Shown here in pieces: positions 1 to 64,000 of a DNA stretch of 64,000 nt; position 1 is the first letter of the stretch; each line of letters begins with the position of its first letter. Origin of the DNA: Eledone cirrhosa. Lineage: Eukaryota. The DNA lies in contig OZ024746.1 of the NCBI GenBank assembly GCA_964016885.1, forward strand, positions 51,832,001-51,896,000. Direction: 5' to 3'. The notes under the pieces were generated by a model, which saw only the letters and a list, made by a program, of their open reading frames with translations, was not told where the DNA came from and searched no databases. Position numbers and translations under genes: made by a program.

Positions 1-320
1 TCTCCACAAAATTCCGTAAGATGACCATTTCCAGCTAGCCTCGTCTCAGATAAAGCCACGATGTCAAGATCGTAACGTCGAAGCTCCTTTGCAACAAGAG
101 CGGTCCTTCGTTCAGGACGCCCCAAGGAATCCTTGTCAAGCAGCGTCCGTACGTTCCAGCAGCCAAGACTAAATGCCTTGTTTGGCTCTATTACAATGGC
201 ACGATGACGAGCGGGCCCAGGCTGTGATAACCTGGGGCCCCTGCCCTTATTGCCAATGATCTTTTTTGTTCCAGAACCTAAATTGCCAATTATCTCTTTT
301 ATATTGTTCTGGAACATCAT
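1..320 (-). CDS. N-terminus of RTE-clade LINE ORF (APE-type endonuclease), runs off window edge
   Basis: Manual translation from ATG at 320: MMFQNN...AFSLGCWNVRTLLDKDSLGRPERRTALVAKELRRYDLDIVALSETRLAGNGHLTEFCG. The WNVRTL / RPERRTALVA.EL.RY / ALSETRL motifs are typical of RTE/BovB endonucleases. Confidence 0.88.
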   Translation of the reverse strand, partial: MMFQNNIKEIIGNLGSGTKKIIGNKGRGPRLSQPGPARHRAIVIEPNKAFSLGCWNVRTLLDKDSLGRPERRTALVAKELRRYDLDIVALSETRLAGNGHLTEFCG

Positions 321-696
321 TGAATTGGAAGAAAAAAAAAAAAAAAAAAAAAGTAATAATAATAGTAATAATAATAATAATAATAATAGTTCACTATTAA
401 TTATTATTAATGCACTCGTGCAATGCCTGTGCGTGACGAATATTTTTAAAGTGAGGAAAGATTGTGCACTGAGCTAAATCCCACTCTCTGAGCGACAGTA
501 GCTATAACCCGAAAAGAAGAAAAGATCAACATCATCGGTAACTACTGAGCCGCAGGTTTTATGTCGGAGTTAACCCAGTTTCCTGAGATGCCTTTTCCTA
601 GAAGAATGCCCTGACAAGGGCTAGAGGTTCTTCACTCCCAGTGGTTTAACTGCGCGATCGGGCATCCAGCCCGATTATTTCTATGTCCCCGCGCGC
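321..696 (-). mobile_element. Probable 5' UTR of the RTE element, interrupted by T-run and (ATT)n
   Basis: Directly upstream of the RTE ORF. Contains CTCTAGCCCTTGTCAGGGCA...CTAGG.AAAGG...AAACC, resembling RTE 5' UTR motifs, and several GC hairpins (ATCGGGC/GCCCGAT). Confidence 0.5.
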
Positions 697-820
697 AAAA
701 AAAAAAAAAAAAATCACTTATTGACACTTATACGTACGACACACACACGCGCATACATATGCGCGCACACAGCAACACTCATACATACAAACAAACACAC
801 GCATGCTACTCTACTCACTT

Positions 821-856
<36 letters not shown>

Positions 857-984
857 TACCGTCATTACTGATACAAGATTACAAGATTATGTCAACTGTT
901 GACTTTCAAGAGTTTGTATAGTTGAAGCCGATCGTACTACAGTCCAGTATTATTATAATTGCTTTACAGCACAGAGTCACGGCC

Positions 985-1098
985 CTCCACGCCCTGAGCT
1001 CAAATCCCGCCGAGGTCAACCCTCCCTTTCATCCCCACGGAGTCAACCAAAGAGAGTACCAGTGATGCGCTGGGCCAGTCGCTGGATCCGTGCCAAAA
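985..1098 (+). mobile_element. SINE fragment (family 1)
   Basis: CTGAGCTCAAATCCCGCCGAGGTCAAC...TTTCATCC...AGTACCAGT...GTGCCAAAA is shared with copies at 5693, 32564, 38425 and 39270. Confidence 0.7.
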
Positions 1099-1280
1099 GC
1101 ATATATATATATACATAGATATGTACATATATATATATATTACATATAAATAAATATACATATATATATTTACATTTATATATATATATTACATATATAT
1201 AAATATGTGTATATACACACACACGCTTTTCGCTGCAGTGTTTTCTATACCTTTCATTTATATATATATATATATATATA

Positions 1281-1472
1281 ACGAAGGAAATGTGGTAAGG
1301 AACCAGGTGGACCATAACGCACCAAAGTACTCAATACTTGAGGTAGTAGAGTGGGTAATAGGAACCAGTAAGACCCTGACAGCTGAGCTCAAGCCGTTTC
1401 GACGGCTAATTCTGGGTCCAGAATTAGCCGTCGAAACGGCTTGAGCTCAGCTGTCGGGGTCTTACTGGTTCC

Positions 1473-1475
<3 letters not shown>
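1281..1475. mobile_element. Tail+hairpin fold-back element, copy 1, in (TA)n
   Basis: ~77-bp unique segment, then 58-bp inverted arms (1358-1415 / 1418-1475, one T-G mismatch). Homologous copies at 33711 and 41069. Confidence 0.85.
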
Positions 1476-1503
<28 letters not shown>

Positions 1504-1584
1504 GGAATATAATGAAACGAAATTTCATTTTTCACTCTTAGTACGGCACTTACTTAGATGTAAGTATGTATGTATACATACATA

Positions 1585-1620
<36 letters not shown>

Positions 1621-1624
<4 letters not shown>

Positions 1625-1864
1625 AGTTAATATAAATTAATATATATGATAAACACAAATACCTACATATAAGTGTTTGTATTGTAAATGACTAAGTTAG
1701 CTAACTTACAATAGTCATTTACAATACAAACACTTATATGTTGGTATTGGTGTTTATCATATATATTAATTTATATTAACTTGTATTACACGGCTCAGAA
1801 ATACTTCTTTCTTTGAGCTATTTCATTGTAAAGGACTGTTTGAGTTTAGAACTCGTTATTCATA

Positions 1865-1865
<1 letters not shown>
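1621..1865. mobile_element. Unrelated fold-back element with the same architecture (hairpin + ~80-bp tail) in (TA)n
   Basis: Inverted arms ~1621-1694 / 1712-1785 with few mismatches, then unique 1787-1865. (TA)n on both sides. Confidence 0.75.
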
Positions 1866-1896
<31 letters not shown>

Positions 1897-1898
<2 letters not shown>

Positions 1899-4399
1899 TA
1901 GCAGAAGTATCCGGCGTTGCCCGGGTGTAAGTCGACCTTTGGTCTGTTAGAATGTGTGAAAGTTACTTCCCGCGCATCACAGGTTCAAAACTTCGAACTT
2001 CAATGAAAAAAAATAGGTTTGTAGACACAGGTGTGTAATTTATTAATTGTAGTTACACAGTGTATCGTTCAAATTGTTCTCTGCACGACTGACGGAAGTC
2101 AAAATCGCTTGATATTGAATGTTCAGTTAATTTAAAGCAGGGTGAAAATGTCGATTACTTTCAGGTTTTTTTTTTTTTACAATTTTTGCGCTCACATGTG
2201 CAGAAGAAGAATTAAAAGGGCCTTTATCTTAACCGGGGCATAATGGCGAGTCTTTTGTGACAGTTTTCAAGAATATAGGACGTTCCTGTAAAAAGTTTTC
2301 CCATGTGTAACTTTGCCTTGTTTTTTTGCGCAAAGTCGAGCCCCGCTTCAGTTTTATTGATTTTTTACATCAATGCGTGATCTCTGAAGTAGATTTGAGT
2401 AGCTAAAAACCTGTCCCGGTAAATTTGCTATAGGTGAAAAAAAGTTGATCAAAATTGTATCTAGGGTTATTGCCCTTTGCCACAGCCTCAAGCCTCGTCT
2501 GACGGGATGTTGGTGATTCCTCCGTCAGCGCTTGTTGGCGACGAAGGCGAACATCAGCAAGCCTTGTCGTACGTGATGTTGGTGACTCAACCAGCCGGGA
2601 AAGACGTCTATCAACGAGTCGATATTCGCGCTCAGCAGGTGTTTCCTAGAGAAAATTAATTAATTCTACTGGTTAGCTAAGCCAATGGCAGTGTCAATAG
2701 TAAATGAGAAAAGTCTAACATGAACAAAAGGGAATCAAGGTAAGACAATAAATTTAATATAACTACGATTAGAATGTTGTAGTTGCTTAAAAGTGGTGAC
2801 AGTTAGGATAAACGCAGTACTTGCTAACATTAAGGGTGAATATGCACAATGGATTAATCAATTGTGAATGAACTCATACCTGAGAACGCCTAATTCGTTG
2901 TCTCAAAGCAGTAGCTGTACCTTTTTTGGAGGTAAGTCTTGAACGTTTCCGTGTGGGCATAACGACGTGTAACGAAGCTGTTAGGTTAGAGAGAAGTGAT
3001 TAAATAGGGAGAGAGATGACACCAGATTCGTTAGCATGGTTACTGGTGAATGGGAGGGTTTGGAAATATGATTACAATAACTTACCGAATTTTCCGGTCT
3101 ATAAATTGCACTTAAAATAATTAAATTTAATCAAAAAACAGCTCTGCGCTTTATACTCCGGTGAGCCTTATGTATAAATAATACAATGGTAATCAATCAC
3201 GGCTCTAACAGAAGTAATAGATCTAGACTAAAAGTAAAGAAGATAGCATTTTCCTGGTTGGCCTTACACGCCGTGGCGCGGACCTGATTTTAAATGATAC
3301 GCCTTATATCCTGGTGAGCCTTATAGAGCGGAAAATATCTATTGGAAAAGAATACAAATTCATGACCAAGGTGTGACAAAATAGGCGTCTATACAGCGCC
3401 TGAAACAAACTTGTCCAAAACCCTAGGATTTTTCTCGTTAAGTATCCACCCAAAAGGAACCGTTTTTTAGTTACAAAAAATAACCAAAGTGTATAGTAGC
3501 TATATTTCTGACATATCATGCCAAAAAGAACAATATATTCAAAAAATGTTCTAAAGTACATTCAATCTCTCTTTTTGACCGATATCTTAATAAGCAAGTT
3601 ATCGATTTTTATTGGCTGTCAGTGTCTATCTGCATGCAGGTGTGCACGTGTGCGCAATTAATTGCAAATACGCTCATAACATTTAGTCGTAAGCAGAACA
3701 AAAAGTGCCATTAGAGGTGGGCTAATAATGAAGACACAAACCCTGGTGAACTTACGTTTAAACACCCGAAAAGTTACTCACTTCCTGTGCAAAAGACTGT
3801 ATTATAAATTAAGTAATTTTTTAGAATCTTTTGTTTAAAAAAGGAAAACATTTGTACGTACGTAACATTTTTTACAACTTTGTATGTGTACAATACAACT
3901 TGGTCAACGTATTATTTAGTAATTTTTTTTTTTAAAAAGCATGATTATTTAAGACTGTTTGAAAATTTACTCACAGCTTTTAGCATCACAAAAGACACCA
4001 TTAAATTTGGTTCCCTTTTCAGATAGGGATAATACTGTATTTCCACTTGAATAAGGTGGAATATGAAAAGATAAACTCTTTAATGGTCGGTCGTTTGCTG
4101 AGACAGCTGGGAAGACATGCAGCTGGCCGTCCAATCAATAACGCACGTCCTTATATGGGCATATGAAATTTATTTTTATTGCGCCAGATGTAAACTAAGA
4201 GTTCTTGTGTTCGAATTCACATAAAATTTCATTGGAATCGAAAAATATTCTGTCATAGGGCCCGATTATCGATTTTTCGAAAATGTCAAGTAGCCTATTC
4301 CACTCTACGCATTGAGTTTTATATATGTGTGAGGTTTCATGAAAATTGGATGAACGGTGTAGCATGCAAGTTCCAAACACCAAACAATGTCCATCTTCC

Positions 4400-4403
<4 letters not shown>
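1897..4403 (+). mobile_element. Non-autonomous Helitron/Helentron-like (HINE/DINE-1-type) element
   Basis: Starts ACTAGC...CCGGCGTTGCCCGGG (terminal hairpin), has subterminal TTTCATGAAAATTGG, and ends CAAACA...CCCTTTATATA. A similar start occurs at 42430. Boundaries are approximate. Confidence 0.5.
3083..3341. mobile_element. Degenerate MITE (Tc1/mariner-like, TA-flanked) nested in the element above
   Basis: TIR-like ends TACCGAATTTTCCGGTCTATAA ... TTATAGAGCGGAAAATATCTA; internal repeated C(C/T)GGTGAGCCTTAT. Confidence 0.5.
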
Positions 4404-4700
<297 letters not shown>

Positions 4701-4928
4701 ATATCTGTGTCCGTTTGTGTCTATGTGTATGTGCACAATAGAGGCGTATACAATATGAATTTGTATAATAAAGATATATAAGACTCGCTATGAGCATTCT
4801 GAAATGTGATCATGCCACAGCTACGTAACTAGCCGTGTGCGAACGCCAGACACTTCGGTGACCTTTACTCATTAGGTACTGGAACAAAGTAAGCTATGAG
4901 TTATATATACTTTGCTTATGATATATAT

Positions 4929-5235
4929 GAAGGTGCATGGCTTAGTGGTTAGATAATTATGTTTACAATCAGTAGTTGTGAGTTCAATTCTCGGACTGTG
5001 TGATGATACTTTATTTCACGTTGCTCCAGTTTACTCAGCTGTAGAAATGAGTTGCGACGTCACTGGGGGCGAAGCTGTATCGGCCTTCGCCTCTCCCTTA
5101 GACAACATCGGTGGCGTGGAGAGGGAGACTGGTATGAATGGGCGACTGCTAGTTCCCCAAACCACCTTTCCCAGACCTGTTCATCGGAGGGAAACTTTCC
5201 AGATGCAAATCCCATGATCACTCATCACAGAAGGC
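4929..5235 (+). mobile_element. tRNA-derived CORE-type SINE (family 2)
   Basis: A box TGGCTTAGTGG, B-box-like GAGTTCAATTC, CORE-like ACTTTATTTCACGTTGCTCCAGTTTACTCAGCTGTAGAAATG. Copies at 47604 and 48586. Confidence 0.8.
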
Positions 5236-5692
5236 GAGGTTATGGTATATACAACTCCATTATGAACCATGCTATGTGAGAGCTACTGCTAATTACTCAT
5301 AGCTAGTCAAGCTCCCAATATATGTAAACACATATCTCCAACAAATGCTTCACACGAAAAAATTATATAAGCTATAGCATATTTTTTTGTCTCAGTACCG
5401 AGTGAGTTACCATTACCGATGATGGATAAAAATCCTGAAATACTAGTTCCTGGCATTCCCAAACGGTGACTAAGAGAGCTGGACTAAGAGACATGGTCAC
5501 AGCATAAACACTCAACGAAAGGCTTACATAACAAGCCTGCAACACGCATCTAATTTATTCAACTATTTACCAAACACAGAACAGTTCCATTATATAACAC
5601 CTATACAACACCAACTCCCAGAAAATATTTACAACAGATCAATCTTTTATTTCATTTCCCCTAAAAGACAATAACAGTAGACCTTAAAATAA

Positions 5693-5850
5693 TGGGTTCT
5701 GATTTAAGCACAAGGTCAACAAATTTGGGGGAGGGGAAAATCGATGTATTACTGGTACTCTATTTTATCGACCCTATAAGGATGAAAGGCAAAGCTAACC
5801 GCCACGGTATTTGAAATCAGAACGTAAAGGATCAGAAATAAATGCTGAAA
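5693..5850 (-). mobile_element. SINE family 1 fragment
   Basis: GCACAAGG...ACTGGTACT..TTTTATCGACCCTATAAGGATGAAAGGCAAAG is nearly identical to 32564-32740. Confidence 0.75.
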
Positions 5851-5926
5851 TATATATATAGTATTAAGGATACTATTTATGGTTATGTATATACTAAAAC
5901 TTTTATAGTTATATATACTTTAAACA

Positions 5927-9949
<4,023 letters not shown>

Positions 9950-10193
9950 TTTTCTTTATTAACCACAAGGGTTCACATAAAGTAGACATTAAGGACAGTA
10001 CAGGACAATACAGGACGGTACAAATGGGCATTTCTGCGTGTAAAAAAAAACAGAGGTTGAAATAAAATAACAAAGAAAAATTCCCCAATAGGGGGGAGAC
10101 TTCCAAGGGACATTTGTGGAGAAAGCCCATTAAAAGACCACAGTGGCCCTGACCACCAGGGCAAGTGCCCTCTCCCAGTTTTCCACCTTTAAT

Positions 10194-13100
10194 TTACAGA
10201 CACATACTCAGAGAAGGCCCATTCATTCGGGCCATACTTGCTTCTCTCACCCATCTTTCAACAAAATGCTGGGAAGAGAGCACTTCCCTCTCTACCCTGA
10301 TTTTCCTTTTCAAATGAAATTTGAAAAAGTTAATCAGGGCATCACCGAAGAGGTAAGTGCTCGTCTTCAGCCCTTTCAAACGTGTCCACCATACTATCTC
10401 TTTCGCCATGGCCACCAGACAGATAAAAACTGCCTGCCCTTCCAGGCTAAAGGAAGGGGGCGGGGCAATCCTCACGATGGACTCAGCTGATAGCTGGATC
10501 CGTCCTACACTTGACAGCAGGTGTTCGACATAAACCCACAAGTCAGCAATGCTCGGACACTGGACGAGTGCGTGCAGGACGGTTTCGTCGCCCTGCGCGC
10601 ATCTCGGACATGTCCGGCTGACGGCACCTCCATGCCTGTAGAGTTTATCCCGAACTGGCAAAGCTCCTCGGTAGCACTGCCAGGCCAGGGATTTCTGGAA
10701 GTTGTCCATAGGCCCCGGCCCGAAAGTCCTTCCGAAGAGATTGGCTAGTTGATTTTCGTCGACGCATAGAGTTTCTCCAAGTACGTCGTCGCTCTTCCCC
10801 TCCACTAATCCCCTATAGAACGCCAAGGTGGAGTTTCCACCGATCACATTGCCCGATTGGTCGAGGGCTGTGAGCGCCTGAAGACATTCCAGTCTCCAAG
10901 CGCTCCCTCTCGGTCTTCGCTTGACCCAGGACTGCAGCTCCGTCAAGGAGACGAGCTGGGGAAAAACGTGTCTTGCAAACGGCGACCACACCTGATCACC
11001 GTCGAGGAAGAGGTGGAGATGTCGTAGCCTGAGCGCGTGTCTGCGCATCATCAGCCACGGCATGCCCAGCCCTCCACGTAGCGGGTGTTGACAGCAGATG
11101 GACCGCCTGACCATCGGAGCGCGTCCCTTCCACAAGAAGCGAAAGAGCAAACGCTCCAGCGCAGTCAGGCGGGGCTTAGGACAAGGTACGACGGTCAGGC
11201 GGTAGTAGATGACGGATGCGATGTACGCATTCGCCACCTCCGCTCGACCTTTCAGGGATAGCTTCCTCTCGGCCCATTTCTGGGTGAGAGAAGCCACCCT
11301 GCTCGTCACCTCGTCCCAGTTTTTGTCCGTCTGGAGGTCTGGACCGAACCAGACCCCTAGCAATTTAACCGGTCCGTCCGTCCAGCGCCCGACGACGCTG
11401 TTGGACGGCATGGACCTGCCTCTCCAGGTGCCGAGCTGCAGGCCCACTGACTTTTCCTGGTTGATCATTGCTCCTGTCACCGCTTCGTATTCTCTTAGTG
11501 TAGTGCCGATCGCCTCGATGTGTTTGGCGTTCGACACCACTACGGTGACATCGTCGGCATATGCTGACACGGATCTTCCGCATCCTAGTTCGCGCGGGAC
11601 CCCCCTCAACGTCTCCAGTTTGTGCAGTAATGGCTCGAGAGTCAATACGTACAATAGGGACGAGAGGGGACATCCTTGGCGGACCGAGCGCATGATGTTG
11701 AACGGTTCCGAAAGGTGACCGTTCACTCTCACTACAGAGCAGATGTCGCTGTGCATGGCAGCGATCCAGCCTCTGAAGACGGGCCCAAAGCCAGCCGTCC
11801 TCAGGACTGCCGCTAGGTAACGATGGTCGACCCTATCGAAGGCTTTCGACTGATCTAAATTTATCAAAGACCCACCCGTGCCAGGTTCCCTAGCTACCCT
11901 CTCTACGATGTATCGCATGAGGTGGAGGTTGTCGTGGATGGATCTGTCGGGAATGGCACATGTCTGTGCCTCTCCCACCAGACCACCAACGACAAGCGCC
12001 AACCTCTTTGCTAGCACCTTGGCCAAAATCTTGAACTCTGTGTTTAGCAGAGTTATGGGCCTAAAATTATCTATGTTATCCCCCTTGTTCGGATCCTTTC
12101 TCAGCAGCGCCACCGCTCCTCGGCTCACAGAGCTGGGAATTCTCCCGTTCTGTTGCCAGTTGCAGTAGACGTCCGCCAAGAGGCCTCCGAACAAGTTTGG
12201 CATTTGTACGTAAAGTTCATAGGGCAGACCATCCAAACCAGGCGATTTACCCCTTGTGCAACTAGTCATTGCATCCCGTACTTCAGCGGTTGTTATCGGC
12301 TTTTCGCAACACTCCGCCTCAGTGGCCGAAAGCCGCGGCAGTCCGTCGAGGTAGACACTAAAGTCCATCCCTCGATCCGGCCCGCCACTGCCCCCGAACA
12401 GTTGAGCGAAGTGTTGCTGAAAAGCTTCACACATTTGCCCGGGATCGAGTAGTATGCGCCCGTCGTGGTCCACCAAAGACCGGATCGTGGCTTTGTTGCC
12501 ACGACGCGCCTCCGCCACTCGGGCCCATTGAACGGCTTTCGACCCCTCGTGTCTGAGAGCACGCACCCTAGCTCTGACAACGCAGCCTTCGTGCTTTGCA
12601 TTGAAGAATTGGTCAAGGGCCAATTTCGCCGCAAGCACGTCGGTCGCGATGCCTTTGCTAAGCGCCTCATCTAATTTTCTAACTAATTCTCCCTCTGCTC
12701 TATTTTTCTCTATTGCTAAAGTCTTACTAAACCTAATGGACTCTATTCTAATTGCTCTTTTCAGAGCAAACCACCACTTGTTGTTGACGATGGCCCCCGT
12801 CAACGCCCGCTTAACTAGTTCGCTAATCCGGTCTCTGTAGGCCTTGCGCGCTGGTAAGGACGCGTTTAACTTCCAGTAGCCGGGTCCTCGTCTATGAAGC
12901 CTATCTAAGTCAAGCACACAGATCACGAATTTGTGGTCCGTGTAGCTGACTATCTTGAATTGTGGACAGCCTATGCTAGACCTATCTATTTCCCTACAAA
13001 ATACTCTATCTAGATATGATCTGGATGACCCTATGCGATTTGTCCAAGTCCACATTGGTACATTCGGGAAATCCATTCGGTACCTGTCAGACAGTTCAAA

Positions 13101-13613
13101 ACGTCTGAGCAGGTTGGTGAGACTCTTGCACCCTCCTTCCCTATCCACTAATCCCACACAATCCCAGCGTGCATCTAAGATCCCGTTCCAGTCGCCCACT
13201 AACACTAAAGAGCGGGACGTTCCAAGAAAGGTCTCCAGACGCCGGAAGAAATCAGGCCGCCCTGCTCCTGTCGGGGCATAGACGGCCACTAACCTGAAAG
13301 CTTGCCCGTCTCCGCTGGTCACGTCCAGCGCCACCAACTTACCTTCTGGGTCCAGGAAGATGGCCCGTATGGCAAGATCCAAACCTCTCCGAAAAAGCAC
13401 AGCAACTCCTCCCCCCGATCCCGGACGGCTGGGAGATGCGTACACATCGTAGCCGCCGAAGATCGGAGCGAAAGCCTGTGCTTCGGAGATTCTGGTCTCG
13501 CTGATGGCCACTACATCTATGTTTAGTGACCTGAGGTCGTTGAGCAGGTGGCCCTGCTTCCATGACGACCCCAAGCCACGCGCATTTATGCTGCCTATTC
13601 TGAGTGAGGTCAT
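10194..13613 (-). CDS. Tx1-type ORF2: APE endonuclease, reverse transcriptase, C-terminal CCHC
   Basis: 1139 aa: SINARGL, SETR, VYAP, GDWN, YLDR, TDH (EN); KSPGLDG, FRPITLLN, DQSKAFDRV, RQGCPLS, YADD (RT); CPRC..ETVLHALVQC. Confidence 0.96.
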   Translation of the reverse strand: MTSLRIGSINARGLGSSWKQGHLLNDLRSLNIDVVAISETRISEAQAFAPIFGGYDVYASPSRPGSGGGVAVLFRRGLDLAIRAIFLDPEGKLVALDVTSGDGQAFRLVAVYAPTGAGRPDFFRRLETFLGTSRSLVLVGDWNGILDARWDCVGLVDREGGCKSLTNLLRRFELSDRYRMDFPNVPMWTWTNRIGSSRSYLDRVFCREIDRSSIGCPQFKIVSYTDHKFVICVLDLDRLHRRGPGYWKLNASLPARKAYRDRISELVKRALTGAIVNNKWWFALKRAIRIESIRFSKTLAIEKNRAEGELVRKLDEALSKGIATDVLAAKLALDQFFNAKHEGCVVRARVRALRHEGSKAVQWARVAEARRGNKATIRSLVDHDGRILLDPGQMCEAFQQHFAQLFGGSGGPDRGMDFSVYLDGLPRLSATEAECCEKPITTAEVRDAMTSCTRGKSPGLDGLPYELYVQMPNLFGGLLADVYCNWQQNGRIPSSVSRGAVALLRKDPNKGDNIDNFRPITLLNTEFKILAKVLAKRLALVVGGLVGEAQTCAIPDRSIHDNLHLMRYIVERVAREPGTGGSLINLDQSKAFDRVDHRYLAAVLRTAGFGPVFRGWIAAMHSDICSVVRVNGHLSEPFNIMRSVRQGCPLSSLLYVLTLEPLLHKLETLRGVPRELGCGRSVSAYADDVTVVVSNAKHIEAIGTTLREYEAVTGAMINQEKSVGLQLGTWRGRSMPSNSVVGRWTDGPVKLLGVWFGPDLQTDKNWDEVTSRVASLTQKWAERKLSLKGRAEVANAYIASVIYYRLTVVPCPKPRLTALERLLFRFLWKGRAPMVRRSICCQHPLRGGLGMPWLMMRRHALRLRHLHLFLDGDQVWSPFARHVFPQLVSLTELQSWVKRRPRGSAWRLECLQALTALDQSGNVIGGNSTLAFYRGLVEGKSDDVLGETLCVDENQLANLFGRTFGPGPMDNFQKSLAWQCYRGALPVRDKLYRHGGAVSRTCPRCAQGDETVLHALVQCPSIADLWVYVEHLLSSVGRIQLSAESIVRIAPPPSFSLEGQAVFICLVAMAKEIVWWTRLKGLKTSTYLFGDALINFFKFHLKRKIRVEREVLSSQHFVERWVREASMARMNGPSLSMCL

Positions 13614-13647
13614 GTTGAAAAGGAGTGGAAAAGATGGGAAAGACCAC

Positions 13648-15096
13648 TTACCTTACTTCTCGTAGGGGAAGGACGGCTTTTCCATCCTTTTCACTGCTTA
13701 TGGCCTCCTCAGGAAGGATGTCCTTATAAATCCTCCTGGAGAGTGCTTGTCGGAAGTCTCCGATGTCTTTGGGGAATTTTTGTTTTAGTGTCATGTACGT
13801 TTTCTGTGTGATGCGAGTGATTTGTATGTGTGGAGGTGGTGTGAATTTTGGGGTTGTTGTGTAGTCTTTTTCTGTGATGCTGGTGTTGTGTTGGATGTAG
13901 TGTAATAATTGCTTGTTGTTCAAATTTAATGCTGTGTAGTGTGTATCGTTTTGGTTGTTTTGTTTTGTTTGCGTTTGTTGTGGGTTTGTTTCTGTTTCGT
14001 ATTTTGGTGACTTTTGTGGTGTAGGTGATGGTGGTGCTGGGGATAATGATGGTGATGGTGTTGGTGTTTGGGTTGATGGGGTTGGTGATGCTGGTGTGGA
14101 TGGTGGCATATCTGTCCTAACTTTTTTGTTTCTTAGTTTATTTGTTTCCCTCTGTATTTTGTTTTTGGAGGGGGAAGGAAGAGAATTTTTTCTTTTTTGG
14201 TTTCTTTTTTTTTTTCCGGATATCGTTTCCCACTCCTCGTCGTCACAATCTGTCTCCAGTTGTGATAGGCCGGGGAGTGGAAAATCCTCCACAGCCGTTA
14301 GTTTTGGTTGTGGTGTGGTGGATGGTGTAGGCGCTGGTGCTTGTTCTGAAGCGTTGGGTGGTGGTGGTGTTGGTTTTGCTGGTGGTGGTAGTGGTGTTGG
14401 TTTTGCTACTGTTGCTGGGGTTGTTGCTGTTATAGTTGCTTCTGTTGTTGCTGCTACAGTTGTTGCTGGCATCTCTGCTACTGGTGGTGTTGATGGTTGT
14501 GTCACTGGGGTGGGTAGGAGAGGTGGCCTCAACCTTTTAGCCTGAGGGCAGAAAGCCCTTAGGTGGGTTCCTTCACCACAAACGACACACCTAGGTCTTC
14601 TGCCCTCGACAATTACCGTGAGGTGGCTGCCGTCAGTGAGGTCTATTACCTCTGGGATCTCCTCAATGCTTTTTTGGTCCGCTTGGATCAGGAGCTCCAT
14701 CCCAGATCCGGACCAGTTTTCCTGCTTTTCTTTTGCTATTGTTATTATTTTCGTGTTGGCCTCGATGCCGGCGATGACAGCCGCTATTAGCCAGGGAATT
14801 TCGATGGCCGGTGGAACGTGGGTCACCCTGATCTTTACGAGTCTCTGGCCACAATAGCTTGGGACGAGTGTGAAGTCGTCACTTTTTAATGGGGCCATGG
14901 AGTGTTCTCTAGCCTCCTCTGGTGTTTCAAAGAACACATCCACGGTTCCATACTTTTGCCCACGTCTGATGTGGGTTTTTCTTGCCCACACATGTCCCAA
15001 AGCTTTTTGGATTTGGGACTCGGATGCCCGTTCCACTCGGCGCGATTTTACATTTATTGTTCTATACGACACGGTGCACAGGCGCCGATGCTCCAT
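13648..15096 (-). CDS. Tx1-type ORF1 (gag-like, zinc knuckle, Pro/Thr-rich tail)
   Basis: 482 aa with CVVCGEGTHLRAFC (CX2CX4HX4C) directly upstream of ORF2. Confidence 0.85.
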   Translation of the reverse strand: MEHRRLCTVSYRTINVKSRRVERASESQIQKALGHVWARKTHIRRGQKYGTVDVFFETPEEAREHSMAPLKSDDFTLVPSYCGQRLVKIRVTHVPPAIEIPWLIAAVIAGIEANTKIITIAKEKQENWSGSGMELLIQADQKSIEEIPEVIDLTDGSHLTVIVEGRRPRCVVCGEGTHLRAFCPQAKRLRPPLLPTPVTQPSTPPVAEMPATTVAATTEATITATTPATVAKPTPLPPPAKPTPPPPNASEQAPAPTPSTTPQPKLTAVEDFPLPGLSQLETDCDDEEWETISGKKKRNQKRKNSLPSPSKNKIQRETNKLRNKKVRTDMPPSTPASPTPSTQTPTPSPSLSPAPPSPTPQKSPKYETETNPQQTQTKQNNQNDTHYTALNLNNKQLLHYIQHNTSITEKDYTTTPKFTPPPHIQITRITQKTYMTLKQKFPKDIGDFRQALSRRIYKDILPEEAISSEKDGKAVLPLREVR

Positions 15097-15647
15097 TTTA
15101 TTAGGTGGGGGGTGAGGCTGACCGTGTACCCATCTTTCTTTACCATTTGTTTGGCATTTTCTAAATCTTCTTGAGTTACCGTGAACGCTTCGAATTGTTT
15201 TGCTACGATGGCGAAACTGAGGGTCGGTTTTATAATGTCATTGTTGTTGTTGTTGCTATCGTTATTTGTGTTAATCTTAATTTTTGTTTCAGTTGTGGTT
15301 GTGGTGACGTCATTCGTCTTTGGTGCGGAAGAGTCCATTTTGCTTGATTTCATTTCGACATCACGAGTTAATTTATTTTTTTCTTCTTTTGTTTCTGTTG
15401 TCGCGGTGGTGGTGGGGGTGGTGGTTGTCGCGGTGGTGGTGGTGGTGGTGGTGGAGGCTTTAACACCTGCAGTCATTGGTAATGGCGGGAAATGAATGTC
15501 TGCCTGAGACAAATTTAAAATATTGCTACTGCTTATATTTTTTTTTGTGTTGGCAAACGTAGTAACATTTACAATGGTGGTGTCGGTGTGAGGTGTTATT
15601 TTGTGAGGAAGGTTTTCAGCTGCTTCGTGCAGAGGTGAATTAGCCAT
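15054..15647 (-). CDS. Upstream Thr-rich ORF, probably the N-terminal part of ORF1 separated by a -1 frameshift
   Basis: 197 aa with an SFAIVAK motif; overlaps the ORF1 start. One extra C in the C6 run near 15107-15112 would fuse the two frames. Confidence 0.6.
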   Translation of the reverse strand: MANSPLHEAAENLPHKITPHTDTTIVNVTTFANTKKNISSSNILNLSQADIHFPPLPMTAGVKASTTTTTTTATTTTPTTTATTETKEEKNKLTRDVEMKSSKMDSSAPKTNDVTTTTTETKIKINTNNDSNNNNNDIIKPTLSFAIVAKQFEAFTVTQEDLENAKQMVKKDGYTVSLTPHLIKWSIGACAPCRIEQ

Positions 15648-15855
15648 TTTTTTTCAAAGAAATTTTTTGATAATAATAAAAGTTAAAATTTTGGGCACAA
15701 GGCCCCAATTTTTTTGGGTGTCCTTTTCGGAAAACAATGTATGTGTGCTTATAAACAGTTAACAATAAAATTTTCCATAAATGGCAATTTTTAACAAACG
15801 GAAATAACAAACCTTTGCGGAGCTCACGATGATACGATTTACTACGTAGGTCGCC

Positions 15856-15909
<54 letters not shown>

Positions 15910-15910
<1 letters not shown>

Positions 15911-18900
15911 GAAGAAGAAGAACCCCCCCCTCCTCTCCTCTGGCTACACTATATAGGACAGCGAAACTCACCAACACCAGAAACTAGATACACCACCCAC
16001 CCCATCATCTGTGTACACTAAACACAACAGCATTTTCACCTTCACCGCCACCGCTCACTACGGCCATCATTACCACCACTATCCCATCACCGCCGCCACC
16101 ACCCCCTGACTCCTTCACTGCTGCTGCCACCGCTACAGCACCATCACTACAGTAATACGGTCGCATCACCGCCACCACTGCCTCGGTATCGACATCACCA
16201 CCACCACTGTCTCAGTATCGCCAACGCCGCCAGTCTCTGCTGGCTACCACTTCCACATTATAGAATTCCTACTACTAACAAAGAGGAAGGCATCAAAATA
16301 TATAGATAGACTCAAAAGAAAAAAGAAAAAACAAACAACAAAAGCAGCACAGCAACAACAGTAAAAAACGAGAAAAACAGAGAAAAACAAAAACAAAAAA
16401 AGAAACCCCAAAAACGTAAAGAAAATAAGAATGAAGAGAGAAGCAGGCGGACGGACAGAGAAGAGGGGGGAAAAAGTAAAACTTAAAAAACAAAAACTAA
16501 GTCAGACATTCGAATACTACATTACAATGAAACTTATGCTTATTCATTTTTGGGGCCCTTTCTGCCCGTGTGTTTGTTTGTTTATGTGTGTCCGTATACA
16601 GCGTGGTGATAATGCCACACAAGGGCCAGGTGGGATGGCGGATCCACAGATGGCTATGTAAACATACATTCGCCAATCCTCGATAAGAGTGTTTAAATAT
16701 CGAACATAAACAGTTCGAATAACGGTGAAATGGAGACTAGAACGTCATGTGACAGACTCTCACCCAACAGGTGCCCCCTGGCTCAGCAGCAGGAACCTGA
16801 CTGTCAACCAAATACTGCTGATGTTGGAGGAAGAAGAAGAAGGAAAGGGGCCAGAACCAACTGGACGAAAGAATTGAATAGAACTGTTATGCAATGCTAC
16901 CTGAAAAGTAACCCCAAGGAGAGGGGCTACAGGAGACGGATGCATAACATCTGGAACGAGATTGGTTTATTTAAATTAGATGAACAAAAATTGGCCGGGC
17001 AGGCTCGGGTAATAAGAACTAATGGGTGGATAAGCGAGCTGGAACTGGAGGAAGTGAGCAGAGAGAATGGCTTGGAGATGGCGGGTGTAGTATGCCAGAC
17101 AAGCGAGCCGGCGGGAAATGAAGGTGAGGAGGTCCTGAGAACGGAGGAACCACCCGAAGCAGACAATGATCTGAATACTGAGATAAATAATACCTGGAAC
17201 AGAGATACGGCCACTGAGGAGATGAATGCTGACGGGCTAGGACAAGATTCGGTTGACATCCTAAATTTAGTGGTAGATGAGTTGAACAATGATAGTGGGA
17301 GACCTATGAACCTAAGATTTGTAGACAGGAAAAAGTTAAAAGAAACAACAGCTAAGGTAAACAAAGTCATCCCATACCTTGAGGCGAGGAGTCTTCACCA
17401 GTGCAACAATATCCTCAAAGCAACAGCAAATACGGTGAGGAAACTACTTGGTATAAAAGCGAGAGGAAACAACAGACAAGAAAGAGCAGAGCCGTGGTGG
17501 AAGAAGCGACTGAGTGGGCAAATCGGGGAAATGAGAAATGACATAGGAAAGCTTGAGTCACTACTGAATGGGACACTAAAAAACATAGGCACTAAAAATA
17601 GACTGGAAATAAAATACAAAACTAGGAGTAAAAAGCTAAATATTATCATAGAGGAATTGAAGCAACGCATTGTAGCAAAGAGTGCCAAAATCAGGCGATA
17701 CGAGAACAGAGTCAGTCAGTATAAACAGAACCGCATGTTCGACAACAACCAGAAGATGCTGTTTGGACAGCTTGAGGGGAAAGAAAGAGGCAACGACTTG
17801 ATCCCTGGGGCGGAACAAGCTAAAACATTCTGGAGAGGAATATGGGAGCAGGATGTTAGACACAATGCCCAGGCAGGGTGGATTGAGACAGTACAGAGGG
17901 AGATCGGTGAGCAGGCACAGCAACAGACTGATTTGAGTATCACAGTTGAAACTCTTAAGGGGCAAGCCAAAAAACTAACCAACTGGAAATCACCAGGCCC
18001 AGATGGTGTGCAGGGGTATTGGATTAAACATTTAACATCCCTCCACCCGAAGCTGACGGCCATGTTCAATGACTGCTTGGTGTCGGGTGAGGTGCCAGAG
18101 TGGTTGACAAAAGGTACCACAGTTCTGATAATGAAAGACCGAATCAAGGGTAATGATGTTACCAACTATAGACCTATCACATGTCTGCCCGTAATGTGGA
18201 AACTGTTGACGAGCATTGTGTCTGAGGAAATCTACCATCACCTCCACACAAACAACTTGTTGCCGGACGAACAGAAAGGATGCCGAAAGAAGTCACGTGG
18301 TACAAAGGACCAGTTGCTTATTGATAAGATGGTAATGGGGAATTGCAGGAGGAGACACACTGATCTTGCCATGGGATGGATAGACTACAGAAAGGCATTT
18401 GACATGGTGCCTCATTCCTGGATCACCAAAAGCCTGGAGATCTTCAGGGTGGCAGATAACATCAGACAGTTGCTGGGCAGGAGTATGGGGTCCTGGGAGA
18501 CAGAGTTGACATCAACTGGAGTATCCTTGGGAAGCGTGAAGATCAAGAGAGGTATCTTCCAGGGAGATAGCCTGTCCCCTCTGTTGTTTGTCCTTGCCCT
18601 GATGCCCTTGACCATTATGCTGCGAAAAGTGAGAGCAGGATACAAGTTGGGAAGGGGAGAGCTTACCATCAATCACCTCCTCTTCATGGACGATCTTAAG
18701 CTCTTCGGGAAGAGTGAGAAGGAGTTGGATGTGCTTGTTGACACTGTCCGTATTTTCAGCAGTGATATATGTATGCAGTTTGGTATTGGTAAATGTGGAG
18801 TCATTGTGATGAGGAGGGGTAGGTTGAGCAGAAGTAACGGGATCCAGATACCAACAGGTGAGATGATAAAGGAAATTGACTCTGAGGAAGGATACAAGTA

Positions 18901-20197
18901 TTTGGGCGTTCTGGAGGCTGATGGCATAAAGAACAAAAAAATGAAGGAATTGTTAAGAACTGAATACATTCGGAGAGTAAGGAGCGTATTGAAGTCACAT
19001 CTGAACAGCAGAAATGCCATAAGCGCAGTAAATTCCCGAGCTGTGTCTATTATTAGGTACAGTGCGGGAATTCTGAGATGGAATGTTGCTGAACAAAAAG
19101 AAATGGATAGGAAGACTAGGAAGCTATTGACTATCTACAACATGTTCCACAAGAGGAGTGATGTCGATAGACTCTACCTAAGGAGATCTGAGGGTGGAAG
19201 AGGTCTTATCAGCATAGAGGACTGTGTTCAGATGGAGAAAAACAACCTATACAAATACGTGACCTATAGTAAGGAGCCAATGCTCAGAGCTGTACTGAAG
19301 GAGGGGACAGTAGGCCAGGGGATACCCAAGGAGGAAATAACATCAAGGAGGAAGAGCAGCCTTAAGGGAAAATCCCTTCATAGTACCTTCTTTGAGAAAA
19401 CTGAATTTAGAGATCCACAGACATGGAACTGGTTGAGAAGAGGAGACCTCAAAAAGGCTACAGAAGGAATGCTAATGGCTGCGCAGGAGCAGGCCCTCAA
19501 AACGAAGTGGTTGAAGCACCATATCTACAAGGAGGAGGCTAGCCCACTGTGCAGGATCTGTGGAGAGAGAGAGGAGACTGTGGCTCACATTGTGTCCGAG
19601 TGTAAACACCTAGCCCAGACCCACTATAAGGGCTGGAGACACGATGTGATGGGCAGGGTGATCCACTGGCACCTGTGCAAAGTAAACAATCTACCACATT
19701 CTGAGAAATGGTATGAGCATAGGCCAGAGGCGGTGATGGAGAACAGTCAGGTGAAGGTGCTGTGGGATTTTAGGATACAGACGGACAAAAAACTGGAACA
19801 CAATAGACCTGATCTGGTGGTTGTGGACAAAGAAAAAAGATCGTGCCTGATTGTGGATGTGGCCTGCCCGTTCGACACGAGAGTGCAAGAGAAGGAGAGG
19901 GAGAAAATTAACCGATACCAGGACCTAAAGTGGGAGGTGAAAAGGATTTGGAACTGCCATGAAGTCAAAGTGATCCCGATTGTCATAGGCGCACTGGGGA
20001 CTATCTCCAAAGGTTTCCAGGGATGGTTAAAGAAAATCGGCCCCTTCACGCTTTTTGGAACGCTTCAAAAGGCATGCTTGCTTGGAACGGCAAGAACCCT
20101 CCGATACGTCCTGAATATCTGAGGCTGCAGGTAGTGGCTTGATATTCAATCCAACGGACTTTCCAGTTAACCAACATCAATGACTGAGATTCAAGGA
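15910..20197 (+). mobile_element. R4/Dong-clade element family A, copy 1 (intact ORF, leader 5'-truncated)
   Basis: Between (AAT)n tracts; single ORF with RT and REL endonuclease; ~75-bp 3' UTR. Confidence 0.92.
16730..20122 (+). CDS. Dong/R4 RT + CCHC + restriction-like endonuclease, 1130 aa
   Basis: [37 protein letters not shown]...HIVSEC, RHD, RPDLVVVD...DVACPFD, EKINRY. Confidence 0.96.
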   Translation: METRTSCDRLSPNRCPLAQQQEPDCQPNTADVGGRRRRKGARTNWTKELNRTVMQCYLKSNPKERGYRRRMHNIWNEIGLFKLDEQKLAGQARVIRTNGWISELELEEVSRENGLEMAGVVCQTSEPAGNEGEEVLRTEEPPEADNDLNTEINNTWNRDTATEEMNADGLGQDSVDILNLVVDELNNDSGRPMNLRFVDRKKLKETTAKVNKVIPYLEARSLHQCNNILKATANTVRKLLGIKARGNNRQERAEPWWKKRLSGQIGEMRNDIGKLESLLNGTLKNIGTKNRLEIKYKTRSKKLNIIIEELKQRIVAKSAKIRRYENRVSQYKQNRMFDNNQKMLFGQLEGKERGNDLIPGAEQAKTFWRGIWEQDVRHNAQAGWIETVQREIGEQAQQQTDLSITVETLKGQAKKLTNWKSPGPDGVQGYWIKHLTSLHPKLTAMFNDCLVSGEVPEWLTKGTTVLIMKDRIKGNDVTNYRPITCLPVMWKLLTSIVSEEIYHHLHTNNLLPDEQKGCRKKSRGTKDQLLIDKMVMGNCRRRHTDLAMGWIDYRKAFDMVPHSWITKSLEIFRVADNIRQLLGRSMGSWETELTSTGVSLGSVKIKRGIFQGDSLSPLLFVLALMPLTIMLRKVRAGYKLGRGELTINHLLFMDDLKLFGKSEKELDVLVDTVRIFSSDICMQFGIGKCGVIVMRRGRLSRSNGIQIPTGEMIKEIDSEEGYKYLGVLEADGIKNKKMKELLRTEYIRRVRSVLKSHLNSRNAISAVNSRAVSIIRYSAGILRWNVAEQKEMDRKTRKLLTIYNMFHKRSDVDRLYLRRSEGGRGLISIEDCVQMEKNNLYKYVTYSKEPMLRAVLKEGTVGQGIPKEEITSRRKSSLKGKSLHSTFFEKTEFRDPQTWNWLRRGDLKKATEGMLMAAQEQALKTKWLKHHIYKEEASPLCRICGEREETVAHIVSECKHLAQTHYKGWRHDVMGRVIHWHLCKVNNLPHSEKWYEHRPEAVMENSQVKVLWDFRIQTDKKLEHNRPDLVVVDKEKRSCLIVDVACPFDTRVQEKEREKINRYQDLKWEVKRIWNCHEVKVIPIVIGALGTISKGFQGWLKKIGPFTLFGTLQKACLLGTARTLRYVLNI

Positions 20198-20202
20198 ATA
20201 AC

Positions 20203-20251
<49 letters not shown>

Positions 20252-20252
<1 letters not shown>

Positions 20253-23200
20253 GGGAAGAAGACGCACGAGGTGACGGAGGTCATGAAATCGCTCCCGTAA
20301 GTTTTGAATTTTTAACATATTTAAATCATTTGTGAAATAACAACTCTTAGTACAAATGCTACGTAAAGCACCCGGCTTGAGCCCCAAAAAAATTCGGACC
20401 CAAAATATATTGTTATAAGGCTCAAATATTCAAATATTCAACTTTGTATTGTACACTGTATATCCCCCAAAAAATGGCTATAAATGGAAGAAGAAGAACC
20501 CCCCCCCCCTCCTCTCCTCTGGCTACACTATATAGGACAGCTAAACTCACCAACACCAGAAACTAGATACACCACCCACCCCATCATCTGTGTACACTAA
20601 ACACAACAGCATTTTCACCTTCACCGCCACCGCTCACTACGGCCATCATTACCACCACTATCCCATCACCGCCGCCACCACCCCTTGACTCCTTCACTGC
20701 TGCTGCCACCGCTACAGCACCATCACTACAGTAATACGGCTCAAATATTCAAATATTCAACTTTGTATTGTACACTGTATATCCAAAAAAAAATAAAATG
20801 GCTATAAATGGAAGAAGAAGAACCCCCCCCCCCTCCTCTTTTCTGGCTACACTATATAGGACAGCGAAACTCACCAACACCAGAAACTAGATACACCACC
20901 CACCCCATCATCTGTGTACACTAAACACAACAGCATTTTCACCTTCACCGCCACCGCTCACTACGGCCATCATTACCACCACTATCCCATCACCGCCGCC
21001 ACCACCCCCTGACTCCTTCACTGCTGCTGCCACCGCTACAGCACCATCACTACAGTAATACGGTCGCATCACCGCCACCACTGCCTCGGTATCGACATCA
21101 CCACCACCACTGTCTCAGTATCGCCAACGCCGCCAGTCTCTGCTGGCTACCACTTCCACATTATAGAATTCCTACTACTAACAAAGAGGAAGGCATCAAA
21201 ATATATAGATAGACTCAAAAGAAAAAAGAAAAAACAAACAACAAAAGCAGCACAGCAACAACAGTAAAAAACGAGAAAAACAGAGAAAAACAAAAACAAA
21301 AAAAGAAACCCCAAAAACGTAAAGAAAATAAGAATGAAGAGAGAAGCAGGCGGACGGACAGAGAAGAGGGGGGAAAAAGTAAAACTTAAAAAACAAAAAC
21401 TAAGTCAGACATTCGAATACTACATTACAATGAAACTTATGCTTATTCATTTTTGGGGCCCTTTCTGCCCGTGTGTTTGTTTGTTTATGTGTGTCCGTAT
21501 ACAGCGTGGTGATAATGCCACACAAGGGCCAGGTGGGATGGCGGATCCACAGATGGCTATGTAAACATACATTCGCCAATCCTCGATAAGAGTGTTTAAA
21601 TATCGAACATAAACAGTTCGAATAACGGTGAAATGGAGACTAGAACGTCATGTGACAGACTCTCACCCAACAGGTGCCCCCTGGCTCAGCAGCAGGAACC
21701 TGACTGTCAACCAAATACTGCTGATGTTGGAGGAAGAAGAAGAAGGAAAGGGGCCAGAACCAACTGGACGAAAGAATTGAATAGAACTGTTATGCAATGC
21801 TACCTGAAAAGTAACCCCAAGGAGAGGGGCTACAGGAGACGGATGCATAACATCTGGGACGAGATTGGTTTATTTAAATTAGATGAACAAAAATTGGCCG
21901 GGCAGGCTCGGGTAATAAGAACTAATGGGTGGATAAGCGAGCTGGAACTGGAGGAAGTGAGCAGAGAGAATGGCTTGGAGATGGCGGGTGTAGTATGCCA
22001 GACAAGCGAGCCGGCGGGAAATGAAGGTGAGGAGGTCCTGAGAACGGAGGAACCACCCGAAGCAGACAATGATCTGAATACTGAGATAAATAATACCTGG
22101 AACAGAGATACGGCCACTGAGGAGATGAATGCTGACGGGCTAGGACAAGATTCGGTTGACATCCTAAATTTAGTGGTAGATGAGTTGAACAATGATAGTG
22201 GGAGACCTATGAACCTAAGATTTGTAGACAGGAAAAAGTTAAAAGAAACAACAGCTAAGGTAAACAAAGTCATCCCATACCTTGAGGCGAGGAGTCTTCA
22301 CCAGTGCAACAATATCCTCAAAGCAACAGCAAATACGGTGAGGAAACTACTTGGTATAAAAGCGAGAGGAAACAACAGACAAGAAAGAGCAGAGCCGTGG
22401 TGGAAGAAGCGACTGAGTGGGCAAATCGGGGAAATGAGAAATGACATAGGAAAGCTTGAGTCACTACTGAATGGGACACTAAAAAACATAGGCACTAAAA
22501 ATAGACTGGAAATAAAATACAAAACTAGGAGTAAAAAGCTAAATATTATCATAGAGGAATTGAAGCAACGCATTGTAGCAAAGAGTGCCAAAATCAGGCG
22601 ATACGAGAACAGAGTCAGTCAGTATAAACAGAACCGCATGTTCGACAACAACCAGAAGATGCTGTTTGGACAGCTTGAGGGGAAAGAAAGAGGCAACGAC
22701 TTGATCCCTGGGGCGGAACAAGCTAAAACATTCTGGAGAGGAATATGGGAGCAGGATGTTAGACACAATGCCCAGGCAGGGTGGATTGAGACAGTACAGA
22801 GGGAGATCGGTGAGCAGGCACAGCAACAGACTGATTTGAGTATCACAGTTGAAACTCTTAAGGGGCAAGCCAAAAAACTAACCAACTGGAAATCACCAGG
22901 CCCAGATGGTGTGCAGGGGTATTGGATTAAACATTTAACATCCCTCCACCCGAAGCTGACGGCCATGTTCAATGACTGCTTGGTGTCGGGTGAGGTGCCA
23001 GAGTGGTTGACAAAAGGTACCACAGTTCTGATAATGAAAGACCGAATCAAGGGTAATGATGTTACCAACTATAGACCTATCACATGTCTGCCCGTAATGT
23101 GGAAACTGTTGACGAGCATTGTGTCTGAGGAAATCTACCATCACCTCCACACAAACAACTTGTTGCCGGACGAACAGAAAGGATGCCGAAAGAAGTCACG

Positions 23201-25100
23201 TGGTACAAAGGACCAGTTGCTTATTGATAAGATGGTAATGGGGAATTGCAGGAGGAGACACACTGATCTTGCCATGGGATGGATAGACTACAGAAAGGCA
23301 TTTGACATGGTGCCTCATTCCTGGATCACCAAAAGCCTGGAGATCTTCAGGGTGGCAGATAACATCAGACAGTTGCTGGGCAGGAGTATGGGGTCCTGGG
23401 AGACAGAGTTGACATCAACTGGAGTATCCTTGGGAAGCGTGAAGATCAAGAGAGGTATCTTCCAGGGAGATAGCCTGTCCCCTCTGTTGTTTGTCCTTGC
23501 CCTGATGCCCTTGACCATTATGCTGCGAAAAGTGAGAGCAGGATACAAGTTGGGAAGGGGAGAGCTTACCATCAATCACCTCCTCTTCATGGACGATCTT
23601 AAGCTCTTCGGGAAGAGTGAGAAGGAGTTGGATGTGCTTGTTGACACTGTCCGTATTTTCAGCAGTGATATATGTATGCAGTTTGGTATTGGTAAATGTG
23701 GAGTCATTGTGATGAGGAGGGGTAGGTTGAGCAGAAGTAACGGGATCCAGATACCAACAGGTGAGATGATAAAGGAAATTGACTCTGAGGAAGGATACAA
23801 GTATTTGGGCGTTCTGGAGGCTGATGGCATAAAGAACAAAAAAATGAAGGAATTGTTAAGAACTGAATACATTCGGAGAGTAAGGAGCGTATTGAAGTCA
23901 CATCTGAACAGCAGAAATGCCATAAGCGCAGTAAATTCCCGAGCTGTGTCTATTATTAGGTACAGTGCGGGAATTCTGAGATGGAATGTTGCTGAACAAA
24001 AAGAAATGGATAGGAAGACTAGGAAGCTATTGACTATCTACAACATGTTCCACAAGAGGAGTGATGTCGATAGACTCTACCTAAGGAGATCTGAGGGTGG
24101 AAGAGGTCTTATCAGCATAGAGGACTGTGTTCAGATGGAGAAAAACAACCTATACAAATACGTGACCTATAGTAAGGAGCCAATGCTCAGAGCTGTACTG
24201 AAGGAGGGGACAGTAGGCCAGGGGATACCCAAGGAGGAAATAACATCAAGGAGGAAGAGCAGCCTTAAGGGAAAATCCCTTCATAGTACCTTCTTTGAGA
24301 AAACTGAATTTAGAGATCCACAGACATGGAACTGGTTGAGAAGAGGAGACCTCAAAAAGGCTACAGAAGGAATGCTAATGGCTGCGCAGGAGCAGGCCCT
24401 CAAAACGAAGTGGTTGAAGCACCATATCTACAAGGAGGAGGCTAGCCCACTGTGCAGGATCTGTGGAGAGAGAGAGGAGACTGTGGCTCACATTGTGTCC
24501 GAGTGTAAACACCTAGCCCAGACCCACTATAAGGGCTGGAGACACGATGTGATGGGCAGGGTGATCCACTGGCACCTGTGCAAAGTAAACAATCTACCAC
24601 ATTCTGAGAAATGGTATGAGCATAGGCCAGAGGCGGTGATGGAGAACAGTCAGGTGAAGGTGCTGTGGGATTTTAGGATACAGACGGACAAAAAACTGGA
24701 ACACAATAGACCTGACCTGGTGGTTGTGGACAAAGAAAAAAGATCGTGCCTGATTGTGGATGTGGCCTGCCCGTTCGACACGAGAGTGCAAGAGAAGGAG
24801 AGGGAGAAAATTAACCGATACCAGGACCTAAAGTGGGAGGTGAAAAGGATTTGGAACTGCCATGAAGTCAAAGTGATCCCGATTGTCATAGGCGCACTGG
24901 GGACTATCTCCAAAGGTTTCCAGGGATGGTTAAAGAAAATCGGCCCCTTCACGCTTTTTGGAACGCTTCAAAAGGCATGCTTGCTTGGAACGGCAAGAAC
25001 CCTCCGATACGTCCTGAATATCTGAGGCTGCAGGTAGTGGCTTGATATTCAATCCAACGGACTTTCCAGTTAACCAACATCAATGACTGAGATTCAAGGA
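20252..25100 (+). mobile_element. R4/Dong family A, copy 2 (longest leader, intact ORF)
   Basis: Repeat of copy 1 at offset 4903, with extra 5' sequence 20252-20809 including a ~320-bp tandem duplication. Confidence 0.92.
21633..25025 (+). CDS. Dong/R4 RT-REL protein, 1130 aa
   Basis: Matches 16730-20122 except one visible N/D change (HNIWN vs HNIWD). Confidence 0.96.
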   Translation: METRTSCDRLSPNRCPLAQQQEPDCQPNTADVGGRRRRKGARTNWTKELNRTVMQCYLKSNPKERGYRRRMHNIWDEIGLFKLDEQKLAGQARVIRTNGWISELELEEVSRENGLEMAGVVCQTSEPAGNEGEEVLRTEEPPEADNDLNTEINNTWNRDTATEEMNADGLGQDSVDILNLVVDELNNDSGRPMNLRFVDRKKLKETTAKVNKVIPYLEARSLHQCNNILKATANTVRKLLGIKARGNNRQERAEPWWKKRLSGQIGEMRNDIGKLESLLNGTLKNIGTKNRLEIKYKTRSKKLNIIIEELKQRIVAKSAKIRRYENRVSQYKQNRMFDNNQKMLFGQLEGKERGNDLIPGAEQAKTFWRGIWEQDVRHNAQAGWIETVQREIGEQAQQQTDLSITVETLKGQAKKLTNWKSPGPDGVQGYWIKHLTSLHPKLTAMFNDCLVSGEVPEWLTKGTTVLIMKDRIKGNDVTNYRPITCLPVMWKLLTSIVSEEIYHHLHTNNLLPDEQKGCRKKSRGTKDQLLIDKMVMGNCRRRHTDLAMGWIDYRKAFDMVPHSWITKSLEIFRVADNIRQLLGRSMGSWETELTSTGVSLGSVKIKRGIFQGDSLSPLLFVLALMPLTIMLRKVRAGYKLGRGELTINHLLFMDDLKLFGKSEKELDVLVDTVRIFSSDICMQFGIGKCGVIVMRRGRLSRSNGIQIPTGEMIKEIDSEEGYKYLGVLEADGIKNKKMKELLRTEYIRRVRSVLKSHLNSRNAISAVNSRAVSIIRYSAGILRWNVAEQKEMDRKTRKLLTIYNMFHKRSDVDRLYLRRSEGGRGLISIEDCVQMEKNNLYKYVTYSKEPMLRAVLKEGTVGQGIPKEEITSRRKSSLKGKSLHSTFFEKTEFRDPQTWNWLRRGDLKKATEGMLMAAQEQALKTKWLKHHIYKEEASPLCRICGEREETVAHIVSECKHLAQTHYKGWRHDVMGRVIHWHLCKVNNLPHSEKWYEHRPEAVMENSQVKVLWDFRIQTDKKLEHNRPDLVVVDKEKRSCLIVDVACPFDTRVQEKEREKINRYQDLKWEVKRIWNCHEVKVIPIVIGALGTISKGFQGWLKKIGPFTLFGTLQKACLLGTARTLRYVLNI

Positions 25101-25130
25101 ATAACAATAACAATAATAATAATAATAATA

Positions 25131-28100
25131 AAAAAAAAACAACAAAAAGAAAACCCCGTGACCAAGAAATACCGGGATGGCGGCCGGCGGGGAATAGCCA
25201 TGTCTCTGGGGTAGAACGACCCCTCTAGTCTTGGTTGACACTCGTTCTAGAAGTGGTAACACGAAATGATTACCCCTTGGCGGATAAGGATAAAACGCGA
25301 CAAAATAAAGTAAATGTCTAATGATAAAATCTCATACCGGATCGGCCGTCACCCGGGTAAAAAAGGGCCGCGTCCTTCAGAGAGGAACCAGACTGGGGTC
25401 GAAAAATCAGCTAATGGTTCAAACCTTCCCATCACTTCGGAGCTGGAGACCTCCCATAACCGGAATACTCCTACTGTTGGCCCTCCATGCTCACCACCAA
25501 GAAATCCAAAGAAAAAGAGAGAAAAATGGTCAAGGGAAGATAATAAAGAAGTCCTTGAGGCTTTCTACACTGCCATGTACTACCCATCAAATACATCGAA
25601 TACAGAACAAACATATATCAACTGGAAAATAAAACATCCCGAAAACAGAGGCTATATTGACAGTAACAAACTAGCCAATATACGAAGAAATATTGTAAGA
25701 AAAAAGTTACTAACTGATATAGAAATTGATCAGATCAAGCTAGTAGCACAAAGTCAGCGAAGGGAAAATGAAGCATGTGTCAGTGAAAACGAGGTAAACT
25801 GTAACACTTCGAATCCCAGGGTTGGGGCGGAATCACTGGCAACAGAACAAATTAAAGAAAGGAGCGAAAAAGTGGAGGGAGTGCATGCTCAGGATGAAAC
25901 TCCAAATGAAAATAATGAGATCGTAAATGATAAAGAAATGAATGAGAATGAACTTGCCAACTTGAATGATGAAATTATGATCGAATGGATGAAAATGAAA
26001 GAATCTGACATGGGGCAACGAGACACCCTCCCTAAGATCCAGAACTCCAAACAGGACCAAAAGATAATACACAAGACTAACATAATTCTCAAAAACATTA
26101 TCATCACAAACTAAACATTACTGACTTAAATCATCTCTATTATGCATCGGCTAAAGTCACCACTCACTTATGTGGAGTGAAGATGAAAAAACAAAGGAAT
26201 TCCCACAAGAAATCTACTTGGCAAGATAACATCAATCGCCAAATAAACCTTCTCCGATCTGACATAGAAATTTTAACAAACTATAAAGTAGGTGAACATG
26301 TTAAACAAACTAAACTTAGAAAATTGAAAAAAAAGTACAGTATAAGATCAACATGTGACATATACATGCTGATAGAAACAATCAAGCAAAAAGTGTCGGC
26401 CAAAGCTGCTCGTATAAGGCGCTTTGAAAAACGATCTAGATTCTATAAGGACAATAATATGTTCAAAAACAACCAAAGAAACTTCTACAGAAAAATTGGT
26501 AAGTCAACAATAACTGCTAAATCAATACCACCCAAGGAGGAAGTGTAAGAATTCTGGGAAAAGATCTGGGCCGAAGAAAAAGTTCATAACATACATGCCC
26601 CATGGATAGACAGACAAATGAAAGAAACAGCTCACCTTGAAGAACAAACATGGGAAAATATAACAGTTGAACAGCTGCGCTTGGCTCTAAGAAAAACCAG
26701 CAAATGGAAATCCCCAGGAAAAGACAAAATACAAAACTTTTGGATAAATGCCTTCACAGAGTCTCATGAGCTGTTAGCCCAACTTTACAATGAAATAGTT
26801 AAGGAGCCAGAAAAGATACCATCATGGCTAGTTAACGGCATTACATTCCTGCTACTGAAGAATGATGAGACAAACAATCCCAAAAATTACAGACTGATAA
26901 CCTGCTTGACCACAATGTATAAAATTTTAACATCAGTCCTAACTGAATACACATATGACCACCTGATAACAAATGACCTATTTCCCATTGAGCAGAAAGG
27001 GTGTAAACGAGGCTCATATGGCTGTAAGGATCAGCTTCTGGTTAACAAAATGATACTGGAAGATTGTCATAATAGACACAAAAATCTATCGATTGCTTGG
27101 ATAGATTATAAAAAAGCATTCGATAGTTTGCCACACAGTTGGATTGAAAAATGTTTAGAGATTTTCAAAATATCCCCCGTTGTCAGGAGGTTTTTGTCAT
27201 TCAGTATGAGGACATGGAGAACGACACTCCTTTTGAATAGTGAAACAAAATCACTGGAAGCTGGAGAAGTTAACATTAATTGTGGAATTTTTCAGGGTGA
27301 CTCTTTATCACCGCTTTTATTCTGCATCGCACTTATACCATTAAGTAAAATGCTCAATGAAACAAAACATGGATATAGAGTCTATGACAAAACCATTAAT
27401 CACCTGTTCTACATGGATGACCTGAAACTATTTGCAAAAAATGATGAACAATTGCAAGGGCTATTATCCACTGTGAAGCAGTTCAGTGATGACATTAAAA
27501 TGGAGTTTGGACTGGATAAATGCGCCAAAGCAACGTTCACCAGAGGAAAGCTGCTGAAGAGTTCAGACATTAATCTTGATCGGGGGATCGTGATAAGAGA
27601 GCTTGATCAAGAAAAAACTTACAAATATCTAGGTGTTTGTGAAGGAGACGGAATCAAGCACTCGACAATGAGGGAAAGGATAAGGAAGGAATGTTACCGC
27701 AGAGTCAGAGCAATCTTAAGAACGGAATTGAATGCAAGGAATAGGATCGATGCCATAAACACGCTTGCCATACCAGTAGTAACCTACAGTTACAATGTCA
27801 TCAACTGGTCAAGCACAGAGATCCGTAGGCTCGATACAAAAATCCGAAAATTCTTAACCATGCACAGAATGCATCACCCTAAGGCAGACATAGATAGAAT
27901 ATATCTCCCTAGGAAAGAAGGAGGACGTGGGTTATTCCAGTTAGACATTGCGTTGAAAACTGCAACAATTGGATTATCGACATATCTAAGGGAATCACAT
28001 GATTGGATGATCAAACTCGTTTTGAAACACGAAAGCACCAAAAGATCATATTCCATTACAAAAGATGCACAAAGGTACAGTAATGGACTACAAATTTCAA

Positions 28101-29100
28101 AAGTCCCATTTACTGCTGAAATGGAAAACACAGAAAAAGCAAAGCAGGTAAAAGTAACTGCAAAGAAAGAACTGCTACAGAAACTGGCTAAGAAATGGCA
28201 AGAAAAGCCTCTGTATGGAAAATACCCAGAGCGAGCTAACAATCCTGATGTTGACAAAACTTTAACCCATCAGTGGTTGGCATCCTCTGGACTGAAATCG
28301 GAGACTGAAGGACTGATTATATCAGCACAAAATCAGTGTCTGCCAACAAAAAATTACCAAGCCAACATAATAAAAAATGGGTGCAGCCCATTATGCCGTG
28401 TATGCAAAAAACAACCAGAGACCATTGACCATATAATTTCAATGTGCAGTCCTATAGCTCCAACCGAATACCTAAACAGGCATGACAGAGCTGCACAATA
28501 CATACATTGGATAATGTGTAAGCATTTTGACCTGCCCCATCAAAAGAATTGGTGGCAGCATCAACCACCTCCCATACTTGAAAAAGATCACATCTCAATC
28601 TTGTGGAACTTTAGCATCCAAACAGACCGAAAAATAGATGCAAATAGACCTGATATAATATTGAAGGACTTTCAAAGGAGGGTATGCCTGCTAATTGATA
28701 TGTCTGTTCCAATAAACAAGAATGTATCTATAAAAACATTTGAAAAATTGAGCAAGTATAAGGACCTGGAGATAGAAATTGGAAACATGTGGAAATTGAG
28801 AACTAAAACAATATCAGTGGTTGTAGGCGCTCTGGGAATGATACCTAAGGGGTCTAACGACTACTTATCGCAAATCCCAGGAAACCCGCGTATAGGAGAA
28901 ATACAAAAGATAGTACTAATGGGATCTGCCCATATACTAAGGAAGATCCTGTCAATATAAGTACATCACAAGTCTAAACACTAAGGATGCATGTGTGAAT
29001 ATGTATGTTCTTTCTTGAACATGGCGGACCTTGTTGTCTCTTGAGGTCACTGGTTGTGACTTGGTGATAACTCGTATGAACATAAAGCAAGATAAATGCA
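25131..29100 (+). pseudogene. R4/Dong family B, full length but disrupted
   Basis: ORF pieces 25314-26114, 26177-26548 and 26618-28960 (YMDD, CRVC..HIISMC, RHD, RPDIILKD). Frameshift near 26110 and stop at 26546-26548. AT-rich and diverged from family A; ends in (AAT)n. Confidence 0.9.
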
Positions 29101-29120
29101 AATAATAATAATAATAATAA

Positions 29121-31248
29121 CAATGACTGCTTGGTGTCGGGTGAGGTGCCAGAGTGGTTGACAAAAGGTACCACAGTTCTGATAATGAAAGACCGAATCA
29201 AGGGTAATGATGTTACCAACTATAGACGTATCACATGTCTGTCCGTAATGTGGAAACTGTTGACGAGCATTGTGTCTGAGGAAATCTACCATCACCTCCA
29301 CACAAACAACTTGTTACCGGACGAACAGAAAGGATGCCGAAAGAAGTCACGTGGTACAAAGGACCAGTTACTTATTGATAAGATGGTAATGGGGAATTGC
29401 AGGAGGAGACACACTGATCTTGCCATGGGATGGATAGACTACAGAAAGGCATTTGACATGGTGCCTCATTCTTGGATCACCAAAAGCCTGGAGATCTTCA
29501 AGGTGGCAGATAACATCAGACAGTTGCTGGGCAGGAGTATGGGGTCCTGGGAGACAGAGTTGACATCAACTGGAGAATCCTTGGGAAGCGTGAAGATCAA
29601 GAGAGGTATCTTCCAGGGAGATAGCCTGTCCCCTCTGTTGTTTGTCCTTGCCCTGATGCCCTTGACCATTATGCTGCGAAAAGTGAGAGCAGGATACAAG
29701 TTGGGAAAGGGAGAGCTTACCATCAATTAACTCCTCTTTATGGACGATCTTAAGCTCTTCGGGAAGAGTGAGAAGGAGTTGGATGTGCTTGTTGACACTG
29801 TCCGTATTTTCAGCAGTGATATATGTATGCAGTTTGGTATTAGTAAGTGTGGAGTCATTGTGATGAGGAGGGGTAGGTTGAGCAGAAGTAACGGAATCCA
29901 AATACCAACAGGTGAGATGATAAAGGAAATTGACTCTGAGGAAGGATACAAGTATTTGGGCGTTCTGGAGGCTGATGGCATAAAGAACAAAAAAATGAAG
30001 GAATTGTTAAGAACTGAATACATTCGGAGAGTAAGGAGCGTATTGAAGTCACATCTGAACAGCAGAAATGCCATAAGCGCAGTAAATTCCCGAGCTGTGT
30101 CCATTATTAGGTACAGTGCGGGAATTCTGAGATGGAATGTTGCTGAACAAAAAGAAATGGATAGGAAGACTAGGAAGCTATTGACTATCTACAACATGTT
30201 CCACAAGAGGAGTGATGTCGATAGACTCTACCTAAGGAGATCTGAGGGTGGAAGAGGTCTCATCAGCATAGAGGACTGTGTTCAGATGGAGAAAAACAAC
30301 CTATACAAATACGTGACTGATAGTAAGGAGCCAATGCTCAGAACTGTACTGAAGGAGGGGACGATAGGCCAGGGGATGTCCAAGGAGGAAATAACATCAA
30401 AGAGAAAGAGCAGCCTTCAGGGAAAATCCCTTCATAGTACCTTCTTTGAGAAAACTGAATTTAGAGATCCACAGATATGGAACTGGTTGAGAAGAGGAGA
30501 CCTCAAAAAGGCTACAGAAGGAATGTTAATGGCTGCGCAGGAGCAGGCCCTCAAAACGAAGTGGTTGAAACACCATATTTACAAGGAGGAGGCTAGCCCA
30601 CTGTGCAGGATCTGTGGAGAGAGAGAGGAGACTGTGGCTCACATTGTATCCGAGTGTAAACACCTAGCCCAGACCCCCTATAAGGGCTGGATACATGATG
30701 TGATGGGCAGGGTGATCCACTGGCACCTGTGCAAAGTAAACAATTTACCACATTCTGAGAAATGGTATGAGCATAGGCCAGAGGCGGTGATGGAGAACGA
30801 TCAGGTGAAGGTGCTGTGGGATTTTAGGATACAGACGGACAAGAAACTGGAACACAATAGACCTGACCTGGTGGTTGTGGACAAAGAAAAAAGATCGTGT
30901 CTGATTGTGGATGTGGCCTGCCCATTCGGCACGAGAGTGCAAGAGAAGGAGAGGGAGAAAATTAACCGATACCAGGACTTAAAGTGGGAGGTAAAAAGGA
31001 TTTGGAACTGCATGAAGTCAAAGTGATCCCGATTGTCATAGGCGCACTGGGGACTATCTCCAAAAGTTTCCAGGGATGGTTAAACAAAATCGGCCCCTTC
31101 ACGCTTTTTGGAACGCTTCAAAAGGCATGCTTGCTGGGAACAGCAAGAACCCTCCGATACGTCCTGAATATCTGAGGCTGCAGGTAGTGGCTTGATATTC
31201 ATTCCAACGGACTTTCCAGTTAACCAACATCAATGACTGAGATTCAAG

Positions 31249-31250
<2 letters not shown>
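29121..31250 (+). pseudogene. Dong family A copy 3, 5'-truncated with stop (29728-29730) and frameshift (~31010)
   Basis: Matches family A from CAATGACTGCTTGG onward with scattered substitutions; same 3' UTR + (AAT)n. Confidence 0.92.
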
Positions 31251-31298
<48 letters not shown>

Positions 31299-31305
31299 GT
31301 AATAA

Positions 31306-32524
31306 ATATATGTATGCAGTTGGGTATTGGTAAATGTGTAGTCATTGTGATGAGGAGGGGTAGGTTGAGCAGAAGTAACGGGATCCAGATACCAACAGGT
31401 GAGATGATAAAGGAAATTGACTCTGAGGAAGGATACAAGTATTTGGGCGTTCTGGAGGCTGATGGCATAAAGAACAAAAAAATGAAGGAATTGTTAAGAA
31501 CTGAATACATTCGGAGAGTAAGGAGCGTATTGAAGTCACATCTGAACAGCAGAAATGCCATAAGCGCAGTAAATTCCCGAGCTGTGTCTATTATTAGGTA
31601 CAGTGCGGGAATTCTGAGATGGAATGTTGCTGAACAAAAAGAAATGGATAGGAAGACTAGGAAGCTATTGACTATCTACAACATGTTCCACAAGAGGAGT
31701 GATGTCGATAGACTCTACCTAAGGAGATCTGAGGGTGGAAGAGGTCTTATCAGCATAGAGGACTGTGTTCAGATGGAGAAAAACAACCTATACAAATACG
31801 TGACCTATAGTAAGGAGCCAATGCTCAGAGCTGTACTGAAGGAGGGGACAGTAGGCCAGGGGATACCCAAGGAGGAAATAACATCAAGGAGGAAGAGCAG
31901 CCTTAAGGGAAAATCCCTTCATAGTACCTTCTTTGAGAAAACTGAATTTAGAGATCCACAGACATGGAACTGGTTGAGAAGAGGAGACCTCAAAAAGGCT
32001 ACAGAAGGAATGCTAATGGCTGCACATTCTGAGAAATGGTATGAGCATAGGCCAGAGGCGGTGATGGAGAACGATCAGGTGAAGGTGCTGTGGGATTTTA
32101 GGATACAGACGGACAAAAAACTGGAACACAATAGACCTGACCTGGTGGTTGTGGACAAAGAAAAAAGATCGTGCCTGATTGTGGATGTGGCCTGCCCGTT
32201 CGACACGAGAGTGCAAGAGAAGGAGAGGGAGAAAATTAACCGATACCAGGACCTAAAGTGGGAGGTGAAAAGGATTTGGAACTGCCATGAAGTCAAAGTG
32301 ATCCCGATTGTCATAGGCGCACTGGGGACTATCTCCAAAGGTTTCCAGGGATGGTTAAAGAAAATCGGCCCCTTCACGCTTTTTGGAACGCTTCAAAAGG
32401 CATGCTTGCTTGGAACGGCAAGAACCCTCCGATACGTCCTGAATATCTGAGGCTGCAGGTAGTGGCTTGATATTCAATCCAACGGACTTTCCAGTTAACC
32501 AACATCAATGACTGAGATTCAAGG
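31306..32524 (+). pseudogene. Dong family A copy 4, 5'-truncated with 213-bp in-frame internal deletion
   Basis: Junction ATGGCTGC|ACATTCTGAG at 32023/32024 skips the sequence equivalent to 19483-19695. Confidence 0.92.
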
Positions 32525-32563
32525 AATAACAATAACAATAATAATAATAATAATAATAATAAT

Positions 32564-32740
32564 GTCTACTTTTGGCACAAGGCCAGCAATTACACAGTGT
32601 ATTACTGGTACTTTATTTTATCGACCCTATAAGGATGAAAGGCAAAGTTAACCTCGGCAGGATTTGAACTCAGAATGGCAAGGGCCGTAACTCTATGCGT
32701 CAAAGCATGGCGTCCGACCCTCTACCGATACTGCCAATCC
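32564..32740 (-). mobile_element. SINE family 1, near full length, with (ATT)n tail
   Basis: Minus strand GGATTGGCAGTATCGGTAGAG...CTGAGTTCAAATCCTGCCGAGG...GGCCTTGTGCCAAAAG + (ATT)n; AATAATAATAA on the other side. Confidence 0.8.
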
Positions 32741-32812
32741 AATAATAATAAGTTTCAGAACATCCCGTTAAGGGTGAAAGCAGCGATTCTTTGCTTAAAC
32801 TTTAATCTGTTA

Positions 32813-32854
<42 letters not shown>

Positions 32855-32858
<4 letters not shown>

Positions 32859-33629
32859 TTAGAAACACACAGATACATGCGGACACACACATATACATGA
32901 ATGCATCCGCACCCAACCGTGAGTTAAGTGTGCCAACTTCACCGATGTTGCTCAATGAATGACTGGGACAGACCAATCCGGTTTAACCAGACTGAACCAG
33001 TATCAGAGTTAAAAATACATTATGAAGAGAGAAGAAACATTTAGATATAATTAGTAATAAAATGTATCATACCTAAACTGCTCCTAGATTCCTCGACTAC
33101 GTAGTTTCGTGGCATAAACAAAAACAATACATCATAAAGATATAGAGTCCTTGCGAGGTCTGCCGACTTATCAAGAGGATACCTCATTTTACTAGTCTCA
33201 AGAACGCGTCTACACGACGTGAGAAAGAATCCCAAAAGGCGGAGGGGGAGATAGTCACGCGATATAACGGTCGAGAAACAGAGCTAAGCCTCTTATAACC
33301 CCGAAGAAAATACCACGGAGGCGGAGGGGGTATTTATATCGAAGCCGTAGAAGAGGTGGTGAAGGGGGCGAGAAGTATGAGTAATGGAAGCTTTCCAGCA
33401 GTCCCCACACTTCAAAGATTGCTCGACCAGAGGGAGTTATTAACAATATATTTAGAAACACACAGATACATGCGGACACACACATATACATGAATGCATC
33501 CGCACCCAACCGTGAGTTAAGGGTGCCAACTTCACCGATGTTGCTCAATGAATGACTGGGACAGACCAATCCGGTTGAACCAGACTGAATAATTATTACT
33601 AATTATATCTAAATGTTTCTTCTCTCTTC

Positions 33630-33633
<4 letters not shown>
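32855..33633. mobile_element. Element with ~140-bp direct repeats plus 42-bp inverted segment, in (TA)n (Penelope-pLTR-like geometry)
   Basis: 32855-32996 is nearly identical to 33448-33589; 33019-33060 is the reverse complement of 33592-33633. Confidence 0.7.
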
Positions 33634-33710
<77 letters not shown>

Positions 33711-33713
<3 letters not shown>

Positions 33714-33926
33714 AAGAGGGTGTGGTAAGATATCAGGTGGACCATAACGCACCAGAATACTCAATACTTACGGTAGTTGAGTGGGTAATAGGAAAAGAGT
33801 CAGGACCCCGACGGCTGAGCTCCAGCCGTTTCGACATCTAGATCCGAACAATTTTCATATCCTTGTTCGGATCTAGATGTCGAAATGGCTGCAGCTCAGC
33901 CGTCGGGGTCCTGACTCTTTTCCTAT
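33711..33926. mobile_element. Tail+hairpin fold-back element, copy 2
   Basis: Same ~77-bp segment as 1281; arms 33788-33851 / 33863-33926 (2 mismatches), 11-nt loop. Confidence 0.85.
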
Positions 33927-33936
33927 ATAATATATA

Positions 33937-34058
<122 letters not shown>

Positions 34059-34499
34059 GAGGGGGGGATAATGAGTGTTGAAATAGAAACATGAGTAGGC
34101 AATTGGATAGATAGGAACAAAGGACAGAGACAAACAGACAGACACATAACAGACACAGGCAGGAAGACATATTTGGAATTTTGTCTTAGGAATACAAATG
34201 GTAACGCTTGGATGCAGTTGTTGAAATTTTCAAGTGCAGATCTTTCTTATAACCATGCTGTGCAAGTGCCAAGAACTGAGAGAAAGTATGCTGTAATACT
34301 TTCAGGATGACTCCAACCATGACCTGAGGAGGTATTTCCGTTAGTGTTTGCATTTCCCTAATATATCCGACTTAGAAATATATTCAATACGTCTGATTGT
34401 CTCATGTTTTTTAGTATTAGGTTTTCTTGCCAGTATATAAATTACAGGAAGAACAACAATAATTGTATTTTGTACATTGCTGAGTAAAGACTAATATTT

Positions 34500-34825
34500 A
34501 CTCACCACACAACATCACACCCCGCTACACAGACAGTCTTACACCACTGTACACCACGCCACCACACCGTACCACACTACTTCACCACCACACCGTATCA
34601 CACTACTACACCACCATTCTACACCACACCACCACACCGTACCACACATCTACACCACCACTCTACACCATACCAGCACACCGTACCACACTACTACACC
34701 ACCACTCAATACCACGCCACCACACCGTACCACACTACTACACCACCACACCGTACCACACTACTACACCACCACACCGTACCACACTACACCACCACCA
34801 CTCTACACCATACCACCACACGACA
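34500..34825. repeat. Degenerate CACCA/CACTA-based minisatellite
   Basis: Repeated CACCACCACACCGTACCACACTACTA units. Confidence 0.9.
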
Positions 34826-35208
34826 CAACAGACATAAGCAGATGATCGCCTCTCACCTAAAAATCCACCACCTCCACTTCGCCGTACCTGTTCCTTTTCC
34901 TACACTTCTTGCTCCTCATCCTTCTCTTCTACCTCGTCCTCCTCATACTTTCCTACCTCGTCCTCTTCCTCCTTCTCCCCCCCCCTCCTCCTCCTTCTCC
35001 TCACTACAGATGTATTTAACATGTTTTTATCAACTAATTCACTGATTTCTTTCACATATGTATCTGTCTTTCTCATCTCACTTTATTATTTCACCCCCAC
35101 CTAACTACCTCTCCAGCTTCTTATCTAAATATCAGTCTTTTGTATTTATCTACCTTTCCTCCCACCTTACTTCTTATCTATCTATCTATCTATCTATATA
35201 TCTATCTA

Positions 35209-35241
<33 letters not shown>

Positions 35242-35253
35242 CAATCTATCTAC

Positions 35254-35285
<32 letters not shown>

Positions 35286-35322
35286 ATCAATATATCTATC
35301 TATTATCTATCTATCTATCTAT

Positions 35323-36053
35323 AGTTCGAGACAAGCTCTACAGGCACGGACGCCCGGGCTGAGATCCCGCAAAAAGGATCTGTCCGAGATACGAGCGGGA
35401 CATTGAAACCGTCTCGCACGCAGTCGTACACTGCCCGGGCGTAACCGACCTGTGGAGCTACGTAGAGCGACTACTGTCACGTGTGGGACAAATACAGTTG
35501 ACCGCCGAGTCCATAGTTAGAATAAAATCGCCCCCCCCCCCCCCCCCCTTAAAAACGAAGGAGAGGCGGTTTTTCTCTGTATGGTGGCTATGGCAAAAGA
35601 GGTAATATGGTGGACGAGATTGAGAGGGCTGAGGACAGATGCCTTTCTCTCCGGACAACAAACTATTACCTTCTTTAAATACCATTTCAGAAGGAACATA
35701 AGAGTGGAGAGAGAAGCGCTGCATCCCAGCCAATTTGCTGAAAGGTGGGTGAATGTAGCGAAAATGGCCCGAGTGATTGGGCCTTCTCTGTATATAAACT
35801 TATAGGCCAAGGAAGAGGAAGAAAGGAGGAAAGGAGCACTTGCACTCCGTGCTCCTGGAGTTGAGGGTTGTTATTTCTACGGGGTATGCAACAACCCGTA
35901 GAAGCGCCTCCGCCTTATTGCGGATTTCGATTGTTGATTTGCTTTGTTAAACTGTTGTTATTTTCATTTCTTACTCGACTACATGTAAAATCCCCGCTAT
36001 ATGTCATTGTACTGCCCCATAGGTTGTCGCCCTTGTGGCTAATAAATAGAAAT
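35323..36053 (+). pseudogene. 5'-truncated Tx1-clade copy within (TATC)n
   Basis: Encodes the ORF2 C-terminus (AKEVIWWTRL...FAERWVNVAKMARV); 3' end CCCTTGTGGCTAATAAA; TATC repeats on both sides. Confidence 0.88.
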
Positions 36054-36154
36054 GTATCTATCTATATCTATCTACCTATATATATCTATCTATCCATCCA
36101 TCCATTCATCCCATACATCCACCCATCCAACTATCCATCCATCCATCCATCCAT

Positions 36155-36215
<61 letters not shown>

Positions 36216-36340
36216 AAAGTTCTATTTAAAGTTGTTGGGATACAAGTAAATATTTTTATAACTTATATAAAGCACTCGACAATTTTTTGGAGTAGATATA
36301 CGATATTAATAAATGGAAACTATATTTATAAAACCATATT

Positions 36341-36405
36341 TATTTCATTATACATATTTCAGGGATACCACATTAAATTATGGTATGCCTTCATCAGACA
36401 AAATA
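36341..36405 (-). ncRNA. Minimal type I hammerhead ribozyme (Penelope pLTR type)
   Basis: Minus strand: TATTTTGT-CTGATGA-AGGCATACCATA-ATTTAA-TGTGGTATCCCT-GAAA-T-ATGT-A-TA-ATGAAATA. Intact core; stem I 8 bp (2 GU), long stem II, 2-bp stem III, AUA cleavage triplet. Confidence 0.75.
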
Positions 36406-38424
36406 CAATATATAACAGTTTTACAAATAGGTTTGACGTACCCTTTAAAATACAACCATTACTTTTGGAGGCTGTCTGGATAGTGATTTGTTTATATAAT
36501 AAGTCATAGTGTTAAGCACAATTAGAAAAAGGCGGAGAGAAAGAAAGAGAAAAGAACAAAGACAGAGAGAGAGAGAAAGAAAAGAGAAAGAAAACCTGGA
36601 GAAATATCGGAGAGAGAGAGAAATGTATGGAGAAAAGAAAGAGATAAATAAAGATAGGAGGAAATAAAAAAGAAAGAAAAGGAGGGAATAAGAAAAACAA
36701 AGGAAAGCCACAGAGAGTTATCAAGTCATCATACAGAAAGAGAAACTCAAGAGAGAGAAATACTATATAGAGAAAGGGGGACAGTGACAACTTTACGTCA
36801 TGTCATATTAAGTTGAGTTAACAATTTATATGAAATGAATAATAAAAATATAAATATAAGTATCAATATTCATGAATGGGACATAGATATATAATATGAG
36901 AAATTAAACATTGTTCAATAATGACCATATGTTTAGTTTAGAAACTTGAGATCAATATACCAAAACCTGAGTTCCAAATGTAACCTTGCTATAGAGATTA
37001 GTATTTTATGCAAAGACATACAAATATATATGTATATATACATACATATAGATACGCACGTCCTGAAAATAGAAATTATGTTTACTCAAGCCAACAATAT
37101 AGCCATACAAAACGTAAATGATTTCTCTTAATCACTGCTATACACTCATTGTGTTATAAAAATTTCACAGTATATATATATATACAAATATATACGATTA
37201 ACAATCATGTCCTCATATATACGATTACCATTCATGTGTTTATATATATAAGGCAGTTTACGTGTATATCTGTATGTGTATGTATATACATATATACATG
37301 TTACTATTAGCGAACTCTAAAATGAGTATTCAGTATCATAGATATTAATTCTTTATTAAGGCTGATCCTGATGCCTATTACTTTGGAGTTTTACTGTTAC
37401 TCCTGACAGTCTATAACTGCCACACCTGAGTATGTATATCTGTTAGAACACGAAAAGTGTGAAACAACAGAATGTTCACTTTTCGTGTTCTAACATATAT
37501 GCGTAGCTTCTTAAAAAATTTTTCAGGGATAGCCGTGGTGGTGGTGATCGTATGTCATTGGCTAATTTTCAACCAATCAGAGTACCTCTCTCTATATCTC
37601 TTCCACTGTTACTTACGCCTGTTTCTCTCTATCTGTTCCGTCTCTATATATATCTCTTACTCTTTCGCTTTGCACTCCTCCCCTTCAATACCATCTCTCC
37701 CCCTCTCTATATATTTGTTACTCTATCGCTGCACGCTCCTCTCCTTCAATATATCAATTACACACGCTTTACACTCCTTTATCCCCAGCGCCCCTATATA
37801 TACACCCCCCCTCTCCCGCATCTATATTTTAATGTACCGTTGCACCGTGAATATATGTGTCTATATATATATACATATATATTGTATATACACATTCATG
37901 TATGTGTATACACACTCATGTATGTATATACACTGGTTTTATGTGTGTATTGTAAATTTGTACTGTTAAAACACGAAACTAACATTCGATTGACACTTTG
38001 ATTACCTGTACAGGCAATAGTTATTAGAATGCTGTTGAAGTGTGTATATATTTTTGGGGGACATCCTGTATATACACACATTATATATAATACAATAAAC
38101 AGATAAATACACACATATATATATGAGCTTATTTAATTATAAATATTGTGAATTTTTAACTCAGTTCAATTATATATATAAATGGTTTCTACAGGACTAG
38201 AACTGTTTCATTCGAAAGAAATCATCATAATATTGAGAGGGGGGACTAGATAAAATATTTCAAATCAAATGTGTATAAGTTATAAGTTAAAATGTATAAA
38301 TAGAGACGATAGTGGAGGTATATCTGTTTAGTGGAACAGTAGACGATAGAATTAAATACAGACGATAATCTCCCTTTAATGAAACAGCAGACGATAGAAT
38401 TAAGGCAATTTAAATTTTAAGCAT

Positions 38425-38485
38425 TTGCATTTTTGCCTTTCATCGTTACGGGGTCGATAAAATAAAGTACCAGTAATACACTGTC
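38425..38485 (+). mobile_element. SINE family 1 fragment
   Basis: TTTGCCTTTCATCG..ACGGGGTCGATAAAATAAAGTACCAGTAATACACTG. Confidence 0.65.
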
Positions 38486-38852
38486 ACTAGACGACTTTCA
38501 AATTGAATTGTTGGTTCCATTTCTTTAGTATTTTCAATTGTAGTTATCTACTTAAAAAGCGTTACACGGTTAGAGACATAATTCGTAAGTTATATCTTCC
38601 CTATTAAACCATTGCATTATTTCGCCTACAATAGAACAAAAATGAAATGTTCTTTAAAGAAACAGGAATATAACTTTATAAAAAAAAAAGTTGCATCCGC
38701 TTCTTTTATCATTGATAATTTTTTCGTTTTAATATTAATTGTTTTTTGTAGTTGTTTATATTAAAAATCTTACTGTAATATTTACTTAAACGAAGGCAAA
38801 CATCTAAACTTATAGATTAATCTTGAGCGAAGGACTAGATAAATCTCTCTCC

Positions 38853-38893
<41 letters not shown>

Positions 38894-39269
38894 AACGAAG
38901 AATGATAAAATTTCAAGCAAAGAGTTTAATTAGGTATATTTTGTAATATTATTAACTAATTATTATAATTAACGCGCATATTTTGCTATCCTCAAACACG
39001 TTTACACATGGCATGAAATATAACTAATCCGAGATGGCTAGGTTTCATCTTCTAACTGGATATACGAAATCCATTATGTCTTGACAACAACATGAGGTAA
39101 CATTATGTTATTCACAGACACACTTTGTACACTGTTCCATATCAGAATGTATTTCCTTCGTCACATTCACAAACAGTATTGAAAATATGTTCTTCGGCAA
39201 ATAAAAATGTTTTGTTCATAATATTTCAACTAGCGATTGCTCTACTCCACGCACGACCACCATAAATTA

Positions 39270-39460
39270 ATGACCAGCTCAACACAAGTATTGGTAGAGT
39301 GTCAGACACCATGCTTTGCAGTATTGTTATGGTCCTTTGCATTCTAAGTTCAAATCCTGCCGAGGTTAACTTCGACTTTCATACTTACTAATTCGATAAA
39401 ATAAAGTACCAGTAATGGACTGCCGTAATGGATTTGTGCCGAAAAATAGAAACACTATTA
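39270..39460 (+). mobile_element. SINE family 1, degenerate
   Basis: TTCTAAGTTCAAATCCTGCCGAGGTTAAC...TCGATAAAATAAAGTACCAGT...TTGTGCC. Confidence 0.7.
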
Positions 39461-40010
39461 ATGTGCAATAAGAGCAAAATATAACGACATTGCTCAATTA
39501 TTTTATCTAATGTTGTAATAACACAAGGAAATGTTGTTTGTGTATTTTTTTTTATATTTGCTCATAGGCTTTTACAATTTCGCTCAGCCAACAACTATTA
39601 AAAAGTGAGTTGCTTAAGATAACAATTTAATCACAAATTGTTGCTATCTTTTAATACACTCCAACAAGTCATCAAATTATGTACAATAAAAACAAATCTT
39701 ATTAATTTGCTCAGGGAATATAAAGAAAATGTATATACACTGATAATTGCAATTGTATGTAAATATTTTGTTTTTGTATTGTATATTTTATGTTTTCTAT
39801 TATGTATAATATATTGATTTAATATTGATTGTTTTTTGTAGTTGTTTATATTAAAAGTCTGAAAATATTTTTATACATCTTACACTAATATTTATAAGAT
39901 AATTTATAATAACAATTACATAATCTAATTACATTACAACGATAATTTATTATTAATATATATCCTGTTTAACTAGAGTTATTACAAGCGTTGCCTTAAA
40001 AAAATATTAA

Positions 40011-40967
40011 ACTAGACATGAAAAATGCGCAAGCTCAAAAGTGCCACAGAATGTTATAATAAACCTTCAAAAGTGTGGGACTAGAGTTGTTGCTAAAAAA
40101 TATTGTAATCATTATATATCGTACATTCTGTGGCATCCTTTATAAAAATAGCTTGAACCAACGAAGCCTTTATTTTTACGCTATTTCACTTAGTTAATTC
40201 TTAGAGTGTAACATATAAAAATAAATACATCTATGTTTAATGTAATAACAGCTATAAATAATTACGTAATATTATTATCATATACTCATAGTAACAAAAT
40301 AATTGTGTTGAAACTTAATATGATGCTTATATGAACGATCAAATCTATAATGATAATTTCTTAAATATACTAATAGTAAAATAATTTAGTTATCTATTGT
40401 TACATTTTCATAGAACTATAATATTAACAATCGTATTGCATTATCAAATTTTTATCACTACAAACTTTCATATTGGAATTACCTTAAGCCACTTATTATT
40501 ACTTCGCTTTCGTACTTTTACAGCTGTAGATATTGCGCTGTATCTTATATCTAATATCAATATCTCGTGGTAATTTGCATGAAGTGTAAAATAGGTTTAT
40601 TAATAACTTTAATATGAAATGTATTATACAGGGCTGCGGAGTCGGCCAAAAATTGACTGGCTCCAACTCAGGATCCGATACTCCATTATTTCCTAAATTT
40701 CAGCTCCGCAGCTCTGTTATTATATTAATTAATTTATTTTATAGTTGTAAATGATATTTTTATATGTTACACTCTAAGAATTAACTAAGTGAAATAGCGT
40801 AAAAATAAAGGCTTCGTTGGTTCAAGCTATTTTTATAAAGGATGCCACAGAATGTACGATATATAATGATTACAATATTTTTTAGCAACAACTCTAGTCC
40901 CACACTTTTGAAGGTTTATTATAACATTCTGTGGCACTTTTGAGCTTGCGCATTTTTCATGTCTAGT
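40011..40967. repeat. 213-bp inverted repeat with 531-bp spacer
   Basis: 40011-40223 is the reverse complement of 40755-40967; no mismatch seen by eye. Confidence 0.92.
40629..40716. mobile_element. 88-bp hAT-like mini-MITE
   Basis: TIR CAGGGCTGCGGAG / CTCCGCAGCTCTG; 8-bp flanks GTATTATA / TTATTATA. Confidence 0.7.
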
Positions 40968-41068
40968 ATATATATGTGTGTGTGTGTGTCTGTCTGTCGG
41001 TCTGTCTGTGAGTCTGTGTCTGTGTGTATATGCATATATATCTATCTATCTATATATATATATATATA

Positions 41069-41262
41069 ACAAAGGAATTGTGGTAAGGAACCAGATGGAC
41101 CATAACGCACCAGAGTACTCAATACGTAGGGTAGTAGAGTGGGAAATAGGAAAAAGTATGACCCCGACGGCAGATCTCAAGCCGTTTCGACGGCTATTTC
41201 TGCACTCAGAAATAGCCGTCGAAACGGCTTGAGCTCTGCCGTCGGGGTCATACTTTTTCCTA
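41069..41262. mobile_element. Tail+hairpin fold-back element, copy 3
   Basis: Arms 41147-41202 / 41207-41262 (1 mismatch), loop CACT; same unique segment as 1281 and 33711. Confidence 0.85.
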
Positions 41263-41272
41263 AATATATATG

Positions 41273-41342
<70 letters not shown>

Positions 41343-42429
41343 TGTCTGTGTCTGTGTGTCTGTGTGTCTGTGTGTGTCTGTGTGTGTCTGTGTGTGTCTG
41401 TGTGTCTGTGTGTCTGTGTGTGTCTGTGTGTGTCTGTGTGTGTCTGTGTGTCTGTGTGTGTGTCTGTGTGTATATTCATATATATATATATATATATATG
41501 AATATAATTTCAGCGAGATCGTGTTTCGGCTGTGGTCAATACCAAAGCGAAACGCAGTTTTCGAGATATGCGGCAAGCGCTCAATGGACTAAAAGAAGTT
41601 CAGAGCAATTAACATACGTTATAGAGGCCAGACAAACTGGGAACGGCGGTCCTGAAGTTATCAGCCACCGGAGCCAAAAAAAACGAAGCAAGCTAAACAG
41701 GTGTATGTATATGTGTGTATGTAAACTACCAGAATGATGTGTGTATGTATATGTGTGTATGTAAACTACCAGATTGATTAGGCTGAAAAGTAGATATAAA
41801 TTGACTCAAATGATTCTAACTGAAAGCATATTCAGTTTAATAGAACACTCGGATTTCTCTTGAAATATTATCATTTGTATATGAAATAAAAGAAAACGTT
41901 TTCAAAAACGTTTATAGCATTCTGTTGTCTAGTGTAAAATGCTACGGATGCGCACTCAATATGAAAAGTATTCTTCATGTATAAACTACATTTATTTAAA
42001 TGACAGATTGCTTAATTAATGTGTATTATCTATATATAAATTCGAGCGACTTCCGTCCATCCGTCTCACAATGTGTGTGCGTGCGTGTGTGTGTGTATGT
42101 GTGTGTGTGTGTGAATGCATTCGTGTGTAAAAGGAAGGAAGGGGATGGTGAAAAAACTATAGCAAAACAGCGGCTGGCATTCATTTGCTACGCTGTGTGT
42201 GTGTGTGTGTGTGTAAATGTATGTGTGTGTGTAAATGTATGTGTGTGTGTGTGTGTGTGTATATGTATGTGTGTGTGTGTGAATGTATGTGTAATGTGTG
42301 AATGTTGATTGTGTGTATGATTGTGTGAATGTTTGTGTGAATGTTTGTGTGAATGTATGTGTAAGGTATGTCTGTTAGTGTGTATTTTTGTAAGTGTGCT
42401 TGCGTTTGCGCGTTTATATTTATATACTC

Positions 42430-42680
42430 ACTAGCTGAATTACCCGGTGTTGCCCGGGTTACTGCTGTTCTTATTCAGATTAGTAAACAATAAATATGAA
42501 GATATGTTTTTTTTTCTCATAATTATTTCAAAATATCTATATTTTATTTTTTTTAAATATCAAAATTGTAATAATGATAGAATTTAGAAATGAAATTCTG
42601 TCAATCTTGAAGCACCTTAGGGTAAACAATATTCATTGTGTAATTTTTTGTTCGTGTCCAAATGAATAAATTGTTGCACA
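42430..42680 (+). mobile_element. Short Helitron/HINE-like element
   Basis: Starts ACTAGC...TACCCGGTGTTGCCCGGG as at 1897; followed by CA-rich microsatellite. Right boundary is uncertain. Confidence 0.45.
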
Positions 42681-43314
42681 TACACTCTCACACACACACA
42701 CTCACACACACACACTCACACACACACACACTCTCACATACACTCTCACATACCTATACTAAGACAGACACTCTCACATACACTCACACACACTCTCACA
42801 TACACTCACATACATTTACTAAGACAGACACACACAAACATACATTCACGCACACTATCTGTCATCAGATATGTATCTGTATATGTAGATGTGTGTGTGT
42901 GTGTTTAATTGTATATATATATATGTGTAGACGTGTGTGTGTGTGTTTAATTCTCTGAGGCCTAACGAATGTAACGAACTCGCAAACACACACACACACT
43001 CACAGACACTCATATACAATGTGATATCATCGTCGTCATCGTGGTGATTGTGGTTTACTATAGTTCACTATGGAAAGGTTATTTTAGATAGAATATTATA
43101 TTTTTTTAATCCAAATGAAAATTAAAATTACCCTGTTGACACTCCCGGGGTCTAATACTATTACCTTGTAAAATGTGTTTTTATTTGGTCCAGCCAATTG
43201 AGGATACATAGGAACAGACAGACAGACAGACAGACAAACAAAGAATTTCATATATATAGAGATACATATAAATATATGCATACACAATCGCACACACATA
43301 CACACACGCATCGG

Positions 43315-44240
43315 AGACTGAGGTCTCAAGATCAATTAAAGAGCTCAAATATGGCAAGGCCGCTGAGGAAGATGAAATCCGGCCCGAGATGTTGAAAGGC
43401 TTTCTCTGGTTGAGTCGTGTGTGACGGGTGGCCTGGATTTCTGGAAAGGCACCTAAGCAATGGCAATCGATAGAGACAAGAGAGATTGCTCCAGTTATAG
43501 AGGGATCTCCTTGTTAAGCTTCCCCAGTAAAGTCTATGTTAAGTGTCTGACAAAGAGATGTAGAAATATTGTCGAATCAAAGATAGAGACGAAGAGTGCG
43601 GCTTTCTCCTTGGACGCAGCACAACCGACCAATATTCATACTGCGGCAGATCTTCGAGAAATCGTGGGAGTATTGCCAAGAGGTGCATGCTTGTTTCATA
43701 GACATTCAAAAGGCATATGACCACATTCCACGAGACTTATTGAGGGAGGTTCTGTAGGAGTATGGGATCAATGGACAACTTGTTGCCCTGATTTCTCTAT
43801 ATGAAGGCCCTTGTATTTGTTTTCGGATAAATGGGACTAAGTCGAAACCATTCAACGGGGTTGTCAGATTCTGTCAAAGGTGCGTACGTCACCTCTCCTG
43901 GTGATGGACAGGATTGATAAGCGCTGGTATCACAACTGGTAGATGTATAATCAGTTGGCTGTAATTTTCGGGCGATATGGCATTACTTAACATCGTCAGA
44001 AGGTCATCTCCGACATGTACTTGATAGATTTGCTGCCGAGTGCTGCACAGCTGGAATGAAACTCAGTGCTGCGAAGACTGAGACACGTGTCCTCTCAAAG
44101 AAGCCTGCGCAGTGCATTCTACATATGAGTGGAGTTACAGTGAAACAGGTAGAGAATGTATGTCGGGGCCGTGTTCACGAGTGATGGAAGGCAGGAGGCT
44201 GAATTAAGTGCAAGAATTGCAGAAGTTGATGCAGTAATGC
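43315..44240 (+). pseudogene. Decayed RTE-clade (Expander/Rex3-like) RT fragment
   Basis: Across frameshifts: LKYGKAA.EDEIRPEMLK, CSSYRGISLLSFPSKVY, GRSTTDQ, LRQIFEKSWEY, FIDIQKAYD. Confidence 0.8.
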
Positions 44241-44290
44241 AGATAGACAGACCGACAAACAGACAAACATACAGACAGATAGACAAACAT

Positions 44291-44349
<59 letters not shown>

Positions 44350-44350
44350 T

Positions 44351-45576
44351 ATTTCTTTATTAGCCACAGGGGCACAAAAGAAGGGGACAAATACAAAGGG
44401 GGAAGTTTACATACAATAAAAACGTGTAAAATGTTATCACAGATGGAATTTAAAAGTTAGTCGATTTTCCCCAATAGAGGGAGACAGTTTATATGGGTAA
44501 CACAGACCCCCGAAAAAAATGTGCAACCCTCATCTCCAGGAGTACGAAGAGCTTGTACTCCTTTCCTCTCCTCCTCCTTTTCCTCAACCTACAGGCTGAT
44601 ATAGAGAGAAGGCCCATTCACTCGGGCCATTCTCGCCACTTTCACCCACCTTTCATAAAACTTGCTGGGGTACAGCACCTCTCTCTCCATCCTGATTCTT
44701 CTTCCAAAGTGGTATTTGAAAAAAAGAATCAGTTGTTGGCCGGAGAGAAAGGTGTCTGACCTCAGCCCTTTCAACCTTGTCCACCATACAACCTCTTTCG
44801 CCATAGCTATCACACAAAGGAAAACCGCCTCTCCTTCGTTTTTGAAGGAGGGTGGCGGTTTGATCATGACAATGGACTCGGTGGTCAACTGGATTGGTCC
44901 CACCCGCGACAATAGTCGTTCCACATAGCCCCACAGGTCAGTGACGCCCGGGCAGTGTATGAATGCGTGCGCGACGGTTTCTTCGTCTCGCACGCACCTC
45001 TGACAGATCTTTTTTGCAGGGTCCCTGCCCGGGCGCCCATGTCTGTAGAGCTTGTCTCGAACTGGTAGAGCTCCTCGGTAGCACTGCCAGGCCAGGGACT
45101 TTTGGAAGTTGTCCATCGGTCCCGGGCGGAAGGTCCTACCGAACAGACTGGCCAGTTCATCTTCCTCCACGCCTAGAGTTTCACCGAGCGCGTCGTCGCA
45201 CTTGCTGCGGACCAACCCTCTATAGAATGACGAAGTGGAGTCTCCACTGATCGCCGGGTCCGCCTGCCAGAGGGCTGTGAGCGCCTGAGCACATTCGATG
45301 TGCCAGTCGCCCATTTTCCTCGGTCTCTGCTTGACCCAGGACTGCAGCTCGGTCAGCGAGACGAGTCGTGGGAAGGCTCGCCTCACGAACGGGGCCCACA
45401 CCGGTTGTCCGGTGAGGAATACGTAGAGATGCCGCAGCCTGAGCGCGTGTTTGCGCATCGTCAACCACGGCATCCCCAGCCCTCCGTTAGAAGGGTGTTG
45501 GCAGCAGATGGATCTTCTTACCAAAGGAGCCCGCCTCTTCCAAAGGAATCGGAAGAGGGCGCGCTCCATTTTGGCG
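44351..45576 (-). pseudogene. 5'-truncated Tx1-clade copy within (GATA)n
   Basis: Open 326-aa ORF2 C-terminus (44589-45569); GATA repeats on both sides; 3' CCCCTGTGGCTAATAAA. Confidence 0.92.
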
Positions 45577-45607
<31 letters not shown>

Positions 45608-45608
<1 letters not shown>

Positions 45609-46536
45609 TTATTTGCCACAAAGGCGTACAAAATTGGAACATTACAAGACGTGACGGCGTGGGTTTTACATAAAATCTTTAACAATAATGAATAACAATA
45701 AACTATATATAAAATAAAACAATCGAAATCCCCATTAGGGGGGAACGTTACTGAGGGGTTGTTTTACATCCCGTGGATAGAACAACCCTCAATACCAGGA
45801 ACACGTTTTGTAGGTGTTCCCGTCTTCCCCCTGTTTGTCTTCTTCAACTTACGGGTTTATATACAGAGAAGGTCCATTCACTCGGGCCATTTTCGCCACA
45901 TTCACCCACCTTTCAGCGAATTTACTGGGGTGTAGAACCTCTCTCTCCACTCTCACCTTCCTTCTGAAGTGGTTCTTAAAGAAGGAGATGAGTTGTTGTC
46001 CGGAGAGTAAGGTGTTTGCCCTCAGTCCTTTTAACCTCGTCCACCATATTACCTCTTTCCCCATAGCCACCAGACAGAGGAAAACCGCCTCTCCTTCGTT
46101 CTTAAATGAAAGCGGCCGCGTGATCCTCACGATGGACTCGGCTGACAACTGGATGCGTCCCACACGTGACAGCAGTTGTTCGACATAATTCCACAGGTCG
46201 GAGAACCCTGGGCACTGAACAATTGCGTGCAGGACGATTTCAATGTCCTGTTCGCATCTTGTACAGGTCCTTTTGGCAGGATCTCTGCCAGGGCCTGTAG
46301 ATTTTGTCTCGGAGTGGTAGAGCTCCTCGGTAACACTACCAGGCCCCTCTGGAAGTTATCCATAGGCCCAGGACGGAAAGTCCTCCCGAACAGACTGGTC
46401 AGTTCGTCATCCTCAATGCCTAGTTTCGCCGAGAACGTCGTCGCACTTATCCTCCACTAATCCCCTATAGAATGACGAAGTGGAGTCTCCGCTGATTGCC
46501 GTTTCCGCTTGGTAGAGGGCTGTGAGCGCCTGAAGG
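45608..46536 (-). pseudogene. Second 5'-truncated Tx1-clade copy within (GATA)n
   Basis: ORF2 C-terminal pieces 45849-46163 and 46127-46363; GATA repeats on both sides. Confidence 0.88.
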
Positions 46537-46857
46537 AGATAGATAGATAGACAGATAGATAGATAGATTGATAGATTTATAGATAGATAGGTAGATAGAT
46601 AGATAGATAGACATATAGATAGATAAGAAGTAAGGTAGGTTAGATAGCTAGATAAATATATAGATATTTAGATAAGAAGCTGGATAGGTAGTTAGGTAGG
46701 GTCTGAAATAATAAAGTGAGATGAGAAAGACAGAGATGTGAAAGAAATCAGTGAATTAGTTGATAAAAACATGTGTTAAATACATCTGTAGTGAGGAGGG
46801 GGGTGAGGGGTGAGGAGGGGTGAGATGAAGGGGGGATAATCTACTCATGTCTGTTAT

Positions 46858-47186
46858 CATGTGGTGGTATCATGGTGATGTGTAGTGTGGTGGTAGTACG
46901 GTGTGATGTGGTGTAGTGTGGTGGTATGGTGTCGTTTTGTCTCGTAGTGGTGTGGTGTTGTGTGGTATGATGTGGTGGAGTGTGGTGTGGTGTGGTGTTG
47001 TGTGGTATGATGTGGTGGAGTGTGGTGTGGTGTTGTGTGGTGGAGTGTAGTATGGTGTGGTGTGGTGTCGTATAGTTTGGTGGAATGTAGGATTGTGAGG
47101 TGTAGTGTGGTGGAGTGTAGTATGGTGTGGTGTGGTGTTGTATGGTGTAGTATGGTGTAATGTTTAGCGTCGGGGTATGGTGTGGT
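46858..47186. repeat. (TGGTG/TAGTG)n pentamer microsatellite
   Basis: Visible; reverse-complement equivalent of 34500-34825. Confidence 0.9.
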
Positions 47187-47485
47187 CAGAGCCAGCTTTA
47201 TACCTTGGGGGCCCTGAGTCACTTCAGGCTTGGGAGAGTCCTTCATTTAGAAAAAAAAAAAAGAATACACAGCAAATCCCTAATTTTATATATGAAAGTT
47301 AGCTTGGCGCAAGGAATTGGAATTGAAAAGTTAGGGTATTAAATAAAAAAAATCTAACCATCCTAAAACTAAAAAGCCCAGCAGAAGACACAAATATATT
47401 GCTATGACCGTCACTTGTGCCCCCCTCTCCCCACTGCAGGGATCCGGGGCAATGCCCCCGTTTCCCCCCATTAAATCCGGTCCTA
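47187..47485. mobile_element. Possible degenerate hAT-type MITE
   Basis: Ends CAGAGCCAGCTTTA ... TAAATCCGGTCCTA with GGGGCCC/GCCCC subterminal motifs; 6/8 flank match. Confidence 0.35.
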
Positions 47486-47603
47486 GATGTGATGTAGTAC
47501 AGTTGTGATGTGTGGTGTGAAGATGTATTCCTTATATTTATTAATGTATGAATTAATATGCTGATGAATGATAAAATACATAGACATATACATACAGGTG
47601 GAG

Positions 47604-47750
47604 TGAAGGCGCATGGCTTAGTGGTTAGAGCAATAGTCTTGCAATCGAAAGGTTGTGAGTTCAATTCTCGGACCGGATGATGTGTTGCTTCCTTGAGCAA
47701 GACACTTTGTTTCACGTTGCTCAAGTTTACTCAGCTGTAGAAATGAGATA
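47604..47750 (+). mobile_element. CORE-type SINE family 2, 5' part
   Basis: GAAGGCGCATGGCTTAGTGGTTAGAGC...GTGAGTTCAATTCTCGGACC...CCTTGAGCAAGACACTT. Confidence 0.8.
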
Positions 47751-48127
47751 TACCAAAGAGATATACCTTGGAGGAGGCCAGCTAAATCTGCATAGATGTG
47801 AGCTGTCACACATACAGGTGGACCTATTGAATTGACGGGACAGGTATCGGCTGATTACAGAAGCCAAACAAAGAAAGGACGAGGAAAATCATGCCATTGT
47901 TACCTCCTACGGACAACTGACGCTGCAAACCAGGTCCGAACACAGAAGAGCCCGAACTCCCACTGTCATCGCCTCCATCTCTCTCGCCCTCCCCATCTCT
48001 CTGTATTATGAGCAAATGGGATCCCACGTGCTGGCCGTCCCATGGCCCCGGCAGATAGAATGGAGAAGGCGTTTCCCCGGAGAATGGTAAGGGAGATGCG
48101 CTGGAAGAGTCATTCCACCTGCAGCGA

Positions 48128-48580
48128 GATGTAGTGTAGTGTGGTTGTACTGTGGTTTAGTGTAGTATGATGCGGTGTAGTGTAGGGTTGTGTAGTGTAG
48201 TGTAGTGTGATCGTAGTTTGGTGGTGTGGTGTGGTGTGTTGGTGTAGTGAAGTTTGGCGCAGGGATTATAGTATGATGTGGACTAGTATGGTGTAGTGAT
48301 TTGGGGTTGTGGTGTTTAGTATGATAGTGTGATATCTAGTGGTGTGTGTTTCTGTGGTGTCGTCTGGCGGTGTATTGGAGATGTGATGTGTTTTATGTCG
48401 CGCCATGGTGTAGATGTGTGGGTTGGTGGTGTGATGTGTGCTCTTGTGGTACGCTGTGTTGTATAGTGAATAGTGTGATGTGGTGTGATATGATGTGTTG
48501 TAGTATAATATGATGTAGCCTGCTGTAGTTTGGTGGAATTTAGTGTAGTTTATTTTAGTGTAGTGTGAAGAGTGGTGTAG
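48128..48580. repeat. Degenerate (GTGTA/GTGTG)n pentamer repeat
   Basis: Visible; C-poor on + strand. Confidence 0.85.
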
Positions 48581-48585
48581 CGTGT

Positions 48586-48912
48586 GAAGGTGCGTGGCTT
48601 AGTGGTTAGAGCATTGGGCTTGCAATTGAAAGGTTGTGAGTTTGATTCTCGGACCGAGTGATGCACTGTGTCCTTGAGCAAGACACTTTATTTCACGCTG
48701 CTCCAGTTTACTTAGCTGTAGAAATTAGTTGCGACGTCACTGGTGCCAAGCTGTATCAGCCTTTGCCTTTCCATTAAACAACTTCGGTGGCGTGGCGAGG
48801 GAAGACTGGTATGCATGGGTGACTGCTGGTCTTCCACAAAACAAAACTTGCCCAGGCTTGTGCTTCGGATGGAAACTTTCTAGGTGCAATACCATGGTCA
48901 TTCATGACCGAG
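48586..48912 (+). mobile_element. CORE-type SINE family 2, near full length
   Basis: Collinear with 4929-5235. Confidence 0.82.
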
Positions 48913-49659
48913 TGGGGCCTTCTTCATTCAGTTCACGATCGCAAAGTCGCGAATTCGATTCCCGGCACAGTGTTGTATCTTTGAGCAGGAGACATTTTAA
49001 CCCGATGTCCCAGTCTAATCACCTGTCACACCCTATAACATGTTCATTTCACAGTTTTATAAATAACATTGCAAATTGTTCACAATTCTTTCAGAATGAA
49101 AATATAAACACAAATATAAAAACATATAATAAATACAATTACCTATGAAACCTCAAATATATAACGCACCAAAATATACGATCAGAGCGAGAGAGAAAAA
49201 AAGAGGAGGGGGGTTACACAAGTGACCATCCATTCACCACCGAGTGCGACAATCAGCCACACATCACAAGGGTCAACGGAAATCTTTGAGGCAAACAAAT
49301 ACGCAAAAACACCCAAGCGCCCTCGTGAGCATCACTCGACATTTCAGTAAGGCGAGCCGCCAACGATGACAAAGATTTCGCTTTCAGCGACCCAACTACA
49401 CTTAAACGTCTCGAACGCCACAAGCTGGAAAAAAATAATTGTTTGATTTTTCCGGATATTTTCGGATTTTATTCCGTCCGACAACGGAAGCAGTGACCCT
49501 CAACATTTAACCGCGGCATCCATGATATAGGAGGTAACAAAAAAAGCTCATTGACAATGGCTTCCCAGATGAGACACCTGGCTCTTACCCAAGGTCAAAT
49601 GGTAAAGGCCGTCTGGTCCCTTCCCATCACTTCTGGACTATCCAGCTGGCTCCAGAACT

Positions 49660-49798
49660 GAAGTGGGTATTTACCTGAGCTAGGGTCTGCTTAATGATCA
49701 GGTTTAGCTGGGGTACACGTGGCTATGGAATATTCAGCGGTTTGCTCGTTAATTTCACAACCAAGCTGTTTTGTTGATCGAATCAACTGGAACGCCCT
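49660..49798 (-). mobile_element. Fragment of another interspersed repeat/SINE
   Basis: Minus strand GTTCCAGTTGATTCGATCAAC..AACAGC...GTGAAATTAACG...CACGTGTACCC resembles, from memory, an abundant octopod repeat; single copy here. Confidence 0.4.
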
Positions 49799-49955
49799 TC
49801 GCAACATAGGTCAACACACTTAGAATATATTACAGTGCGTTGTGTTGTATAGGTCGGTATGTAGTGTAATACAGTGTTGTTTTGTATGGCGCATGGCTTT
49901 AATAATAATTGATACGGAGTGACTGTGTTTTCGTAATGTGATATGTTGTGATACG

Positions 49956-52900
49956 TGTATTGGTTATGTTATACTTAGTATGGAGTAGTGTATGGCATAG
50001 AATGGTGTATATAGGTGTGTGTTGTATGGTATGGAATTCTATGTATTGGGTATGTTATACTTTGTATGGAGTAGTGTATGGTATAGAATGGTGTATATAG
50101 GTGTGTGTTGTATGGTATGGAATTCTATGTATTGGGTATGTTATATTTAGTAGGGAGTAGTGTATGGCATAAACTGGTGTATATAGGTGTGTGTTGTATG
50201 GTATGGAATTCTATGTATAGGGTATGATATACTTTGTATGGAGTAGTGTATGGTATAGAATGGTGTATATAGGTGTGTGTTGTATGGTATGGAATTCTAT
50301 GTATTGGGTATGTTATACTTAGTATGGAGTAGTGTATGGCATAGACTGGTGTATATAGGTGTGTGTTGTATGGTATGGAATTCTATGTATTGGGTATGTT
50401 ATACTGTGTATGGAGTAGTGTATGGTATAGAATGGTGTATATAGGTGTGTGTTGTATGGTATCGAATTCTATGTATTGGGTATGTTATACTTTGTATGGA
50501 GTAGTGTATGGTATAGAATGGTGTATATAGGTGTGTGTTGTATGGTATGAAATTCTATGTATTAGGTATGTTATACTGAGTATGGAGTAGTGTATGGTAT
50601 AGAATGGTGTATATAGGTGTGTGTTGTATGGTATGGAATTCTATGTATTGGGTATGTTATACTGAGTATGGATTAGTGTATGATATAGAATGGTGTATAT
50701 AGGTGTGCGTTGTATGGTATGGAATTCTATGTATTGGGTATGTTATACTGAGTATGGAGTAGTGTATGGTATAGAATGGTGTATATAGGTGTGAGTTGTA
50801 TGGTATAGAATTCTATGGATTGGGTATGTTATATTTAGTATGGAGTAGTGTATGGCATAGAATGGTGTATATAGTTGTGTCTTGTATGGTATGGAATTCT
50901 AAGTATTGGGTATGTTATACTGTGTATGGAGTAGTGTATGGTATAGAATGGTGTATATAGATGTGTGTTGCATGGTATCGAATTCTATGTATTGGGTAAG
51001 TTATACTTTTTATGGAGTAGTGTATGGTATAGAATGGTGTATATAGGTATGTCTTGTATGGTAAGGAATTCTATGTATTGGGTATGTTATACTTTGAATA
51101 GAGTAGTGTATGGTATAGAATGGTGTATATAGATGTGTGTTGTATGGTATGGAATTTTATGTATTGGGTATGTTATACTTAATATGGAGTAGTGTATGGT
51201 ATAGAATGGTGTATATAGGTGTGTGTGGTATGGTATGGAATTCTATGTATTGGGTATGTTATACTGAGTATGGAGTAGTGTATGGTATAGAATGGTGTAT
51301 ATAGGTGTGTGTTGTATGGTATGGAATTCTATGTATTGGGTATGTTATATTTTGTATGGTGTAGTGTATGGTATAGCATGGTGTATATAGGTATGTGTTG
51401 TATGGTATGGAATTCTATGTATTGTTATGTTATACTTTTTATGGAGTAGTGTATGGTATAGAATGGTGTATATAGGTGTGTGTTGTATGGTATGGAATTC
51501 TATGTATTAGGTATGTTATACTGAGTATGGAGTAGTGTATGGTATAGAATGGTGTATATAGGTGTGTGTTGTATGGTATGGAATTCTATGTATTGGGTAT
51601 GTTATACTGAGTATGGAGTAGTGTATGGTATAGAATGGTGTATATAGGTGTGTGTTGTATGGTATGGAATTCTATGTATTGGGTATGTTATATTTAGTAT
51701 GGAGTAGTGTATGGCATAGAATGGTGTATATAGGTGTGTGTTGTATGGTAAGGAATTCTATGTATTGGGTATGTTATACTTAGTATGGAGTAGTGTATGG
51801 TATAAAATGGTGTATATAGGTGTGTGTTGTATGGTATAGAATTCTATGAATTGGGTATGTTATATTTAGTATGGAGTAGTGTATGGCATAGAATGGTGTA
51901 TATAGGTCTGTCTTGTATGGTATGGAATTCTATGTATTGGGTATGTTATACTTTGAATAGAGTAGTGTATGGTATATAATAGTATATATAGATGTGAGAT
52001 GTATGGTATGGAATTCTATGTATTGGGGATGTTATATTTAGTAGGGAGTAGTGTATGGCATAAACTGGTGTATATAGGTGTGTGTTGTATGGTATGGAAT
52101 TCTATATATAGGGTATGTTATACTTTGTATGGAGTAGTGTATGGTATAGAATGGTGTATATAGGTGTGTGTTGTATGGTATCGAATTCTATGTATTGGGT
52201 ATGTTATACTTAGTATGGAGTAGTGTATGGCATAGACTGGTGTATATAGGTGTGTGTTGTATGGTATGGAATTCTGTGTATTGGGTATGTTATACTGTGT
52301 ATGGAGTAGTGTATGTTATAGAATGGTGTATATAGGTGTGTGTTGTATGGTTTGGAATTCTATGTATTAGGTATGTTATACTGAGTATGGAGTAGTGTAT
52401 GGTATAGAATGGTGTATATAGGTGTGTGTTGTATGGTATGGAATTCTATGTATTGGGTATGATATACTGAGTATGGATTAGTGTATGGTATAGAATGGTG
52501 TTTATAGGTGTGTGTTGTATGGTATGGAATTCTATGTATTAGGTATGTTATACTGAGTATGGAGTAGTGTATGGTATAGAATGGTGTATATAGGTGTGAG
52601 TTGTATGGTATAGAATTCTATGGATTGGGTATGTTATATTTAGTATGGAGTAGTGTATGGCATAGAATAGTGTATATAGTTGTGTCTTGTATGGTATGGA
52701 ATTCTAAGTATTGGGTATGTTATACTGTGTATGGAGTAGTGTTTGGTATAGAATGGTGTATATAGATGTGTGTTGCATGGTATCGAATTCTTTGTATTGG
52801 GTAAGTTATACTTTTTATGGAGTAGTGTATGGTATAGAATGGTGTATATAGGTGTGTCTTGCATGGTAAGGAATTCTATGTATTGGGTATGTTATACTTT

Positions 52901-55900
52901 GAATAGAGTAGTGTATGGTATAGAATGGTGTATATAGATGTGTGTTGTATGGTATGGAATTTTATGTATTGGGTATGTTATACTTAATATGGAGTAGTGT
53001 ATGGTATAGAATGGTGTATATAGGTGTGTGTTGTATGGTATGGAATTCTATGTATTGGGTATGTTATACTGAGTATGGAGTAGTGTATGGTATAGAATGG
53101 TGTATATAGGTGTGTGTTGTATGGTATGGAATTCTATGTATTGTGTATGTTATATTTTGTATGGTGTAGTGTATGGTATAGAATGGTGTATATAGGTATG
53201 TGTTGTATGGTATGGAATTCTATGTATTGTTATGTTATACTGAGTATGGAGTAGTGTATGGTATAGAATGGTGTATATAGGTGTGTGTTGTATGGTATGG
53301 AATTCTATGTATTGGGTATGTTTTATTTAGTATGGAGTAGTGTATGGCGTAGAATGGTGTATATAGGTGTGTGTTGTACGGTATGGAATTCTATGTATTG
53401 GGTATGTTATAGTTAGTATGGAGTAGTGTATGGCATAGAATGTTGTATATAGGTGTCTGTTGTATGGTATGGAATTCTATGTATTGGGTATGTTATACTT
53501 TGTATGGAGTAGTGTATGATATAGAATGGTGTATATAGGTGTGTGTTGTATGGTATGGAATTCTATGTATTTGGTATGTTATGCTGAGTATGGAGTAGTG
53601 TATGGTGTAGAATGCTGTATATAGGTTTGTGTTGTATGGTATGGAATTCTATGTATTGGGTATGTTATATTTTGTATGGTGTAGTGTATGGTATAGAACG
53701 GTGTATATAGGTGTGTGTTGTATGGTATGGAATTCTATGTATCGTAATGTTATACTGAGTATGGAGTAGTGTATGGTATAGAATGGTGTATATAGGTGTG
53801 TGTTGTATGGTATGGAATTCTATGTATTGGGTATGTTTTACTTAGTATGGAGTAGTGTATGGCATAGAATGGTGTATATAGGTGTGTGTTGTACGGTATG
53901 GAATTCTATGTATTGGGTATGTTATACTTAGTATGGAGTAGTGTATGGCATAGAATGGTGTATATAGGTGTGTGTTGTATGGTATGGAATTCTATGAATT
54001 GGGTATGTTATATTTAGTATGGAGTAGCGTATAGTATAGAATGGTGTATATAGGTGTGTGTTGTATGTTATAGAATTCTATGTATTAGTATGTTATACTG
54101 AGTATGGAGTAGTGTATGGTATAGAATGGTGTATATAGGTGTGTGTTGTATGGTATGGAATTCTATGTATCGTTATGTTATACTGAGTATGGAGTAGTGT
54201 ATGGTATAGAATGGTGTATATAGGTGTGTGTTGTATGGTATGGAATTCTATGTATTGTTATGTTATACTTAGTATGGAGTAGTGTATGGCATAGAATGGT
54301 GTATATAGGTGTGTGTTGTATGGTATGGAATTCTATGTATTGGGTATGTTATAATTTATAAGGAGTATTGTATGGTATAGAATGGTGTATATAGGTGTGT
54401 GTTGTATGGTATAGAATTCTATGTATTGTGTATGTTATACTTAGTATGGAGTAGTGTATGGTATCGAATGGTGTATGTAGGTGTGTGTTGTATGGTATGG
54501 AATTCTATGAATTGGGTATGTTATATTTAGTATGGAGTAGTGTATGGTATAGAATGGTGTATATAGGTGTGTGTTGTATGGTATGGAATTCTATGTATTG
54601 GGTATGTTATACTTAGTATGGAGTAGTGTATGTTATAGACTGGTGTATATAGGTGTGTGTTGTATGGTATGGAATGCTATGTATTGGGTATGTTATACTT
54701 AGTATGGAGTAGTGTATGGTATAGAATGGTGTATATAGGTGTGTGTAGTATGGTATGGAATTCTATGTATTAGGTATGTTATACTGAGTATGGAGTAGTG
54801 TATGGTATAGAATGGTGTATATAGGTGTGTGTTGTATGGTATAGAAATGTATGAATTGGGTATGTTATATTTAGTATGGAGTAGTGTATGACATAGAATG
54901 GTGTATATAGGTGTGTCTTGTATGGTATGGAATTCTATGTATTGGGTATGTTATACTTTGAATAGAGTAGTGTATGGTATATAATAGTATATATAGATGT
55001 GTGTTGTATGGTATGGAATTCTATGTATTGGGGATGTTATATTTAGTAGGGAGTAGTGTATGGCATAGACTGGTGTATATAGGTGTGTGTTGTATGGTAT
55101 GGACTTCTATGTATTGGGTATGTTATACTTTGTATGGATTAGTGTATCGTATAGAATGGTGTATATAGGTGTGTGTTGTATGGTAGGAAATTCTATGTAT
55201 TAGGTATGTTATACTGAGTATGGATTAGTGTATGGTATAGAATGGTGCATATAGGTGTGTGTTGTATGGTATGGAATTCTATGTATTACGTATGGTATAC
55301 TGAGTATGGAGTAGTGTATGGTATAGAATGGTGTATATAGGTGTGTGTTGTATGGTATGGAATTCTATGAATTGGGTATGTTATATTTAGTATGGAGTAG
55401 TGTATGGTATAGAATGGTGTATATAGGTTTGTCTTGTATGGAATGGAATTCTATGTATTGGGTATGTTATACTTTGAATAGTGTAGTGTATGGTATAGAA
55501 TGGTATATATAGATGTGTGTTGTATGGTATGGAATTCTATGTATTGTGGATGTCGTATTTAGTATGGAGTAGTGTATGGCATAGCCTGGTGTATATAGGT
55601 GTGTGTTGTATGGTATGGAATTCTATGTATTGGGTATGTTATACTTTGTATGGAGTAGTGTATGGTATAGAATGGTGTATATAGGTGTGTGTTGTATGGT
55701 TTCGAATTCTATGTATTGGTTATGTTATACTATGTATGGAGTAGTGTATGGTATAGAATGGTGTATATAGGTGTGTGTTGTATGGTATGGAATTCTATGT
55801 ATTGGGTATGTTATACTGAGTATGGAGTAGTGTATGGTATAGAATGGTGTATATAGGTGTGTGTTGTATGGTATGGAATTCTATGTATTGGGTATGTTAT

Positions 55901-58900
55901 ACTGAGTATCGAGTAGTGTATGGTATAGAATGGTGTATATAGGTGTGTGTTGTATGGTATGGAATTCTATGTATTGGGTATGTTATATTTTGTATGGTGT
56001 AGTGCATGGTATAGAATGGTGTATATAGGTATGTGTTGTATGGTATGGAATTCTATGTATTGTTATGTTATACTGAGTATGGAGTAGTGTATGGTATATA
56101 ATGGTGTATATAGGTGTGTGTTGTATGGTATGGAATTCTATGTATTGGGTATGTTTTATTTAGTATGGAGTAGTGTATGGCGTAGAATGGTGTATATAGG
56201 TGTGTGTTGTACGGTATGGAATTCTATGTATTGGGTATGTTATAGTTAGTATGGAGTAGTGTATGGCATAGAATGGTGTATATAGGTGTCTGTTGTATGG
56301 TATGGAATTCTATGTATTGGGTATGTTATACTTTGTATGGAGTAGTGTATGATATAGAATGGTGTATATAGGTGTGTGTTGTATGGTATGGAATTCTATG
56401 TATTTGGTATGTTAAGCTGAGTATGGAGTAGTGTATGGTGTAGAATGCTGTATATAGGTGTGTGTTGTATGGTATGGAATTCTATGTATTGGGTATGTTA
56501 TATTTTGTATGGTGTAGTGTATGGTATAGAACGGTGTATATAGGTGTGTGTTGTATGGTATGGAATTCTATGTATCGTAATGTTATACTGAGTATGGAGT
56601 AGTGTATGGTATAGAATGGTGTATATAGGTGTGTGTTGTATGGTATGGAATTCTATGTATTGGGTATGTTTTACTTAGTATGGAGTAGTGTATGGCATAG
56701 AATGGTGTATATAGGTGTGTGTTGTACGGTATGGAATTCTATGTATTGGGTATGTTATACTTAGTATGGAGTAGTGTATGGCATAGAATGGTGTATATAG
56801 GTGTGTGTTGTATGGTATGGAATTCTATGTATTGGGTATGTTATACTTTGTATGGAGTAGTGTATGGTATAGAATGGTGTATATGGGTGTGTGTTGTATG
56901 GTATGGAATTCTATGTATTAGGTATGTTATACTGAGTATGGAGTAGTGTATGGTATAGAATGGTGTATATAGGTGTGTGTTGTATGGTATGGAATTCTAT
57001 GAATTGGGTATGTTATATTTAGTATGGAGTAGCGTATAGTATAGAATGGTGTATATAGGTGTGTGTTGTATGTTATAGAATTCTATGTATTAGTATGTTA
57101 TACTGAGTATGGAGTAGCGTATGGTATAGAATGGTGTATATAGGTGTGTGTTGTATGGTATGGAATTCTATGTATCGTTATGTTATACTGAGTATGGAGT
57201 AGTGTATGGTATAGAATGGTGTATATAGGTGTGTGTTGTATGGTATGGAATCTATGTATTAGGTATGTTATACTTAGTATGGAGTAGTGTATGGTATAGA
57301 ATGGTGTATATAGGTGTGTGTTGTATGGTATGGAATTCTATGTATTGTTATGTTATACTTAGTACGGAGTAGTGTATGGCATAGAATGGTGTATATAGGT
57401 GTGTGTTGTATGGTATGGAATTCTATGTATTGGGTATGTTATAATTTATAAGGAGTATTGTATGGTATAGAATGGTGTATATAGGTGTGTGTTGTATGGT
57501 ATAGAATTCTATGTATTGTGTATGTTATACTTAGTATGGAGTAGTGTATGGTATCGAATGGTGTATGTAGGTGTGTGTTGTATGGTATGGAATTCTATGA
57601 ATTGGGTATGTTATATTTAGTATGGAGTAGTGTATGGTATAGAATGGTGTATATAGGTGTGTGTTGTATGGTATGGAATTCTATGTATTGGGTATGTTAT
57701 ACTTAGTATGGAGTAGTGTATGTTATAGACTGGTGTATATAGGTGTGTGTTGTATGGTATGGAATGCTATGTATTGGGTATGTTATACTTAGTATGGAGT
57801 AGTGTATGGTATAGAATGGTGTATATAGGTGTGTGTAGTATGGTATGGAATTCTATGTATTAGGTATGTTATACTGAGTATGGAGTAGTGTATGGTATAG
57901 AATGGTGTATATAGGTGTGTGTTGTATGGTATAGAAATGTATGAATTGGGTATGTTATATTTAGTATGGAGTAGTGTATGACATAGAATGGTGTATATAG
58001 GTGTGGCTTGTATGGTATGGAATTCTATGTATTGGGTATGTTATCCTTTGAATAGAGTAGTGTATGGTATATAATAGTATATATAGATGTGTGTTGTATG
58101 GTATGGAATTCTATGTATTGGGGATGTTATATTTAGTAGGGAGTAGTATATGGCATAGACTGGTGTATATAGGTGTGTGTTGTATGGTATGGACTTCTAT
58201 GTATTGGGTATGTTATACTTTGTATGGATTAGTGTATCGTATAGAATGGTGTATATAGGTGTGTGTTGTATGGTAGGAAATTCTATGTATTAGGTATGTT
58301 ATACTGAGTATCGATTAGTGTATGGTATAGAATGGTGTATATAGGTGTGTGTTGTATGGTATGGAATTCTATGTATTACGTATGGTATACTGAGTATGGA
58401 GTAGTGTATGGTATAGAATGGTGTATATAGGTGTGTGTTGTATGGTATGGAATTCTATGAATTGGGTATGTTATATTTAGTATGGAGTAGTGTATGGTAT
58501 AGAATGGTGTATATAGGTTTGTCTTGTATGGAATGGAATTCTATGTATTGGGTATGTTATACTTTGAATAGTGTAGTGTATGGTATAGAATGGTATATAT
58601 AGATGTGTGTTGTATGGTATGGAATTCTATGTATTGGGGATGTCGTATTTAGTATGGAGTAGTGTATGGCATAGACTGGTGTATATAGGTGTGTGTTGTA
58701 TGGTATGGAATTCTATGTATTGGGTATGTTATACTTTGTATGGAGTAGTGTATGGTATAGAATGGTGTATATAGGTGTGTGTTGTATGGTTTCGAATTCT
58801 ATGTATTGGTTATGTTATACTATGTATGGAGTAGTGTATGGTATAGAATGGTGTATATAGGTGTGTGTTGTATGGTATGGAATTCTATGTTTTGTGTATG

Positions 58901-61900
58901 TTATACTGAGTATGGAGTAGTGTATGGTATAGAATGGTGTATAAAGGTGTGTGTTGTATGGTATGGAATTCTATGTATCGTTATGTTATACTGAGTATGG
59001 ATTAGTGTATGGTATAGAATGGTGTATATAGGTGTGTGTTGTATGGTATGGAATTCTAAGTGTTGGGTATGTTATAGTGTGTATGTAGTAGTGTATGGTA
59101 TAGAATGGTGTATATAGATGTGTGTTGCATGGTATCGAATTCTATGTATTGGGTATGTTATACTTTGTATGGAGTAGTGTATGGTATAGAATGGTGTATA
59201 TAGGTGTGTCTTGTATGGTTAAGAATTGTATGTATTGGGTATGTTATACTTTGAATAGAGTAGTGTATGGTATAGAATGGTGTATATAGATGTGTGTTGT
59301 ATGGTATGGAATTTTATGTATTGGGTATGTTATAATTAATATGGAGTAGTGTATGGTATAGAATGCTCTATATATCTGTTGTTGTATGGTATGGAATTAT
59401 ATGTATTGGGTATGTTATACTTAGTACGGAGTAGTGTATGGTATAGAATGGTGTATATAGCTGTGTGTTGTATGGTATGGAATTCTATGTATTGGTTATG
59501 TTATACTGAGTATGGAGTAGTGTATGGTATAGAATGGTGTATATAGGTGTGTGTTGTATGGTATGGAATTCTATGTATTGGGTATGTTATATTTTGTATG
59601 GTGTAGTGTATGGTATAGAATGGTGTATATAGGTGTGTGTTGTATGGTATGGAATTCTATGTATTGTTATGTTATACTTAGTATGGAGTAGTGTATGGCA
59701 TAGAATGGTGTATATAGGTGTGTGTTGTATGGTATGGAATTCTATGTATTGGGTATTTTATACTGAGAATGGAGTAGTGTATGGTATAGAATGGTGTATA
59801 TAGGTGTGTGTTGTATGGTATGGAATTATATGTATTGGGTATGTTTTACTTAGTATGGAGTAGTGTATGGCATAGAATGGTGTATATAGGTGTGTGTTGT
59901 ATGGTATGGAATTCTATGTATTGGGTATATTATACTTTGTATGGAGTAGTGTATGGTATAGAATGGTGTATATAGGTGTGTATTGTATGGTATGGAATTC
60001 TATGTATTAGGTATGTTATACTGAGTATGGAGTAGTGTATGGTATAGAATGGTGTGTATAGGTGTGTGTTGTATGGTATGGAATTCTATGTATTGGGTAT
60101 GTTATACTGAGTATGGAGTAGTGTATGGTATAGAATGGTGTATATAGGTGTGTGTTGTATGGTATGGAATTCTATGTATTAGGTATGTTATACTGAGTAT
60201 GGAGTAGTGTATGGTATAGAATGGTGTATATAGGTGTGTGTTGTATGGTTTGGAATTCTATGTATTAGGTATGTTATACTGAGTATGGAGTAGTGTATGG
60301 TATAGAATGGTGTATATAGGTGTGTGTTGTATGGTATGGTATTCTATGTATAGGGTATGTTATACTTTGTATGGAGTAGTGCATGGTATAGAATGGTGTA
60401 TATAGGTGTGTGTTGTATGGTATAGAATTCTATGTATTGGGTATGTTATACTTAGTATGGAGTAGTGTATGGCATAGACTGGTGTATATAGGTGTGTGTT
60501 GTATGGTATGGTATTCTATGTATTGGGTATGTTATACTGTGTATGGAGTAGTGTATGGTATAGAATGGTGTATATAGGTGTGTGTCGCATGGTATCGAAT
60601 TATATGTATTGGGTATGTTATACTTTGTATGGAGTAGTGTATGGTATAGAATGGTGTATATAGGTGTGTGTTGTATGGTATGGAATTCTATGTATTGGTT
60701 ATGTTATACTTAGTATGGAGTAGTGTATGGCATAGAATGGTGTATATAGGTGTGTCTTGTATGGTAAGGAATTCTATGTATTGGTTATGAGATACATTGA
60801 ATAGAGTAGTGTATGGCATAGAATGGTGTATATAGGTGTGTGTTGTATGGTATGGAATTCTATGTAGTGGGTACGTTATACTGTGTATGGAGTAGTGTAT
60901 GGTATAGAATGGTGTATATAGGTGTGTCGTGTATGGTAAGGAATTCTATGTATTGGGTATGAGATACTTTGAATAGAGTAGTGTATGGTATAGAATGGTG
61001 TATATAGATGTGTGTTGTATGGTATGGAATTTTATGTATTGGGTATGTTATACTTAATATGGAGTAGTGTATGGTATATAATGCTCTATATATGTGTGTG
61101 TTGTATGGTATGGAATTATATGTATTGGGTATGTTATACTTAGTATGGAGTAGTGTATGGTATAGAATGGTGTATATAGGTGTGTGTTGTATGGTATGGA
61201 ATTTTATGTATTGGGTATGTTATACTGATTATGGAGTAGTGAATGTTATGGAATGGTGTATATAGGTGTGTGTTGTATGGTATGGAATTCTATGTACTGG
61301 GTATGTTATATTTTGTATGGTGTAGTGTATGGTATAGAATGGTGTATATAGGTGTGTGTTGTATGGTATGGAATTCTATGTATTGTTATGTTATACTGAG
61401 TATGGAGTAGTGTATGGTATAGAATGGTGTATATAGGTGTGTGTTGTATGGTATCGAATTCTATGTATTGGGTATCTTTTACTTAGTATGGAGTAGTGTA
61501 TGGCATAGAATGGTGTATATAGGTGTGTGTTGTATGGTATGGAATTCTATGTATTGGGTATATTATACTTTGTATGGAGTAGTGTATGGTATAGAATGGT
61601 GTATATAGGTGTGTGTTGTATGGTATGGAATTCTATGTATTAGGTATGTTATACTGAGTATGGAGTAGTGTATGGCATAGAATGGTGTATATAGGTGTGT
61701 GTTGTATGGTATGGAATTCTATGTATTGGGTATGTTATACTGAGTATGGAGTAGTGTATGGTATAGAATGGTGTATATAGGTGTGTGTTGTATGGTATGG
61801 GATTCTAAGTATTGCGTATGTTATAATGTGTATGGAGTAGTGTATTGTATAGAACGGTGTATATAGATGTGTGTTGCATGGTATCGAATTCTATGTATTG

Positions 61901-64000
61901 GGTATGTTATAATTTTTATGGAGTAGTGTATGGTATAGAATGGTGTATATAGGTGTGTCTTGTATGGTAAGGAATTCTATGTATTGGGTATGTTATACTT
62001 TGAATAGAGTAGTGTATGGTATAGAATAGTGTATATAGATGTGTGTTGTATGGTATGGAATTTTATGTATTGGGTATGTTATACTCAATATGGAGTAGTG
62101 TATGGTATAGAATGCTGTATATATGTGTGTGTTGTATGGTATGGAATTCTATGTATTGGGTATGTTATATTAGTATGGAGTAGTGTATGGTATAGAATGG
62201 TGTATATAGGTGTGTGTTGTATGGTATGGAATTCTATGTATTGGGTATGTTATACTGAGTATGGAGTAGTGTATGGTATAGAATGGTGTATATAGGTGTG
62301 TGTTGTATGGTATGGAATTCTATGTATTGGGTATGTTATATTTTGTATGGTGTAGTGTATGGTATAGAATGGTGTATATAGCTATGTGTTGTATGGTATG
62401 GAATTCTATGTATTGTTATGTTATACTGAGTATGGAGTAGTGTATGGTATAGAATGGTGTATATAGGTGTGTGTTGTATGGTATGGAAGTCTATGTATTG
62501 GGTATGTTTTACTTAGTATGGAGTAGTGTATGGCGTAGAATGGTGTATATAGGTGTGTGTTGTACGGTATGGAATTCTATGTATTGGGTATGTTATAGTT
62601 AGTATGGAGTAGTGTATGGCATATAATGGTGTATATAGGTGTCTGTTGTATGGTATGGAATTCTATGTATTGGGTATGTTATACTTTGTATGGAGTAGTG
62701 TATGGTATAGAATGGTGTATATAGGTGTGTGTTGTATGGTATGGAATTCTATGTATTAGGTATGTTATACTGAGTATGGAGTAGTGTATGATATAGAATG
62801 GTGTATATAGGTGTGTGTTGTAAGGTATGGAATTCTATGTATTTGGTATGTTATACTGAGTATGGAGTAGTGTATGGTATAGAATGCTATATATAGGTGT
62901 GTGTTGTATGGTATGGAATTCTATGTATTGGGTATGTTATATTTTGTATGGTGTAGTGTATGGTATAGAACGGTGTATATAGGTGTGTGTTGTATGGTAT
63001 GGAATTTCGATGTATCGTTATGTTATACTGAGTATGGAGTAGTGTATGTTATAGAATGGTGTATATAGGTGTGTGATGTATGGTATGGAATTCTATGTAT
63101 TGGGTATGTTTTACTTAGTATGGAGTAGTGTATGGCATAGAATGGTGTATATAGGTGTGTGTTGTACGGTATGGAATTCTATGTATTGGCTATGTTATAC
63201 TTAGTATGGAGTAGTGTAGGGCATAGAATGGTGTATATAGGTGTGTGTTGTATGGTATGGAATTCTATGTATTGGGTATGTTATACTTTGTATGGAGTAG
63301 TGTATGGTATAGAATGGTGTATATGGGTGTGTGTTGTACGGTATGGAATTCTATGTATTGGCTATGTTATACTTAGTATGGAGTAGTGTATGGCATAGAA
63401 TGGTGTATATAGGTGTGTGTTGTATGGTATGGAGTGCTATGTATTGGGTATGTTATACTTTGTATGGAGTAGTGTATGGTATAGAATGGTGTATATAGGT
63501 GTGTGTTGTATGGTATGGAATTCTATGTATTGGGTATGTTATACTTAGTATGGTGTAGTGTATGGTATAGAATGGTGTATACAGGTGTGTGTTGTATGGT
63601 ATGGAATTCTATGTATTGGGTATGTTATACTGAATATGGAGTAGTGTATGGTATAGAATGGTGTATATAGGTGTGTGTTGCATGGTATCGAATTCTATGT
63701 ATTGGGTATGTTATACTTTGTATGGAGTAGTGTATGGTATAGAATGGTGTATATAGGTGTGTCTTGTATGGTAAGGAATTCTATGTATTGGGTATGTTAT
63801 ACTTTGAATAGAGTAGTGTATGGTATAGAATAGTGTATATAGATGTGTGTTGTATGGTATGGAATTTTATGTATTGGGTATGTTATACTTAATATGGAGT
63901 AGTGTATGGTATAGAATGCTGTATATATGTGTGTGTTGTATGGTATGGAATTCTATGTATTGGGTATGTTATATTAGTATGGAGTAGTGTATGGTATAGA
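49956..64000. repeat. 86-bp satellite DNA array (~163 monomers in window, continues off edge)
   Basis: Consensus TATGGAGTAGTGTATGGTATAGAATGGTGTATATAGGTGTGTGTTGTATGGTATGGAATTCTATGTATTGGGTATGTTATACTGAG; one EcoRI site per monomer. Confidence 0.98.

Follow-up and report, generated by a model that had tools for sequence, protein, structure and literature searches.

In the 64,000-nucleotide window of Eledone cirrhosa DNA analysed here (contig OZ024746.1, positions 51,832,001 to 51,896,000 of the forward strand), short hairpins with a tail on one side lie in TA microsatellites, and the question raised by them is how the two arms of a palindrome can match within a copy when they differ from copy to copy. 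An earlier note, made from the letters of the window, had proposed that the second arm is synthesised anew by fold-back at each insertion of an extremely truncated Penelope-like element (PLE), and had named selected hairpin-RNA loci as the alternative. Here the architecture of the copies, the divergence of their arms, their relatives in public reads and their structural motifs were analysed and compared with the known systems.

Architecture and arm divergence of the hairpin copies

Three copies of 195-216 bases each were recovered at 1281..1475, 33711-33926 and 41069-41262, in the same orientation throughout, and blastn with each copy as query returned no fourth copy in the window. TA runs flank both sides in all three, as had been described. 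The tail, given earlier as about 77 bp, is indeed single-copy and of conserved length, its size being 78 nt in all three copies when counted from TAGGAA (77 if the boundary A/T pair is assigned to the arm); it is present on one side only and its ends are fixed. The arms, counted from the same letters, are 57, 63 and 56 bp long in copies 1, 2 and 3 with 1, 2 and 1 mismatches, and an inverted 5′-truncated copy is joined head to head in 3/3 copies. The loops vary as reported, being GT in copy 1, TTTTCATATCC in copy 2 and CACT in copy 3. The GTTTCG...CGAAA pair, which had been regarded as retained, is present, but it is simply arm sequence and its own mirror. The coordinates of all features are collected in Table 1.

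Table 1. Positions in the window of the parts of the three hairpin copies and of two elements with a related tail
Feature	Position	Strand	Remarks
Copy 1, tail-side (TA)n flank	1259..1280		second TA run 1475-1500
Copy 1, single-copy tail	1281..1358	-	element 3′ end
Copy 1, bulged tail hairpin	1329..1352	-	RCTC-stem-loop-stem-2 nt-GAGY
Copy 1, tail-bearing arm	1359..1415	-	57 bp
Copy 1, tail-less arm	1416..1474	+	includes 2-nt loop GT, agreeing with the parent strand in reads
Copy 1, hammerhead-like 3′ half	1432..1461	+	C-GAAA, 5-6 bp stem III, GTC, then GGGGTC; minus-strand mirror from 1401
Unrelated hairpin and tail element in (TA)n	1620..1865	+	75-bp arms, 17-nt loop, ~79-nt tail, bulged hairpin 1793-1818
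Copy 2, tail	33711..33788	-	tail hairpin in alternative fold register
Copy 2, tail-bearing arm	33789..33851	-	63 bp
Copy 2, loop and tail-less arm	33852..33925	+	11-nt loop; AA/TT 2-nt overlap at turn
Complete canonical type I hammerhead and tail	36213..36405	-	hammerhead 36405-36341, bulged hairpin 36293-36274, ends at (TA)n
Copy 3, tail	41069..41146	-	bulged hairpin 41117-41140
Copy 3, tail-bearing arm and loop	41147..41206	-	56 bp; 4-nt loop CACT, probably of the same arm
Copy 3, tail-less arm	41207..41262	+	56 bp

The comparison of the arms bears out the observation from which the question started, since the mismatch within a copy is 4 of 176 pairs (2.3%) against 58 of 338 positions (17%) between copies (Fisher p ~2e-6, for pairwise comparisons that are non-independent); the tails differ between copies at 34 of 234 positions (15%). 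The substitutions which separate the copies are mirrored identically on both arms at 11 of 14, 6 of 8 and 8 of 11 sites, the indels are mirrored too, and no arm mismatch is common to two copies. We propose that the arms match within a copy because one template was common to both, and that the divergence from copy to copy stems from different source subfamilies.

Mirrored substitutions in a very stable hairpin could also be read as selected hairpin-RNA loci (siRNA, miRNA or ADAR substrates) in which complementarity is kept by selection. The predicted fold of copy 1 has an energy of -124.1 kcal/mol (z -18) and none of 200 shuffles was as stable; the whole tails fold like shuffles (z -1.3 to +0.2 in 8 folds). 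Against this reading, near-complete mirroring including indels is obtained more simply by copying than by compensatory mutation at each locus, and the family is a dispersed and abundant repeat in microsatellites. In the Rfam search of positions 1-50000 of the window, 0 of 55 matches reached the gathering score, the best over the copies being mir-127 with 32.9 against 60 and mir-90 with 32.6 against 68. We give hardly any credence to selection for a hairpin RNA; transcribed copies may be edited incidentally.

The copies are also short, abundant and non-coding and carry inverted repeats, which would suit a MITE, a fold-back DNA transposon or an HUH (Helitron/Helentron/Replitron) derivative targeting TA repeats, with the hairpin serving as a protein-binding or replication signal. 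The ends were compared with the definitions given in the available parts of PMC8969392 and PMC10288648. As regards a MITE or other TIR element, the inverted repeat leaves one end of the element unbounded, this end being a 78-nt unpaired single-copy tail, and direct terminal repeats are absent. For Helitron/Helentron ends the available text of PMC8969392 gives a 5′ TC, a 3′ CTRR and a short subterminal hairpin, or alternatively TIRs that are short and asymmetric; the copies here have no 5′ TC, their arms end in CTAT, CTAT and CTAA (CTRR in 1/3) and the hairpin is 56-63 bp. Any target-site duplication is unreadable because the insertions lie inside (TA)n. The variable centre, the longer parent and the tail motif common to a complete hammerhead element, which are given below, also speak against this whole group of origins, and we regard it as very improbable.

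Parent sequence and turns in public reads

Words of the family were found in 14 of the 24 sequencing runs listed, from 10 studies, and alignment was done for four of them (X24, X1, X4 and X6), runs with small shares being left aside; no RNA run is on the list and the reads have no bearing on expression. The alignment retained 23,632 of 12,467,656 RAD reads of X24, 16,630 contigs of X1, 42 records in X4 and 2 in X6, totals which are not copy numbers and in which 301 X24 reads fit two places. The family is abundant in public reads.

Variant shares in X24 mirror between the arms, in a match at population level and not per copy. Among the 40 entries listed, 1366C>A was read in 2902 of 6734 against 1467G>T in 1993 of 4349 (43/46%), 1366C>G in 2573 of 6734 against 1467G>C in 1522 of 4349 (38/35%), 1371A>G in 2571 of 6654 against 1462T>C in 1614 of 4477 (39/36%), 1371A>T in 1841 of 6654 against 1462T>A in 1247 of 4477 (28/28%), the 1381 variant in 5500 of 6429 against 3924 of 4890 at 1452 (86/80%), and the 1384 variant in 2265 of 6309 against 1469 of 4873 at 1449 (36/30%). 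The mirrored shares show a few arm haplotypes, which correspond to subfamilies.

Loose ends before 1416 were found in all four runs aligned (107, 613, 1 and 1 records), with the same terminal letters in all, and 979 X24 reads run on behind 1415 with the mirror of those letters. It follows that the parent extends past the centre of copy 1 (AATTTA|GTCCAG) and that many copies, whose reads run past this centre into parent sequence, turn elsewhere than copy 1. The read-end peaks at 1411 and 1422 were dropped as a biological signal, as both coincide with AATT, the restriction cut of the RAD library.

These haplotypes have to be weighed as a sign of a pre-formed non-autonomous mini-element, in which tail and hairpin are transcribed together and copied whole by a PLE enzyme, the arms having been made once per subfamily master or re-matched by arm-to-arm conversion. 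The small number of haplotypes favours it (1366G in 2573 and 1371G in 2571 reads, and 2506 reads and 158 contigs with an arm like that of copy 2, among the entries listed), as do a centre variant 2 nt shorter which recurs in 22 contigs, the recurrence of position 1416 as a junction and the similar arm lengths in the window. On the other side, the three copies have three different loops with no arm mismatch in common, and X24 reads passing the centre mostly enter the parent, 979 loose ends behind 1415 standing against ~110 reads aligned across 1415-1416, a count that is biased because the AATT restriction cut removes most copy-1-like reads there. The earlier note had held that subfamilies with identical pre-formed hairpins and symmetric ends would contradict its proposal; haplotypes are present, but identical hairpins and symmetric ends are absent, and we consider copying of a ready-made hairpin unlikely.

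The origin of each loop was then assigned by comparison with the parent, on a small sample (n=3 copies) in which the parent is only partly visible for copies 2 and 3. Compared with the parent in reads, copy 1 has its GT loop on the tail-less arm, which is 2 nt longer with an overlap of 0. In copy 2 the loop has AATTTTCAT in common with a parent-side loose end of X6 in the tail-less orientation, the arm being 11 nt longer and the overlap at the turn 2 nt. For copy 3 the loop CACT is probably derived from the tail-bearing arm, with one substitution, a length greater by 4 nt and an overlap of 0.

These assignments divide the fold-back proposal. Synthesis of the second arm at each insertion is supported. 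Simple fold-back of a single cDNA primed at the tail is disfavoured because it predicts a loop always on the tail-bearing arm and a tail-less arm never reaching beyond its template; since the loop is of the tail-less arm in two of the three copies, two cDNAs from two start sites are likelier. The turn overlaps of 0, 2 and 0 nt give little backing for self-priming. For the inverted ends and one-sided tails of PLEs, self-priming is proposed in the available text of PMC3846280, and two start sites are shown in that of PMC11167929, where the later steps are unvalidated.

Lopsided forms were also seen. Of 15 joints listed, 8 link a shortened tail side (end 1318-1380) to the full tail-less arm from 1416; even the best asymmetric joints are rare in raw X24 reads, being supported by 27, 24 and 11 reads with 5, 2 and 3 different starts. 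Rare reads also hold the tail-less arm in full but hardly any of the tail-side arm, or none of it. The asymmetric joints could be later deletions or library chimeras.

Hammerhead-like half and bulged tail hairpin

If the tail is taken as the 3′ end, all six arms hold C-GAAA, a 5-6-bp stem and GTC, as in the 3′ half of type I hammerheads. Such a half occurred in 24, 12 and 56 of 5000 shuffles, its descriptor gave 11 matches in the window of which 6 lie within these arms, and, folded by themselves, the arms with this half are no more stable than shuffles. Neither a CTGANGA nor a TTGANAA core was found in any copy or in the 30 loose letters visible upstream in the reads; therefore no copy is a complete ribozyme, and because no 5′ core was found the half-hammerhead may be a decayed or a chance motif. 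A stricter hammerhead descriptor missed the ribozyme at 36.4 kb because its stem II is bulged. The view that stem II of the hammerhead forms the tip of the hairpin in every copy was dropped, as the loops differ and the parent beside the turn is without a core. A fourth hairpin was observed at 37436-37500, with 24-bp arms and a 17-nt loop resembling the hammerhead 3′ half, and with no core or bulged tail hairpin adjoining.

The tail itself carries a small hairpin of the form RCTC-stem-loop-stem-2 nt-GAGY, which sits 6 nt past the arm end. The strict descriptor for it, composed after the sequences had been viewed, matched 5 times in 49.7 kb, where shuffles gave a mean of 0.29 (maximum 2 in 100). 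The matches are in copies 1 and 3, in the tail of element 1620-1865, in the tail behind the complete hammerhead and at a stray site (83-101), and all but the stray one are followed by a TA run at a distance of 47-61 nt. The inner stems of the four tail hairpins differ in sequence and their pairing is kept. The tail of copy 2 misses the strict descriptor, but folds in another register. A relaxed descriptor gave 22 window matches and still missed copy 2, so that only the strict form is informative.

The two other elements with this tail motif were inspected further. Element 1620-1865 has 2 arm mismatches, a loop overlapping a 14-nt perfect palindrome, and its bulged hairpin 7 nt past the arm end. 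The complete hammerhead at 36405-36341, of a kind found in 0 of 40 shuffles, has an 8-bp stem I and a tail of ~130 nt, and no inverted arm was seen beside it.

By eye, the same bulged hairpin is present at the 3′ end of Hydra-2_Amil and, with a TA bulge, of Hydra-2_Ajap in the available part of the PMC8557442 supplement; there Hydra-1_Crog has a looser hairpin and Hydra-1_Amil, Hydra-1_Obim and Hydra-1_Ajap have none, which gives 2-3 of 6 consensi. It is conceivable, and we advance it tentatively, that the RCTC-stem-2-nt-bulge-GAGY hairpin is a conserved RNA signal docking a TA-targeting Penelope enzyme, a dimer of which would prime two cDNAs that flank the hairpin, one per cut strand, so that every insertion would be born as a two-armed palindrome.

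The proposal of an extremely truncated Penelope-like 3′ end has thus gained support from the longer parent and varied turns in reads, from the hammerhead 3′ half and from the tail hairpin that is also found with a complete hammerhead. No link to a PLE open reading frame was found, which the earlier note had named as a further observation against its proposal. In the 17 scanned of the 55 window ORFs of at least 120 aa, the domains found were limited to RVT_1, AP-endonuclease and zf-RVT, and GIY-YIG was absent. Truncated PLE copies would be without an RT/GIY-YIG ORF anyway. Scans of metagenome contigs (two scans), viral contigs and prokaryote genomes with the family pattern gave 0 matches each, as expected for an animal repeat.

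Proposed insertion mechanism and related elements

Taking the above together, each copy is in our judgement quite probably a very short insertion of a Penelope-like 3′ end, the arms of which were probably made in one event from one template. In the mechanism that we propose, the GIY-YIG nuclease of the element would cut both strands of the TA repeat, and its reverse transcriptase would start cDNA one at the tail end and cDNA two 78 nt upstream, at the TA which is the fixed outer arm end, so that the two start sites would bracket the conserved bulged hairpin. Both cDNAs would stall ~55-75 nt beyond the second start and would be joined head to head, either through end-joining or through copy-back from one or the other 3′ end with later annealing to the second cDNA. 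What we infer in this scheme is the PLE enzyme, the pair of start sites and the way in which the cDNAs are joined. The arms differ in length by 2, 11 and 4 nt and are near-equal in 3/3 copies, which is unexpected for independently truncated cDNAs without an extra step. We propose that copy-back with such annealing would account for arms of nearly the same length and for loops from either side, and direct end-joining for the lopsided forms.

The hairpin and tail family likely works like a Penelope 3′-end insertion unit. Formal membership in the PLEs, and in the Hydra clade especially, is unproven because no parent ORF was reached.

The comparison with known systems draws on the available parts of the papers cited. 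Craig et al. (PMC8557442) describe for PLEs an inverted 5′-truncated copy and a 30-40-bp tail at one end, and Arkhipova et al. (PMC3846280) describe palindromes at head-to-head PLE junctions, for which self-priming was proposed. In the account of Cervera and de la Pena (PMC4209133) the hammerheads from truncated PLEs are mostly single, and close opposite-strand pairs occur as well. According to Frangieh et al. (PMC11167929), the Anolis PLE protein nicks and extends both strands and its two start sites bracket the tail. Penelope-like elements make up 6.83% of the Octopus vulgaris assembly (PMC13282606).

Like the EN+ PLE insertion units of PMC8557442 and PMC3846280, the copies have head-to-head inverted 3′ copies, a one-sided tail and palindromic junctions, and their microsatellite targets mask any target duplication. 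Unlike those units, the insert here is ~200 nt long, is without an ORF or direct pLTR and has its hammerhead reduced to the 3′ half; the tail is 78 nt against 30-40 nt (PMC8557442).

The (TA)n target is shared with the Hydra-clade PLEs (PMC8557442), six consensi of which are listed as (TA)n-targeting in its supplement, and in these the hammerhead, as the hammerhead-like half here, lies near the 3′ end and is followed by a short 3′ region. The (TA)n preference is found also in Naiads and is not diagnostic of the Hydra clade. At the protein level the clade is characterised by the motifs RWK and DKT and by the absence of CCHH (PMC8557442). Stem III is 5-6 bp with a loop of 7-9 nt here, against 3-4 bp and 1-3 nt in the Hydra-clade PLEs, and Hydra-1_Obim has a different end without the bulged hairpin (PMC8557442). 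The family motifs gave no relevant sequence match in the available part of the PMC8557442 supplement and no entry in that of PMC13282606, which comes without the O. vulgaris repeat library.

The Poseidon element PAc of Anolis carolinensis (PMC11167929) is comparable with the mechanism proposed here in that its tail is set by two RT start sites at a stem-loop and both strands are cut and extended, and its targets are likewise AT-rich. It differs in that the data are in vitro and from another clade, the tail lies inside the ORF start and the joining of inverted arms is unexplained. The non-LTR retrozymes (bioRxiv 10.64898/2026.07.22.740005; see also PMC7229834) are likewise short, non-coding, PLE-related and hammerhead-associated, but they are described as head-to-tail tandem repeats with complete type I hammerheads, whereas the copies here are single head-to-head hairpins with no core, and identity with retrozymes, which are defined by such tandem units, was rejected.

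No published account of this hairpin and tail family or of the tail hairpin was found in the openly accessible papers searched; Repbase, Dfam, the O. vulgaris repeat library, subscription papers or preprint supplements may contain one. The architecture is already described for PLEs, and the family represents a known insertion pattern and not a new system; the gain is therefore incremental. As a minimal and abundant family of two-armed inserts it provides many natural junctions by which the models of PLE end formation can be separated, and the shared tail hairpin is a candidate recognition signal. If the docking and double-priming reading is true, the octopod mini-hairpins would record the reaction, and loop origins and arm lengths would test how the inverted ends of Penelope arise. 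For annotation there is a risk that such hairpins could be mislabelled as MITEs or miRNAs.

Several other features of the window were recorded. Beside copy 2, positions 32850-33638 hold an insert of ~790 bp between two TA runs, in which a direct repeat of 145 bp (32852-32996 and 33445-33589, at 98.6%) is accompanied by inverted arms of 46 bp at 33015-33060 and 33593-33638. On visual inspection the minus strand near 33095-33175 shows a hammerhead variant, with TTGATAA as its core and a long stem II, which the descriptor did not return. The insert looks like a non-coding PLE partial tandem. A 221-bp inverted repeat (40004-40223 and 40755-40975), 99% complementary with a 531-nt AT-rich spacer, ends just before the microsatellite of copy 3.

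Tandem non-LTR copies, 97-99.7% identical and with a 1141-aa RT ORF and a period of ~4.9 kb, followed by nested partial copies, occupy 15907-32563. On the minus strand, positions 6788-13652 hold adjoining AP-endonuclease/RT LINE copies which are 74% alike and include one open 1152-aa ORF. The best named relative of a window LINE ORF is from Argonauta hians, with 73% identity. At the end of the window, from 49870 to 64000, an 86-bp satellite is repeated in an array of 154 copies or more, and the strands of this array are extremely skewed (GC skew ~0.82).

Follow-up and report, generated by a model that had tools for sequence, protein, structure and literature searches.

The locus described here raises the question of how a non-LTR retrotransposon of the Dong type came to carry a 1.35-kb leader whose beginning resembles the 5′ untranslated region (UTR) of a neighbouring L1/Tx1-type element. 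Within the window, that is, the whole 64,000-nt stretch of DNA that was analysed, 6.8–32.6 kb is a nest of non-LTR retrotransposons in AAT microsatellites. The minus strand harbors the L1/Tx1-type element (15855–9949) and an older truncated relative, while the plus strand harbors four copies of Dong A, a single-ORF family, and one broken distant relative, Dong B. The two groups use the same repeat in opposite directions: on its own strand, the Tx1 element reads into (ATT)n, and the Dong elements read into (AAT)n. The relevant parts are as follows.

20197–20252, plus strand: (AAT)n tract upstream of Dong A copy 2 (TRF); target repeat, which copy 1 shares at its 3′ end
20253–20473, plus strand: Tx1-like 5′ segment of the Dong A leader, starting GGG; candidate internal promoter
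20415–21063, plus strand: two-copy 324-nt tandem unit in the leader, which duplicates the ATG motif
21064–21430, plus strand: further part of the leader, ACC-rich then A-rich (60% A), resembling the Tx1 ORF1 N-terminus in composition
21431–21599, plus strand: 3′ part of the leader; its last ~50 nt align with the pre-ORF region of the Dong relative L001
21600–25025, plus strand: ORF of Dong A copy 2, with 1141 aa between stops and its first ATG at 21633
25026–25131, plus strand: Dong A 3′ UTR and downstream (AAT)n
15910–20196, plus strand: Dong A copy 1, starting inside the 324-nt unit; intact ORF at 16697–20122
15856–15909, plus strand: (AAT)n (TRF) separating Dong A copy 1 from the 5′ end of Tx1, the two lying head to head
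15648–15855, minus strand: Tx1 5′ UTR, 208 nt, starting GGCG after (ATT)n on its own strand
13648–15647, minus strand: Tx1 ORF1, spread over two overlapping frames, the first with 197 aa counted from its ATG and the second with 529 aa
9949–13652, minus strand: Tx1 ORF2, with 1152 aa between stops, followed by the 3′ UTR, which ends at (ATT)n
25132–29100, plus strand: Dong B, with a broken ORF and a 182-nt leader; pseudoknot-like motif at about 25160–25250
29121–32563, plus strand: two more Dong A copies with truncated 5′ ends, starting at 29121 and 31306 and each flanked by AAT tracts

We assign Dong A to the R4/Dong type of non-LTR retrotransposons, a label that rests on its anatomy and target. 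Its 1141-aa ORF encodes a reverse transcriptase (RT; RVT_1, E 5.7e-23), a CCHC zinc finger, and an RPD..D..K restriction-like endonuclease motif, without a Pfam match to Exo_endo_phos. The CCHC, RHD, and PD..D..K columns are invariant across 13 aligned sequences of Dong A and its relatives, and AAT tracts flank all four Dong A copies in the window. Likewise, R4/Dong elements have a single ORF with RT and restriction-like endonuclease and a (TAA)n target, the latter being described for most insects, molluscs, and cnidarians (PMC7998251). The relatives of Dong A share a conserved N-terminal block; as to an N-terminal SANT/Myb-like domain, Pfam returned no Myb match at E 0.01. No relatives turned up in the viral contigs or prokaryote genomes searched. 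In Octopus vulgaris, recently active Dong-R4 insertions number 1129 and amount to 4,732,901 bp (PMC13282606, Table 1). Division of these figures gives a mean of ~4.2 kb, more than is needed for a 3.4-kb ORF with short UTRs, for families that are not necessarily Dong A.

The N-termini of the relatives match the Dong A frame from 21600; therefore, the native Dong part begins at ~21550–21600 and not at 21430. Of the leader, only the terminal ~50 nt align with L001, together with the beginning of the ORF (z 4.6, partly coding). The ORF start of the relatives corresponds to ~21590–21600 of the window (21590–21635, plus strand), where Dong A has no ATG; its first in-frame ATG lies 11 codons past that start, and 14 leader ATGs lie upstream. 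Copy 1 starts at 15910, equivalent to position 20810 of copy 2, from which it differs by 4 substitutions and one 3-nt gap. The two ORFs differ at 2 of ~3,400 positions and have in common a 2-nt variant that is missing in copy 4. Copy 4 lacks ~210 nt including the CCHC finger (at 32023–32026), apparently in frame.

The neighbour at 9949–15855 carries ORF1 and ORF2 with AP endonuclease, RT, and zf-RVT, and we take it to be a Tx1 element, following its microsatellite targeting and the preliminary description of this DNA. ORF2 is intact, and ORF1 is split over two overlapping frames (15054–15237, minus strand). Since both ORF1 pieces match one continuous relative, P0019, the split is probably a frameshift mutation. 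An AAC/AAT tract is located at 15254, just ahead of the conserved part of ORF1, and the resemblance to the Dong A leader stops there. Such tracts are uncommon, occurring in 3 of 151 ORF1 relatives, most of which are fragments. Five Tx1 3′ ends (6826, 9949, 36046, 44352, and 45609) have a common terminal motif before the polyadenylation signal; on their own strand, the microsatellites are (ATT)n in two cases and of the (TATC)n type in three.

The first ~220 nt of the Dong A leader are likely homologous to the Tx1 5′ UTR, judging from motif order, spacing, and global alignment. All eight motif patterns that the preliminary description had called collinear occur in both sequences in the same order, at leader/Tx1 offsets of 9/4, 29/24, 47/41, 75/73, 114/106, 131/138, 147/161, and 217/204, which differ by at most 14 nt over 220 nt. 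A ninth, looser pattern, added in the re-test, matched neither the leader nor the Tx1 UTR. The distances given earlier to the start codons also hold, with the leader ATG at 20474, 221 nt from 20253, and the Tx1 ATG at 15647 (minus strand), after 208 nt. Both segments close with an A-run followed by ATGGCTA. The words CCCAAAAAAATT and AAAAATGGCT are each found exactly twice in positions 1–50000 of the window on both strands, once per element; unit b of the tandem has a variant of the shared word with four A.

For this pair, which was picked after the fact and includes the one Tx1 5′ UTR of the comparison set, global alignment gave z values of 3.2–5.5, with the score reached by 0–3 of 1000 shuffles and by none of 884 window controls in all six scoring schemes. 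With higher-order (3-mer, 4-mer) and block (20-nt) shuffles, global z was 2.8–5.6, and it was 2.2–4.3 when the ATG motif was cut off, 2.2 being the value of the strictest scheme. Local alignment gave z 0.8–5.6 across schemes and 0.3–5.2 with higher-order and block shuffles; with stiff gap costs it was not significant (z 0.3–1.6), and neither were the nhmmer comparisons of leader and Tx1 UTR (E 30 and 48). The proposed alignment to a Tx1 5′ end is thus mostly significant globally and fails in strict local and nhmmer comparisons with the one Tx1 UTR used. In a sliding search, the leader and the Tx1 UTR are reciprocal best non-self matches across the 64-kb window, with scores of 287 versus 253 for the next best, and 296 versus 238.5. 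The leader 5′ end scores 296 against Tx1 versus 99.5–134 against the 5′ ends of 10 other Dong elements. A chain of shared words was reached by 2–5 of 2000 shuffles at k=4 and by none of 700 stretches of the window with matched AT content, whether at k=4 or at k=6; it is weak at k=5, where 28–149 of 2000 shuffles and 4 of 700 controls reach it. Inside the UTR, only one of three sliding windows exceeds z 3. The best alignment has 135 matches in 272 columns, a divergence too great for the neighbouring Tx1 family itself to have been the donor; therefore, any donor would belong to an older or sister Tx1 lineage. Stable folding was considered for the Dong A and Dong B leaders and for the Tx1 UTR and rejected (z −0.15 to 1.1).

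It is unlikely that this resemblance reflects convergence or chance, with a leader that is Dong A's own or host-derived and with shared transcription factor sites and A-runs that mimic homology and were spotted by a match-seeking reader. The local tests are weak, and two strong shared words contain A-runs. YY1 sites have the broader form AANATGGC. The A-run/ATGGC motif resembles the YY1 site CAAGATGGC (PMC5381506), and each element contains one of two short motifs reported for frog L1 5′ UTRs, GAGCTCCG at Tx1 +31 and RGACGCR at leader +8, which shared host factors could produce. Coexisting elements can be shaped by the same host machinery (PMC5381506). However, order and spacing are kept over the full 210–220 nt from the terminus to the ATG, and the global alignment stays significant against 4-mer shuffles, against shuffles in blocks of 20 nt, and when the ATG motif is removed. 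In most settings, moreover, the score is attained by 0 of 884 and 0 of 700 controls taken from real sequence.

Beyond the ATG, composition and weak DNA similarity lean weakly in favour of a decayed Tx1 ORF1 in the leader. In Tx1, a genuine ORF1 N-terminus follows the ATG (E 3e-08 to P0019). In the leader, the ATG frame reaches a stop after 30 codons, and beyond it lies a frame rich in Pro, Thr, and Ala that is interrupted by stops; with 9–16 stops in every forward frame, the leader has no intact upstream ORF. The leader and Tx1 had been said to run into ACC-rich and then A-rich sequence, and their base composition indeed agrees segment by segment. The 324-nt unit exhibits a codon-phase bias in the ATG frame, with C at 57% of second positions (p 0.003). 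Among the 12 indels listed out of 26, the seven downstream of the ATG all have lengths divisible by 3 and the five upstream all measure 1 nt; however, DNA rich in triplets slips by threes in any case, and 11 gap letters occur in record X6-19.

Global comparison of the post-ATG DNA with the ORF1 start gave z 3.2–4.8 in two of three length pairings, in low-complexity sequence, and z 1.2–2.6 in the third. The same leader DNA gave z 2.4–2.7 against another, Pro/Thr-rich part of ORF1, so composition would account for some of the signal. Sliding windows downstream of the ATG did not exceed z 2.0, and none lay consistently on the diagonal. At the protein level, none of 510 candidates matched between leader and ORF1, and nothing was left after composition correction. 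A search with 151 ORF1 relatives returned 3 matches versus 4 for the reversed control; the positive control, Tx1's own N-terminus, also failed, since the N-termini of ORF1 diverge very rapidly. Codon changes in the leader showed no significant excess at third positions (p 0.08–0.6). A relic of the Tx1 3′ UTR in 21400–21560 was rejected as well, with z −0.9 to 1.4 in all ten comparisons; the control, among the five Tx1 3′ ends, gave z 3.7–9.7.

Other Dong elements begin in quite different ways. A metagenome scan covered the best 80 of 475 confirmed loci, and the upstream DNA of 22 was examined. All nine relatives with a visible 5′ boundary have leaders of 134–288 nt to the first in-frame ATG, unlike that of Dong A. 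The Dong B leader, put at ~180 nt in the preliminary description, measures 182 nt, from 25132 to the ATG at 25314. The 5′ heads of the relatives are of unrelated types: a head common to seven loci, tRNA-like heads, and a motif found in Dong B, L001, and L003. The seven-locus head (L004, L005, L009, L011, L012, L013, and L022) occupies the first 100 nt after (AAT)n or the contig start; a short helix closes a nearly invariant 35-nt core without an Rfam match at E 1, and the head is possibly a second structured RNA class. The tRNA-like heads are located at 84–168 of L032 (Rfam and ARAGORN) and at about 10–80 of L016 (by eye only). The two loci fall in different branches of the RT tree, and their heads could represent polymerase III promoter capture or a SINE sitting upstream.

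The motif of Dong B is common to L001 and L003 (E 1.7e-12 and 2e-09) and lies at 25160–25250 of the window (plus strand), at about 233–350 of L001, and at about 95–201 of L003. Its two crossing helices are paired in 89.6% of cells, with 4 both-side changes in just three sequences, and it has no Rfam match. Compared with the nested double pseudoknot of HDV-like ribozymes, there is one topology match in Dong B (0 of 200 shuffles), and the L3 G and the J4/2 C-N-A are absent. The motif is a candidate self-cleaving RNA. The Dong of Bombyx has an HDV-like ribozyme that self-cleaves at the 5′ end (PMC3774820), a trait of the type element that is not known to characterise the whole clade, so the expected ancestral mode is read-through transcription followed by self-cleavage. 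In contrast, Dong A has a 1.35-kb leader with no match to an HDV-like descriptor in 20235–21720 at any strictness, a descriptor of low sensitivity that missed the leaders of all 22 relatives. A profile of the Dong B, L001, and L003 motif found no match in Dong A, and Rfam returned nothing at the gathering score over 9000–33000. The leaders of Dong A and Dong B have one 10-mer in common; any further direct homology between them was rejected (z −0.1 and −0.2). The RT tree has 36 rows of unnamed relatives only, two loci with short matches being left out; it places L001 and L003 on the side of Dong A and Dong B far off, with weak nodes (80/75 to 92/85). Together with the presence of the motif in Dong B, this position suggests that the 5′ RNA motif is ancestral and was lost in Dong A.

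Thus, it is hypothesized, with a probability of roughly 0.55, that Dong A exchanged a ribozyme-type 5′ end for the 5′ UTR and ORF1 start of an older Tx1 lineage, which would now act as an internal promoter. A Dong ancestor would have been joined behind a Tx1-lineage 5′ UTR and the first few hundred coding bases, the donor lineage inhabiting the same AAT/ATT microsatellite niche. The Dong RT may have switched template onto a Tx1 RNA; template switching has been proposed for other chimeras (PMC13174262, PMC4758252). Alternatively, a sense insertion of Dong into the AAC/AAT (poly-Asn) tract of the Tx1 ORF1 N-terminus would be followed by copying back to the Tx1 transcript start. Either route would leave no AAT tract between leader and ORF and would place the Tx1-like end after (AAT)n in the Dong direction. 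The Dong protein would then mobilise the fused RNA into (AAT)n in the Dong orientation. The captured UTR would act as an internal RNA polymerase II promoter, so that the element could dispense with its ancestral 5′ RNA, which was structured and probably self-cleaving; the start of ORF1 would later decay and the 324-nt block be duplicated. Such a promoter is predicted for the first bases of the leader from their position and from L1 biology (PMC5381506).

The direction from Tx1 to Dong, like the mechanism of joining, is inferred. This direction is favoured because the Tx1 ATG opens a real ORF1 and the Dong ATG frame stops after 30 codons, and because short leaders are the rule in the nine relatives. 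It is decidedly improbable that both elements took a 5′ module from a third element or a host gene, or that the transfer ran from Dong to Tx1. A ~70-bp 5′ domain that lacks a known donor is indeed common to LINEs of the Nimb and RTE clades and to SINEs of molluscs (PMC4758252), and with a single Tx1 5′ UTR the change is not polarised. At least four mutually unrelated 5′ ends occur in the Dong relatives, the tRNA-like heads among them, which suggests that the lineage swaps heads often. Against this, the similarity includes the context of the Tx1 start codon, which is functional only in Tx1, and the post-ATG sequence has an ORF1-like composition and codon-phase bias.

The leader is a family-level trait of Dong A. 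As described previously, no (AAT)n separates it from the ORF, with no AAT run of three or more units in 20253–21640. Copy 1 had been said to carry the same leader; it does, truncated at 15910, without the whole Tx1-like 221 nt, and within the window only copy 2 ties this segment to a Dong ORF. The 324-nt tandem (20415–21063), passed over previously, holds the A-run/ATGGCT motif twice, with ATGs at 20474 and 20798, and both copies also contain an ACC-rich stretch that encodes the frame rich in Pro, Thr, and Ala, with stops.

Among the 22 public runs listed, none of them of RNA, 18 contain some of the stretch and five contain half or more. Contigs were compared from four of the 22, one for each of four organism labels and from three studies (2675, 60, 16, and 18 contigs per run, with many variants); one run, X1, is possibly the source sample of the window. 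Coverage shares below 0.2 in 10 further organism labels and of 0.20 in one stand outside these counts, and summed contig depths are unusable as Dong A copy numbers. Contigs of the four labels cover 29, 28, 28, and 22 of 30 leader bins, the uncovered bin 21222–21287 being a skipped repeat. Records of run X6 bridge 21034–21458 and 21429–21639 and a record of run X7 bridges 21419–21661; records X6-20, X6-21, and X7-30 link the leader 3′ end to the Dong ORF. Run X2 contains 20265–20448 with zero substitutions and one gap, and run X7 has identical first leader bases after an AT end. Among the records listed, no contig spans the whole leader. One X6 record (record 18) reads across from one 324-nt unit into the next, and in three runs records end at the branch point of the tandem, 20738–20739, which suggests that the duplication is also a family trait.

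Other Dong A loci therefore carry the leader, as anticipated, and since contigs of several labels cover it and some bridge into the ORF, it moves with the element and is not a local duplication. It is highly improbable that the leader is a separate non-autonomous repeat or local DNA, with copies 1 and 2 arising by tandem duplication: the two are near-identical with a common 2-nt variant missing in copy 4 and may be a local pair, and no contig among the records listed joins the first 230 nt to the ORF, yet the internal junctions show no AAT tract, poly-A, or Tx1 3′ UTR, contigs of two non-X1 studies extend from the ACC-rich part as far as 21458 and from 21429 into the ORF, and run-on into unlike DNA is 0–0.07 in three of four runs (0.55 in X7). 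The proposed acquisition of a Tx1 5′ end is accordingly supported in part, as far as a family-wide, probably homologous leader is concerned. More tentatively, a ribozyme-dependent lineage of the restriction-endonuclease type may have altered how it is expressed by capturing the complete promoter of a Tx1 element with the same microsatellite target, lost its structured 5′ RNA, and then spread across several hosts.

Some of this has precedents. The LP (LINE promoter) domain is common to Nimb-17_LMi, I-3_DR, RTE-9_CPB, and mollusc LP-SINEs (PMC4758252). As is probable for Dong A, a 5′ end is shared across LINE clades, and a promoter role and template switching have been proposed (PMC4758252). The LP domain measures ~70 bp and is found in Nimb and RTE, whereas here the whole UTR of 210–220 nt up to the start codon would be involved. 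Nimb and RTE are APE-type clades. Unlike the LP case, the present one brings together a restriction-like-endonuclease element and L1/Tx1 in the same microsatellite and the same genome. Mammalian and lizard L1 elements undergo 5′ UTR replacement, with chimeras arising by template switch or 5′ read-through (PMC5381506, PMC13174262). These swaps and Dong A are alike in having a new 5′ UTR on a conserved ORF and a tandem duplication within the UTR; however, L1 donors are mostly unidentified or host genes, while Dong A, a recipient outside L1, has a candidate donor clade. The ingi and L1Tc elements have a common 77-bp 5′ hallmark with demonstrated promoter and ribozyme activity (PMC4758252). They too are otherwise different elements with a common 5′ extremity, in their case with demonstrated activity.

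L1 5′ UTR replacement is thus already known, and a 5′ domain across LINE clades is in print (PMC4758252). The open-licence literature, which excludes Repbase reports and the repeat library of PMC13282606, contained no Tx1-like leader on a Dong/R4 element; the Dong A family may already stand as a consensus in that library. The source of new LINE 5′ UTRs is an open question, L1 swaps being documented and their donors rarely identified (PMC5381506, PMC13174262). A candidate donor clade that neighbours its recipient within one genome, the recipient being a young family of several copies, makes the acquisition step testable. If true, the capture of a Tx1 5′ end would account for transcription from dispersed microsatellites without read-through and self-cleavage, and shared target repeats would be exchange sites for promoters between distant LINE clades. 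The Dong lineages would then form a natural series (pseudoknot, tRNA, Tx1 head) for LINE 5′ UTR acquisition.

Outside the nest, an 86-bp satellite array of at least 163 copies occupies 49956–64000 and runs off the window end.

Follow-up and report, generated by a model that had tools for sequence, protein, structure and literature searches.

Tx1-like retrotransposon copies flanked by (ATT)n or (TATC)n microsatellites in the octopod Eledone cirrhosa

Target shifts among microsatellite-specific Tx1 families have been described for Kibi, Koshi and crocodilian Tx1 elements (PMC4494074), and the idea that related Tx1 families occupy different microsatellites is not new. Kibi and Koshi, Tx1 elements of teleosts, are APE-type and microsatellite-specific, with related families on (TC)n and (TTC)n (PMC4494074, PMC3812793). 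The crocodilian Tx1 group (Tx1-1_Crp, Tx1-2_AMi and others) prefers a tetranucleotide target, (TTCC)n or (TTTC)n, and is phylogenetically near families that target di- or trinucleotide repeats (PMC4494074). Dong, an element of the R4 clade with a restriction-like endonuclease, targets (TAA)n (PMC3812793), and Dong-R4 and L1-Tx1 elements are both listed as recently active in Octopus vulgaris (PMC13282606). Waldo, Mino, SART, TRAS and R1Bm are APE elements with repeat targets, either (ACAY)n, (AC)n or telomeric (PMC3812793), and pairing between RNA and target at priming has been reported for SART1 and R1Bm (PMC3812793, PMC7265360). The recognition of microsatellites by APE-type retrotransposons was described in 2013 as poorly understood (PMC3812793).

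The window, the whole 64,000-nucleotide stretch of Eledone cirrhosa DNA that we analysed, contains five Tx1-like copies and no others based on tblastn and an nhmmer profile; the only extra match is self-palindromic and lies within the full-length copy, A1. Two copies (A1 and A2) are flanked by (ATT)n and three (T1, T2 and T3) by (TATC)n, and this pair of targets looks like a new example of known Tx1 target switching. No report of ATT or TATC as a Tx1 target was found in the literature searched, a search that did not extend to Repbase. Judged from the published descriptions, the Eledone elements resemble Kibi and Koshi as APE-type, microsatellite-specific relatives on different repeats, but the host is an octopod, the flanks are (ATT)n and (TATC)n rather than (TC)n, (TTC)n or (TTYC)n, and groups with ~70% DNA identity to each other occur together. 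The crocodilian repeat units consist of pyrimidines only, whereas the units here are AT-rich with a TpA step. Dong and A1 have similar targets, but Dong/R4 elements are characterized by a C-terminal restriction-like endonuclease and no APE, whereas A1 has an N-terminal APE and thus another endonuclease class; Dong also differs in having a single ORF and in lying on the array the other way round. Waldo and Mino belong to the R1 clade. Together with SART, TRAS and R1Bm, they fall in a different clade from the Eledone elements, and SART1 copies end in poly(A), unlike the present five.

A1 (9955..15855, minus strand) is full-length, with a 5' UTR of ~200 nt, ORF1, ORF2 and a 3' UTR ending in AATAAA. 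ORF1 is split across two frames (15647-15054, and 15237-13648 with a CCHC knuckle) and matches no Pfam family at the cut-off. ORF2 is intact (13613-10194, 1139 aa) and encodes APE, RT and zf-RVT domains (PF03372, PF00078, and PF13966) and a C-terminal zinc knuckle. The APE endonuclease (12900..13613, minus strand) has its catalytic motifs present (N8, E38 and Y111 regions, GDWN at 140, SYLDR at 199, and TDHK at 225), and its hairpin loop aligns with that of the L1 endonuclease (PDB 2v0s, 2v0r, and 1vyb). Compared with PDB entries, ORF2 is nearer to L1 ORF2p (184 bits) than to R2-type RT (77 bits). The combination of APE, RT and zinc knuckle, an L1-like ORF2, a separate ORF1, and 5' truncation with a common 3' end is that of the L1 group. 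The only named long match is a "Transposon TX1 uncharacterized 149 kDa protein" from Stylophora (305 bits, 32% identity); Atlas matches are to generic APE-RT clusters only, and Rfam returned no matches over positions 1-50000.

The other four copies are 5'-truncated, and the 3' end is common to all five. A2 (6833..9895, minus strand) is frameshifted and starts just past the endonuclease hairpin loop, at approximately ORF2 residue 200, leaving A1 as the only copy with an endonuclease. T1 (35323..36046, plus strand) comprises the ORF2 C-terminus and 3' UTR and is frameshifted, T2 (44356..45576, minus strand) retains an unbroken 328-aa ORF2 C-terminus, and T3 (45608..46536, minus strand) is decayed. 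The first-pass annotation had proposed a common terminal motif, and indeed CCYYTGTGGYWAATAAA occurs exactly five times, at the five 3' ends (0.01 occurrences expected; none of 100 shuffles reaches five). In all five copies AATAAA is within 0-8 nt of the array, the longest A run in the 40 nt after it is 3-4, and no 3' junction has poly(A). Canonical cleavage takes place roughly 10-30 nt downstream of AATAAA, so transcripts probably run a few units into the flanking repeat before ending. Among the residues put forward as diagnostic of the TATC group, LSGQQ is found in all three T copies and in none of the 16 other alignment rows (LSGQA or LSGQT is present in database homologs), whereas SFKNEGEAVFLC is exact in only two of the three, T1 having the variant KNEGEAVFLC behind a frameshift in a poly-C run. 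The TATC trio is marked better by 4 extra residues (12 nt) inserted ahead of the C-terminal zinc knuckle, clear in T1 and T2 and present in part in T3, across a frameshift. Neither A1 nor A2 has this insertion, nor does any of the 11 fetched homologs that show the RDKL..HG..CxxC motif.

All ten element ends lie inside the repeat of their own group with constant orientation, which confirms for A1, A2 and T1-T3 the earlier description of (ATT)n or (TATC)n on both sides in element orientation. An (AAT)18 array (15856..15909) is the 5' flank of A1, (AAT)17 (9896..9948) is both the 3' flank of A1 and the 5' flank of A2, and (AAT)12 (6788..6825), followed by (TA)35, is the 3' flank of A2. T1 lies between two degenerate plus-strand arrays, (TATC)~38 on the 5' side (35175..35322) and (TATC)~13 on the 3' side (36055..36102), the latter grading into (ATCC)n and (AT)n. 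On the minus strand, a degenerate (TATC)~34 array (46537..46674) is the 5' flank of T3, (TATC)8 (45577..45608) is both the 3' flank of T3 and the 5' flank of T2, and (TATC)~14-19 (44273..44349) is the 3' flank of T2. The first-pass annotation had missed that the 5' arrays of A2 and T2 double as the 3' arrays of their neighbours, and thus only three of the five 5' junctions are independent. Below 49.5 kb there are seven perfect AGAT/TATC runs, six of them at T junctions and the seventh only 15 bp long; none of the commoner (AT)n (21 runs, 715 bp) or (AC)n repeats (10 runs, 379 bp) directly abuts a Tx1 end. By Kojima's rule for a multicopy target in the Tx1 clade (>20% of flanks), the preference is seen in two of two ATT and three of three TATC copies, at few loci. 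Target-site duplications are unreadable inside repeats, and the 5' microhomologies (0-3 nt, by eye) are too few to fix the nick register.

Pairwise divergence among the five copies is 19-30%, and their truncation points differ. T1-T3 are 77-81% identical to each other, and the ORF2 C-terminus is ~67% identical between the two groups. Differences fall mostly at the third codon position in all ten pairs (for example, 24, 16, and 50 for T1/T2), so the divergence of the T copies arose in active source lineages that kept their target, and three diverged TATC source elements lie behind T1-T3. In the DNA tree, the split between ATT and TATC copies has a support of 99.9/100, with 29 informative sites versus 9 for the next split. 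With database homologs added, the TATC trio forms one clade (100/100 and 100/99), whereas A1 and A2 as a clade are not supported (p-AU 0.052 and 0.126), and a clade of all five window copies has p-AU of 0.030 and 0.095. The expectation that flank type would be monophyletic is therefore borne out for TATC but not for the ATT pair, and the proposal of sister lineages finds no support in these values; the TATC clade appears to sit within a radiation of uncertain branching order. Both homolog trees were built under LG+G4 with no mixture model and without the degraded P0017; in the second, the long branches P0004, P0015 and P0016 were removed and P0167 was added, and P0005-P0007, P0018 and P0019-P0166 were outside both. 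When flank labels are shuffled over the five tips, where lineage and locus cannot be separated, 94-97 of 500 permutations do equally well, which falls short of significance (p ~0.19).

Effectively there are two loci: A1 and A2 lie along a single chain of arrays, and T1-T3 belong to a single locus that has been duplicated. The segment upstream of the T1 array (34612..35180, plus strand) has an inverted duplicate at 47157-46620, upstream of the T3 array. This segment is ~570 bp long, with its unique part 93% identical between the two sides; the T1 and T3 5' flanks are paralogous (155/166 identical), a relationship overlooked in the first-pass annotation. The elements themselves are 80% identical and have different 5' ends, which rules out that T1 and T3 were co-duplicated as a single element. 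An older tandem array may instead have been duplicated, with differential deletion afterwards.

We favor, with a probability of about 0.6, one young radiation of APE-type Tx1-like elements that insert into microsatellites by target-primed reverse transcription, a derived subclade using (TATC)n and the other copies seen here (ATT)n. Repeats that are only element-encoded 3' tails of untargeted insertions would explain why two of the five 5' arrays, those of A2 and T2, double as a neighbour's 3' array. This origin is rejected, as the 5' arrays of A1, T1 and T3 face no element 3' end and are thus pre-existing targets, not tails. The (AAT)18 array is also the 5' flank of a head-to-head REL-type element, and so the tail of neither, and the long, degenerate arrays of T1 and T3 are common to both duplicated segments. 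The post hoc null for these three 5' junctions is 3e-7 if a tail is combined with a random site, and 3e-4 if it is combined with any microsatellite; the elements have inserted, in a set orientation, into microsatellites that were already there. It is very improbable that, instead of (TATC)n itself, the target of the TATC group is a particular dispersed repeat or a duplicated segment in which the array lies. The same ~570-bp segment precedes both independent TATC 5' arrays, and transposon-targeting Tx1 families are known (Tx1L into Tx1D, and crocodilian Tx1 into Mariner; PMC4494074), but T1 and T2 have unrelated 3' flanks (score 165, shuffled mean 167) and the sequence upstream of T2 is the T3 3' end, not this segment. 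A family that broadly targets AT-rich microsatellites, with the match of lineage and repeat due to a pair of local hot spots or to copying in tandem inside one array, is a doubtful account. It fits the two effective loci, the paralogous T1/T3 flanks and the non-significant agreement between the tree and the 2|3 split (p ~0.1-0.2). The null for five copies sharing an oriented class within each group, given insertion in any microsatellite, is 0.006 and speaks for the favored radiation, and the p = 0.15 obtained by counting T1 and T3 only speaks against it. The divergence and unlike truncation points of the copies argue against local duplicates, and ATT/TATC cross-overs are absent (0/5) although the window has both array types.

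Under the favored radiation with a derived TATC subclade, the strand nicked by the APE domain would be the complement of the element's sense strand, either (AAT)n or (AGAT)n. A TpA step in a comparable R-A-T/A-R setting occurs in both, so the target could shift with only a minor change in the endonuclease. Repeat units at the RNA end would base-pair with the nicked DNA to prime cDNA synthesis, leaving seamless junctions; 5'-truncated copies would result from early termination, and tandems from repeated insertion into one array. The endonuclease most likely sets the preference, which RNA pairing would lock in. Target choice is stated to be mainly endonuclease-determined (PMC4494074), the hairpin loop sequence may be a weak readout of specificity (PMC1950540), and RNA-target pairing has been invoked for R1Bm, SART1 and RTE elements (PMC7265360, PMC6007223). 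The switch could also be explained by RNA-DNA pairing, in which case one endonuclease would nick both repeats, the target would be inherited via the repeat on the 3' end of read-through transcripts without any endonuclease change, and one stray insertion into a TATC array would have founded the TATC clade. With the polyadenylation signal abutting the array and only short A runs beyond it, each transcript would bear at its 3' end, as a guide, the repeat of the site it lands in, and the TpA context is probably common to both repeats. Target switching via microsatellite-like 3' ends has been proposed for RTE LINEs (PMC6007223), and RNA-DNA complementarity is named as a further influence on L1 targeting (PMC1950540). 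We nevertheless consider this explanation unlikely: it predicts frequent switches, including into the commoner adjoining (AT)n, whereas three ~20% diverged T sources kept TATC, and in published work on R1-clade elements, specificity moved when endonucleases were swapped (Takahashi and Fujiwara 2002, as cited in PMC4494074). If it were true, the flanking DNA would pass on the choice of target, and one insertion event could be enough to change it.

With repeat periods of 3 and 4, the ATT and TATC groups would allow endonuclease readout and RNA-primer pairing to be told apart between close relatives, a question relevant to how target specificity evolves and to the engineering of site-specific integration. 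The Tx1 list would gain two target repeats and a cephalopod host, and the finding helps to explain the shared flanks of some ATT and GATA microsatellite loci.

No endonuclease of a TATC-type copy was found in T1-T3 or in the protein sets searched, and neither word-index protein searches nor an exhaustive search of representatives yielded a full-length TATC-type ORF2. In the prokaryotic genome collection, none of 52 pattern matches was confirmed as a stray flanked copy, and none of 14 terminal-motif matches had homology or a microsatellite. Within the window, the AAT array chain of A1 and A2 also holds REL-type copies, and neighbouring plus-strand elements show a REL-type motif.

The window contains one non-LTR retrotransposon family in five copies, and searches with the intact ORF2 (tblastn) and with an nhmmer profile returned no sixth copy within it. 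Two of them, A1 (9955-15855, minus strand, full length) and A2 (6833-9895, minus, 5'-truncated), carry (ATT)n at both ends, read in element orientation, and the three 5'-truncated copies T1 (35323-36046, plus), T2 (44356-45576, minus) and T3 (45608-46536, minus) carry (TATC)n. The division of flanks by group described in the first-pass annotation is thus borne out at both ends of all five copies, as is the terminal motif that it regarded as common to them: CCYYTGTGGYWAATAAA forms the 3' end in 5/5 copies (5 matches in a motif count over the window, 0.01 expected). A1 encodes an intact ORF2 of 1139 aa with APE, RT and zf-RVT domains. Its ORF1 has a CCHC knuckle and is split into two overlapping frames (15647-15054 and 15237-13648, minus strand) by a frameshift that may be either inactivating or programmed. 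The ORF2 scores 184 bits against L1 and 77 against R2, and its best named long match is a Tx1 protein, making membership of the Tx1 clade likely. The nearest named homologs in protein searches are from Argonauta hians and Octopus sinensis, which suggests that the host is an octopod. One database relative, 60% identical to T2 (P0012), is labelled by its source as a Herbaspirillum MAG, which suggests host DNA contaminating a bacterial bin.

Over the ~460 ORF2 bases that the copies share, the ATT group is 76.5% identical, the TATC group 77-81%, and copies of different groups 70-73%. Among the five copies, the ATT|TATC split has a support of 99.9/100 and 29 informative sites, versus 9 for the next split. 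Third codon positions carry most differences in 10/10 pairs, so the copies descend from five diverged source elements and not from the decay of one. When database homologs are added, the TATC trio is again a clade (100/100 with 18 rows, 100/99 with 16), and it has a 4-residue insertion that is lacking in A1, A2 and 11/11 homologs with the motif. In these trees, A1, A2 and several homologs branch from one open fork; p-AU is 0.052 and 0.126 when the two are constrained together, and 0.030 and 0.095 when all five window copies are. The two groups had been proposed as sister lineages: the TATC clade stands, the sisterhood is unsupported given the fork and these p-AU values, and a TATC subclade derived within a broader radiation fits as well or better. 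Flank type, known in the trees for the window copies and not for the database proteins, had also been expected to track phylogeny. The TATC copies are indeed monophyletic; with five tips, the match of flank to tree cannot reach significance, and 94-97 of 500 label shuffles do equally well.

Microsatellite targeting is real in these copies. The repeats could be element tails only for A2 and T2, since their 5' arrays double as the 3' arrays of tandem neighbours. The other three 5' arrays cannot be tails, because that of A1 sits head-to-head between A1 and an element with a restriction-like endonuclease (REL), and no element 3' end lies upstream of the T1 and T3 arrays, which are long and degenerate; we give tails alone almost no weight. 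The TATC-group junctions hold 6/7 perfect TATC runs below 49.5 kb, and neither (AT)n nor (AC)n, both commoner (21 and 10 runs), directly touches a Tx1 end. Under rough, post hoc nulls, with the flanking arrays counted in the backgrounds, the values are 3e-7 if a tail is combined with a random site, 3e-4 if it is combined with any microsatellite, and 0.006 for within-group sharing of the oriented class under any-microsatellite insertion. Lineage is confounded with locus among the five copies: a single chain of AAT arrays contains A1 and A2, and the TATC-group copies are carried by the arms of an inverted duplication (34612-35180, plus; 47157-46620, minus), those of one arm pointing toward those of the other. 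Each arm combines an ACCAC-rich stretch with ~170 bp of unique sequence plus a TATC array. Over the unique part, 155/166 positions are identical between the segments lying 5' of the T1 and T3 arrays; the 3' flanks are unrelated. The T1 and T3 elements differ from each other more than the two copies of this duplicated flank do, and their truncation points are not the same, pointing to separate insertions; alternatively, an older shared tandem array may lie behind both loci. A locus effect behind the match of lineage and repeat seems to us quite improbable, and a larger repeat as the real target even more so. Among further candidates, sought as stray eukaryotic contigs in a prokaryotic genome collection, 0/52 pattern matches and 0/14 terminal-motif matches were confirmed as flanked copies.

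Elements of this group insert by target-primed reverse transcription. We favor, with a probability of about 0.6, a target preference led by the endonuclease and reinforced by pairing between RNA and target. An (AAT)n or (AGAT)n strand would serve as primer, probably with a TpA step in similar context in both. A poly(A) tract is found in 0/5 copies (no A run longer than 3-4 in 40 nt), and the array begins 0-8 nt after AATAAA. Transcripts are usually cleaved 10-30 nt downstream of AATAAA; if so here, the RNA would end in the target repeat and could pair with the nicked strand. Such pairing has been proposed for R1Bm, SART1 and RTE elements (available portions of PMC7265360 and PMC6007223). That it sets the target alone is unlikely, and an RNA-templated switch between ATT and TATC is similarly doubtful. 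The endonuclease domain is present only in A1, A2 starting just past the hairpin loop and T1-T3 lacking the domain; no full-length TATC-type ORF2 was found in the protein collections searched. The A1 loop can be aligned to the loop of L1-EN and to the loop-graft structures LTX and LR1, and loop length and sequence vary among more distant relatives. According to the accessible part of PMC1950540, loop grafts alter specificity, loop structure and dynamics outweigh loop sequence, and RNA-DNA complementarity may be an additional targeting factor, so that a comparison of loop residues alone would not settle the cause.

Microsatellite switching among related Tx1 families is already known. In the available text of PMC4494074 and PMC3812793, Kibi, Koshi and crocodilian Tx1 target (TC)n, (TTC)n and (TTCC)n/(TTTC)n, whereas the window copies are flanked by (ATT)n and (TATC)n; the former are close together in the tree (PMC4494074). 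Site-specific APE clades number two, Tx1 and R1 (PMC4640811, PMC6007223; clade context also in PMC3747384). We found no literature report of ATT or TATC as a Tx1 target, Repbase and the PMC4494074 supplements being outside this scope. These are new target repeats, the host group is probably new for such elements, and the two groups are an unusually close pair on different repeats. For Octopus vulgaris, 13 L1-Tx1 and 5 Dong-R4 families are annotated as recently active, and the portion of PMC13282606 available and a supplement search yielded no target data for them.

The REL-type, Dong/R4-like elements form a plus-strand chain (15910-32563) with (AAT)n between elements. Two copies in it are full length and almost the same (1141-aa ORF, 99.9% identical), two are 5'-truncated, and a second, more distant family occurs at ~25132-29081 (plus). 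The ATT-group copies occupy the same chain of AAT arrays in opposite orientation, placing two endonuclease classes on one microsatellite. In the second REL element, a 324-bp tandem duplication lies in the 5' region (20415-21063). A further APE-type element, which we take to be RTE-like by motif, is represented by its 5' part at 1-390 (minus; weak PF03372 match), beside a (TAA)n run (354-388). A fragment at 5948-6421 (plus) without a Pfam match looks, by motif and by eye, like a Penelope-type GIY-YIG endonuclease. A 145-bp direct repeat (32852-32996 and 33445-33589) is 98.6% identical, and an 86-bp satellite with strong GC skew occupies 49956-64000 (163.5 copies, 91% matches).
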